A DNA stretch of 39,667 nucleotides, taken from the NCBI GenBank assembly GCA_045805065.1, contig JBJMMA010000193.1, positions 1-39,667 of the forward strand, written 5' to 3'. This DNA comes from Bdellovibrionia bacterium. Lineage in GTDB: Bacteria; Bdellovibrionota; UBA1018. Positions within the stretch are counted from its first letter, which is position 1; the number at the start of each line of letters is the position of its first letter. The notes below the pieces were generated by a model that saw only the letters and a program-made list of their open reading frames with translations, made no database searches and was not told the origin of the DNA. Of this stretch, positions 1-39,667 are shown in pieces. Both the position numbers and the translations under genes were made by a program.

Positions 1-316
1 GTCAGTCTCGACATCACCCGGAAAGTCTCTAAGACTTGCGTCTTATGCTCTCGGGCTGCCATTTGCCTTTTACCCCTCTGAAGATGACTACAGTCCCCTT
101 CAGTTAGGCTGGCCTGACTCCTACCGCCCCCACTTTCTCTTTCAAAAAATTCATCCAAATTGTCAAAGATCATTCCCTACAGACGACAAAGTACCGAAGC
201 GCTGGTCGTTTCCTTCCGTCGCTTTCGTTACTGCTTCGTTGCGGGGTGAAAATGTAAGTACACCTCTCCCAATTTTGCTGCAACATCTTTTTTAAAAATT
301 TTTGGATTTTTTTTCA
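1..316 (-). promoter_or_regulatory. Probable rRNA operon promoter/leader (rRNA itself would lie left of the window)
   Basis: On the - strand: A-rich UP-like tract (287-316), TTGCAG, boxA-like GATCTTTGACAATT (158-171), then small GNRA-capped hairpins (TAAGAC-GCAA-GTCTTA, 30-45); no ORF. Confidence 0.55.
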
Positions 317-318
317 GA

Positions 319-1455
319 TCAACGAGAGGCCGCTGTTTCGGGCTTCAAAAGCGATACATTTCCGCTATCGGACGCTAGCTTCAATTGCTCGCCGCCATCA
401 TTCACCATTCCCATGAGGCGACTAAACGGACGGCGAGATGCTTTTTCCTGCAGCAGTCCTTGATAGCCGCTCGGGAGAATCAGAGGAAAAGCACTGAACA
501 CTCTTCCTGAGCCGCTTCTTAGATCCACCTCAGCGGAGAAGCTGCTTGGAACGGTAAGCGAGACGCTTCCGGAATTGGATTCAATGAGTGCCTTATCGAC
601 AAAGGACCATTCTCTCATTTGCGCAGAAACGGTCCCCGTCTCTGTACGGCCACTGATGAAGCCCGAAGAATCCGCGATCGTCACATTTCCTTGGCGTGTG
701 TGAAACTCGATGCGTCCTTTAAGCTGTTTCCCATCAATTGCTCCGGCTTTCGTGACGTAGAGCTGATCACCTTCAACGTGCGAGACTTTGACTGCACCAG
801 CGTCGCTCTCAACATAAATCTGCGGGCCATCCACCTCGGAAATCTCGACATTTCCCGCTCCTCCCATGCATCGAACGGAGGAGTGAATGGACTTTACGCG
901 AACAGTGCAAGCAGGGCACAAAACCGCGACGGTTCCTTTTCGAACTGATTCAATCTCGACAGCACCCTGTGTGGAGCGCACCTCAAGATTTGCGTTCCAA
1001 CCTTTGATAATGACTTTTCCACTGACTGCCCAAACTCTCAGTGAAAGACTGGAGGGCGCTTGAATGTGGAGATCCATTCCGACCTGTGGAAGGTTTCGCT
1101 CCTTGAGGCGCTCTTCGATTTTCAGGCCGCGGCCGTATTCAGCGGAAACCTCGATGTCTTTTTCGACGTTTTTATATCTAACGTCTGTATAAGAAAAAAC
1201 GCGGTTTGCTTCTTCTTGAGATGCGGCTTGAACTTTTCTGAAAGCTTTCAGTCGTACTCGGTCCTGAGACCAGCCATCAATGGTGATATCCCCTCGAGCG
1301 TTGGTGATTCGAAGCTCACCCAGAGATCTCAGTGGAAAATCGCGCTCGATCGTATCACTGAAGGTTGCGGCCCCCCCGTTCTGGGCCAGAACTCCGCCTA
1401 GGATCCCGGCTAAAATCGAAAATACGAGACTTTTGCGCGTTACAAGCTTGAGCAC
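319..1455 (-). CDS. Secreted DUF4097/adhesin-type beta-strand repeat protein
   Basis: Signal peptide; repeated 'S/T-x-x-G-x-V/I-x-I' beta units. Confidence 0.75.
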   Translation of the reverse strand: MLKLVTRKSLVFSILAGILGGVLAQNGGAATFSDTIERDFPLRSLGELRITNARGDITIDGWSQDRVRLKAFRKVQAASQEEANRVFSYTDVRYKNVEKDIEVSAEYGRGLKIEERLKERNLPQVGMDLHIQAPSSLSLRVWAVSGKVIIKGWNANLEVRSTQGAVEIESVRKGTVAVLCPACTVRVKSIHSSVRCMGGAGNVEISEVDGPQIYVESDAGAVKVSHVEGDQLYVTKAGAIDGKQLKGRIEFHTRQGNVTIADSSGFISGRTETGTVSAQMREWSFVDKALIESNSGSVSLTVPSSFSAEVDLRSGSGRVFSAFPLILPSGYQGLLQEKASRRPFSRLMGMVNDGGEQLKLASDSGNVSLLKPETAASR

Positions 1456-1528
1456 GATCTTAACAGTTTAAGAGCCAAAATTAGCGAAGTCTAGGAAATC
1501 CCTACTGAAAATACCTTTTTCGAAACCC

Positions 1529-1557
1529 TTGTTTTTCATACTGCGCTGCGTTATTCT
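1529..1557 (+). promoter_or_regulatory. Putative sigma70 promoter for the structured RNA
   Basis: TTGTTT-N17-TATTCT; predicted start near 1565. Confidence 0.45.
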
Positions 1558-1627
1558 CTTTCTTAGGAACAGTTAACAAGCTTAGCCCACGGAGATGGGC
1601 TCTAGAAGAGGGTGGTTACCCATACCC

Positions 1628-1728
1628 CCTTTGATAAGGGCAAACCGGCGCGAAAGGCCGGGACGCAAAGCCACGGGACTACGAGCTGACCTACCCCGAT
1701 CAGTTCTTGTTAGCCGGGCTGCCAAAGG
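1628..1728 (+). ncRNA. c-di-GMP-I (GEMM-I) riboswitch aptamer
   Basis: GGGCAAACC-stem-GAAA-stem-GGGACGCAAAGCC...TAGCCGGGCTGCC; P1 CCTTTG/CAAAGG; G20/C92-equivalent bases. Confidence 0.92.
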
Positions 1729-1826
1729 AGAGGATGAAGATAGGACCAGAAAGGTCCGACCTAAAATTCAAAGGGGGGTCCCCCAACCAGCGAGAGCTGG
1801 ACGAGCAAGACCCCTCTCTTCTAAAA

Positions 1827-1871
1827 GAGGCCCGGCAGTGTACGAGAGCACTGCCGGGCCTCGCTATTTTT
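1827..1871 (+). terminator. Intrinsic terminator
   Basis: Perfect 14-bp stem GAGGCCCGGCAGTG/CACTGCCGGGCCTC followed by gcTATTTTT. Confidence 0.85.
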
Positions 1872-1895
1872 AACGCGATCTGTTATCGATCGGGC

Positions 1896-2570
1896 GTGCC
1901 GTTCAACGACCTTCTGATCACCGAGATTTTTCACAGCCTTCAGGGCGAGACCTCTCTATCCGGGGTTCGCTTCGCTTTTATTCGCCTGACGGGCTGCAAT
2001 CTTCGCTGTGCCTATTGTGATTCCGCCTATGCCTTTAAAGGCGGCCGTAAGATGAGCGTTGAAGAGATTCTGGATACGATCCGGCCTTATCAGGTTCAGC
2101 ATGCCCTCCTGACCGGTGGCGAACCCCTATTGCAACGCCAGACTCCTCGCCTGGCTCGTGCCCTGGTGGACGCAGGCTATGAAGTCAGCGTTGAAACTCA
2201 CGGCGAGGTTTCGATTGAGGCGCTTGCGCCGTTCACTCGGATCGTCATGGACGTGAAAACGCCTTCCAGCGGAATGAATCGCGGCGGCTACGAGAAGAAT
2301 CTCCGTTTCTTGAAGCCTACGGACGAAGTGAAGTTCGTGATCGCATCCGAATCGGACTATGCCTGGGCTCGGGACCTTGTTCGGTCGGGCAAAATCCCGA
2401 CCCGCGAAATTCTTTTCTCCCCTGCTGTGCCTGCACTGGGCTCACCCGGCAAGTTTCCCGGAGTTGAACCGCGCTGGCTTGCTGAACGAATCATTGAAGA
2501 CCAGCTTCCGATTCGAATGCAGCTTCAACTTCATAAGCTACTCTGGGGTGCAGACCGAAAAGGGGTCTGA
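1896..2570 (+). CDS. queE: 7-carboxy-7-deazaguanine synthase (radical SAM)
   Basis: EIFHSLQGE, RLTGCNLRCAYCD, LTGGEPL, LQLHK; GTG start at 1896 chosen because the longer ORF runs through the RNA. Confidence 0.88.
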   Translation: MPFNDLLITEIFHSLQGETSLSGVRFAFIRLTGCNLRCAYCDSAYAFKGGRKMSVEEILDTIRPYQVQHALLTGGEPLLQRQTPRLARALVDAGYEVSVETHGEVSIEALAPFTRIVMDVKTPSSGMNRGGYEKNLRFLKPTDEVKFVIASESDYAWARDLVRSGKIPTREILFSPAVPALGSPGKFPGVEPRWLAERIIEDQLPIRMQLQLHKLLWGADRKGV

Positions 2571-2665
2571 TTCTAAGCACTTCGTTTAAAAGTTTGGGGC
2601 TGGCAGCTCAAAAACATTGACGGAGGAGCTCCGGCTCGGATATTCCATAAGCATACATCTCGGAT

Positions 2666-2741
2666 GGTGCGGTACCAAAAAGGCTAATGGGTCAGTTTGC
2701 AAAACTGAATTGTGTCGGTTCGAGTCCGACCCGCACCTCCA
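2666..2741 (+). tRNA. tRNA-Cys(GCA)
   Basis: Acceptor GGTGCGG/CCGCACC, anticodon arm TCAGT-TTGCAAA-ACTGA, T-arm GTCGG-TTCGAGT-CCGAC, U73 and encoded CCA. Confidence 0.96.
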
Positions 2742-2762
2742 ATTTTCTTCAAACTTCAGACT

Positions 2763-3626
2763 TCATCGAATCGCTTTCACAAGAGCCTCAAAATACCGGG
2801 GCATCTTCTGCCGCGGATACCAAGCGAGTGCAACCTGATGCTCGAATACCGCGCCTGAATTGAGAATCGCCAGATCGCATCGTTTCAAAAAGAGGCCCGC
2901 GAATTCTGCGGTCAGCACCCCGTAACCTAGCCCCGCCTGAATCATCTCGGCCAAAGCCTCTGTGCTGTTTACAAAGTGCCGCTCTCCAGCAACCTGATCC
3001 AGAAGTTTATGCTTCTTCAAATAGGAGAAAGTCATGGCGTCCGATGGGTCAAAGTCGATGATTCTCTCTTTTTTCAAAATGTCTGAGAGCGCACGACGTT
3101 TCCAGGAAGCAGGACCGACCAGGACATACTCTTCGGGTTTCAGCAACTTGCTGTCCATTTCGCGGGCAACTCGCTCTCGGGAAAGAATGGCTAGCTGAGA
3201 CCGCCCATTTCTCAGTGCATCTTCACGTGATTCAAGGTCATTGATCTCAAATTCAATGGCCACTTCCTTGAAACCCTGCAAACAAGGAATGCACTGAGGG
3301 ATAATCCGAGATCGCATGATGCTTGATGGCCCGGTCACGCAGACCCGCACATTGGATTGCTCTCCTGCCCCCGTGATTTGCGCCAGCGTTTCTCCTTCAA
3401 GGTCCAGACTCGCCTGACAATATCGGAGAAGTGCCTGCCCCTCGTGAGTCAGCTGCATTCCCTTGCGAGATCTGATGAAAAGCGTGGTCGAGAGCGAGGC
3501 TTCCAGCGATCGAATCCTCTGAGTCACTCCTGTTTGAGTGATTCCCAACTCTCTCGCGGCACCATGCACGGTTTGGGTTCGAGTGATCGCAAGAAACGCA
3601 GCCAGGTTGGGACTTAGTAAACTCAT
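2763..3626 (-). CDS. LysR-family transcriptional regulator (ArgP-like)
   Basis: N-terminal HTH 'AARELGITQTGVTQRIRSLE...LFIRS...LT..G'. Confidence 0.92.
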   Translation of the reverse strand: MSLLSPNLAAFLAITRTQTVHGAARELGITQTGVTQRIRSLEASLSTTLFIRSRKGMQLTHEGQALLRYCQASLDLEGETLAQITGAGEQSNVRVCVTGPSSIMRSRIIPQCIPCLQGFKEVAIEFEINDLESREDALRNGRSQLAILSRERVAREMDSKLLKPEEYVLVGPASWKRRALSDILKKERIIDFDPSDAMTFSYLKKHKLLDQVAGERHFVNSTEALAEMIQAGLGYGVLTAEFAGLFLKRCDLAILNSGAVFEHQVALAWYPRQKMPRYFEALVKAIR

Positions 3627-3635
3627 ATAAAGTCA

Positions 3636-3655
3636 TCATTACCTGATAATAATGA
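3636..3655. promoter_or_regulatory. Putative LysR binding box
   Basis: TCATTA-N8-TAATGA inverted repeat containing T-N11-A in the divergent intergenic region. Confidence 0.55.
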
Positions 3656-3707
3656 ATTATTCAAACAAGGCGTCCATGAGTAGTACCTCTGCTGAGGAAA
3701 ACTCAAT

Positions 3708-4424
3708 ATGCTCCTGAATCACAATATTCGACCTGTGAAGTGTTTTTTGAAGAGGGAATATCTCTATAATCTGGAGGCCCACCATGGTGAGTATGAAGAA
3801 TGCCACCTTTTCGCGGTATCCAGCATCAAGGGTCGTGCCCTTGGATTTCATGCGTTTCTATCAACCGGGGCCGTGTTTTATCGACTCCCGTTGACGGCCT
3901 TCGTCTGGAAGAAAGGCACTGAAGACGTTCCGCTCGACTTCCTGCAAACCTGGGATCAGCTTGGCTATCACATCTCGGTCATTGAATATGACTTCCTGAA
4001 AGAGCTCAACGGCAAGGTTTTCATGAAGAATGGCAGGTTTGAAAAGTGCGAGTACATGTTTACCGTCGACTTTTGTCACCCGGATCCAGGTTATCTTAAT
4101 ACGACGTTTGTTGAATCACCCGAAGACCACAAGTGCCAGCACATCGTGAAACTGGCTAACGGCCATTTTGGCGCCTATCCCAATAACAAGATTCTTTGGG
4201 AAGAAATCGCGTTCGTCACGAAGCAGATTTCCGGAAGGCCAGATTACAAGGTGAATCGTCAGAAGTTTCATGCCGAGAACGGCGACTGGATGACATCCAA
4301 TGACGATCGGTTCTTTTATGATTTTTTAAAAAAGGATGAAAGCCATGTCTCGAGCAAGCTTGTGGTTGCAGCAACGGAAACTTCGGAATCCGCAGCAGCA
4401 CCCGCTCAATCTGAAACGCAATGA
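3708..4424 (+). CDS. Hypothetical protein resembling a conserved phage hypothetical family
   Basis: GAGGA RBS; motifs REYLY..HHGE, GAVFYRLP, FTVD..HPD, HKC.H...L..G.F.A.PNN (family recalled from memory). Confidence 0.7.
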   Translation: MLLNHNIRPVKCFLKREYLYNLEAHHGEYEECHLFAVSSIKGRALGFHAFLSTGAVFYRLPLTAFVWKKGTEDVPLDFLQTWDQLGYHISVIEYDFLKELNGKVFMKNGRFEKCEYMFTVDFCHPDPGYLNTTFVESPEDHKCQHIVKLANGHFGAYPNNKILWEEIAFVTKQISGRPDYKVNRQKFHAENGDWMTSNDDRFFYDFLKKDESHVSSKLVVAATETSESAAAPAQSETQ

Positions 4425-5313
4425 AAGCTTCTGGATTTCAATAGCTGCTCTCGTCAGCCCTTATGTTGGGACGGTTTTAATTGTGATGGGCGCCGAGAAG
4501 TCCGGCCTCTGGATCTGTCGAATAGGAGCCTTGCCAGTGATCGCTGCTTTTCAGAACCATCTGCAGATTCTATTGCATGAGGGCGCGCATTTTCAGATTC
4601 ATCCTGAGAGAAAATGGAACGACTTATGGACTGACTTGTTCTGTGCCATTCCGTTTTTTGGCTTTGTTCGCCACTACCGTCATTTTCACCTGGCACACCA
4701 TAGGCATCTGCTCGATCCCGAACGAGACCCGGAAATCGAGTTTTACGCTGATCAGGGCCATTTCTTTGAAAGGAAACGTCCGGCGGCGCTTCTGAAAATG
4801 CTCATTCTGGATTTGTGCGGGTACCACTACTTTCAGTTCTTTTTTGCTTACAATTCCTATCTGGTTCAGGAAGTGAGAGCGAAAAGAATGCGGGGCCTTG
4901 CGTCTCGGGATTGGCTGCTTTTGAGCGGCGCCCTGGCGATGGGCATTGGATTCATCCTCAGCACAAATGGCTTTTTCCTGTTGGCGTTTTACTGGTTCCT
5001 GCCTCAACCGACGTTTCTATTCCTTTTTTTGAAGCTGCAAGGATACGGGGAACACACTCAACGCTCAACGAGAGTGGAGGACTGCACCCTGACTCATGAG
5101 CTGGGGCTTCCTGCGCGGTTCTTTATTTATCCGCTAAACTCTGATCTGCATCTGGAACACCATCTCTACCCTTCCGTACCCTGGTACCGACTCAGAGAGC
5201 TCCGCAGCGCCCTTCGGCATGAAGCGACTCGGGCGGATTCTGCGGGTTCAACGGATGGCTATTTTTTTGGGAGAAAATCCATTTTGAAGTCTTTGCTGAT
5301 AACGACTTCTTGA
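4345..5313 (+). CDS. Membrane fatty acid desaturase-family di-iron enzyme
   Basis: His boxes HEGAH, HLAHH, HLEHH; TM segments; AAGGA 8 nt before ATG 4345 (alternative start 4336). Confidence 0.85.
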   Translation: MSRASLWLQQRKLRNPQQHPLNLKRNESFWISIAALVSPYVGTVLIVMGAEKSGLWICRIGALPVIAAFQNHLQILLHEGAHFQIHPERKWNDLWTDLFCAIPFFGFVRHYRHFHLAHHRHLLDPERDPEIEFYADQGHFFERKRPAALLKMLILDLCGYHYFQFFFAYNSYLVQEVRAKRMRGLASRDWLLLSGALAMGIGFILSTNGFFLLAFYWFLPQPTFLFLFLKLQGYGEHTQRSTRVEDCTLTHELGLPARFFIYPLNSDLHLEHHLYPSVPWYRLRELRSALRHEATRADSAGSTDGYFFGRKSILKSLLITTS

Positions 5314-5353
5314 AATCACGAATTGCGAGCCATAGACTTGAATTCAATAAACT

Positions 5354-5698
5354 ATGAAATTCACTTTCGCTCTGATCGCAGCATTCTCGATGGCCCTCTT
5401 TGCTTCCTGCTCCTCTGCTGAAAAAGCGCACAATCCCAGCCAGCAGTCCTCTCCGGCGGCTGGCGCGCCTGTACACGACGCAGGAACTGAGAAGCCTGTT
5501 TGCGCCAATGCAGGCACGCGCTCTGAAGGATGGATGTTTCAAGGTCGGCGCCTGAAATTCTCCAACTGCTCAGGCCAGATCGCGCAATGCGAGATGCAAG
5601 GCACGAGAAGTGAGGGCTGGTACGCCTATAGAAAGTCTGCTTCGGGAAGCCTGGAACGGACGGGACTCATCCAGTTCGCAAGCTGTTCCGGAAAGTAA
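5354..5698 (+). CDS. Small Cys-rich lipoprotein with two GTRSEGW repeats
   Basis: Lipobox FASC; C-x3-GTRSEGW twice. Confidence 0.75.
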   Translation: MKFTFALIAAFSMALFASCSSAEKAHNPSQQSSPAAGAPVHDAGTEKPVCANAGTRSEGWMFQGRRLKFSNCSGQIAQCEMQGTRSEGWYAYRKSASGSLERTGLIQFASCSGK

Positions 5699-5725
5699 TC
5701 GAAGCCGGATGGATGACCACGCCGA

Positions 5726-6652
5726 TTAGATGACTTCAGCTGGCGTTGACTGAGTGACTGCTTGTGCTTCGACTGACACGGCGTTCTTGTTGCGCGCCTG
5801 GCGCTTCTTTCTCATGAAGCGTTCGCGCACATGGGCTTTGAATTGAGCAATCCGAGCCTGAGTCTCCACTGGGCTCACAGGCAAGGACACTGCAGCAATC
5901 TGCTTTCTCCAGCCCACCATTGCGCTCACGTCCACGCCCACGCCAAATTCGATTTGAGCGCCGATGGCAATCACGCGCTTTTGGGTAAGAACAGCACGGA
6001 GCTGAGCAAGAGCTTCACGTTTGCCGACGGAAGAAAATGCACGGAAGACTTCTTTCATCTTTATGATTTCATCGCTCTCAACGTCGATCATGATTGAGGC
6101 TCCCACGCCTTCCACCATCTCAAGTTCAGAGTTCACGCCAATGATGGGGCCTGCAATCTCTTCCATCTTTTCCAGATTAAAGATCAAGCTCACGCCAGCT
6201 CCCGCGCCAAGCATGGCTTCGGCACCAAACTTGGCGTCAAGTCCTGTGAAAAGGCCCATTTCGACAGGGCCTTCTTCTGGAACTAAAAAGACAAGCTCCG
6301 TTCCGGCCTTTGCTCCGATCACGAAACCTGCGTCAATATCAGCAGACAGGGAAAAGCCAGAAGGCATTGGAAGCTCATGCTCCATTGACCATTGGCCCAA
6401 GCTACGAATTCTGTTTTCAAACTGCGCAATCGTGGCGACAGGAAATCCCAGGCCAAGGCCCACGTTCCATGCCGTTTGGACAAAGCGTTCGATTCGGGCC
6501 TGGGCTTTTTGTTCGGGAGTCGGAACCGCGTTGAAGAATGTCAGAGGCTCTGCAGACAGAACACCTGCTTCTGCGACAGGCATCCCTAGTGTGAGCAAGG
6601 CGCCGTAGGACAGAGCTTGGAAAATCTTCTGAGCATCAAAGCGACGCGACAT
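5726..6652 (-). CDS. Secreted hypothetical protein, Gly-rich beta strands
   Basis: AGGAG RBS, signal peptide ending AEA, upstream promoter. Confidence 0.7.
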   Translation of the reverse strand: MSRRFDAQKIFQALSYGALLTLGMPVAEAGVLSAEPLTFFNAVPTPEQKAQARIERFVQTAWNVGLGLGFPVATIAQFENRIRSLGQWSMEHELPMPSGFSLSADIDAGFVIGAKAGTELVFLVPEEGPVEMGLFTGLDAKFGAEAMLGAGAGVSLIFNLEKMEEIAGPIIGVNSELEMVEGVGASIMIDVESDEIIKMKEVFRAFSSVGKREALAQLRAVLTQKRVIAIGAQIEFGVGVDVSAMVGWRKQIAAVSLPVSPVETQARIAQFKAHVRERFMRKKRQARNKNAVSVEAQAVTQSTPAEVI

Positions 6653-6684
6653 AAACACTCCTGTTCTGTTTTGAGAACGAGGAG

Positions 6685-6713
6685 TATTTACATCGCGTAA
6701 CGCGTTGTGTCAA
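6685..6713 (-). promoter_or_regulatory. Putative sigma70 promoter
   Basis: TTGACA-N17-TAAATA on - strand. Confidence 0.5.
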
Positions 6714-6755
6714 TTTATTGAACAGTAGCCTATTTTTGTCAATACTTACGATTAC

Positions 6756-7718
6756 TTACGCTATGCGTTTTCCGGCGCGACGAGGCTCTGCTTCTTCTTG
6801 TTCTTCATCAGCTTCCTCATCTGAGGCTCCGCGTCCTTTGTTCAGAACAGCATCCTCATCGTAAACTGAATCCACTTCAATCTCGCTCTTGTCGTAATCG
6901 TTCGTCGTGGTCTCGTTCCAGAGGGTATCGAGAGCCGCGGAATAGCGATTAATGAGGTTATAGAAGATGCCTTCTGGAGCCAGAACCGTGTTGATCAAGC
7001 TCATGCTGACCGACAGGAAAATCCCCAGAATCGATTTAATCATGGCCATGGAGATGCCTTCGAGGAACATACCCATGATGCGCTTGGTTTCTTCGATCTT
7101 CTGAAGGTCCATGTCACGGAGCTCAGGAAGGCCCTTGGCGATTCCCAGGAAGGTACCGAAAATACCACCGATGATGAACAGGCCTGGAAGGATGTTGATC
7201 AGCTCGTTGAGCAAGCTGACCGGGAATGCTCCCAACAAGCGATTAAAGAACGGGTTGGTATCAAACACGCTCTTGGTCAGATCGACCATCTTCACTTCAT
7301 GGCTATCGCGCTTGAGGTAGCGGGTCTGCTTGAGCGTATCGCTCATCAGGCGAGCAACGCCTTCCTCAATCAGGAACACGCGATCCGTGAGACTTGCGAT
7401 ATGATCGAAGTTGCGGCGCTTGTACTTGTTTCTGAGCTCAAAGCACTCATGAAAGGTGTGCTCAAGAATCTGCCGAGTGATACGGTGAAAGGAGCTCACG
7501 CGAAGAGATTCGTCGGCATAAGATTCGGCCACATAGCGACGAACGCGCTTTTCGAACTCGACCGCAAATTTATGTTCGGATCTGGCGACATACCAGATCA
7601 ATACGCGAGTCATGACACCCACGACGAACGTTGCTCCCATGAGAGGGATCACAAGCTCTGCCACGAATCCCAAGACATGGTCCACCAAGAAGCTGCTAAT
7701 CGGATCCATTGTCATCAT
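6756..7718 (-). CDS. MotA/TolQ/ExbB-like 3-TM ion-channel subunit
   Basis: LPGLFIIGGIFGTFLGIAKGL TM motif, three hydrophobic helices, acidic tail. Confidence 0.7.
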   Translation of the reverse strand: MMTMDPISSFLVDHVLGFVAELVIPLMGATFVVGVMTRVLIWYVARSEHKFAVEFEKRVRRYVAESYADESLRVSSFHRITRQILEHTFHECFELRNKYKRRNFDHIASLTDRVFLIEEGVARLMSDTLKQTRYLKRDSHEVKMVDLTKSVFDTNPFFNRLLGAFPVSLLNELINILPGLFIIGGIFGTFLGIAKGLPELRDMDLQKIEETKRIMGMFLEGISMAMIKSILGIFLSVSMSLINTVLAPEGIFYNLINRYSAALDTLWNETTTNDYDKSEIEVDSVYDEDAVLNKGRGASDEEADEEQEEAEPRRAGKRIA

Positions 7719-7732
7719 AAAGTTTTATCCCC

Positions 7733-9433
7733 TCATTCGTCTTTCAAATTGAATTTAATGATAACTCGTTGGCTTTTCTTGCAATCGAAGTTCTGGCAGT
7801 AATCGCCACCGCTCGATGGCGTGCGACCAGGAATGCGCTCGGTTGCAAGGAAGCTTCGTCCCGTGACTTTAACCAATGGGAGCAGTTTGCTTTGATGATC
7901 AAACTGCATCAGGCGCGTATCGAAGATCGGCTCGAAAATCGATTTGGCGCGCTGATAGCTCAAGTCCATATTGAAGTTCACGGCCGCGCGATCCTCCTGA
8001 CTGAGACTGGATGGATCGACGTATTTGCCTTTATAAGTCGGAGACGCAAAGCCCACGATTTCGACGTTGGCGATGCGGTTTGCGATCTTAGGATCCTGGA
8101 ACAAGCTCTTTGCGTATTCAGGCATGAACTTTTTCAAGATCTGAAGCATTCCGCCCTTGAGATTTGCGCTGCCCGTATCAAAGTACTCGTTCTGGAAGTT
8201 AATCGTCACGTCGCCGGTCTTCAGATCGACGTCCGCATTGATTCCGGCCTTTTTGAAGTTCTCTTTGATTCGGTTAGCCAGCTCTCTTTGCTGATTGAGC
8301 TTAGCCAAGGTACCCTGAAGGTTCTTAGCCAAAGCATCGTTTGCCTTCTGCAAGGAGCCGATGTCGCTTTGGTACTTACCTTCTACACCTTTGAGCTGCT
8401 CACGATTGGAGGCCAGCTCACCCTTCAGCTTGCCGAGCTGTTCATTATAAGCTGCATTTTGGCGCTCAACCGCTTCTTTGTAAGCTTTCTCCTGAGCAAG
8501 CTTTGCAGCCATGCTCTGGGTACCGCTCTTCATGCCGTTCTCGTATGCGGCCTTCTCTTTTTGAAGCGCGTCCTGATGTGCCTTCTCGAGATCGCCAATC
8601 GCCTGGTTATACTTGGCATCCTTATCGCTGAGTTGAGCGATGAGTTTTTCTGCCTCACGATTCTTCTCCAGGATACTCTGTTGGGCAGCCTGAAGCTGGT
8701 TCATGTAATTGCTGTTTTCCTGTCTCAGAGCATCGATCCGATGCATGCTATCCGCTTTCAGCTGAGCAATCTGCTTTTCAGCCTGCTCTTTGTTCGCTTT
8801 GTTTGAGCGGTAAGCGTTCTGGACTTCCTGGATCTGTTGCTGAAGCTTGTTCTCAATGCCAGCAATCGTTTGATTGTTGGCATTGATGACGGATTCTTTC
8901 TGCTGAATGGAGCGATCCAGAACCTCGATCTCATTGTTACGCTCAACGATGGCCTGGTCACGCTCGACAATCGCAAGATCACGCTTTTTCAAGCGCTGAG
9001 CCGAGACAAGGTTCGCGCTGATGACGTTCTTGACCATTTGCTGGTATTGATTGAGTGCTTCTTCCTTCTCTTTTGCGTCACGAGCCTTTTTCGCGGCCTT
9101 GGCGCTCTCGTCCTTGGCCTCGGTCTCGAGAAGCGAGAGCTTGCCCATGAGCTCCTGATACATCTGGATCTCATCGCTGGAAGCGCCGTTCTTTAAGTAA
9201 TCCTTATTTAATGAGTCGTAAGCTTTGATCTGCTTACGAAGCTCTTCAGCTTCGGTTTTTGCCTGTTGGAGCTGGGTGTATTGCGCAATCGATACGGTTC
9301 CGCTTCTGAGGTTAGCCACCACATAAAGAAGCAGGAACACGACCGAGAGAACCAGGAACAAATCGCTGTAGGATGTCCAGTGGTTACCACCGTGCTCGAC
9401 CTTGGTTTTAATCTTTTCGTAATTAAGATTCAC
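7733..9433 (-). CDS. MotB-like protein with long coiled coil and OmpA-like peptidoglycan-binding domain
   Basis: N-terminal WTSYSDL+TM; ~350-aa heptad-rich region; YFDTGSANL, IVGFAS, NMDLSYQRAKSI. Confidence 0.8.
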   Translation of the reverse strand: MNLNYEKIKTKVEHGGNHWTSYSDLFLVLSVVFLLLYVVANLRSGTVSIAQYTQLQQAKTEAEELRKQIKAYDSLNKDYLKNGASSDEIQMYQELMGKLSLLETEAKDESAKAAKKARDAKEKEEALNQYQQMVKNVISANLVSAQRLKKRDLAIVERDQAIVERNNEIEVLDRSIQQKESVINANNQTIAGIENKLQQQIQEVQNAYRSNKANKEQAEKQIAQLKADSMHRIDALRQENSNYMNQLQAAQQSILEKNREAEKLIAQLSDKDAKYNQAIGDLEKAHQDALQKEKAAYENGMKSGTQSMAAKLAQEKAYKEAVERQNAAYNEQLGKLKGELASNREQLKGVEGKYQSDIGSLQKANDALAKNLQGTLAKLNQQRELANRIKENFKKAGINADVDLKTGDVTINFQNEYFDTGSANLKGGMLQILKKFMPEYAKSLFQDPKIANRIANVEIVGFASPTYKGKYVDPSSLSQEDRAAVNFNMDLSYQRAKSIFEPIFDTRLMQFDHQSKLLPLVKVTGRSFLATERIPGRTPSSGGDYCQNFDCKKSQRVIIKFNLKDE

Positions 9434-9439
9434 GAAATC

Positions 9440-9467
9440 CTATCGGAACGTCTTTTCACAAACTTAA
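9440..9467 (-). promoter_or_regulatory. sigma28 (FliA)-like promoter for motB-like gene
   Basis: TTAAGTTT-N12-TCCGATAG. Confidence 0.6.
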
Positions 9468-9470
9468 CAC

Positions 9471-9498
9471 TAAAGATCATAGGAATATTGGCCGATAG
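9471..9498 (+). promoter_or_regulatory. sigma28 (FliA)-like promoter
   Basis: TAAAGATC-N12-GCCGATAG. Confidence 0.75.
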
Positions 9499-9520
9499 GA
9501 GCCGTGGAGCTAGTGTGAAT

Positions 9521-11731
9521 ATGATCAAACACAAAGTAAAATACCGCGTTGTAGGGGCTGATCGTTCTAAACGAAAGTACTCAATCAACTTGGATGATGG
9601 AGCCTCATTTCAATTGACCCGCGAATTGCTCCAAGGCACGCCGGCTCAGGAGGGATCAAAACCTCTCTGCTCCATGACGATTCAGAACGGTGCACTGCTT
9701 GTTCAGGCTGGAGTCGATCAAAACGACATCGTCTTTAATAGTAAGCCAGTCAGGGAATCGGAAGTCCGCCCTGGTGACCTGGTGCAGGTCGGAGAATTCT
9801 CCATAGAGATTCTCGAATGCCCGCACACAGTTCGCAGCGAATCGAACGCCACTCAGTTTCTGGACGTTTCTGAAATCTTCGGCAACGCCGCAAAAACTGG
9901 CGAAGTTGCTCGAGCCCCTGCTGCGACCGAGCCTGCTCCGATCGAGCCTACTCAGGCCGAGCCTGCTCCAACTGTCTCGCATGCTGCCCGAGAATCTTCC
10001 TATAGTCATACAAGCTACAATCCACAAAGCCCGGTGACTACCGACTCTGCTCCAGAGTCCTCTTCTTCACCAGTGACTGATGTTGGTCATACGGAAACTC
10101 CGGCTGAATCGACCGCCGCGGCTTACTCAAGCTTAAATGAGCTTCCTGCTCTTACGGAAACTGCCGAGAGCCCTTCAACTCCCCCCGCTGAATCAGCACC
10201 AGACGCTAAAAATCAAGACAGATGGGCGTCCCGCTCATGGGAAACTCAAGATGATGCCCCCACTCGCGTGGTCGCATCCCCTGCACAGGCTGCAGCTCGA
10301 GTCCGCTCTTCGTTTCAAGAAAAGTCATATGAAGACTCGTATACTCACGAAAGTCATGAGTCTCAGGAAGCTCCGGCTCGTCATCGTTCGCGCCCGAGCG
10401 CACATCGCGATGTCGAACGCCATGCAGCTCATCGCCAGACAAAGCGTGTTGAAACCCATGCCGCGAAAAAACGTCCAGCTGAGACCTCAGCGACATCATT
10501 CTCAGAATCTGATTTCTCGCATATCGCGATGTCTGCCGGAATGGCGGCTCTCGGCGTTGCCGTAAGTGCTCGTGTACTCTTGAGTGGATCAAGCTCTCCT
10601 CAAGGAATGACCGTAGCCTGTGCCGCGCTATCCAGCGTGCCAGTGGTTCTTGGAGCGTCCTTAGGACTGGCTCGCATGAATGAGTACCTCAGCACCGAGG
10701 CTCATTTGCGGGATTATGCTCGCTTCCTGGGATGGGCATTGATTTGCACTATTCCATGGGCCTACACACAGGGCGCATCCTTTCCGATCGCGATCTTTAC
10801 TACCCTTCTGACGACGGTTCTGATGTCCGTTGCCTTTGTCGCAAGATTCCGCCCGAATATGGCTCGCTTTTCTGCAGTAGGAGCAGGTCTCTCGGTTGCA
10901 GCGTTAACCGCGCTCGTTGCCCAGCATCACTACTCAGCAGAAAAGATGGTTGCTCAAGAATCCTCACCCACCGAGGCACCAGCCGCCGACACCACGGCAG
11001 CTCAAAACAGCGCTCTCACCGCGGCCGCTCCTGCACCGGGTGCATCGCTTGCTCCGGCAGCAGCTCCTGTCGCTCAGGTTGGCGCAACGACTCCTAATGC
11101 AGTTCAACCACAAGCTCCGACTACGCTCGCGCAACAAGGTGCTCAGACTCCTAACGCCGCGACGAATCCCGTGATTCCTTCTGCGGTCAACGATACGATT
11201 CCTCCAATTCCAACTCATGCCGATACTTCAGCAGGATTGACCGCACGCACCCCTGCCGCTGTAGATCCATCGGCAAAAGGAATCATCGATCCTCTCGCAC
11301 ATGAAGAGTTCTTCTCAGCGATCAAGATGGGCAATCTTGAAGTTGTGAAAAGCCTGATTGATCGCAAGCAAGTGGATCCTGACTTTACCCTGGATAAGGG
11401 AAGCACCCCGCTCATCGTCGCTTCTGCAAGCGGTCGCATCAAGGTTGTTGACTACCTTCTGCGCCGTCGGGTGAACATCAATGCTCAAGATCCTCACGGA
11501 ACGACCGCTCTGATGTGGGCCGTATTCAAGGGCCATCGCGACGTCGCAAAATTCCTGATCAGCAAGGGAGCTGATACGAAGGTCATCCGCGATGACGGTG
11601 ATACCGCGATGGATATCGCCCGCAAGTGGAGACAAACGGAAATCGTAGCTCTCTTGAAGGAAGCATCCAATCAAGAAGACGGCGTGATGACCAAAAAGAG
11701 CCACTCGAAAGTCCGCAGGCGCCGCCGCTAA
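9521..11731 (+). CDS. Membrane protein: FHA-like N-terminus, low-complexity linker, TM bundle, C-terminal ankyrin repeats
   Basis: 'VRPGDLVQVG' FHA-like end; about 5 TMs; GSTPLIVA, GTTALMWA, GDTAMDIA ankyrins; start set after the promoter (GTG 9515 or ATG 9521). Confidence 0.78.
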   Translation: MIKHKVKYRVVGADRSKRKYSINLDDGASFQLTRELLQGTPAQEGSKPLCSMTIQNGALLVQAGVDQNDIVFNSKPVRESEVRPGDLVQVGEFSIEILECPHTVRSESNATQFLDVSEIFGNAAKTGEVARAPAATEPAPIEPTQAEPAPTVSHAARESSYSHTSYNPQSPVTTDSAPESSSSPVTDVGHTETPAESTAAAYSSLNELPALTETAESPSTPPAESAPDAKNQDRWASRSWETQDDAPTRVVASPAQAAARVRSSFQEKSYEDSYTHESHESQEAPARHRSRPSAHRDVERHAAHRQTKRVETHAAKKRPAETSATSFSESDFSHIAMSAGMAALGVAVSARVLLSGSSSPQGMTVACAALSSVPVVLGASLGLARMNEYLSTEAHLRDYARFLGWALICTIPWAYTQGASFPIAIFTTLLTTVLMSVAFVARFRPNMARFSAVGAGLSVAALTALVAQHHYSAEKMVAQESSPTEAPAADTTAAQNSALTAAAPAPGASLAPAAAPVAQVGATTPNAVQPQAPTTLAQQGAQTPNAATNPVIPSAVNDTIPPIPTHADTSAGLTARTPAAVDPSAKGIIDPLAHEEFFSAIKMGNLEVVKSLIDRKQVDPDFTLDKGSTPLIVASASGRIKVVDYLLRRRVNINAQDPHGTTALMWAVFKGHRDVAKFLISKGADTKVIRDDGDTAMDIARKWRQTEIVALLKEASNQEDGVMTKKSHSKVRRRRR

Positions 11732-13836
11732 GCGATGGGCTTATTGAGCTCACCCTTTACGGAATGATACTTTCGCCGCAGCAGATTTAAAAGCTGCGGC
11801 TCGGATAACGAGGAACCCGTTCCGAAGCGAAGTTGATGGTAGGTCTCCTGCCAGTCCTTCAAGACTTCAGAGACCCTTTCTCTTCTGGCATCCTTCAGAT
11901 GCTTGATGGCCTCATCGATGTCCCGAGCGGATGTCTTTTTTAAAACCAAGCGCTCCATCTTCATTCTCTCACGTCTCAGTGCCGGCACGCCTTCGCGCAC
12001 CCGATACCGGATCGAGAAAATCCAGGGGTACCGCCACCTCATGAACAGGTAAAGAGCAAGTGATAGACCTAAAAGCGTTCCAAGGCCGATCAAGAGCTCC
12101 ATCCGATATTGCTGAGTCAGTGACTCAATCCAATTCCGCAGGGACTTAAGCTTCGGTGAGGATGAAGGCGCGTAAGTGGGCTGGGACTCGAACTCTGATG
12201 AGCCTTCCTCTTTGCTCTTGGAACCAGTGAAATTCAAGACATAGCGGTACCAGTAAGCCGAGATCCATTCATAACCATCCCGAAAGACGTTCAGGACACC
12301 GGAGGGCCCAAGAATGCGAGGCGTAGGATCGAGAGCGGTCCATCCCCGCTCAGAAGTCCAATACTCCACCCACGCGTGCGCATCGTTTGTCGTGATGGTG
12401 AGGACGCCTCCCACTGGGCCTTTGGAGATTCGGAAGCCTGATACGAGCCGAGCAGGAACTCCTGCCATTCTCAAAAGAAGCACTGAGGATGATGCAAACC
12501 ATTCACAATGACCCTGCTTGGTTAAAAATAAAAATCGCTCCATCGGAAGAAAGCGCTCAGCTGCGATGATCTGCTCGCCCTTCTCCAAGCTCGGGTCCGC
12601 ATTTGAATCCGAGAGACTTGCAGAAAATCGCTCCCTTTGAAAAAAAGCCGTCAAACGCTCTACCTTCTCTGCTTCGCTTTTTGCTTTGGCAAAGAGAGTG
12701 GCTGCGAGTCGCTGCATTCTGACTGTTTTCAGCGACTCCGGAATACCCAAGTCACTTGCCAGTGGAGGATCCTCATCCAACGAAACGTGGCGGATATGCT
12801 TTTGATAAGGAAGAAAGACGTAACTAAACTGCACTCTCGCGTCATTGCCTTCTCCATCAATCCACTCTCCCCCAACAGTTCGTGGATAGGGAGAATCCAT
12901 CATGCTAAAGCCGTTATGAACTTGAAGCGTGCCATAAGGCACGGGCAGGGAATTCGTTCGCAATGGGACACGGTCCGCTTCCACCCAGATAGCGTCTTTG
13001 GTCTCCGACGGCTTGACGTACTGAATCCCGACCTTTTGCGCCCTTCTTGAGTTGGCAATCCAGTTCGTTCCATCAAAGATGTCCAAGGAGCGCCCGCGAA
13101 TCAGTCCAAGAAAGATTTCTTTCGAAAGATCCACGCCCCCCTTTGTATACAGCCTGAGTACAGTCTCGCCGGTTCCTTCGCGACCATTCAGGCCTTTTTT
13201 CTCTGCAAGCTCGACGTGCTCTGTGTATCCGACTTTGAAGGAGTCGGACAAGCCTCCCCCTACTTTCATGCGCGGCAGGATCGGAAAAATGATGATGCTG
13301 CTAAGAAAGATCAGAAGTGCAAGTTTCAAACTGTTGCGAATGAAACCGACCGGAAGTGGCTCCTGTCGGAACTCGGGAGCTCTTTGGCTCAGCTCGGCAT
13401 CCAGAAAAGCGCAGGACACGGTGATGGCCGCAATCAATACGAAAGCGAAAATCGCAGGAAAGAGATACGCATCGGGGGCTAGCGCAGATGCCAGGATCAA
13501 TTGAACAAAACCAAGGCCGATTCGCCAACCTCGGTAACGCCCTGTCTCCGGAGCAAAGAAAAGAATGGAGTGCACCAAAGGCGCAAGATACGCAGCGCCA
13601 ACAATCGGATGAAACCGGTAAAAGAACCAGGCACCCACTGTCGAGAACACGAGCGCGACCAGGGCTCCAAGCGTCAGTTTCTCCGGGACCTTGAAAAACC
13701 CTGAGCGACTCAGCAGGAACATGGCGCCAGCGAGCGCAAAAATCTCAAGCCGCACTTCTCCCGTGCCTGCAAGGGCTGCCATGGAAATGAGGTCCAAGAC
13801 CCAGCTCAGGCGAGTCGCCAAAACTAATGCATTCAT
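11728..13836 (-). CDS. TgpA-like membrane transglutaminase-domain protein (DUF3488)
   Basis: GHCEWFA...MAGVPARLVSGF, DAHAWVE, LDPT triad; N-terminal TMs. Confidence 0.88.
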   Translation of the reverse strand: MNALVLATRLSWVLDLISMAALAGTGEVRLEIFALAGAMFLLSRSGFFKVPEKLTLGALVALVFSTVGAWFFYRFHPIVGAAYLAPLVHSILFFAPETGRYRGWRIGLGFVQLILASALAPDAYLFPAIFAFVLIAAITVSCAFLDAELSQRAPEFRQEPLPVGFIRNSLKLALLIFLSSIIIFPILPRMKVGGGLSDSFKVGYTEHVELAEKKGLNGREGTGETVLRLYTKGGVDLSKEIFLGLIRGRSLDIFDGTNWIANSRRAQKVGIQYVKPSETKDAIWVEADRVPLRTNSLPVPYGTLQVHNGFSMMDSPYPRTVGGEWIDGEGNDARVQFSYVFLPYQKHIRHVSLDEDPPLASDLGIPESLKTVRMQRLAATLFAKAKSEAEKVERLTAFFQRERFSASLSDSNADPSLEKGEQIIAAERFLPMERFLFLTKQGHCEWFASSSVLLLRMAGVPARLVSGFRISKGPVGGVLTITTNDAHAWVEYWTSERGWTALDPTPRILGPSGVLNVFRDGYEWISAYWYRYVLNFTGSKSKEEGSSEFESQPTYAPSSSPKLKSLRNWIESLTQQYRMELLIGLGTLLGLSLALYLFMRWRYPWIFSIRYRVREGVPALRRERMKMERLVLKKTSARDIDEAIKHLKDARRERVSEVLKDWQETYHQLRFGTGSSLSEPQLLNLLRRKYHSVKGELNKPIA

Positions 13837-14759
13837 GCGACGCTATTCTTGATATCTCGGACAGGAGCGTTGGCCTGAACAACCGCCAGCTGGTTCAGTG
13901 CAGAGACTTTGCCCTGAAATACGCGGCTTCCCTTATCGTCAACGATGATCAAACTGCTTTCGGCGTCTTGGGAAACATCTTGAACAGCTTGTCTTCCCTG
14001 CGACCCGTAGAACGTTTGGGCAGTGCGCATCACGGCAGATTCAAATTCCTGACCTGGCTCTGTGCGCAGATCCAGAACCACTCGGGCCTGAGCTTGCTTG
14101 GATTTTCGGGTTCTCACCATAGGTCCTATGCCTTTTTCACTTAAGGTCCAGACGATGCTTCTGCAATCGTCCTCATAAGTATAGGCACGAACTTCACCTT
14201 CTGAAAACTCCTGTCCTGCTCGCCCTCCAGCTCCCTGATCACCGGAAGCGGTCCTGCTCGACTGGGATGAGCATTTTTCCGGCCAAATCAACCTCTCCCC
14301 CGGACCTCCCAGGATGCGGACCTTTCGTGCGAGACCAAAAGGATACGATGTTGCCACTGCAACGCCTTGCCAGCGGTGAATCCCTCGGTGACGGAACTCC
14401 ATTTTTGAGGACACCAGGAGCTCTGCCCTAGGCTCAATCCTGGGAAGATAAGCCGAGCAGAAGAATCCCTCATCGCGCCACTCACCGATCTCGACACAAA
14501 AAAGAGTAAACCGGCTCCGATTCTTGACTCGGACCACATCGTAATGAGCAGCTCCTGCATGAGCCGGGCTTCTTCTGAACTCGATTTCCAAAGCAGCTAC
14601 GCTTCGCTCGGAAAGTACGCCGGAAAAAATCATTCCACTCAGCAGAAGACTCTCGATGAGATAAAGGACGTTATTGGCCGACATCAGGGCAACAACGCCT
14701 AATCCGATCGTAAGTGCGGTGTACCAGTACCCCGCAAATGTGACCTCAAGTCTCCGCAT
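13833..14759 (-). CDS. DUF58 domain protein
   Basis: NNVLYL, TSYPFGL, VRAY...DD.R.I.W; lies between MoxR and transglutaminase genes. Confidence 0.82.
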   Translation of the reverse strand: MRRLEVTFAGYWYTALTIGLGVVALMSANNVLYLIESLLLSGMIFSGVLSERSVAALEIEFRRSPAHAGAAHYDVVRVKNRSRFTLFCVEIGEWRDEGFFCSAYLPRIEPRAELLVSSKMEFRHRGIHRWQGVAVATSYPFGLARKVRILGGPGERLIWPEKCSSQSSRTASGDQGAGGRAGQEFSEGEVRAYTYEDDCRSIVWTLSEKGIGPMVRTRKSKQAQARVVLDLRTEPGQEFESAVMRTAQTFYGSQGRQAVQDVSQDAESSLIIVDDKGSRVFQGKVSALNQLAVVQANAPVRDIKNSVA

Positions 14760-15760
14760 TATTTAGGGGCCTTCACCCGATCGAGAACCTGTCGAATGGT
14801 TTGCTGCCGGTGCGCCGTATCTGGCTCGCCTGACAAGAAGCAAAGTCGATGGGCAAGAGCCGGTACCGCAAGATCAGTGAAGTCTTTTGGCAAGACGTAC
14901 TCGCGACCGCGCACAAAGGCGAGCGCTCTGGCAGCCGAGATGAATTGAAGCCCCCCACGAACTGAAACGCCATGACTGACGCCTTCGCAGACTCGAGTGG
15001 CACGAACCAGATCGGATGCGTACTCAAGCGCGCTTTCCTCGACATGCACCAGAGTCACTGCAGCGCGAAGCTCAAGCGTTTGCGCAAGATTCAGAATCGG
15101 CTCCGCCTTGCTCTCTTCGACAGGTTGCGAATGCGAATTTCCCAGAGCGGCGCGATAAATACGGAGTTCGTCGGATTTCTCAGGAGGATTGAGAGTCAGT
15201 TGAAGCATGAAGCGGTCCAGCTGGCTTTCTGCCAGCGGATAAACCCCCTGAAACTCGGACGGGTTCTGAGTCGCAGCCACGAAGAATGGCTTAGGAAGCG
15301 GATAAGACTTTCCATCAACGGAAACCGTGCCTTCTGCCATCGCCTCGAGCAGTGCGCTTTGCGTTTTTGAGCTCGTGCGATTGAGCTCATCCGCCAGCAG
15401 GAAATGAGCAAATACGGGGCCTTTTCGAAACTCAAGTTCAGCGTTCCCCGGAACCAGGCGCAACACGCCGATGATATCGCTTGGCAAGAGATCACTTGTC
15501 ATTTGAACGCGACTGAAACTGCCCCCGAAAACATCGGCGAGCGCTTTTGCAAGCGATGTCTTTCCTGTGCCGGGAGGGCCTTCAAAGAGAACGTGACCGG
15601 ACCCCAAGAATGCGGAAAGAGAGAACTCAATGATCTCCTGCTTTCCTTTCAGCCGGGACTCCAGCCTTTCACGAATGACCTGGATCCACTCATGAGCTTT
15701 CTGGGTAGCGGGGCTGCTGGAGTCTGATTTTTCGATGTGTGAGTGCTGCGCACGGCTCAT
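14759..15760 (-). CDS. moxR: MoxR-family AAA+ ATPase
   Basis: GPPGTGKT, LADELNR, ATQNP, YPLAESQLDRF; GGAG before ATG 15760. Confidence 0.92.
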   Translation of the reverse strand: MSRAQHSHIEKSDSSSPATQKAHEWIQVIRERLESRLKGKQEIIEFSLSAFLGSGHVLFEGPPGTGKTSLAKALADVFGGSFSRVQMTSDLLPSDIIGVLRLVPGNAELEFRKGPVFAHFLLADELNRTSSKTQSALLEAMAEGTVSVDGKSYPLPKPFFVAATQNPSEFQGVYPLAESQLDRFMLQLTLNPPEKSDELRIYRAALGNSHSQPVEESKAEPILNLAQTLELRAAVTLVHVEESALEYASDLVRATRVCEGVSHGVSVRGGLQFISAARALAFVRGREYVLPKDFTDLAVPALAHRLCFLSGEPDTAHRQQTIRQVLDRVKAPK

Positions 15761-15785
15761 GTAAACATCTCCCAAAAACTTGTTA

Positions 15786-16190
15786 TTAGGCGCTCTGGCC
15801 CGTAGAATCCGAAACGAGCTTGATACTCGTGGCGCTTTTCTGCTTCAGATCCTGGACCTCTGCCTCCAAAAGAGCCAGTTTCTGACCCAGCCTTTGATTT
15901 TGCGTCAAAAGCTGACTCAGCACCGTGCTGTAGTGAATGAGAATGAGGATCATGAAACCGCTGAGAAGCAGGAACAATGATGAAGGCGCATAATAAATTC
16001 CCATCATTGAAGAGAACTTCTCGAGCCAATCCCGCTTCAAGGTCAGAACCAGCATGGAGCTTCCCGTGAAGAACCACAGCAAGGAGTAACGCTCCTTGAT
16101 CTTTTTGCGGCGAACGAGTTCAAAAATCGTGGCCATCAGGGAAAAACATGCAATCAGGGCAACGATTTCAACGCGATGAAAACCCATCAC
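15786..16190 (-). CDS. DUF2304 membrane protein
   Basis: VRRKKIKERYSLLW, three TMs, C-terminal coiled coil; follows GT2. Confidence 0.8.
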   Translation of the reverse strand: MMGFHRVEIVALIACFSLMATIFELVRRKKIKERYSLLWFFTGSSMLVLTLKRDWLEKFSSMMGIYYAPSSLFLLLSGFMILILIHYSTVLSQLLTQNQRLGQKLALLEAEVQDLKQKSATSIKLVSDSTGQSA

Positions 16191-17041
16191 ACGCCCTCCT
16201 CGCCTTTTACAGGCGCTGGATGATAACCACGTCCACGAACACGATCAAAAAGAGTCGAAAGAACCACTTTAAATACGTAATAGATCGATCGATGCCAATT
16301 GATGGAGCTTGTACCGCTTTTCCTGGGTCGCATTTTGACAGGGACTTCCGAAACCCGAAATCCATGGCATGCAAGCGGCACCAGGATCTGAACTTCAGGA
16401 TAATCGTCCGGGTAACTTTCAGCAACAAATTGAGCAGCCCTTTTATTAAAGAGCCTGAATCCGCTGGTAGTGTCACTCACCTGCATTCCCGTCAAAATCC
16501 GGATATTCAGGGACAAGGCCCGGCCTACAAACCAACGCAAAAATGTCGTGCTTTCGATTCCCTCGGAAGCGGATTCCTTGAAGCGAGAGCCGATGACAAC
16601 ATCAGAGCCCTCTTGTCGCGATGGAACCAGAAGCTTTTCAATCTCCGTTGGAATATGCTGACAATCACCGTCCACTTGAACCACAAAATCAGCGTGATTC
16701 CTTAAGGCGTATTTGAAGCCTGTTTGCACGGCCATGCCGATACCCATGTTATAAGGAAGTCTGATGATGCTTGCACCGAGCTCACGCGCAACCTGATAGG
16801 TCTGATCCTTGGAGCCATCGTCGATCAGAACAAATGAGACATCGATGCCCGGGAGCTTCAGTGAGCGAAGCTCGGAAACAACGGTAGGGATATTCTTTGC
16901 TTCGTTATAGGCAGGCACAACCACCATCAAACGCAATCGCCGTGCAGAAGCACTGGACGCTTGCGCTAAAGCGCCTGCGCTTTGCGAAGTGTCGTGAGTT
17001 TCACTTAAAGCCGCTGTGCTGCGATATGCTTTTCCTGCCAT
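16187..17041 (-). CDS. GT2 glycosyltransferase (polyprenol-phosphate sugar transferase-like)
   Basis: VVPAYNE, IDDGSKD, VDGDCQH, DTTSGFR. Confidence 0.9.
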   Translation of the reverse strand: MAGKAYRSTAALSETHDTSQSAGALAQASSASARRLRLMVVVPAYNEAKNIPTVVSELRSLKLPGIDVSFVLIDDGSKDQTYQVARELGASIIRLPYNMGIGMAVQTGFKYALRNHADFVVQVDGDCQHIPTEIEKLLVPSRQEGSDVVIGSRFKESASEGIESTTFLRWFVGRALSLNIRILTGMQVSDTTSGFRLFNKRAAQFVAESYPDDYPEVQILVPLACHGFRVSEVPVKMRPRKSGTSSINWHRSIYYVFKVVLSTLFDRVRGRGYHPAPVKGEEGV

Positions 17042-17058
17042 AGCTCTCCCACACACTC

Positions 17059-17086
17059 TTATCGGTGGGAAACGCGCAGGCCTTAA
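17059..17086 (-). promoter_or_regulatory. sigma28 (FliA)-like promoter for GT2-MoxR operon
   Basis: TTAAGGCC-N12-ACCGATAA. Confidence 0.65.
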
Positions 17087-17110
17087 ACCTGTGTTTTGTC
17101 GGCAACTTTA

Positions 17111-17148
17111 GCCCAGCTTGGTGCCCAGCTCAGTGCCCAGCTCAGTGC
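17111..17148. repeat. 12-bp tandem repeat, about 3 copies
   Basis: gcccagcttggt gcccagctcagt gcccagctcagt gc. Confidence 0.7.
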
Positions 17149-17729
17149 ATTGTAAAGACGCCGATCACACCGCCGCGAAGCGTGACTTTATTTGCGCCTG
17201 CACCACCCGTGGTGGTGTTTCCGGTTTTGTGAACAAGAGCTCCCACGGTCGTGCGAGCCGTCACTTTATTGCCGCCCGAGCCGCCGGTAGAATTGATATT
17301 TCCGCCTGAAGCGATCCGAGTCGCAGTGGCGTTCAAGGTGCCTAAGTAGGCGTAAGTGTAATTGGCATTCGTCTGACCGTCACCGTTGACGATGGTCACT
17401 GTATCTGTCGCTGCAATCGGAGAGGATCCCGTCACGCAGGACGCGGTCAATGAGTTCACTACCGTCACGCTGGTACAAGGGATTCCGCCGATGGAAACCG
17501 TCATTCCATTCACAAAGCCAGTTCCAATGATGGTGACAGTTGTACCTCCGGCCTTTGGGCCGCTCGGAGGGGAGATCGCAAGAACACTGAAAAGCTTGAT
17601 TGACGTCAGCTGCTTTGTACCAATGAGCTGGGCCTTGGTACATGCTGATAGAGTGACAGCAATGCTCACACTGAGTGCAGCGTTGAGCAGCTTGCGGAAT
17701 TGCCGCGAGTACCCGATTTTTAACGTCAT
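17142..17729 (-). CDS. IPT/TIG-domain lipoprotein
   Basis: Lipobox LSAC; ISPPSGPKAGGTTVTIIGTGF IPT signature. Confidence 0.82.
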   Translation of the reverse strand: MTLKIGYSRQFRKLLNAALSVSIAVTLSACTKAQLIGTKQLTSIKLFSVLAISPPSGPKAGGTTVTIIGTGFVNGMTVSIGGIPCTSVTVVNSLTASCVTGSSPIAATDTVTIVNGDGQTNANYTYAYLGTLNATATRIASGGNINSTGGSGGNKVTARTTVGALVHKTGNTTTGGAGANKVTLRGGVIGVFTMH

Positions 17730-17779
17730 AAGGCTGACCTTTCATTTCTAAATACGTACAGCAGTGGTTTCAACCTAGC

Positions 17780-17807
17780 GTATCGAATGATAATGCTATT
17801 AACTTAA
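17780..17807 (-). promoter_or_regulatory. sigma28-like promoter for IPT lipoprotein
   Basis: TTAAGTTA-N12-TTCGATAC. Confidence 0.5.
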
Positions 17808-18024
17808 GTATAATAGTCAGGAAACGCCGCGTCAAAATTATTTATTTACTCGTAACTTATCGAAATGTAAGGGTTTTTGTATATTTATAGTTCAATTAAA
17901 TAATAGTACCCTTCGCCCTCCCTACCCACCTCAGGCGAACGGCGTATCTTATTGATTTTAAATAGCTCTTAGATAAGAAAAAGGCACTCACCTTGCTCCT
18001 TGGTCCTTTTAAAGGAGAAGGTTC

Positions 18025-18534
18025 ATGAACAACGAAAGCAATCAGCATCAGGATGCGATCAAGAAACTCGATCAACTGGTGAAGGGAATCCGTTTTGCCA
18101 TGCTGACAACGGTCGACGAGCAGGGAAATCTCCATAGCCGTCCCATGGCAACTCAGCAGGTCGACTTTGAAGGCGACTTTTGGTTCTTCACTGACGATAA
18201 CGCTCCCAAGTCTCTTCAGATCAAGAAAGAGCAGCATGTGAATCTCGCCTACTCACGCCCAGACGAGCATCGCTTTATCTCAGTGGCTGGTCGCGCTCAA
18301 ATCGTACACGACAAACAGAAAATGCAGGAACTCTGGAACCCCATGTACAAGACCTGGTTCCCTCAGGGACTCGACACTCCTCACATCTGTCTGATCAAAG
18401 TGAGCGTTGATCATGCCGAATACTGGGACACCCAATCCAGCGCCATGGTCCATCTGATTGGTTTTGCCAAGTCTCTCGCGACAGGTCAGCGTTACCATCC
18501 AGGAACGAACGAAAAACTGGATTTGACCGGCTGA
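18025..18534 (+). CDS. General stress protein 26 / pyridoxamine 5'-phosphate oxidase-like FMN-binding protein
   Basis: AMLTT...LHSRPM, FWFFT, WFPQG, AEYWD; AGGAG RBS. Confidence 0.9.
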   Translation: MNNESNQHQDAIKKLDQLVKGIRFAMLTTVDEQGNLHSRPMATQQVDFEGDFWFFTDDNAPKSLQIKKEQHVNLAYSRPDEHRFISVAGRAQIVHDKQKMQELWNPMYKTWFPQGLDTPHICLIKVSVDHAEYWDTQSSAMVHLIGFAKSLATGQRYHPGTNEKLDLTG

Positions 18535-18555
18535 TCACATCATCACGGCGTTTTT

Positions 18556-20442
18556 TTAATCTTTCATTGCGCGCGCAAAGGATCGACGGTTCTCAACTGT
18601 TTGCAGCAGCTCCTGATACCGATCGGAAAAATGTGTCTCAAGCGCTTGCCTGAGAGTTTCTGTGATCTGTTTGAGCTCCAAGCGGGCCTGGTTGATTTTA
18701 TTTTCCAGGTCCGCCTGGAAATCAGAGGGCAGCGAGATTCCATATCCTCTCGGCGCAAGCTTCTGAGGCGTAAGACTTTCCTCGAGCTCTTTTGCCCGCA
18801 TCACCGAATGAAGCAAAGTTCCATTCGGATCGAGTCGCGCACGGGAATCCTCGTCCTGCAGAAATTCTACAACCTGTTTAAAGAACGTCGCTTGCTGCTT
18901 TCGAACCAGGTAGGACTCCAAGATAAAGTATTGAGATGCGAGACTTGGCTGCTGCTTGAACTGATTCATCCGGTCACTGGCCTTCGTTTTTTCTAGATAA
19001 GAATCGAGATCCGCGCTTATTGCCTTTTCAACGTGAATCGCTTGAAAGGCGCGCTCGAGACGCGGCCTCTCCGATGCAAACAGATAGCCCTGCTCTTTGG
19101 CCTGTCTTCTATCCTGCACGAAACTCTCGTCCATCAGGCGCGCTCCCTTGAGCGCATCGTAGAGGCCAATCGGCGTAACAACATGCACGTCTTTATGAAA
19201 CTTGGGATCAGCGACAACAGATTTCAAGAGATTGAGAGCTTCCGTTGCGCAGTTGTTGGACAAAAACTGGTAACGCCCGTGATATTCCCAGAAAAGCTGC
19301 AACGATCGATACAGAAACTCACGCGTTTGATACTCACTCAGATTCAGAGGCAGGCTGATCAGATCACGCAGTTCGTCCGCATTATATTCGCGCATGACCT
19401 CAAGCAGAGAAAGCAGATAAAGTTGCGAAGGATAGTCGCCATTCATCCCCTTGAGAGGGCTGATCTCGTAACCCTGAACATTGGCTCGAAAGCTTACGAC
19501 CACATGATAGGAAACATCCTTTAAACACTCCGGACCAGGGGCCGCTCTCTCAGGAGCACAGAAAACGAGCCGGTACATCGCATGTCCCCAACGGCTCATC
19601 GTCTCTTTTCCCTGACTCGCAAACAGATAATGAACCTGGTAAAGTCTTTTTGGATCCAAACGCACAAAGCGCACTGCCGCGCCACTCACCTCTTCCTGAC
19701 TGAGTGGGACGGTTGCATTGATCTCACAAGGCTTCGCCGGACCGTTTAAAGGAAAAGGATTCCAGCCAAGCTCGGATGCAAGCTTATGAGCAAGCGCGGG
19801 CCTGCGACATTCAAACTCTGGGTCCATCGCAAATCGCTCAATGTTGACGGCAAGCCCTTCTTGAGAGCTCTCAAATTCAGAGACATCGGGAGAGCGGTCC
19901 GAAGTTTCTTCTCCAATGCGCCGCTTGGGAAGGATTCCACCAATCTCGGCAGCGCCTAAAAGTGTCTGCATCTGGGGATCGTTTGAAAGCCCGGCTTGGC
20001 GGTCATACACACGGGCTATTTCACGAATGAGCGTTGCCATGGCAAATTGATCAGCGCTCGCGTATCCGCAACCCCTTGGAAAAGCGGAACCACGAATCAT
20101 CGCTGTGCCAAGCGAACGCTCCAGAGTGATGATTCGCCCCTGACTTGAGCTCAGCTTGAACCCCATGATCTGATTCCACTGACAACGATTGAACCAATCG
20201 GACTCGACATCAGCGAATCGAATTCGAATTTCGCCGCCAATCGCGCGCTTCATTTTCTCAGGAAGTTTTCCGGAGACCTCAGAGAGAAAACGCTCCATGC
20301 CATTTATCTCATCTTTATTGAAAGCTGTGATCTCCTTGCGATCAAGACTCAGCCGGAAATCATCGGTCGCGCTGGACTGCGCGTTGAAACAGACAGTGAA
20401 GGAAGCAACCGCAACGAACCAACGAATCCATTGAAAGCGCAT
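18556..20442 (-). CDS. Secreted DUF4105 (Lnb N-terminal-like) protein
   Basis: Signal peptide; MSRWGH and Y.FLSNNC motifs. Confidence 0.85.
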   Translation of the reverse strand: MRFQWIRWFVAVASFTVCFNAQSSATDDFRLSLDRKEITAFNKDEINGMERFLSEVSGKLPEKMKRAIGGEIRIRFADVESDWFNRCQWNQIMGFKLSSSQGRIITLERSLGTAMIRGSAFPRGCGYASADQFAMATLIREIARVYDRQAGLSNDPQMQTLLGAAEIGGILPKRRIGEETSDRSPDVSEFESSQEGLAVNIERFAMDPEFECRRPALAHKLASELGWNPFPLNGPAKPCEINATVPLSQEEVSGAAVRFVRLDPKRLYQVHYLFASQGKETMSRWGHAMYRLVFCAPERAAPGPECLKDVSYHVVVSFRANVQGYEISPLKGMNGDYPSQLYLLSLLEVMREYNADELRDLISLPLNLSEYQTREFLYRSLQLFWEYHGRYQFLSNNCATEALNLLKSVVADPKFHKDVHVVTPIGLYDALKGARLMDESFVQDRRQAKEQGYLFASERPRLERAFQAIHVEKAISADLDSYLEKTKASDRMNQFKQQPSLASQYFILESYLVRKQQATFFKQVVEFLQDEDSRARLDPNGTLLHSVMRAKELEESLTPQKLAPRGYGISLPSDFQADLENKINQARLELKQITETLRQALETHFSDRYQELLQTVENRRSFARAMKD

Positions 20443-20627
20443 AGTTTGCGCAAGCTACTCGATTCTCCAAAGAACTGCAAAGCATGCTTCTCTTGCCACA
20501 CGTCGCTAACGCTGCGCAATTTCAATATCGCGCACAACAGCATGACAAAAACTTTGGAGGCACACGATTAACCATGCTAATGAGCAAACCAGCAGAACCT
20601 GGACTTACTCTAAGGAGAAGCCAAGCC

Positions 20628-20996
20628 GTGAAAAAACTCATTCTCTCATCGCTTTTGTTCACTAGTGTTATGCTCCCTAAATTCAGTGAAGCAGCCGCAT
20701 TTCTGGCTGATCTCACTCTCTCTCCAGTCAAGACAGTTCTTGAAATCGTCGTGAGCCCAACCGCAACGACGTTTGCCGGAACGCTCGCGACTGCTGATCG
20801 CACCGCAGATCGTCAGGAAATTATGAATGCTGTGGGATCGGATGCAGCAGATCATTTGAGCGGCGCAGACGAGACCCCTCTCCTCAAAGAGGTCCACTCG
20901 ATGCTCCGAAACGAGCTTGCTCGTCGCGGTGACACAAAGGCCTATTCGGATGTCGATCTCTCCCGAATGATTGCAGCCGAAATCAGCGAGCCTTAA
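20628..20996 (+). CDS. DUF2388-like small secreted protein
   Basis: AAGGAG RBS, GTG start, signal peptide, 'DAA..L.G...SD.DL...I' pattern. Confidence 0.6.
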   Translation: MKKLILSSLLFTSVMLPKFSEAAAFLADLTLSPVKTVLEIVVSPTATTFAGTLATADRTADRQEIMNAVGSDAADHLSGADETPLLKEVHSMLRNELARRGDTKAYSDVDLSRMIAAEISEP

Positions 20997-21642
20997 TCAG
21001 ATCAGAAATCAACGCTTGCATCGGGGCATCCACTCGATGCCCCGTATCAGCAAGCTCATAAAACCTGCCTTTTACACCGCGCCTGACAAGCTCTTGATGA
21101 GCCTTTTTTGCGTTCTCGCAAGACACCACATCATCTTTCGCCCCATGCACGGCATCCATCCGATACTTCACTGGATGTTCAAGCTCATCGACCAGGAATT
21201 CACAACCTAGCCCGATGACGTGATCAACCTTGGGCATGGCTTGCGCGATGAAAGGCGCAAGATATCCGCCTTGAGAGAATCCTATCAATGTGACGGGGAG
21301 ATCAGGCTTGCCAAGCTGTGAGGTGATATCCCGCACAAGCTCACCGATGAACCCAACCGCAATCTCCATATCCACATAGTACTCATCGGTAAAAGGATTC
21401 CAGAAGTACCAGGAGAAACCCATCCGATAGCCTGTTTCGGTGCGACGTGGCAATGGAAAGGGGCCATTAGGCGCTAAAATGGCCGCGTCATCGGGGAGTA
21501 CGCTTTTCAGCTTCTCCATCATTTTTTCTCCGGACTGCTCATAGCCGTGAAGCAAAACAACCAGACGTTTTGCGTCATGGGGCGCATGAAAAAAGTAGTC
21601 AGCAAATAAAAACGATGTGATGCGGGTGCGCATTCTCTTCAT
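20983..21642 (-). CDS. Phospholipase/carboxylesterase alpha/beta hydrolase
   Basis: LLHGY, GFSQG, HGAKDDVV, GH; start uncertain. Confidence 0.85.
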   Translation of the reverse strand: MKRMRTRITSFLFADYFFHAPHDAKRLVVLLHGYEQSGEKMMEKLKSVLPDDAAILAPNGPFPLPRRTETGYRMGFSWYFWNPFTDEYYVDMEIAVGFIGELVRDITSQLGKPDLPVTLIGFSQGGYLAPFIAQAMPKVDHVIGLGCEFLVDELEHPVKYRMDAVHGAKDDVVSCENAKKAHQELVRRGVKGRFYELADTGHRVDAPMQALISDLIKAR

Positions 21643-21680
21643 AAATGGAACGATTTTCAGTATGCTCTGAAGCACGACGA

Positions 21681-22433
21681 ATGGCAAACACCACTTCAAC
21701 TGCAACTATTAAGCATCTGTTAGTCGACCTCGATGGTACCCTCCTGGGGAACCGCAACCTTTATTTGTCGTATGACTTCGCTCGACAGGCGCTTTCTAGC
21801 TTGAAGGTCTACGGCGGGATGACTAAGGCAGCCCGGTTGCTCCTCTCCATCGGCCGCGAACTCAAGAAAACGTCCACGGATCTCACCAATGACATCCGCA
21901 TTGTTGAAACCTTCTCCAAACAGATGAACATCTCGATTGAGGAGGCTCGACGCGTTTTGCGCGACAGCGTGATGACCATCTTTCCTACTCTGGAAAAGCA
22001 CTTTTATCCGATCCAAGGAGCAAAGGACTTTTTGGACTGGGCAAGTCCACGTTATCCACTCACCCTGGCGACAAACCCAATCTGGCCGCCCGAGATCATT
22101 GAGCTTCGAGTGAAATGGGCTGGAATCGATCCATCCATCTTTGCCGACGTCACTCATGTACGCAGAATGCATGCGTACAAACCATCGCCTCAGTACTATG
22201 AGGAGATCTTGGAGCAGAACGGCCTCAAGGCAAGCGATTGCCTGCTGATTGGTGACAATATGAAAATGGATCTCCCGGCAACTCGTGTCGGAATCCGGGT
22301 TTTCATTGTGGGCGATTTCAAGAATCTCACGCCGATTCGTATTTCAAATGCGAAAGCGCAAGCCTGGAAAGGCAACTATCCTGCTCTTCGAAAACTTCTT
22401 GAAAGTCTTTCCAAAGAACTTGTTCAACAATAG
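21681..22433 (+). CDS. HAD-superfamily hydrolase
   Basis: DLDGTLL, LATN, KP, IGDN..MD. Confidence 0.88.
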   Translation: MANTTSTATIKHLLVDLDGTLLGNRNLYLSYDFARQALSSLKVYGGMTKAARLLLSIGRELKKTSTDLTNDIRIVETFSKQMNISIEEARRVLRDSVMTIFPTLEKHFYPIQGAKDFLDWASPRYPLTLATNPIWPPEIIELRVKWAGIDPSIFADVTHVRRMHAYKPSPQYYEEILEQNGLKASDCLLIGDNMKMDLPATRVGIRVFIVGDFKNLTPIRISNAKAQAWKGNYPALRKLLESLSKELVQQ

Positions 22434-22533
22434 TTAGATAGCTAGAGTTAGATAGCAGGAAATCAGACCGAGCAGCTTACGCTTTGCGTCGAATTTTCTT
22501 TTCACTCTTGCCAGGTGAGCTAAACTTCATGAA

Positions 22534-23829
22534 GTGTTGAAACGAACCTGTTACCGCTTTCTGAATTCCTTTCCTGCTGTAAGCCTGCGCACACAGGCCT
22601 GGCTGATTTCAACTGCGCTTCTTGTTCTCACCGCCATCCTGGGTGCAAAAGCTTACTCCGTCGCCCACACCCATTATCGCGAGATGAGCGAGCTGGTGAA
22701 CTACGATCTCTCGATCCAATCCCTGGTGAAAGAGCACAGCCTTCGTCAGCCCTTGGAAGTTTTCAGAGAGGAAAAGCTCACACAGGCGCATGAAACCGCA
22801 CTTGGGCTCTTTCGGCTGATCCTCTGGGCCATGCTGATCTCCGGAGCGGTCACGGCCTGGCTTCTCTATCTGTTCTTTCGAGGACTCGTTCGTCCTTTGC
22901 ATACGTTAAAAGCAGCCACACAGAGAATCGGAAGCGGGGAACTTTCCTGTCGCATCTCCACAGGGTCAGGTCTTCAGGAGCTCAGAGACCTGTCCAGCTC
23001 CTTCAACTCCATGGCTGAAAAGCTTCAGAAGCTTGATCAGGCCAAGACAGAGTTTTTGGCCATGATTTCCCATGAGATCAAGAATCCGCTAGCCGCTCTC
23101 AAGGAAGGACTCAATCTTCTATCCACTCGTAATGAGGACCTCAGTCCTGCCGCCCGCGCTAAAGGATTTGCTGCATGCTTGATCGCATCCAAGCGCCTCG
23201 AGTCCATGATCAATAACCTGCTTCAGAACTCACGCATGGAGGCAGGCTTCTTTCGACAAGACATGCGCTTCAAGGATCTTCATCTGCCGCTTCAGACCGC
23301 AATCGACGAAGTGAGACCCATGGCGGAAAAGCGACAGATCCGCTTTGATTTCTCGCCGGAAAGCGGAAGCATGATGGCCACGTTCAGCTCAGACGGCATG
23401 ATCCAGGTCTTTGAGAACCTGTTTCTGAACGCCATCAAGTACGGATCTGAGAACAGCACAATTGAAGTTCGGGCCTCCCTCACCCGGAGACCGGCTCAGA
23501 ACAAGGGCGATCCGATCCCTCAAGTCATGATCGAGATCAGCAATTCCGGTCCAACGATTGATGACTCTGAAATCAAACGCATCTTTGAACGCTTTTACCG
23601 TGGCTCCAATCTGGGAGCCGCAAGCGCTACGAGCATGACCCCAAGCGGGATGGGACTGGGACTTCATGTCGTCAAAACCATCATTGAGGCCCATCATGGC
23701 GAAATTACGGTTCACTCGCTCAAGGGGCGCACCACTTTCAAGATTTATCTGCCAATCGGAGTTGAGCCAGAAATAGAGCGCCACTCTCGACCCAGTTCGA
23801 ACGTAGTAGCTTATCACAGTACCTTATAA
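22534..23829 (+). CDS. HAMP-domain sensor histidine kinase
   Basis: Two TMs, HAMP, SHEIKNPL, NLFLNAIKY, GMGLGL. Confidence 0.92.
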   Translation: MLKRTCYRFLNSFPAVSLRTQAWLISTALLVLTAILGAKAYSVAHTHYREMSELVNYDLSIQSLVKEHSLRQPLEVFREEKLTQAHETALGLFRLILWAMLISGAVTAWLLYLFFRGLVRPLHTLKAATQRIGSGELSCRISTGSGLQELRDLSSSFNSMAEKLQKLDQAKTEFLAMISHEIKNPLAALKEGLNLLSTRNEDLSPAARAKGFAACLIASKRLESMINNLLQNSRMEAGFFRQDMRFKDLHLPLQTAIDEVRPMAEKRQIRFDFSPESGSMMATFSSDGMIQVFENLFLNAIKYGSENSTIEVRASLTRRPAQNKGDPIPQVMIEISNSGPTIDDSEIKRIFERFYRGSNLGAASATSMTPSGMGLGLHVVKTIIEAHHGEITVHSLKGRTTFKIYLPIGVEPEIERHSRPSSNVVAYHSTL

Positions 23830-23838
23830 GGGAGCACC

Positions 23839-25320
23839 TTGATCATGAAGGATCGAATTTGGCTGATTGATGATGATGAGCAACTCACTGACATCTTGTC
23901 ACTTACTTTGGAGACTCATGGCTATCTGGTCGAGGTTTCACGATCGTCAGGACAGGCTCTTGACCTGCTCCAGAAGCGCGAGCCAATCCAGGACTCCTCA
24001 GCCGTGCTATTGGATCTGCGCCTTGCGGATCAGGACGGCCTGACACTTCTGCCACGCATCCGGGAAGAGCTGCCAGAAGTCCCCGTCTTCATCATCACGG
24101 CTCACGGGGACGTTGACTCGGCAGTCGAGGCATTTACGCTTGGAGCAAGCGGCTATTTCAGAAAGCCATTTGAGGATGGAGAGCTCACGGAAAAGCTCAG
24201 ACAAGCCATTGATCAATATCGCCTGAAGCAAGAAGTTCAAGTTCTGCGATCGCGCTCCCTTGCCAACGAGAACCTGCCTCGGGTGAACGATCTGATTCCA
24301 TCACGTGACCCGGCGATGGGTCCGCTCTTGAAGAAAGTCGAGATGGCCGCAAACGTGATGAGCAACTGCGTGATTCATGGCGAGAGCGGCACCGGTAAAG
24401 AGCTCGTGGCACGTGCGCTTCATCGCTTGAGCCCGCGCCGAAACGGCCCTTTCATCGCGTTCAACTGTGCCGCACTTCCAGAGTCACTCATGGAAAGCGA
24501 GCTATTCGGACACGCCCGAGGCGCGTTCACGGACGCCAAGGAAGCCAAAGCAGGCTTATTCATGCGCGCCAACGGCGGCACCCTGTTCCTGGACGAGATT
24601 GGCGATGCCCCGCTATCCATTCAAGCCAAGCTTCTCCGCGTGCTGCAGGAAAAAGAAATTCTTCCACTGGGAGCCACCACTCCGGTCAAAGTTGACGTCC
24701 GTGTCGTTGCGGCAACCCATAAATGTCTCAAAACTGAAGTCGAGCAGAAACGGTTCAGGCTTGATCTGTACTACCGGCTTCATGTCCTGCGACTTGAAAT
24801 TCCGGCGCTTCGCGAGCGCCCCCGGGACATCATCTTTCTGGGCTCCTTCTTTGCCGAAAAGCTTGCACGCGAGATGAACCTCATGTTCCGGGGTTTTACG
24901 GGTGCAGCACAAACGGAAATGGAACGATATGCCTGGCCCGGAAATGTACGCGAGCTTCAGAACCGAATCGAGCAGGCCATGGCATTGGGTGGCGGTGGAA
25001 TCATTCCGTCGCGCAACCTTTTCCCTGAAAGAGAAGCGCCTGATGCAGGTGATGAGGACATGGAAACTCTTTTCGAGGACAACAAAGAGCTGCCTCGCGA
25101 TGAAGCCCCCCTGCCTTCCTATCAAGAAGCCAAGAGCGACTTTGAGAAAAACTATCTGGAACGAGTGCTCCATGCAGCCAAAGGAAACATCGCCAAGGCA
25201 GCGCGCATGGCCTCAAAGTCTCGGACCGAGGTCTACGGGCTACTCAGAAAGCATGGACTGAATCCGCTGGTTTTCAAGAATTCAGACGCTGAGGAAATGA
25301 GTTCAAACAGGGAGGCTTAA
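23839..25320 (+). CDS. sigma54-dependent NtrC-family response regulator (GlrR-like)
   Basis: REC domain, GESGTGKE, ESELFGHARGAFTDA, WPGNVREL, Fis-type HTH. Confidence 0.93.
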   Translation: MIMKDRIWLIDDDEQLTDILSLTLETHGYLVEVSRSSGQALDLLQKREPIQDSSAVLLDLRLADQDGLTLLPRIREELPEVPVFIITAHGDVDSAVEAFTLGASGYFRKPFEDGELTEKLRQAIDQYRLKQEVQVLRSRSLANENLPRVNDLIPSRDPAMGPLLKKVEMAANVMSNCVIHGESGTGKELVARALHRLSPRRNGPFIAFNCAALPESLMESELFGHARGAFTDAKEAKAGLFMRANGGTLFLDEIGDAPLSIQAKLLRVLQEKEILPLGATTPVKVDVRVVAATHKCLKTEVEQKRFRLDLYYRLHVLRLEIPALRERPRDIIFLGSFFAEKLAREMNLMFRGFTGAAQTEMERYAWPGNVRELQNRIEQAMALGGGGIIPSRNLFPEREAPDAGDEDMETLFEDNKELPRDEAPLPSYQEAKSDFEKNYLERVLHAAKGNIAKAARMASKSRTEVYGLLRKHGLNPLVFKNSDAEEMSSNREA

Positions 25321-25327
25321 CCGCCCC

Positions 25328-25432
25328 CTTCTTCTCGACATTCAAGGTGGAGGAGAGAATCTTGGATGTCGAGAGGAAGAGTTCAGGCGTTCTTCACGCG
25401 CTTTTGGGGCGCCGTGGTCGCACCCCAAAAGC
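25328..25432. terminator. Two hairpins between convergent genes (terminator/stabiliser-like)
   Basis: 21-bp stem 25328-25379 with three G-U pairs on + strand; GCTTTTGGGG/CCCCAAAAGC stem 25400-25432 that pairs better on - strand; no clear U-tracts. Confidence 0.5.
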
Positions 25433-25500
25433 CAGAGAAGACTTTTAAAGACTGTGTGTGGGTTGTGGAAAAAATCGAATCAGGTTTTTTGAGTTACGTA

Positions 25501-25689
25501 CTAGCAAACTCCGACGGCAGGTAGCCACTCCGAGAACCGAAACAGTTCTTCATCCGCTTTGCAGGTTCGGCAGAACCGGTCGTACTTCGATGAGGCACGA
25601 AACATCTTGTGGCAGAGATTGCAACGAAGATGGTCTGCGCCCACTTTTCTCTCACGCTTCTTTTCGGTCAGGAACATTTTCAGTTTCAT
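25501..25689 (-). CDS. 62-aa CxxC-x13-CxxC zinc-ribbon microprotein
   Basis: AAAGGAG RBS 7 nt before ATG; CNLC...CRTC; own promoter. Confidence 0.78.
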   Translation of the reverse strand: MKLKMFLTEKKRERKVGADHLRCNLCHKMFRASSKYDRFCRTCKADEELFRFSEWLPAVGVC

Positions 25690-25734
25690 CGGGATACTCC
25701 TTTCTAAAGTCATCGTCGGTATGGAGCTATCTAA

Positions 25735-25751
25735 AGCAACGACCGTACCAA
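25735..25751 (-). promoter_or_regulatory. sigma54 -24/-12 promoter
   Basis: TTGGTACGGTCGTTGCT (GG-N10-GC). Confidence 0.85.
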
Positions 25752-25809
25752 CTCAGACCCGTCGCGTAATCAAATTGAAGCGACACTGAGAAAATCCCGG
25801 ATGGAAAAA

Positions 25810-25870
25810 TGTACTAAGTTCCGTACACGTGCGGATATCAACTGTGTACTGCTGTACCAAGCTCAGTACA
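25810..25870. promoter_or_regulatory. Two enhancer (UAS) palindromes TGTAC-N8-GTACA
   Basis: TGTACTAAGTTCCGTACA (25810-25827) and TGTACCAAGCTCAGTACA (25853-25870). Confidence 0.75.
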
Positions 25871-25893
25871 AAGCGCTGAAGCCGGGTGGAAAT

Positions 25894-26523
25894 TCAGATC
25901 CAGTCGTAGTTGAAACTGATGCTGACCCGATCCACGCTTGCGCGATTGGCGGGAACTTCATGCTTGAGCCAGCTCTCAAAAAGCAGAATCTCGCCGGGCT
26001 TGCAGAGGAGATTGATGTATCGCTGATTCTCTTCCCGGGCTGAAGCTTTTCTGGGCGGCGATCCCATAAAGCAGGTGATGCGAGGATCCTCGATCTTGAA
26101 AGTTCCGGAGTCTTTTGGAACCTTCACATAGTAAGTCCCGCTGATTGCTGACAATGGATGCAAGTGAAAGCTGTGGTGCGCGTTCGTGCCCATGATGTTG
26201 ATCCAGAACGAGGAGATCGCGAGACGCTTCCCTTGAAGATCCATTTCCAGATGCTTGGCAAAGGACATCACTTCCTTGTCGATTGCCTGCTTGAGCGCTT
26301 CAAAACCGCTCGAGCGCTCATGGAGGTTCGCGATCGACGAGTAGGAGGTATAGCCTGCGACATAATTTTTCTTGGACCAGCGTCTTCCGGCATCGTCCAT
26401 CTCGCGAAACGCATAACACTCCCTCAGCAGGGAATCATTGAACGCATCGACCGATTTGTTCCGCCCAGGGGGTTTGAGGTTTGCGCGCCAAACGGAGGTT
26501 GGGAAGAGCTTCTGAATTGCCAT
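25894..26523 (-). CDS. TIGR02466-family putative 2OG-Fe(II) oxygenase
   Basis: LFPT start, GYTSY, HSFHLH, SGTYYV, FESWLKHEV, RVSISFN. Confidence 0.85.
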   Translation of the reverse strand: MAIQKLFPTSVWRANLKPPGRNKSVDAFNDSLLRECYAFREMDDAGRRWSKKNYVAGYTSYSSIANLHERSSGFEALKQAIDKEVMSFAKHLEMDLQGKRLAISSFWINIMGTNAHHSFHLHPLSAISGTYYVKVPKDSGTFKIEDPRITCFMGSPPRKASAREENQRYINLLCKPGEILLFESWLKHEVPANRASVDRVSISFNYDWI

Positions 26524-26680
26524 AATAGCCTTGCTTGTACCGGGCAAGATCTCGAAATTCAACAAGCACTCTTTATACGTCTGCCTACTCTCTGGACACT
26601 TTGAGAGCCAGAGAACCTTGCAACTTGTTGAATTCACAAGGCAGTTTAGTGGTATCTACCTTGCTTTATCACGTCATCAG

Positions 26681-27679
26681 ATGAAAAAAGTCGCAATCTT
26701 ATCCAATCCAAACTGTGGAAAAGGCCTAGGCCCACGCGCTATCCAGCAAGCGCGCCGCGCGCTTTGGGGATGGCCACTTGAGATCCTGACTCCATCATCT
26801 CTTCTCGAGCTTCAGCAAACGCTATCTAGTCTCAGTTCAAAAGAATACGAAGCCCTGATCGTCGTGGGTGGTGACGGCACTTTCAACCAGGCCCTGAAAG
26901 CCATGAGAGCGACAAGCGAGCGGCATATCCCGCTCTATCCATTTCCGGCGGGTACCGCGAACGATCTTGCGACTGAACTCAAACTTCGTCCGGACTGGGA
27001 CCAGGTGCAGACCTTATTAGATGAACAGCAGATCGAGAGAATCGATTGCATCACTGTCAACGACGCTCCTTTTTCCACGATCGCGGGAATCGGCGCAGGA
27101 TCTCAGCTGACTTCAGAGTTTAACTCCCGCAGAAGCAGCTCCCCGTTCTTCAAGCTCCTCAATCAGCACCTGCACAACCACATCTACAGCATTCTGAGCG
27201 CAAAGACCCTGCTCTTCGGCAACGACTACTTTCACCGGCTTCATATCCGAGGCGAAGGTTTTGATGAAAAGCTCAAGACACCGGTTGTCTTCATCTGCAA
27301 TCAGCCACGCTTGGGGGCCAAGCTCACCGTGGCACCTGATGCCAAGAACAATGATGGACGCTTCCATGTCATGATCGTTCCGCGCATCCGGAAGCATCGC
27401 CTGATCACAGGGCTCATTGCCCTTCAACGCGGGTACGTACCTCAGGATTTCCTACTATTCTCGACTGATCGCCTGGTCATCCGAGATCTCGATGGCCGCG
27501 ACATTCCGGTTTTCGGGGACGGCGAGACACTGGTCTCCGCGCCCGAGCTTCGCTTTGCCACTCATGCGCTCAGCCTGCCAGTCTACAGCGGCAGACTCAT
27601 GAGGCAGCATATTTCAAAAGGACTCACTGAGAAGTCCTCTAAAATCCGTGTCGAGATTCCCGAGGAGGCTCTCGTATGA
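26681..27679 (+). CDS. Diacylglycerol/lipid kinase family (YegS/DgkB-like)
   Basis: NPNCG, VGGDGT, PAGTANDLA, GDGE. Confidence 0.88.
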   Translation: MKKVAILSNPNCGKGLGPRAIQQARRALWGWPLEILTPSSLLELQQTLSSLSSKEYEALIVVGGDGTFNQALKAMRATSERHIPLYPFPAGTANDLATELKLRPDWDQVQTLLDEQQIERIDCITVNDAPFSTIAGIGAGSQLTSEFNSRRSSSPFFKLLNQHLHNHIYSILSAKTLLFGNDYFHRLHIRGEGFDEKLKTPVVFICNQPRLGAKLTVAPDAKNNDGRFHVMIVPRIRKHRLITGLIALQRGYVPQDFLLFSTDRLVIRDLDGRDIPVFGDGETLVSAPELRFATHALSLPVYSGRLMRQHISKGLTEKSSKIRVEIPEEALV

Positions 27680-28689
27680 AACTCCTTTTGACGGGCGCTA
27701 CCGGATTTTTAGGAAAGCAGCTGCTTGAGCTTCTTCTTGCCGATTCCAGGATCACTCACATCTGGGTGACCACCCGGAACAAGCGCTCGCACCCAAATCC
27801 AAAAGTCGAAGTGATCCGGATCAACCTTGCAGACCCAAGCCAGCTCTTTCAGCTGGATATTCTGCCTGACGCGGTCATTCATCTCGCAGGACTCTACGAT
27901 TTCGAGGAAAGTTACGAGAACTGCTACACACAGAACCTGCTTCCAGCGCTCCATCTCGCCCGCAAGGCGCGGGAATGGAATCAATCCAAGCGGGTACCCA
28001 TCTATTTTGCATCGACCTATGCAGTCACGTACGGACAAGATCTGTCCGCCGCGGAAGAGCCTCTGACAGCGCTTCCTCCGCCGAACATCCCCTATGCTTA
28101 CACAAAGGCGATGGCGGAACGAGCGATCACCGACTCCGGAGTTCCCAGCGCGATTTTCCGACTCGGCATTCTGGTCGGAAAATCCACTGACGGAGCCATG
28201 GATAAGCTGGATGGAGCCTATGCTTTCGTGCGCCTGATGGAAGCATCGCGCCCTCTTACAAAATTCTTAAAAAGAATTCCATTGCCGGCCAAGGCGGATG
28301 GAATTCTTCCCCTTGTACCCGTCGATGCAGCGGCGAGGATTTTCCATGAGGCGATCTTTCGCCCGGAGGTTGCATTCACCCCTGCTCAAATTTATGGTGC
28401 ATACGATCCTCGAAGTATTCCTATCCGCGAATTCGCCGAATCAGTTCTCGCCAAATACGCCCCCGGCGCAAGCCCGGTATTTTTTGAACGGATCCCAAAG
28501 TCTGTGTTGGACTTTCAAAGCCGCTTGACTCCGGTTTCTGCTGATGCATTCAAATTCGCACTGAAGCCTGTCGCGATTCAGAACCCAAGATTTCAAAAAG
28601 TCTTTTTGAACTCATTGATTCCACACTTCAAATCCTATGAACATGCATTTTATTCGGGCTACCGCATGATTACGAGAGGGTTACCATGA
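27676..28689 (+). CDS. Extended SDR (fatty acyl/thioester reductase-like)
   Basis: TGATGFLG, HLAGLYD, YAYTK. Confidence 0.82.
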   Translation: MKLLLTGATGFLGKQLLELLLADSRITHIWVTTRNKRSHPNPKVEVIRINLADPSQLFQLDILPDAVIHLAGLYDFEESYENCYTQNLLPALHLARKAREWNQSKRVPIYFASTYAVTYGQDLSAAEEPLTALPPPNIPYAYTKAMAERAITDSGVPSAIFRLGILVGKSTDGAMDKLDGAYAFVRLMEASRPLTKFLKRIPLPAKADGILPLVPVDAAARIFHEAIFRPEVAFTPAQIYGAYDPRSIPIREFAESVLAKYAPGASPVFFERIPKSVLDFQSRLTPVSADAFKFALKPVAIQNPRFQKVFLNSLIPHFKSYEHAFYSGYRMITRGLP

Positions 28690-30812
28690 GCATCCCGCGC
28701 GAAAGAAAAATCGTGCTTCTCAATCTTCTCAATCACGATGTCGTCAAAGAGCGCACGGTTGAGCTTGGAGGCATCCGCTTTTCCATCGTCGAGCACGACG
28801 TCGGCTGGAATATCCCTACAGTCCAGGCCCTGATCAGAAAATATGACGGTTTTGCGGACGGAATTGCCATCAGTGGCGTTCAAAAGCGCATCATTGCTGG
28901 CAAGAACACTTTCATGCACCCAGTCTCACTGAGCTTGATGCGTACGGCAGTAAAGACTCCGATTTATCTTGCCGACTACTGCCGCGAACTTTTCGCAGAA
29001 TGGACTATTCAAAAGCTTCTTAAGGAACAACCGCAGTTCTTCCACAGCAAGACCGTCCTCTTCCATTGCGCAGCCGCAAGCTCGCTTTTGCCCCGCATCG
29101 CCGGAGTTGCCGGAAAGGTCCGCGCTGCCGACCCGATGTTGCTTCCCGGAATCCCGGTCACTTTGAAAACTCTCAGGCAGATTGAGGCTTACGCCTGGAC
29201 AGCGAAAACAGCAGGTCGATTCCTGGTTGAAAACAAGATCAACCCGAAAATTCGCCACCGTACGGATCGACTTCATCATTGCCTGGTTGAAGCCATCAAA
29301 AACGCTGACATCTTTGTCACGTTCTCAAACCTCATTGAGAAGATTCCTGATCTGTCGGCGCTTAAAGGAAAGACTGTCATTATCGACTTTCTGACGGATG
29401 AGGTTCGCGCTCGCCTCGAAGCCGCAGACCCGGCGCAGGTCGTTGTCTTTACGCCAGACGTTCCACAGTTTGATGAGATCCCCTTCAGGCATTACTCAGT
29501 GTTTTCCGCTCTGATTGACCAGATCCGCATCGCCCAGGACAGCCCGCTTCCTTTTGATGAGTTCTTGTTACGCTGGATTCAAGAATTCAATGTCAAGCCA
29601 CGATCCTTCAAGCACACCAAGGGAATGGTCAGGCGTTGCGCATTTGTGGTTCATCCACTCAACACCTCCCAGCTCTGGGAAAACGCAAAACTTCCCTTCA
29701 TGCTGGATGCACCCAGAAGGATTCAAAAACTTGGCGAGGCGGCCGCAGCCCGGCTTCCAGCATTCCAATATGGAAAGATCGAAGGCATCGTCAGCGAAGC
29801 CACTGGCCAGGAAGTAATTTGCGATCTCTATGCGATTCCCGCAACACCCAAGCAGCTTCTCTCCATGAACGAAGAGTTTGTTTACAGCCGAATGGTTCAG
29901 GCGGCAGAGCTGGCGCGTAAGAATGGCGCAAGCATGATCGGCCTCGGTGCTTACACCAAGGTTGTAGGCGATGCAGGCGTGACGATTTCCCGCCGCGCCT
30001 CGATCCCCGTGACGAACGGAAACTCTTACTCTGCATCCGCAACGCTCTGGGCAGCTCGCGAGATGCTGGAGCGAATGGGCTTGGTCAGAACCGTCGATGG
30101 CAAGCGCGCGCGTGCAAAGGCCATGATTGTCGGAGCCACGGGAAGCATCGGCCGGGTTTCCGCATTACTAGTCTCTCTTGTCGTGGATGAGCTCGTACTG
30201 GTTGCAACAAGACCCGACAAGCTTCTTGAGCTGCGCCAGGAAGTCCTGGACCTCTCACCAGGTGTCCGCGTCCATGTCACGACAAATCCTGATCCTGACC
30301 TTCCAGACACGGATCTCATTGTCACGGCAACATCCAATCAAAGCGGAAAGATCCTGGATATCATGCAAGTCAAGCCAGGTGCCGTGATCTGTGATTGCTC
30401 TCGCCCACTCGATATCGGAGCCGATGAGGCGGCGAAGCGTCCAGATGTTCTCGTCATTGAGAGTGGAGAGATTAATCTCCCCGGAAATCTTAAATTCGCC
30501 GGGAGCATCGGTCTTCCCTATCCATCGGTCTACGCATGCCTCGCCGAGACCGTGCTGCTGACCATGGAAGGACGCTATGAACCCTTCTCACTCTCCAAGC
30601 ACCTCTCGCTTGAGAAGGTCAAAGAAATCTACCGCATCGGAATCAAGCATGGAGCGAAGCTTTCGGCAATCTGCGGCCCCAATGGTCCTATCACAGATGC
30701 AGATATCGAAGACTGCCGCGCCCTTGCGCTTGAGCGCCTGAGGACTTGGACTCCAAGGAGCCCCGGGCTGAAAACTGAACTTCTGAAAGAGGCTGAGGAA
30801 CTCTCCGTATGA
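28686..30812 (+). CDS. Acyl-ACP/CoA reductase-like protein with large N-terminal extension
   Basis: GLGAYT, VTNGNS, VGATGSIG, YACLAE (compare cyanobacterial AAR FACFAE catalytic Cys). Confidence 0.7.
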   Translation: MSIPRERKIVLLNLLNHDVVKERTVELGGIRFSIVEHDVGWNIPTVQALIRKYDGFADGIAISGVQKRIIAGKNTFMHPVSLSLMRTAVKTPIYLADYCRELFAEWTIQKLLKEQPQFFHSKTVLFHCAAASSLLPRIAGVAGKVRAADPMLLPGIPVTLKTLRQIEAYAWTAKTAGRFLVENKINPKIRHRTDRLHHCLVEAIKNADIFVTFSNLIEKIPDLSALKGKTVIIDFLTDEVRARLEAADPAQVVVFTPDVPQFDEIPFRHYSVFSALIDQIRIAQDSPLPFDEFLLRWIQEFNVKPRSFKHTKGMVRRCAFVVHPLNTSQLWENAKLPFMLDAPRRIQKLGEAAAARLPAFQYGKIEGIVSEATGQEVICDLYAIPATPKQLLSMNEEFVYSRMVQAAELARKNGASMIGLGAYTKVVGDAGVTISRRASIPVTNGNSYSASATLWAAREMLERMGLVRTVDGKRARAKAMIVGATGSIGRVSALLVSLVVDELVLVATRPDKLLELRQEVLDLSPGVRVHVTTNPDPDLPDTDLIVTATSNQSGKILDIMQVKPGAVICDCSRPLDIGADEAAKRPDVLVIESGEINLPGNLKFAGSIGLPYPSVYACLAETVLLTMEGRYEPFSLSKHLSLEKVKEIYRIGIKHGAKLSAICGPNGPITDADIEDCRALALERLRTWTPRSPGLKTELLKEAEELSV

Positions 30813-31900
30813 GCCAAGCTTACTTCACTCGAGCCTTGAATTACACATTGGCGAACGAAGATACGGCCATGGAACTTGCCATGCTGCAAGAGGGTCTGGG
30901 CCATATTCTGTCGGTTGCGGGAAGCGGCGGACGTGTTCTTCCGCTTCTCTCCAAAAAACCAAAGAGACTGACCTGCGTTGACGTCTCTCAGGAACAACTC
31001 TATCTCACTGAGCTTCGTATCGAGTCCGCTCGAGCTCTCACGCATGCGGAGTTTCTCGCATTCTGGGGCTACCCTCCGCGCAGCGCAACTCCCGGTGAAC
31101 GCAAGGACCTTTACTCAAAGATCAAGCTCTCCAAGGAAGCCGACACTTTCATTTCAGGACTTTTTAGCTCTCAAACCTGGCAAAGCGTCCTTTATCTTGG
31201 AAAGTGGGAGCGCACTTTCAGCACGCTCTCCCAAGTCAATCAACGCATGACGGGACTTGCGGGACGCAAGCTTTTTGAATGCCTGACCCTGGATGAGCAG
31301 AAAGCTTATCTCAAGAAGGAATTTCCAAAGACCGCGTGGTCCGCCGTTATTTTCCTTCTGGGAAATGCAGGGATCTTCAACGCCCTCCTTTATAAGGGAC
31401 ACTTTCCAAAAAAGAATATCCCCGATTCGTTCTACGGATTCTATTCAAAAACATTTGAGCGCCTTTTTCATCAAGCTCCAGCCCGGGAAAGCTATTTTCT
31501 TCAGCTTCTCTTCTTTGGCAAAGTTGTCTTTGTTGAAGGATGCCCGGTTGAATGTAAGCCAGAAGTTTTTCAGGCCGCAAAAGAAGGTCTCTCCGGGACT
31601 GAGATTCGCTACGAACGCGGCGACCTACTCGAGCAGATCAAAGGAGTCGATCAACCGATCGATTTTCTGTCTTTCTCAGACGTGCCCTCCTACTTTACGG
31701 GAGAGACTGAGCGCGCCTTTATGCAGATCGCCCGTCCAAAGCTCTCTTCAGGTGCGCTGACCGTCAACCGCAATTATCTGCACATCCCTGAAGATACCGA
31801 TATAAAGGGATTCAAAAGCGCGACACATGAGTTTCAAGCTGCCATCGACGCAGAAAAAGTCGGAGTCTACGTCGTTGATGTGCAACGGAAGGTCGAATAA
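30809..31900 (+). CDS. BtaA/DUF3419-family SAM-dependent 3-amino-3-carboxypropyl transferase-like protein
   Basis: LNYTLANED, SVAGSG, VDVSQEQ, SFSDVPSY. Confidence 0.8.
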   Translation: MSQAYFTRALNYTLANEDTAMELAMLQEGLGHILSVAGSGGRVLPLLSKKPKRLTCVDVSQEQLYLTELRIESARALTHAEFLAFWGYPPRSATPGERKDLYSKIKLSKEADTFISGLFSSQTWQSVLYLGKWERTFSTLSQVNQRMTGLAGRKLFECLTLDEQKAYLKKEFPKTAWSAVIFLLGNAGIFNALLYKGHFPKKNIPDSFYGFYSKTFERLFHQAPARESYFLQLLFFGKVVFVEGCPVECKPEVFQAAKEGLSGTEIRYERGDLLEQIKGVDQPIDFLSFSDVPSYFTGETERAFMQIARPKLSSGALTVNRNYLHIPEDTDIKGFKSATHEFQAAIDAEKVGVYVVDVQRKVE

Positions 31901-31909
31901 CGGTGTCCG

Positions 31910-32656
31910 ATGAGAACACTCCTGGTCACCTCACAAATCACTTACGTTCCAAGAAACTATCAGGCGCTTTTTGAAGGCGTTCTCAAGAGCGCCTCTTCGC
32001 ATATTGCAGGACTGGTCGTGCTTGAGAACCTTTCCTGGAGACTCTCAAAGGACATTCTGGGCCTCAAGCTTATGGGGTGCTCTGAGATTTCCAGGCATCT
32101 TTTCAAGAACGTCATGGAAGCTCGCAAAAGAGAGCGCGAGCGTCTTTTTGAGTCCAAAGGCCTTCCTGTTATCCGGACCCAAACGATGAACTCGCCCGAG
32201 ATCATTGAGTACGTCAAAAGCAAAAGAATCGATTTGATCGTCAACGCTCGTACGCGTTGCATCTACAAGAAACCGATCCTGGAGGCGCCTCGCCTGGGCT
32301 GCATCAACATCCATCATGGACTCCTGCCTGAGTACCGTGGAACCCTTTGCGACCTCTATGCGCTTTTTGAAGGCCGCCCTGCTGGATTTACAATCCATCA
32401 GATGAACGAGAAAATCGACGCAGGCAAAATCCTGAAGCGCATTGAAGTCTCGGGTCACGGTGAGAAAGACTTTGCGGCTTATCTCGAAAAAGCTTCCCTC
32501 ATTGAAGGTCAGGTACTCGGCGAGCTCCTCAATGACATCGCAGCCCAGGACTCTCTTCCTGCTGGGATTGAGAATCGTAGCGAAAAGTCCGTTTACACCC
32601 GGAATCCAAACCGCAAGCAGATCGCAAAAATGAAAGAGGAAGGGCTCGTACTATGA
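31910..32656 (+). CDS. N10-formyl-THF-dependent formyltransferase
   Basis: INIHHGLLPEYRG, IDAG (catalytic Asn/His/Asp). Confidence 0.85.
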   Translation: MRTLLVTSQITYVPRNYQALFEGVLKSASSHIAGLVVLENLSWRLSKDILGLKLMGCSEISRHLFKNVMEARKRERERLFESKGLPVIRTQTMNSPEIIEYVKSKRIDLIVNARTRCIYKKPILEAPRLGCINIHHGLLPEYRGTLCDLYALFEGRPAGFTIHQMNEKIDAGKILKRIEVSGHGEKDFAAYLEKASLIEGQVLGELLNDIAAQDSLPAGIENRSEKSVYTRNPNRKQIAKMKEEGLVL

Positions 32657-33357
32657 TTTTAGCATTTCATGGATGCCCTGGACTGCCTGAGGACTTTGAC
32701 CTTCTTGCTCAAGAGCTGAAACGGTCCTCATCTCAAGTCTTGCTCAAGGCGATTGCAAGAAAGGGTTATCCTGGATCCCAAAGCTTAGCGAGCTCGCTCC
32801 CCCCAAGCTCTTTATACTTAGGCTACTCTTTTGGCTGCGCGGACGCAGTCGAAGCGGCTTCACTTGATCCTCAAACAAAAGGCATCATCCTGATCGCTCC
32901 CTATCTTTATCCTACCAAGGAAGCAGGAGCAGGAATGAAGGTGCTTTTAGCTATTCCAGGATTAAGCGACCTTCTTCTGTCTCTTCTTGGAAAGAAGGCG
33001 ACGAAAGAATTTGTCGTAAAAACCGCTCATCCCAATCAAGCTCCGGACACGTACGTTAAAACGGGCGAGCGATACGCAAAGCCTGCCATCCTGAAACGCG
33101 CGATGACTGAAACGAGCGGACGGGGCCCAGGCATCACCGCAGCCCTTGAAACCTTGAAAAAGAGAAACGTCCCTGTGCTTCTGGTTTGGGGAAAACAAGA
33201 TCAGGTCTGTCCTGAGAGCTCTCAGTTTGAGCCTTTACGAGAACTCTTTCCACATGTTCGCGAGAGATCGCTCGATCAGGCGGGACACGCTCTTTTGTGG
33301 ACGCACCCAGAGATTCTTTCAAAAGAAATCATTCAATTTTCCCAGGCACTCGCCTGA
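32653..33357 (+). CDS. Alpha/beta hydrolase
   Basis: HGCPG, GYSFG, GKQD, AGH. Confidence 0.85.
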   Translation: MILAFHGCPGLPEDFDLLAQELKRSSSQVLLKAIARKGYPGSQSLASSLPPSSLYLGYSFGCADAVEAASLDPQTKGIILIAPYLYPTKEAGAGMKVLLAIPGLSDLLLSLLGKKATKEFVVKTAHPNQAPDTYVKTGERYAKPAILKRAMTETSGRGPGITAALETLKKRNVPVLLVWGKQDQVCPESSQFEPLRELFPHVRERSLDQAGHALLWTHPEILSKEIIQFSQALA

Positions 33358-33379
33358 TCCATTTTAACGGAGGAACGAT

Positions 33380-35119
33380 ATGAAAACCCAAGCCCAGCCT
33401 CGCGCAGGTTACTATCCAGGTGCTCACCGCGGAAACAACGTTCATACGTTTCTGGAACATCATCTGGCAAAAGACCCAAACCTGGTCGTCCTTCAATGGG
33501 TTAACCCGCAAGCTCTGAAAGAGTTTGCGGCAAACGGTTTTAGCGGTCCGCTCAAGCATGATTCAGCCACAGTAGGACAGCTGCATGACCATATCGGCAG
33601 AGTCGCCGCGGGGTTCCAAAAGCTTGGAATCGGAATGGGCGATCGCGTAATTGTTTTCATGCCGATGTCGCTCTATCTTTACGTTGCGATGTTCGCGCTT
33701 CAAAAGATCGGTGCGATTGCCGTTTTCTTGGATTCTTGGGCACGACGCAATCATCTCGGAGCAAGCGCTCAGATCGTTGCACCTAAAGGAATGGTTAGCT
33801 TTGAAAAAGCATTTGAGCTTTGCAGCCAAGTTCCGGAACTTGATTCGGTCCCATTGAAGATTTCTGTAGGTCCTACCACGCGGAAATACGCTGCTCGTCT
33901 GGAAGAGCTTTTTCAGTTCCCAGCTTTTGCCGAAAGTGTTCCTGTCGAGCAAGAACATACGGCTCTGATTACCTTCACTACCGGAAGCTCGGGTACACCC
34001 AAGGGCGCAAATCGCACTCATCGCTTCTTAGCGGCGCAGCACTATGCACTGGATGAGTGCATTCCCTACACCACCTCAGATGCTGACCTTCCGGTCTTCC
34101 CGATTTTCTCACTCAATAACCTGGCTGCAGGCGTAAGCACCATCATTCCTGCCTTTGACATCGGCGTTCCAGGCGATCATGATCCAGAAATTCTTCTGGC
34201 TCAGCTTGAAGCATGTCATGTCACCTGCACGACCCTGTCCCCTTCACTCTTCAATCGCCTGTCCGCTCACTGCTTACAGAAAGGCATCACGCTCTCAGGG
34301 CTTCGCCGAGTCGTCACGGGCGGAGCTCCCGTGAGCCGCGATAATGTGGTGGACATGCAAAAGGTCGCACCGAACGCCGACATCTGGATTCTCTTCGGAT
34401 CGACCGAGGCTGAGCCCATGGCTCATATCGAGGGGCGCGAAATGGTCAATCAAAAGACCCGCGCTGCCGAAGACCCTGAGTGGGTGGATGAAGGTGTGAA
34501 CGTCGGTCACATGGCAGAGGGCCTCTATTACAAGTTCATCAAGATCCAGAAAGGACCTGTTGAGGTCAATCAGGCTTCCGATTGGGCATCGCTCGAAGTA
34601 TCTGCAGGAGAAGTTGGCGAACTGATCGTTGCGGGCGAGCACGTTTGCCGAAATTACTATAACGACGACGTCGCATTCAAACGCGCCAAGATCATGGACG
34701 AGAACGGAACGGTCTGGCACCGCACAGGTGACTTAGGACGACTCGACTCTGAAGGAAACCTCTGGATTGTGGGTCGCGTTCACAATGCGATCAATCGTGG
34801 CGGAAAGTACTGTTTTCCGGTTCGAGCCGAGCTGATCATGAAGAAGCTGCCTTACACTCAATACGCAGCTTACCTGGGCGTTTCTGACGAGAAACTTGGA
34901 GAAAAAACCGTCGCAGTGATTGTTCCACAGGACAAATCTGTTCTGGGCACCGCTACAGAGTCTGAGATGAAGCAGGAATTACTCCGAATCATGGACAAGA
35001 ACGGTGTCCCGGTCGATCAGGTCCTATTCCGTGAAAAGATCCCGATGGACCCTCGCCATCATAGCAAAGTCGAGTACGATGTATTGAGAACGGACCTCAT
35101 GGCAGAGGGGCTTGTTTAA
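33380..35119 (+). CDS. AMP-dependent ligase (OleC-like)
   Basis: FTTGSSGTPKG, FGSTE, HRTGD, PMDPRHHSKV; GGAGG RBS. Confidence 0.88.
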   Translation: MKTQAQPRAGYYPGAHRGNNVHTFLEHHLAKDPNLVVLQWVNPQALKEFAANGFSGPLKHDSATVGQLHDHIGRVAAGFQKLGIGMGDRVIVFMPMSLYLYVAMFALQKIGAIAVFLDSWARRNHLGASAQIVAPKGMVSFEKAFELCSQVPELDSVPLKISVGPTTRKYAARLEELFQFPAFAESVPVEQEHTALITFTTGSSGTPKGANRTHRFLAAQHYALDECIPYTTSDADLPVFPIFSLNNLAAGVSTIIPAFDIGVPGDHDPEILLAQLEACHVTCTTLSPSLFNRLSAHCLQKGITLSGLRRVVTGGAPVSRDNVVDMQKVAPNADIWILFGSTEAEPMAHIEGREMVNQKTRAAEDPEWVDEGVNVGHMAEGLYYKFIKIQKGPVEVNQASDWASLEVSAGEVGELIVAGEHVCRNYYNDDVAFKRAKIMDENGTVWHRTGDLGRLDSEGNLWIVGRVHNAINRGGKYCFPVRAELIMKKLPYTQYAAYLGVSDEKLGEKTVAVIVPQDKSVLGTATESEMKQELLRIMDKNGVPVDQVLFREKIPMDPRHHSKVEYDVLRTDLMAEGLV

Positions 35120-36013
35120 GTGCAAACCCAGGCTTTGGCAAAATCGCCTCGCAAGTGGCTCCAGTTCACCAAGGAGCGGTTTGATCCAGCATCGCATCTG
35201 GTGATGATCCTCCTTTTTGTGATTGCCCACCGACTCCTCTTTCCAGGACATACAACCCCACTGGCAGTCCTGGCGGTATTTCTGGGAACCGTCGCCTTTT
35301 TCTTCAAGCTTCGTCTTTATGACGAAATCAAAGACTATGAGCTCGATCTTGTTATCAACCCGACTCGTCCTCTGGCACGAGGCCTGATGACACATAGCGA
35401 TCTCTATAAGGGAATCGCCTTTTGCATCGTCCTGGAACTTGCTTTGTTTGGCCTTCAAGGCCCTGCCGCTTTGGCTGCTATTGCGATCGCAATCACCTAC
35501 TCGCTTCTGATGTACAAAGAGTTTTTCATCCGAGACCTGATCCGTCCGCATCTGACGACTTACGCTGTCAGCCATACTGTTGTCTCAGCCCTTCTCTCGC
35601 TTGCGCTCATCTCGGCGTTTATCCATCGCTATCCTTGGCAGCTCAGTCGTGAGGCTCAGCTTTTCGCCCTGAATAGCTGGTGCCTCTTCAATATCTTCGA
35701 GTTTGGACGAAAGACTTTCACTTCATCTGAAGAACGCGATGGTGTTGAGTCTTATTCAAAGATCTTTGGTCGCTCTGGCGCCGTAGGATTGGTTGTGAGC
35801 ATGGCGCTGGCATCGGCTTACTGCCTGATCCGAGTTCGATACAGCGCAACCCTTCAGACCTTCATCATCGTAGCTTGCGCCGCCCTGATCGGAGTCGGAG
35901 CGATCTACGCCTTCATGAACCGCCCGCCCTACGGAAAGGTCTACCGCGCGTTCTCATCCATTTACATTGTCATTATTTACCTTGGGATCGTTGGAATCCG
36001 CCAACTTTCTTAA
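35120..36013 (+). CDS. UbiA prenyltransferase-family membrane protein
   Basis: RLYDEIKDYELD...RPLARG; about 8-9 TMs. Confidence 0.8.
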   Translation: MQTQALAKSPRKWLQFTKERFDPASHLVMILLFVIAHRLLFPGHTTPLAVLAVFLGTVAFFFKLRLYDEIKDYELDLVINPTRPLARGLMTHSDLYKGIAFCIVLELALFGLQGPAALAAIAIAITYSLLMYKEFFIRDLIRPHLTTYAVSHTVVSALLSLALISAFIHRYPWQLSREAQLFALNSWCLFNIFEFGRKTFTSSEERDGVESYSKIFGRSGAVGLVVSMALASAYCLIRVRYSATLQTFIIVACAALIGVGAIYAFMNRPPYGKVYRAFSSIYIVIIYLGIVGIRQLS

Positions 36014-36029
36014 TCGGGGAGCTGAATTT

Positions 36030-38744
36030 ATGTTGATCACCCAAAACAGTACTGAAACTTACGCCAAGCGCGAAGCCGGAGGAAAAGGCTTTAACCTTTA
36101 TCTCCTCTCCAGACAGAACCTTCCGGTTCCTCAATGGATCGTTCTGGGAGCAAGCCTTTTTCGCTCCTATCGCGCAGCCACAGGCCTTGAGCAAAAAATC
36201 GCGGACACGGTCAATCAAGCAAAAACCCAGGATCTTGCTCTGATTGCGTTCAAGGTCCGTGAGATGATTCTTGCGACTCCCTTTCCCAAGGAAGTCGAGC
36301 AAAAAGCCCGTGAAGCCTACCGCGCGCTCGCCAAACCTTTAATCGCCGTTCGCTCTTCGGCCGCAGACGAAGACTCGGCACAGCACTCCTTTGCGGGACA
36401 ACTCTCCACGTTTCTTTACGTAAGAAGCGAAGAGGAAGCGCTCCGTTGCCTGAAAGAGTGCTGGGCATCCGGCTATTCCGAGCGTGGCCTCTCCTATCGC
36501 ATCCAGAACGATATGGATCTCTCTGTCCCTATCCAGGTTGCAGTGATTTTCCAAGAAATGGTCGACAGTGAAAAGAGCGGCGTTCTTTTTACCTGCGATC
36601 CGATCAAAAAAGACGGAACTCGCACCACTATCAACTCGGTCTATGGCGTGGGCGAAGGTCTGGTCTCAGGTCTGCTGGATGCCGACACTTATCTGATTGA
36701 AAAGAAATCTGGCTCCATTGTCTCTCAAGAGCTTGTCAGTAAGAAATCCAAGCTCGTCATGAACATCCAGGCGCCTGAGGCTCACACTCAAGCCGCCGAG
36801 CCAGAGAACACGCACGAGGTACCTGTCGAGACGTCCCTTCAAGATGGCGCTTCACTCACTGAACAGGAATTGAAAACGCTGAACGAACTCGGCGCCAAAG
36901 TCGAAAAGTACTACCGCTTTCCGCAAGACATTGAATGGGGCATGAAAGATGGAAAGCTCTATCTTCTTCAATCCCGCCCGGTCACTACGCCAATCAAGAA
37001 TGAAGAAGGCCTTCTTTACATCTGGGATAACTCGAACATCGTGGAAAGCTATGGCGGCTTGACGCTTCCCCTCACTTTCACTTTTGCCCGCAATGCCTAT
37101 CACTGGGTGTATGTTCAGTTCTGCGAAATCCTTTTGATCCCTCAAAAGGACATCCGCAAGATGGATTACTTCCTGAGAAACATGCTGGGCATGTTCTATG
37201 GACGTGTCTTTTACAACATCCTGAACTGGTACAAGCTCACCTCGATTCTTCCGGGCTTCAAATACAATCGATCCTTCATGGAAACCATGATGGGAACGCA
37301 GCATAGCCTGCAAGATGAAATCGCAGACCGGATCAAGCCTCCAGGCTTTACCGAGACCCTTTCATCGAAGGTCATGCGAACCATCAGCGGACTGAAGTTC
37401 CTTTGGTTCCACTTCACGATTCAATCCATGGTCGATAACTTCTTGGAGTATTTCCATACTGAGTATTCCAAGTATCGTCACATCGAGTACTCCAAGATGC
37501 CCGCAGATGAGATCTGGGCGCTCTATCAAGAAGTCGAGCAAAAGATGCTCATGCGCTGGCATGCTCCGATTGTGAACGACTACCTCTGTATGGTTCACTT
37601 CGGGCTTCTCAAAAAGCTCACCAGCAAATGGCTCAGTCACCTGGGCGATGGCCTGCAAAACGATCTTCTTTGTGGCGAAGGGAAACTTGAGTCCGCAGAA
37701 CCCACGCGTGAGCTGATCCGCATGGCGGCCATGATCTCAAAAGAGCCGGCGCTCAAAACCCTGATCGAATCGACTCCTGCCGAAGACTGCATGGAAGCTC
37801 TCCAGCAATCCTCCCATAAGGAGTTCAAGACACGCGTTGCTCGCTACATCGATCTCTATGGCTTCAGGTGCATGAATGAAATGAAGCTTGAAGAGAAGGA
37901 TCTCTATCAAGATCCATCCTTCCTTTTTGTCTGCCTGAAGAACTATCTGCGGTCCGGCCAAACGGATCTCGAAGGCTATGAGAAGCGCGAAAAAGAAATC
38001 CGTGCGGCTGCCGAAAAGAAAGTTCGCGAGAACTTGGGTGGCTTGAAACTCATGGTCTACAAATGGTCTCTCAAGAACGCTCGCCTGGCCGTGAAGAACC
38101 GCGAGAATACTCGCTTCTGCCGCACCCGGATTTATGGTGTCGCAAGAGCCATGTTTCATGGCATCGGAAAAGACTTCACCGCTCGCGGCATCATCGATGC
38201 TCCGGAAGATATTTTCTATCTTCAAATCGATGAGCTTGCTGGTGCATTGGAAGGCCATTTGACCGTCCAGGAACCAAAACTTCTCGTGGAGCTTCGCAAG
38301 AAGCAATACGAGGGGTACGCTGCAACTGAGCCTGCCTCTCGCTTCATGACTCGTGGACCAGTCTACTGGATGAACGAGCACACCGAGCCTGAACAAGAAG
38401 CGGAAGAAGACACCCACCTTCCTCCGAACACGATGAAGGGCGTCGGTTGCTGCCCTGGCGTGATCGAAGGCACAGTGAAAGTGATTCTATCACCCAAGGA
38501 TAATCTGGAGCTCAATGGCGAGATCTTGGTCACCTTGAGAACCGATCCGGGTTGGATCCCGCTCTATCCTTCAGCTTCTGCGCTTTTGGTGGAGCGTGGC
38601 GGACTGCTTTCTCACTCAGCCATCGTGGCGCGCGAGATGGGTCTTCCGACGATTGTGAGCCTCAAGGGCCTCACTCAGAAGCTCAAGTCCGGAATGCGTG
38701 TCCGCATCAATGGTGAAACCGGAATCGTTACGATCTTGGAATAA
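36030..38744 (+). CDS. PEP-utilising dikinase with rifampin-phosphotransferase-like architecture
   Basis: GGKG, VRSSAADED..HSFAGQ, QDIEW, LQSRP; central substrate domain; C-terminal GGLLSHSAIVARE phospho-His domain. Confidence 0.88.
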   Translation: MLITQNSTETYAKREAGGKGFNLYLLSRQNLPVPQWIVLGASLFRSYRAATGLEQKIADTVNQAKTQDLALIAFKVREMILATPFPKEVEQKAREAYRALAKPLIAVRSSAADEDSAQHSFAGQLSTFLYVRSEEEALRCLKECWASGYSERGLSYRIQNDMDLSVPIQVAVIFQEMVDSEKSGVLFTCDPIKKDGTRTTINSVYGVGEGLVSGLLDADTYLIEKKSGSIVSQELVSKKSKLVMNIQAPEAHTQAAEPENTHEVPVETSLQDGASLTEQELKTLNELGAKVEKYYRFPQDIEWGMKDGKLYLLQSRPVTTPIKNEEGLLYIWDNSNIVESYGGLTLPLTFTFARNAYHWVYVQFCEILLIPQKDIRKMDYFLRNMLGMFYGRVFYNILNWYKLTSILPGFKYNRSFMETMMGTQHSLQDEIADRIKPPGFTETLSSKVMRTISGLKFLWFHFTIQSMVDNFLEYFHTEYSKYRHIEYSKMPADEIWALYQEVEQKMLMRWHAPIVNDYLCMVHFGLLKKLTSKWLSHLGDGLQNDLLCGEGKLESAEPTRELIRMAAMISKEPALKTLIESTPAEDCMEALQQSSHKEFKTRVARYIDLYGFRCMNEMKLEEKDLYQDPSFLFVCLKNYLRSGQTDLEGYEKREKEIRAAAEKKVRENLGGLKLMVYKWSLKNARLAVKNRENTRFCRTRIYGVARAMFHGIGKDFTARGIIDAPEDIFYLQIDELAGALEGHLTVQEPKLLVELRKKQYEGYAATEPASRFMTRGPVYWMNEHTEPEQEAEEDTHLPPNTMKGVGCCPGVIEGTVKVILSPKDNLELNGEILVTLRTDPGWIPLYPSASALLVERGGLLSHSAIVAREMGLPTIVSLKGLTQKLKSGMRVRINGETGIVTILE

Positions 38745-38788
38745 AAAAAGCCGGAAGAGCCCAAGAGATCTTCCGGCTTTTTATTTTT
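38745..38788. terminator. Bidirectional intrinsic terminator
   Basis: AAAAAGCCGGAAGA/TCTTCCGGCTTTTT stem with T/A tracts between convergent genes. Confidence 0.9.
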
Positions 38789-38823
38789 GACGCGCTCCTC
38801 TACCAATTGGAGCCGGATACCTT

Positions 38824-39667
38824 TTATCCGCGCAAGCGGGCAATACGCTCCTCCAGCGGAGGATGCGATGAGAAGAGCTGCAAGAAGGACTTGCCTCCCG
38901 AGATCTTCATTGCCTGAATGGCAGGCTGAGCAGTGGTGTCGTTGAGCTCGTAGGCACGGCGCAAGGCTTCGAGAGCCTGGACCATGTTCTCACGGCCCGC
39001 AAGGCGCGCACCGCCTGCGTCCGCACGGTACTCACGATAACGGGAGAACCAGGCGACAACCATCGAGCCGAGGATCATGAAGATGATCTCAAGCACGAAC
39101 TGCGTGATGTAGAAAATCGGATACGAGAAGTCGTTGCCGCGACGATCATCGCGATCGCCACGAAGAGCGGTTGCCGCAGCAAACGCAAGAACGCGAGCCA
39201 GGAACATGACAAACGCGTTCACAACGCCTTGAAGAAGGGTCATCGTCACCATATCGCCGTTTGCGATGTGGGTGACTTCGTGTCCAAGAACACCTTCCAC
39301 TTCGGCCGTGCTCATACGATTGAGAAGCCCTGTCGAAACCGCAACGAGTGCACGAGACTTGGTCGGGCCGGTCGCAAAAGCGTTGAGCTCAGGAGATTGA
39401 TAAATTCCGACTTCCGGCATGGCAGGAAGATGAGCGGCACGTGCCAGGTTATGAACCATCTGCACGAGTTGTTGAAGATCCGGATCGCGAGTGTTCGGGT
39501 CAACGACCTGAACTCCCATCATCCACTTGGCCATGACACGAGAGAGCGCCAGAGAAATCAGCGCGCCACCCATACCCCAGACCAGGCAGAAGGCCATGAG
39601 CTGGCTGTAGTCGATTCCGTACGCGGTAATGTACCCGTGAATTCCCAGGACATTGAGGATGATCGAA
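38824..39667 (-). CDS. htpX: Zinc metalloprotease HtpX (5'-partial)
   Basis: NAFATG, HEVTH, NGDMVTMTLLQG, SRYREYRAD, SSHPPLEERI; frame open to the window edge. Confidence 0.93.
   Translation of the reverse strand, partial: SIILNVLGIHGYITAYGIDYSQLMAFCLVWGMGGALISLALSRVMAKWMMGVQVVDPNTRDPDLQQLVQMVHNLARAAHLPAMPEVGIYQSPELNAFATGPTKSRALVAVSTGLLNRMSTAEVEGVLGHEVTHIANGDMVTMTLLQGVVNAFVMFLARVLAFAAATALRGDRDDRRGNDFSYPIFYITQFVLEIIFMILGSMVVAWFSRYREYRADAGGARLAGRENMVQALEALRRAYELNDTTAQPAIQAMKISGGKSFLQLFSSHPPLEERIARLRG

Follow-up and report, generated by a model that had tools for sequence, protein, structure and literature searches.

A stretch of about 300 nt between a divergent DUF4097 gene and queE raises the question of what a c-di-GMP-I (GEMM-I) aptamer does where it appears to belong to an RNA of its own. 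The window, meaning the whole stretch of 39,667 nt analysed here, comes from a Bdellovibrionia bacterium (NCBI GenBank assembly GCA_045805065.1, contig JBJMMA010000193.1) whose genome of 4.2 Mb is 94% complete. The initial annotation took the RNA to be a c-di-GMP sponge homologous or analogous to merRNA, an RNA of Bdellovibrio bacteriovorus proposed to store c-di-GMP. A total of 109 aptamer loci were examined; those that contained N or ran into the end of a contig were left out, so that the subset varies from count to count, and because the genomes are related, counts over RNAs and loci are not independent. The features of the locus are collected in Table 1.

Table 1. Features of the RNA locus and its flanking genes (positions in the window)
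Feature	Position	Strand	Details or basis
Divergent DUF4097 gene	319..1455	-	PF13349; conserved upstream neighbour, one cluster of 41 loci
Predicted sigma70-type promoter of the RNA	1529..1557	+	-35 at 1529-1534, -10 at 1552-1557
RNA gene	1564..1871	+	both ends inferred, from the promoter motif (5') and the terminal hairpin (3')
H1, 5' hairpin	1584..1601	+	loop with ACGGA (1589-1593), a CsrA-type A(N)GGA site; loop counts, fold
Outer helix P0, 5' strand	1603..1616	+	alignment, RNAalifold, folding
Switching strand	1625..1634	+	pairs with 1723-1728 (P1) or 1768-1777 (anti-P1)
c-di-GMP-I (GEMM-I) aptamer	1629..1726	+	RF01051, 71.4 bits
P1 3' strand	1723..1732	+	AAGGA (1725-1729), CsrA-type, Shine-Dalgarno-like; predicted to be paired when P1 forms and open when anti-P1 does
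Spacer hairpin H3, variable	1743..1757	+	absent in several families
Anti-P1 strand	1768..1781	+	p <= 0.05 against shuffles in most f1 and f10 loci
Outer helix P0, 3' strand	1812..1823	+	alignment, anchored pair counts
Terminal hairpin and U-run	1827..1871	+	15 bp (1827-1862); probable 3' boundary
Predicted extended -10 of a separate, nearly leaderless queE transcript	1881..1889	+	TGnTA motif
queE, 7-carboxy-7-deazaguanine synthase	1896..2570	+	TIGR04349, 240.5 bits (below the cut-off of 300); matches to solved QueE

Architecture and distribution of the RNA

The promoter-like motif of the initial annotation holds up on comparison. TTG-N16/17-TAnnnT sites (N17 in the window) occur in 58 of 91 related loci against 0.22 in shuffles, a figure that is partly circular since the pattern was derived from the same 91 loci, and a simple promoter scanner made no call at the site. 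Given this promoter, transcription should start near 1564. Across the promoter spacer and the -10 (1536-1557) lies an inverted repeat, ACGC-N3-GCGT, which is conserved in homologs and may be an operator or other regulator site. An inverted-repeat matrix finds 37 sites above 13 bits in the genome, and its best match is the promoter site, which was itself included in the training set.

The region 1565-1871 folds with z = -6.29, and none of 100 shuffles was as stable. The architecture is conserved in an alignment of 62 RNAs of the class (A1), from which RNAalifold gives a fixed order of H1, P0, the aptamer, a variable hairpin, the UUCAAAGGGGGGUCC block, the P0 3' strand and the terminal hairpin; pair counts were taken from anchored scripts and RNAalifold. 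The parts listed by the initial annotation were confirmed, including the hairpins GGACC-agaaa-GGTCC (1743-1757) and CCAGC-gaga-GCTGG (1787-1800) and the long-range enclosing helix (1603-1612/1812-1823), but the 5' hairpin at 1584-1601 and a competitor of P1 at 1768-1777 had been overlooked. The stem sequences of H1 vary among RNAs. An extension of the P0 5' strand is predicted to pair with 1625-1629 when P1 is formed and, in the alternative anti-P1 fold, with bases near 1810-1815. In the P1 fold, the G-run of the anti-P1 strand is predicted to pair instead with about 1809-1817, forming hairpin H4, which in the window carries an inserted hairpin (1787-1800).

What had been described as a 14-bp terminator does exist as a hairpin, with 15 bp; because 4 nt separate the stem from the U-run, it departs from the textbook form of an intrinsic terminator, and its efficiency in that role is uncertain. 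At least two T in the first 3 nt follow 3 of 46 terminal hairpins in family f1, compared with 14 of 16 in f10. In the segment after the stem (1863-1871 in the window, and in homologs) CC precedes the U-run in 41 of 54 sequences, often as CCA (21 of 54), possibly as a tRNA-like end or for weak end-to-end pairing. Pairing between the 3' tail and the 5' end is weak, with -2.44 kcal/mol for a sequence's own ends and -2.08 for permuted ones (p = 0.02, 54 related non-f10 sequences).

The sequence ACCCC is kept in the P3 loop (1693-1697) of 64 of 71 RNAs and recurs in the loops of inserted hairpins in f10 loci such as L026, L056 and L094; it could pair with the anti-P1 G-run in cis or act in trans. 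For a P3-loop pseudoknot, an alignment judged by eye gave a mixed picture. A conserved micro-ORF was not found in the class, and a 92-aa frame at 1595-1873 is not conserved. Beyond the aptamer, six Rfam matches between 1400 and 2100 (E 0.12-7), all far below their cut-offs, were taken as chance.

A scan with the Rfam c-di-GMP-I model, which the initial annotation had suggested for its complete GEMM-I aptamer, bears out that assignment. The score given in Table 1 stands against a cut-off of 35, covers model positions 1-87 and is the sole match in the genome. The window scan labelled the aptamer as the clan sibling c-di-GMP-I-GGC at 62.1 bits; this label was rejected in view of the higher RF01051 score and of an A in the window at the place of the G in the GGC model, which makes the aptamer one of the ordinary type. 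By number mapping, G1639, A1667 and C1722 are presumably the ligand contacts G20, A47 and C92. These are the contacts named for c-di-GMP-I aptamers (PMC4744006), and a G20A variant has been tied to cGAMP (PMC7288161). The G at position 20 in this sequence points to c-di-GMP, not cGAMP, as the ligand.

RF01051 matches were found in 94 of 127 genomes of this largely uncultured class of Bdellovibrio-type bacteria, with one copy in 93, and in 46 of 60 relatives. Across the phylum they occur in 37 of 141 genomes, among them 10 of 10 from f20 and none from the large families f15, f17, f21 and f22. The sole genome with three aptamer copies (G039; loci L057, L058 and L004) includes one locus, L058, in which a second module seems to have entered the RNA, separating the outer-helix strand from the aptamer. 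Named genomes scanned with a sequence pattern hold at least 120 loci. Among the 80 listed with titles, 11 match the 3' flank profile, ten of them titled Bacteriovoracaceae, Bdellovibrionales, Oligoflexia or Bdellovibrionota and one Lysobacteraceae. A Lysobacteraceae-titled record (L191) carries the full RNA of this class together with queE, and its title or bin may be wrong; a Solibacteraceae record (L147) holds tandem c-di-GMP-I-like aptamers.

Two predicted folds competing for one strand

The UUCAAAGGGGGGUCC block is the complement of the P1 5' strand, and for every one of 11 positions in the resulting anti-P1 helix, between 64 and 71 of 71 RNAs can form the pair (anchored counts). Compared with shuffled downstream sequence, the match reaches p <= 0.05 in 41 of 45 f1 and 14 of 17 f10 loci; the corresponding counts are 3/10 in f20, 0/9 in f2, 0/4 in f23 and 0/6 in f13. 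Two-sided changes in this helix are few within the class (anchored counts, 71 RNAs). P1 itself keeps a mismatch, which is replaced by a pair in only 9 of 71 RNAs and is C-A in 44, creating GGA.

Constrained folding gave the P1 fold a higher energy than the anti-P1 fold in 70 of 71 RNAs, with a median difference of 4.2 kcal/mol and one of 1.6 kcal/mol in the window, in energies that omit tertiary contacts. Since a conserved strand is predicted to out-compete P1, the ligand would flip the fold. The ligand-incompetent anti-P1 fold would be the ground state, and binding could pay for the gap of 4.2 kcal/mol, given a KD of about 1 nM as cited in PMC3627812. The same sign was obtained at loci of the merRNA type, in f20 (10 of 10, 1.9-7.1 kcal/mol) and in f23/f27 (5 of 5). 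In f2, where sites were chosen automatically, P1 was favoured in 6 of 7. Five ordinary riboswitches favoured P1 as well, a weak control, as the one member of the RNA family in the same test did likewise. The P1 sequence was rejected as a lineage marker, the same P1 being present in riboswitches of Fictibacillus and Carboxydothermus.

Between the two folds, the median probability of the outer helix is 1.0 with anti-P1 and 0.35 with P1 (71 RNAs). The probability that AAGGA is unpaired is 0.22 in the P1 fold and 0.97 in the anti-P1 fold of the window (medians 0.16 and 0.82, 71 RNAs). The terminal hairpin stays the same, with a change of at most 1 bp, in 68 of 71 RNAs; a role as anti-terminator was rejected, as the hairpin shows no state dependence over the 71 RNAs. 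The single-copy gene of about 300 nt is very probably that of a stand-alone, two-state c-di-GMP-binding RNA.

Neighbouring genes and the standing of queE

Of 46 evaluable f1 loci, 41 have queE starting no more than 260 nt away, and tRNA-Cys also neighbours the RNA locus. In 50 of 74 loci (4.8 in shuffles) a TGnTA motif precedes queE by 10-30 nt, while an SD-like sequence is present in only 5 of 74, a pattern typical of a separate, leaderless transcript. The extended -10 is kept where queE is 0.3-1 kb away from the RNA (L012, L015 and L016). In five loci queE is displaced by 0.55-1.4 kb, and in L025, L032 and L061 tRNA-Cys stands directly behind a retained RNA. Among 11 aptamer-negative genomes checked, the DUF4097 gene and queE are adjacent without the RNA in G029, G131 and G217; of the others, two have a queE truncated where the contig stops, and no orthologue of queE was found in six.

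With a separate -10 motif for queE, independent losses of the two units and a 3' hairpin predicted in either fold, the RNA is likely not a queE leader. On the folding predictions and locus comparisons, neither a ligand-dependent terminator nor a ligand-dependent ribosome-binding site was found for a conserved downstream gene. The initial annotation had named control of queE by c-di-GMP as the alternative, one that would be unusual as well.

Downstream of the gated AAGGAG, the window has an AUG at 1734 in the reading frame of queE, from which a read-through RNA would encode an extended protein of 278 aa; such AUG codons were found in 2 of 69 loci. A 287-aa extended QueE frame is not conserved. 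Elsewhere in the window, a gene pair at 6756-9433 on the minus strand gives weak ZorA/ZorB model matches well below cut-off, encoding a MotA/TolQ-like protein and a coiled-coil OmpA-like partner. A 238-aa frame at 3708-4424 on the plus strand, with no NCBIfam or Pfam match, is followed by a fatty-acid-desaturase-like gene.

Probable kinship with merRNA and possible outputs of the predicted switch

In B. bacteriovorus, merRNA is an attack-phase RNA of 445 nt for which storage of c-di-GMP has been proposed, a role stated to be unvalidated (PMC3627812). Its read coverage in attack-phase Bdellovibrio is about that of all protein-coding genes together (PMC3627812; 10.1101/617340). Use of its promoter is described in 10.1101/2025.05.17.654431, and the RNA is also treated in PMC11323537. 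According to PMC3627812, it is not conserved outside the Bdellovibrio lineage. In the literature outside subscription journals, no test of merRNA function and no link between merRNA and CsrA was found. Families f20 and f23/f27 were treated as merRNA-type because the f20 locus L050 carries the published P_merRNA promoter text (supplement of PMC12622784, by-eye comparison) and an upstream gene is common to 11 of 15 loci. Of four f23 loci, three have the upstream gene of the merRNA-type loci, and all four have the promoter repeat of the present class (loose pattern).

Both kinds of RNA have a single-copy c-di-GMP-I aptamer, a sigma70-type promoter motif and a 3' hairpin, in an RNA that is free-standing or, here, very probably so. 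The P1 core, CUUUG/CAAAG, is common to them too, and some 40 nt downstream both carry an anti-P1 strand, for which folding predicts an advantage of 2-7 kcal/mol in 10 of 10 f20 loci. No conserved regulated reading frame lies downstream here, queE being adjacent but apparently separately promoted and separable. The RNA is likely to work like merRNA and probably shares descent with the merRNA gene. In a tree of 45 aptamers, Bacillota aptamers fall inside the group. By contrast with the shared features, merRNA has 445 nt compared with about 300 nt here, and its neighbour is an Mrp/NUBPL-type gene in place of DUF4097 and queE, with queE downstream in none of the 15 merRNA-type loci. Short reading frames occur in merRNA-type loci but no conserved one here, and GGA gating is predicted here but not there. 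An alignment of the flanks with merRNA had been suggested in the initial annotation; outside the aptamer, the 5' and 3' flank profiles match 0 of 15 merRNA-type loci, compared with 8 of 8 held-out f10 loci. In the merRNA-type loci L033, L034, L042, L043, L045, L046, L048, L049 and L052, a frame of 10-15 codons stands upstream of the aptamer, with a good ribosome-binding site and a Pro-Lys-stop end, often Pro-Pro-Lys-stop. Such frames could possibly encode a stalling peptide.

Other known systems resemble the RNA in part. With RF01051 riboswitches it shares the full-length aptamer, the G/A/C ligand contacts and a P1 strand exchange as in ordinary expression platforms. Unlike them, it is without a conserved regulated gene, its exchange leaves the terminal hairpin unaltered, and it occurs as one copy per genome at a fixed locus. 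CsrB and RsmX/RsmY/RsmZ also have A(N)GGA in a hairpin loop and at a single-stranded site, their own promoter motif, a 3' hairpin and CsrA in the genome. Here, however, the CsrA sites are predicted and number two or three, not six or more (six GGA motifs are described for RsmX), the RNA is fused to a ligand aptamer, and the host has a FliW-type system. The Vc2 small RNA of Vibrio cholerae likewise places a c-di-GMP-I aptamer in a discrete small RNA whose P1 is closed by the ligand (10.1101/617340). In Vc2 the aptamer forms the 3' end and guards against decay, whereas here it is internal, inside the outer helix, and followed by a stable hairpin.

A loop of the CsrA type is conserved in H1: A(N)GGA is present there in 51 of 71 RNAs from six families, compared with 4.7 in shuffles (maximum 9) and 3 of 71 in an internal control hairpin. 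A(N)GGA is the Csr/Rsm consensus; affinity suffers most when GGA is buried in a helix and also falls with additional nucleotides in the loop (PMC4005645). In the window, an A-U pair folds over the first A of the H1 loop site, and this site is not gated by the fold switch. The gated P1 strand has ANGGA in 44 of 72 RNAs and lacks it in 28 of 72, and AAGGA may be conserved there solely as a strand of P1. Outside the aptamer core, ANGGA is modestly enriched (mean 2.9 compared with 1.7 in shuffles, 47 f1 RNAs). The merRNA-type loci are rich in it (5.4 vs 2.9), and their sites were not more open in the anti-P1 fold (1.4 vs 2.0). GGA gating was rejected as a phylum-wide rule, being unsupported in f20, f23/f27 and f2, and so was the terminal-hairpin loop as a CsrA site, with ANGGA in just 4 of 72.

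The genome encodes CsrA and FliW downstream of flagellar hook-associated genes (operon G000:C164, locus L031), as well as seven flagellin genes. The seven flagellin leaders contain 8 CANGGA motifs against 1.5 expected, spread over four of them, three leaders being without CANGGA. CsrA of B. bacteriovorus represses a flagellin leader with a GGA hairpin in Bacillus subtilis (PMC13443453). CsrA is present in 125 of 141 genomes of the phylum, including all 37 with the RNA, and its co-occurrence with the RNA is uninformative because it is so widespread.

The leading, still tentative candidate function is that of a trans-acting, c-di-GMP-gated decoy for the translational repressor CsrA, in which the conserved stand-alone two-state RNA is taken as real and the CsrA output is the uncertain step. 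Without ligand, 1768-1777 would capture the P1 5' strand, the outer helix would lock and AAGGA at 1725-1729 would be open. With ligand, P1 would form, AAGGA would be buried, and the small hairpins H2 and H4 would form instead. At low c-di-GMP, the H1 loop and AAGGA might be offered to a CsrA dimer, CsrA would be drawn off flagellin mRNAs and flagellin would be made; at high c-di-GMP, one site would be left and CsrA released. Conversely, bound CsrA would favour release of the ligand. An allosteric decoy in the full sense, where the aptamer of a riboswitch acts by capturing and releasing CsrA and not through a gene in cis, is a rather doubtful proposition. No riboswitch with release of a regulatory protein as its output was found in the literature outside subscription journals. 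The decoy has to contend with few sites, the 28 RNAs without a gated AAGGA, the ungated H1 site and the lack of GGA gating in merRNA-type loci. In addition, the host already has FliW as a protein antagonist, not all flagellin leaders carry the motif, two-sided anti-P1 changes are few, and the switch is unsupported in f2 and f13.

The main rival, a reversible buffer that stores c-di-GMP as proposed for merRNA, is somewhat unlikely. The anti-P1 strand would then tune a tight aptamer to the cellular range and allow release, without further output, while the H1 loop would do no more than stabilise the RNA or bring in CsrA to have it degraded. The median gap of 4.2 kcal/mol corresponds to roughly 900-fold at 37 C, the same gap is predicted in 10 of 10 merRNA-type f20 loci where GGA gating is absent, and a storage-and-release model has been published as speculation (PMC3627812). 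Yet a buffer requires very high abundance of the RNA, and it leaves the sequence-invariant outer helix, the conserved H1 loop and the conserved C-rich loops unexplained. As for the initial annotation, its stand-alone, merRNA-like RNA is supported, but the anatomy, with a CsrA-type loop and an anti-P1 strand that makes a ligand-incompetent fold the predicted ground state, does not point to a passive sponge.

Readout through exposed strands other than CsrA sites is quite unlikely. An open AAAGGAGG could bind ribosomes or a target RNA, C-rich loops could pair with a G-rich ribosome-binding site, or the two folds could differ in decay, as Vc2 does with its ligand-controlled stability (10.1101/617340). 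This reading fits the ACCCC of the P3 loop, further C-rich loops in inserts and an outer helix predicted to open when P1 forms, as well as the short reading frames that follow such sites in merRNA-type loci. On the other hand, only 11 of 73 loci have a start codon behind the SD-like strand, the peptides are unrelated, and the C-rich loop may do nothing more than pair with the anti-P1 G-run in cis. An ordinary cis riboswitch, with c-di-GMP controlling read-through into queE or its translation and thereby queuosine synthesis, is highly improbable. The nearness of queE, the poor U-tracts of f1 and the in-frame AUG at 1734 would suit it. Against this, only 3 of 71 RNAs show a difference of more than 1 bp in their terminal hairpin from one fold to the other, and the -10 motif of queE, the independent losses and the rarity of the in-frame AUG likewise count against it.

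In these RNAs the aptamer helix has a conserved, energetically tuned competitor, together with a conserved CsrA-type loop. As a compact probable relative of merRNA in 94 of 127 genomes of another class, the RNA also supplies comparative data that had been missing. If the CsrA decoy proves true, it would couple c-di-GMP directly to flagellin translation in predators of the Bdellovibrio type, give the merRNA class a mechanism and provide the FliW-type Csr system with an RNA antagonist.

Follow-up and report, generated by a model that had tools for sequence, protein, structure and literature searches.

A conserved nine-gene operon of Bdellovibrionota as a candidate pathway for an uncharacterised envelope lipid

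The window analyzed here, a contig of 39,667 nucleotides from a Bdellovibrionia bacterium (GenBank assembly GCA_045805065.1, contig JBJMMA010000193.1), contains nine genes, g1 to g9, all on the + strand between positions 26681 and 38744 (Table 1). According to the ORF coordinates, the g1/g2, g2/g3, g3/g4 and g5/g6 junctions are 4-nt overlaps, g7 and g8 abut, and the intergenic gaps measure 9 nt (g4/g5), 22 nt (g6/g7) and 16 nt (g8/g9), exactly matching an initial annotation that had described nine co-oriented, coupled genes, four of whose junctions are 4-nt overlaps and one of which abuts, the remaining gaps being 9–22 nt. The nine-gene operon is confirmed as real and tightly packed, and since the arrangement recurs in many genomes, it is not due to chance. 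The nine family assignments made at the outset were all reproduced by Pfam and NCBIfam HMM annotation.

Table 1. Genes and regulatory features of the operon (positions refer to the window).
Feature	Position	Strand	Source or remark
Possible sigma-54 type -24/-12 promoter, TGGTAT-N5-TTGCT	26650..26665	+	15 nt upstream of g1 start codon
g1, soluble DAGK/YegS-family lipid kinase, 332 aa	26681..27679	+	Pfam
g2, extended SDR, fatty-acyl/thioester-reductase type, 337 aa	27676..28689	+	Pfam
g3, tandem of two AAR-like folds, 708 aa	28686..30812	+	Profile and structure searches
g4, DUF3419 (BtaA-family) SAM-dependent transferase, 363 aa	30809..31900	+	Pfam PF11899
g5, formyltransferase catalytic domain protein, 248 aa	31910..32656	+	Pfam
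g6, small alpha/beta hydrolase, 234 aa, optional member	32653..33357	+	Pfam
g7, ANL-superfamily adenylate-forming ligase, 579 aa	33380..35119	+	Pfam
g8, divergent putative UbiA-superfamily membrane transferase, 297 aa	35120..36013	+	Pfam UbiA
g9, swivelling-histidine dikinase, Rph/PigC/RedH type	36030..38744	+	Pfam, NCBIfam
Intrinsic terminator	38745..38788	+	14-bp hairpin then U-run; 10-nt loop

Regarding the operon boundaries, g1 starts with the ATG at 26681, where its Pfam domain also begins. The g9 ORF opens with a TTG at 35967, the NCBIfam alignment sets in at residue 21, and M22 corresponds to the ATG at 36030, which is the likely true start. A single terminator had been proposed at the 3’-end, in agreement with the predicted hairpin there (ΔG -21.1 kcal/mol, z = -5.0), which none of 200 shuffled sequences matched in folding energy; it was missed by a consensus terminator scan because of its 10-nt loop. 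This strong terminator closes the operon and can at the same time terminate the convergent gene for an M48 peptidase. On the 5’-side, assignment of the sigma-54-type element as the promoter of g1 is tentative: it is also present 5’ of g1 in the related loci L001, L006, L007 and L070 and was counted in 5 of 62 loci (including L078) versus 2% of control windows, although the pattern is not above chance within the window alone (3 matches versus 1.8 expected). A sigma-70 promoter scan was uninformative (8 sites, 7.8 expected), and Rfam at the gathering threshold gave no match over positions 25000–39667, arguing against a riboswitch or leader in this region. Among public sequencing data, a single soil study accounts for four DNA runs that contain 16–27% of the sampled words, and no RNA run is listed among the runs sharing such words.

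The first three genes would encode a lipid kinase and two reductases. The g1 product matches DAGK_cat (64.7 bits) and YegS_C (39.9 bits) in Pfam and carries a GGDG loop at residues 63–66, domains and loop together pointing to a DAGK/YegS lipid kinase, while its scores against the NCBIfam lipid-kinase equivalog models all fall below the cut-offs. For g2, Pfam returned NAD_binding_4 (86.2 bits) and Epimerase (68.5 bits), and the protein contains the motifs TGATGFLG and, at residues 150–154, YAYTK. The C-terminal half of g3 is likely a catalytic acyl-thioester reductase: a profile search of solved structures led to the PigE N-domain (4ppm, E 2e-36) and AAR (6jzq, E 7e-16), carmabin TAD and AAR rank top in Foldseek, and the NCBIfam PigE N-domain model scored 155.6 bits. 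The nucleotide loop reads GATGSIG (residues 483–489), and C618, which aligns with AAR Cys294, is conserved in all 17 sequences compared, so that AAR fold, nucleotide loop and catalytic cysteine are all present. Against the AAR equivalog model TIGR04058, g3 reached 60 bits versus a cut-off of 449.7, and no ADO-like (aldehyde-deformylating oxygenase) gene occurs in the nine-gene cluster. The N-terminal half of g3 has no nucleotide-binding loop and no match in Pfam or NCBIfam. A search with its structural model by VIA placed AAR first by a modest margin (Z 11.6 versus 9.5 for unrelated binding proteins); Foldseek yielded generic two-lobed folds with low TM values of 0.3–0.5, and protein-atlas feature matches of 0.83–0.84 stayed under the level that counts.

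The subsequent two genes may act on the head group. The g4 product aligns over residues 3–309 with PF11899 (109.1 bits, cut-off 28.2), and its orthologue in B. bacteriovorus reaches 220 bits with the same model; g4 has no NCBIfam match and no relative among solved structures in the PDB at E 0.1. The nine-gene operon contains no methyltransferase that could be a BtaB-type partner, the neighbors of g4 being a formyltransferase or a GNAT gene. The formyltransferase assignment of g5 is based on Formyl_trans_N (Pfam, 63.9 bits); scores of about 62–64 bits against the NCBIfam Fmt and ArnA models lie below their cut-offs. As read from the sequence, g5 carries N132, H134 and D170, which we take to be the Asn-His-Asp catalytic triad of the Fmt/ArnA/PurN class.

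Downstream of these, g6 matches Abhydrolase_1 (37.5 bits) with S59 in a GYSFG motif, and ORFs related to it are found in only seven other loci. The ANL affiliation of g7 stands (AMP-binding, 147.7 bits in Pfam; PRK09274, 366 bits versus a cut-off of 478), and its nearest PDB entries are CoA ligases. The ‘OleC-like’ designation proposed initially is weak: the OleC models gave 216–226 bits against cut-offs of 850–900 and OleA is absent from the cluster, on which grounds a role as OleC beta-lactone synthetase was rejected. The g8 product scores 33.3 bits with the Pfam UbiA model, just short of the cut-off of 34.2, whereas homologues reach 42.1 and 53.8 bits. The only solved structure reached by the g8 family profile is the DGGGP synthase 6m31 (E 3.9e-5), with a match of ~90 residues. 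In this family the first Asp motif, DExxDxxxD, is invariant, and the second reads NxFExGRK rather than DxxxD. The last gene, g9, matches PPDK_N (249.1 bits) and PEP-utilizers (75.5 bits) in Pfam, the latter domain including H883 within LSHSAIVAR, and exceeds the cut-off of NF004881 (1088.9 versus 883 bits), an uncharacterised model named ‘phosphoenolpyruvate synthase’. The architecture, predicted to consist of PPDK_N, a central part and a swivelling-His domain with no PEP-binding domain, corresponds to that of Rph and PigC/RedH. The Rph structures 5hv2/5fbs are matched at E 5e-79, and g9 remains under the equivalog cut-offs for Rph (332 versus 999 bits), PigC (372 versus 1300) and RedH (396 versus 1350). 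We rejected g9 as a true PEP synthase (PpsA), as it lacks the PEP/pyruvate-binding domain PF02896 (PEP-utilizers_C), which the true PpsA encoded at locus L050 does have.

Gene content was compared over 80 loci from GTDB species genomes, or 81 sources including the window, the resulting counts being lower bounds since many loci are broken by contig ends. Here, g3 was present in at least 79 sources, g1 in 63, g2 in 56 and g4 in 50, with g9-like, g7-like and g8-like genes in 34, 33 and 30. The genes group into a module A, comprising the lipid kinase (g1), SDR (g2), double AAR-like reductase (g3) and BtaA-like enzyme (g4), and a module B with an N-capping enzyme, the ANL ligase, the UbiA-like enzyme and the Rph/PigC-like dikinase; a g9-like dikinase is always accompanied by ANL ligase and UbiA-like enzyme in these loci. 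Across genomes, module B is found colinear with module A, divergent from it or kilobases away, still linked, and the operon of the window is a fusion of two modules that are separate or divergent elsewhere. One could thus argue that two unrelated gene sets merely lie side by side here and share no pathway, the more so as loci of the Silvanigrellales type have g1, g3 and g4 alone at the site, with no adjoining g2. We consider this highly improbable. Among 121 sampled genomes of the phylum, g3 occurs in 24, g4 in 29 and a g8-like gene in 31, and all 24 genomes with g3 also have both g4 and a g8-like gene, against a background of about 25%. Further, a UbiA-like gene is encoded elsewhere in 5 of 5 Silvanigrellales-type genomes, the modules have been re-joined in several distinct arrangements, and in the window translational coupling extends over the module boundary (the g4/g5 gap) up to a single terminator. 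Thus, the operon genes are co-conserved across Bdellovibrionota in shuffled forms, bearing out the expectation formulated initially, and the cultured B. bacteriovorus strain Bd5 has the complete set of genes, a homologue of g5 among them. Since only 24 of the 121 genomes have g3, an accessory function is indicated rather than one in core membrane lipid synthesis.

Variant clusters are informative as to how the enzymes may cooperate. A formyltransferase gene is found in 13 loci plus the window and a GNAT gene in 22 loci, never both together, and each adjoins the ANL-UbiA-dikinase trio; judged by this pattern, the two appear to be exchangeable amine-capping genes. A fusion of HMG-CoA_red with an APH/EcKL-type kinase is encoded in 5 of the 121 genomes, none of them among the 24 with g3, and in 4 of these 5 its neighbors include an ANL, dikinase, UbiA-like or DUF3419 gene, with genomes G055 and G097 having all four. 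This suggests a non-orthologous replacement of the g1–g3 reductase and kinase. It also lends independent comparative backing, from g3-less genomes of the same phylum, to the reduce-then-phosphorylate logic of the pathway proposed initially. Overall, that interpretation is partly supported. In another variant (G092), no reductase is encoded within 20 kb. Finally, one Silvanigrellales-type genome encodes a 775-aa ANL-UbiA fusion protein with the dikinase after it. Capping alternation, reductase-kinase fusion and ANL-UbiA fusion taken together support a single pathway.

The same alternation also suits a capped variant of betaine-lipid synthesis on ordinary DAG. Here, g4 would be a true BtaA forming diacylglyceryl-homoserine, g5 or the GNAT enzyme would cap its single amine by N-formylation or acetylation in place of BtaB methylation, g1 would be a DAG kinase balancing the DAG pool, and the other genes would add or remodel a chain. 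Membership of g4 and its B. bacteriovorus orthologue in the BtaA family is in line with this scheme, as is the established use of DAG as a substrate by BtaA and DAGK-family kinases. However, five or six always-linked genes (g2, g3, g7, g8, g9) would be left with no role, the reductase-kinase fusion in place of g1–g3 would go unexplained, and no BtaB-type methyltransferase is encoded in the operon, so that we rate this scheme as unlikely.

The genes linked to the cluster bear on the destination of its product. In the 80 related loci we found LolA-like genes in 27, FtsX/MacB permease genes in 24 and ABC ATPase genes in 20, and also a DUF1302-like outer-membrane partner. The window has none of the three, its export system being on another contig. 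Because many genomes have genes for an outer-membrane protein, a LolA-like carrier and an ABC transporter of MacB type beside the cluster, the product is probably bound for the outer membrane. MacB-type pumps export non-lipid products too, and the MacB-type genes beside many loci, together with the patchy distribution of g3, could also be seen as signs of a secreted specialised metabolite, for instance a signalling compound or a fatty amine or enamine with antibiotic-like properties. By a tambjamine/prodiginine-like logic, the ANL enzyme would activate a chain, a PigE/TamH-like reductase would convert it to an aldehyde, a PigC/TamQ-like dikinase would activate the carbonyl for condensation and MacB would export the product, as might be surmised from the PigE N-domain, RedH and PigC matches of g3 and g9. 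We hold this to be quite improbable, as those scores are far under cut-offs of 850–1350, an aminotransferase domain and pyrrole or bipyrrole genes are missing, the LolA-like carrier and DUF1302-like partner indicate envelope lipid traffic, and it is in lipid pathways that membrane enzymes of UbiA-like type and BtaA-like enzymes typically occur. Prodiginine or tambjamine synthesis proper was rejected on account of the absent pyrrole genes and aminotransferase, and sphingolipid synthesis was rejected since the cluster contains no serine palmitoyltransferase.

On balance, we favor, with little more than even confidence, the view that the nine genes form one operon for an uncharacterised envelope lipid built from a fatty acyl chain; the order of steps, the product and the acceptor are inferred from the predicted enzyme families. 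In such a pathway, the ANL ligase g7 would activate a fatty acid, and the AAR-like g3 and FAR-like SDR g2 would reduce the acyl thioester via the aldehyde to a long-chain alcohol, which the DAGK-family kinase g1 would phosphorylate. The dikinase g9 may put on a second phosphoryl group or activate another oxygen, whereupon the UbiA-like g8, which has kept the diphosphate-binding first Asp motif, would join the activated chain to an acceptor, probably through an ether. The BtaA-like g4 would then transfer 3-amino-3-carboxypropyl from SAM to give a homoserine head group, and g5 would N-formylate the free amine, a GNAT acetyl- or acyltransferase taking this part in sister clusters. With g6 as an optional helper, either hydrolase or acyltransferase, the finished lipid would be exported, probably to the outer membrane.

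Several observations sit uneasily with this scheme. The substrates that UbiA enzymes normally ionise are allylic diphosphates or PRPP, and a saturated alkyl diphosphate would be a poor one; moreover, g8 does not retain the second Asp motif. Judging by the ANL-UbiA fusion, the ligase may feed the UbiA-like enzyme directly, not the reductase. Pfam identified no glycerol-handling gene and no carrier protein in the nine-gene cluster; also to be weighed against the pathway are the missing g2 in Silvanigrellales-type loci and the G092 variant with no nearby reductase. A way to reconcile g8 with the usual substrates of its superfamily, for which prenyl diphosphates are the established donors, would be an isoprenoid-anchored lipid: the UbiA-like enzyme would take polyprenyl diphosphate from central metabolism and prenylate an acceptor derived from a fatty alcohol or homoserine, while dikinase and g1 would phosphorylate other positions. 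The intact first Asp motif and the archaeal DGGGP synthase as nearest solved relative speak for such a donor, but neither a prenyl-diphosphate synthase nor any other isoprenoid gene is part of the cluster, and the conserved pair of reductase and kinase resembles a dedicated supply of activated alcohol; we thus assign a low probability to an isoprenoid anchor. Carrying the preferred fatty-acyl-based pathway further, ANL ligase, UbiA-like enzyme, dikinase, acyl reductase and kinase might represent a new bacterial route from a fatty-acid-derived alcohol via an alkyl or 2-alkenyl diphosphate to UbiA-type transfer, a counterpart of archaeal ether-lipid synthesis yielding an ether-linked, phosphorus-free N-formyl-homoserine lipid of the outer membrane. 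In this detail the proposal is tentative and, as it stands, rather doubtful.

If the pathway is correct, a predatory phylum that includes the model organism Bdellovibrio bacteriovorus makes an undescribed class of envelope lipid, by what would be a further bacterial route to ether or amino-acid lipids. UbiA-type transfer may then extend to a chain that is not isoprenoid, with an Rph/PigC-like dikinase operating in lipid synthesis, which would widen the functional range of UbiA and swivelling-His enzymes. It would also correct the common misannotations ‘phosphoenolpyruvate synthase’, ‘4-hydroxybenzoate polyprenyltransferase’ and ‘amino acid dehydrogenase’. Since B. bacteriovorus, which can be cultured and is genetically tractable, has all of these genes, the proposal is open to direct testing. 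The initial annotation knew of no characterised pathway with this combination, and we likewise obtained no description of the cluster from searches of freely available full-text papers; this combination of enzyme families is not known to work together.

Individual parts of the operon do have counterparts in known systems. The DUF3419/BtaA family has been linked in the literature to betaine-lipid synthesis, and g4 belongs to the same family, PF11899, as BtaA of the BtaA/BtaB system (DGTS; Rhodobacter sphaeroides, BTA1 in algae). The chemistry to be expected for g4 is the same as well, i.e. transfer of 3-amino-3-carboxypropyl from SAM to a lipid hydroxyl with subsequent modification of the new amine; here, in place of BtaB, a formyltransferase would be the amine partner, its part being taken by a GNAT enzyme in sister clusters, and the other eight genes lack an equivalent in DGTS synthesis. 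The C-terminal half of g3 shares fold and sequence family with cyanobacterial AAR, the PigE N-terminal domain and carmabin TAD, whereas its extra N-terminal AAR-like fold with no nucleotide loop sets it apart from them, as does the absence of an ADO partner, an aminotransferase domain and a PKS/NRPS context. FcrA, described as an HMGR-related fatty acyl-CoA reductase (PMC11948995), offers a parallel for the HMG-CoA-reductase-family-kinase fusion that seems to stand in for g1–g3, fitting a sequence acyl-CoA to alcohol to phosphate; this fusion is absent from the window, its domain may be of FcrA or HMGR type, and the passages of the FcrA paper considered here mention neither kinase fusions nor the cluster. 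With OleABCD, the operon has in common an SDR and an alpha/beta hydrolase, and the second-best NCBIfam matches of g7 are to OleC, but there is no OleA thiolase; for this reason, and in view of low scores also for OleD (27 versus 580 bits), the Ole pathway was rejected.

The three-part architecture of g9 (ATP-grasp PPDK_N, large central part, swivelling His, no PEP-binding domain) recurs in Rph and PigC/RedH/TamQ, enzymes that transfer phosphate to an oxygen on small hydrophobic compounds; the constant company of an ANL ligase and a UbiA-like enzyme has no precedent in the Rph/PigC/RedH systems. With the archaeal DGGGP synthase 6m31, an enzyme forming ether lipids, g8 shares the first Asp-rich diphosphate/Mg motif, differing from it by NxFExGRK as the second motif and by the fusion of a g8-like protein to an ANL ligase in one lineage; to our knowledge, no ANL fusion of a DGGGP synthase has been described. 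In phytol/prenol salvage, the kinase VTE5 and the phosphate kinase VTE6 feed UbiA-family transferases. Unlike VTE5/VTE6, the kinases considered here come from unrelated families, one DAGK-type and the other a swivelling-His dikinase with a putative role in the second phosphorylation, and the alcohol, which is probably non-isoprenoid, would be supplied by reductases acting on acyl thioesters. Yet the logic would be the same, with a long-chain alcohol being phosphorylated twice and the resulting diphosphate passed on to a membrane transferase of the UbiA superfamily.

The nine operon genes, g1 to g9 in order along the forward strand (ORF listing, with the sequence read at both ends), are joined by 4-nt overlaps at g1/g2, g2/g3, g3/g4 and g5/g6, an abutting g7/g8 junction and gaps of 9 nt (g4/g5), 22 nt (g6/g7) and 16 nt (g8/g9). 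The 16-nt value presumes the ATG at 36030, and not the upstream TTG at 35967, as the start of g9, a choice based on the NCBIfam alignment: in the TTG frame it opens at residue 21, and residue 22 is Met. The final stop codon is followed by a 14-bp hairpin with a U-tail (-21.1 kcal/mol, z -5.0; 0 of 200 shuffles as stable). The co-oriented, tightly coupled layout claimed in the initial annotation was thus borne out on a contig that the window covers entirely (4.2-Mb assembly, 94% complete). Pfam and NCBIfam also reproduced every family named there, g7 being an adenylate-forming ligase with weak OleC-likeness. Motifs were read off the translations.

Features of the operon, the window and related loci
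Feature	Location	Strand	Remarks
Operon g1-g9	26681-38744	+
g1, DAGK/YegS lipid kinase		+	GGDG loop
g2, extended SDR, fatty-acyl/thioester-reductase type		+	TGxxGxxG, YxxxK
g3, apparent double AAR-like protein		+	708 aa
g4, DUF3419, BtaA family		+	109 bits
g5, formyltransferase catalytic domain		+	Asn-His-Asp residues
g6, small alpha/beta hydrolase		+	GYSFG
g7, ANL adenylate-forming ligase		+	closest to uncharacterised PRK09274 group
g8, divergent UbiA-superfamily membrane protein		+	family profile against solved structures; Asp motif
g9, swivelling-His dikinase		+	Rph/PigC/RedH architecture; no PEP-binding domain, unlike true PEP synthase
Terminator	38745-38788
Sigma-54-type element	26650-26665		tentative; TGGTAT-N5-TTGCT, 15 nt 5' of g1 start
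Histidine kinase, NtrC-type sigma-54 activator	22534-25320		a short way upstream of operon
2OG-Fe(II) oxygenase (PF13759)	25894-26637	-	divergent from g1
Lnb_N periplasmic-domain protein	18556-20442	-	about 6 kb upstream of operon
MoxR AAA ATPase, transglutaminase-like membrane protein	11728-15775
Ankyrin-repeat protein	9266-11731		821 aa
Radical-SAM protein, LysR regulator, fatty-acid desaturase	1707-5313
HMGR-family/APH-EcKL fusion	L087:5009-7354	-	also in L100, L101, L102, L103
Ligase-UbiA fusion	L099:9965-12292	-	775 aa; ANL ligase (Pfam 15-353), UbiA-like (507-745); Silvanigrellales-type genome
Ceramidase-family membrane protein, g1-like kinase	L086:15624-17368		genome G092; kinase with 35% identity
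ABC-FtsX-LolA-like trio	G000:C216:3575-6240		L089, window's own genome
Proteins resembling g3 N-half only	G025:C52:25030-25854; G119:C1:1757061-1757900		stand-alone, ~315-325 aa

The same sigma-54-type element also lies ahead of g1 in four closer relatives (L001, L006, L007, L070), which together with L078 make 5 of 62 loci versus 2% of control windows. The oxygenase did not cluster with neighbour genes of the other 80 loci and therefore probably lies outside the conserved set. Lnb_N proteins recur, with a 455-aa hydrolase, directly after g3 in six Bacteriovoracaceae loci (L040, L043, L044, L052, L054, L056).

The g3 family is large, and its named members are all from Bdellovibrionota. Scanning one genome per GTDB species gave 482 encoding stretches, of which the best 80 loci (Bacteriovoracaceae, Halobacteriovoraceae, Bdellovibrio bacteriovorus, Oligoflexus tunisiensis, Silvanigrellales-type MAGs) were taken for tblastn and ORF clustering. 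In these 80, the g1-g2-g3 block is almost constant and usually includes g4, while the ligase-UbiA-dikinase block is colinear, divergent or some kb distant. Co-conservation was likewise evident among 121 sampled phylum genomes: 24 encode g3, 29 encode g4 and 31 a g8-like protein, and all 24 g3 genomes carry the other two, a count that includes related, non-independent genomes, with the pattern present in five families. Where Silvanigrellales-type genomes have a g1-g3-g4 locus without the second block, a UbiA-like gene lies elsewhere (5/5); B. bacteriovorus strain Bd5 has the full set, its g5 homologue adjoining g7-g8-g9. As just one sampled genome in five has g3, the lipid would be accessory, which counts against the pathway proposed below.

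Core-bearing genomes lacking g3 can encode an HMG-CoA-reductase-family domain and an APH/EcKL kinase domain fused in one 780-aa protein (5/121 genomes, none among the 24 with g3); in four of the five, the fusion gene lies beside genes for ligase, dikinase, UbiA-like or DUF3419 proteins. This replacement of g1-g3 suggests that conversion of thioester to alcohol to phosphate is a conserved requirement, fulfilled by unrelated proteins. The consulted part of the paper on FcrA, an HMGR-related fatty acyl-CoA reductase, does not mention a kinase fusion (PMC11948995). In the G092 variant without g3, the ceramidase-family and kinase genes adjoin g4-P450-ligase-UbiA-dikinase-GNAT, with no reductase within 20 kb.

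The ligase-UbiA-dikinase trio comes in two versions among the best 80 of 482 loci: in type I (g9 identity at least 48%; the window and 13 other loci) the formyltransferase gene comes before the trio, and in type II (30-47%; 22 loci) a gene for a 340-aa GNAT-domain protein comes after it. The formyltransferase and the GNAT never share a locus (80 related loci and the window), which fits alternative caps for one amine, presumably introduced by the BtaA-like enzyme. A capped homoserine lipid built on DAG would accommodate this as well, yet we regard it as improbable.

LolA-like (27 loci), MacB/FtsX permease (24) and ABC ATPase genes (20) recur beside the cluster in changing positions, as do DUF1302-like or other outer-membrane candidates (18; all best 80 of 482), which points to a product destined for the envelope, probably the outer membrane. 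In relatives the ABC ATPase, FtsX/MacB permease and LolA-like genes come after the cluster; the window's own genome encodes them on contig C216 (59-65% identity to the cluster-linked ones), with a second, more distant set on C245.

Taken together, we lean slightly towards the nine genes forming one operon for an envelope lipid made from a fatty acyl chain, a proposal in which gene families and comparative patterns are the observed part and each chemical step is inferred. The acyl thioester would be reduced by g3 and g2, the alcohol phosphorylated by g1 and further activated by g9, and g8 would perform a UbiA-type transfer; g4 would add an aminocarboxypropyl head group and g5 N-formylate it, with g7 as a possible source of activated acid and g6 optional. 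The similar sketch in the initial annotation is plausible, its reduce-then-phosphorylate part being backed by comparative genomics. Against the proposal, saturated alkyl diphosphates are poor UbiA substrates, the operon has no acceptor-making gene, and the second Asp motif of g8 is changed (NxFExGRK; the first is invariant in the family). Moreover, the ligase-UbiA fusion, followed by dikinase, ABC ATPase and FtsX permease genes and divergent from an AurF-like oxygenase and GNAT, hints at the ligase feeding g8 directly; two domains in one protein in one lineage argue that these steps are closely tied. The sole solved-structure match of the g8 profile is archaeal DGGGP synthase (E 4e-5), but a lipid with an isoprenoid anchor seems to us just as improbable as the DAG-based one.

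Pfam finds no domain in g3. Both sequence and fold place its C-terminal half with the reductase domain at the N terminus of PigE, with cyanobacterial AAR and with carmabin TAD, and the invariant Cys618 aligns with AAR Cys294 (structure entry 6jzz is titled AAR-C294S). The N-terminal half, modelled alone (pLDDT 84), has AAR (Z 11.6) and then TAD (Z 10.4) as its nearest folds, slightly above generic two-lobed binding-protein folds (Z at most 9.5), and contains no nucleotide loop; hence g3 seems to be two AAR-like units in tandem, one of them catalytic. The stand-alone N-half relatives share 24-26% identity across residues 23-307, and the protein atlas holds free-standing ~300-aa proteins of this fold labelled 'quinate 5-dehydrogenase'. 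PigE- and PigC-type relatives notwithstanding, a secreted tambjamine-like metabolite appears the least probable product. Full-text literature yielded no description of the cluster and sequence sources give its proteins automatic names only; judged from its sequence, the operon is real, conserved, modular and lipid-type, and apparently new to the literature.
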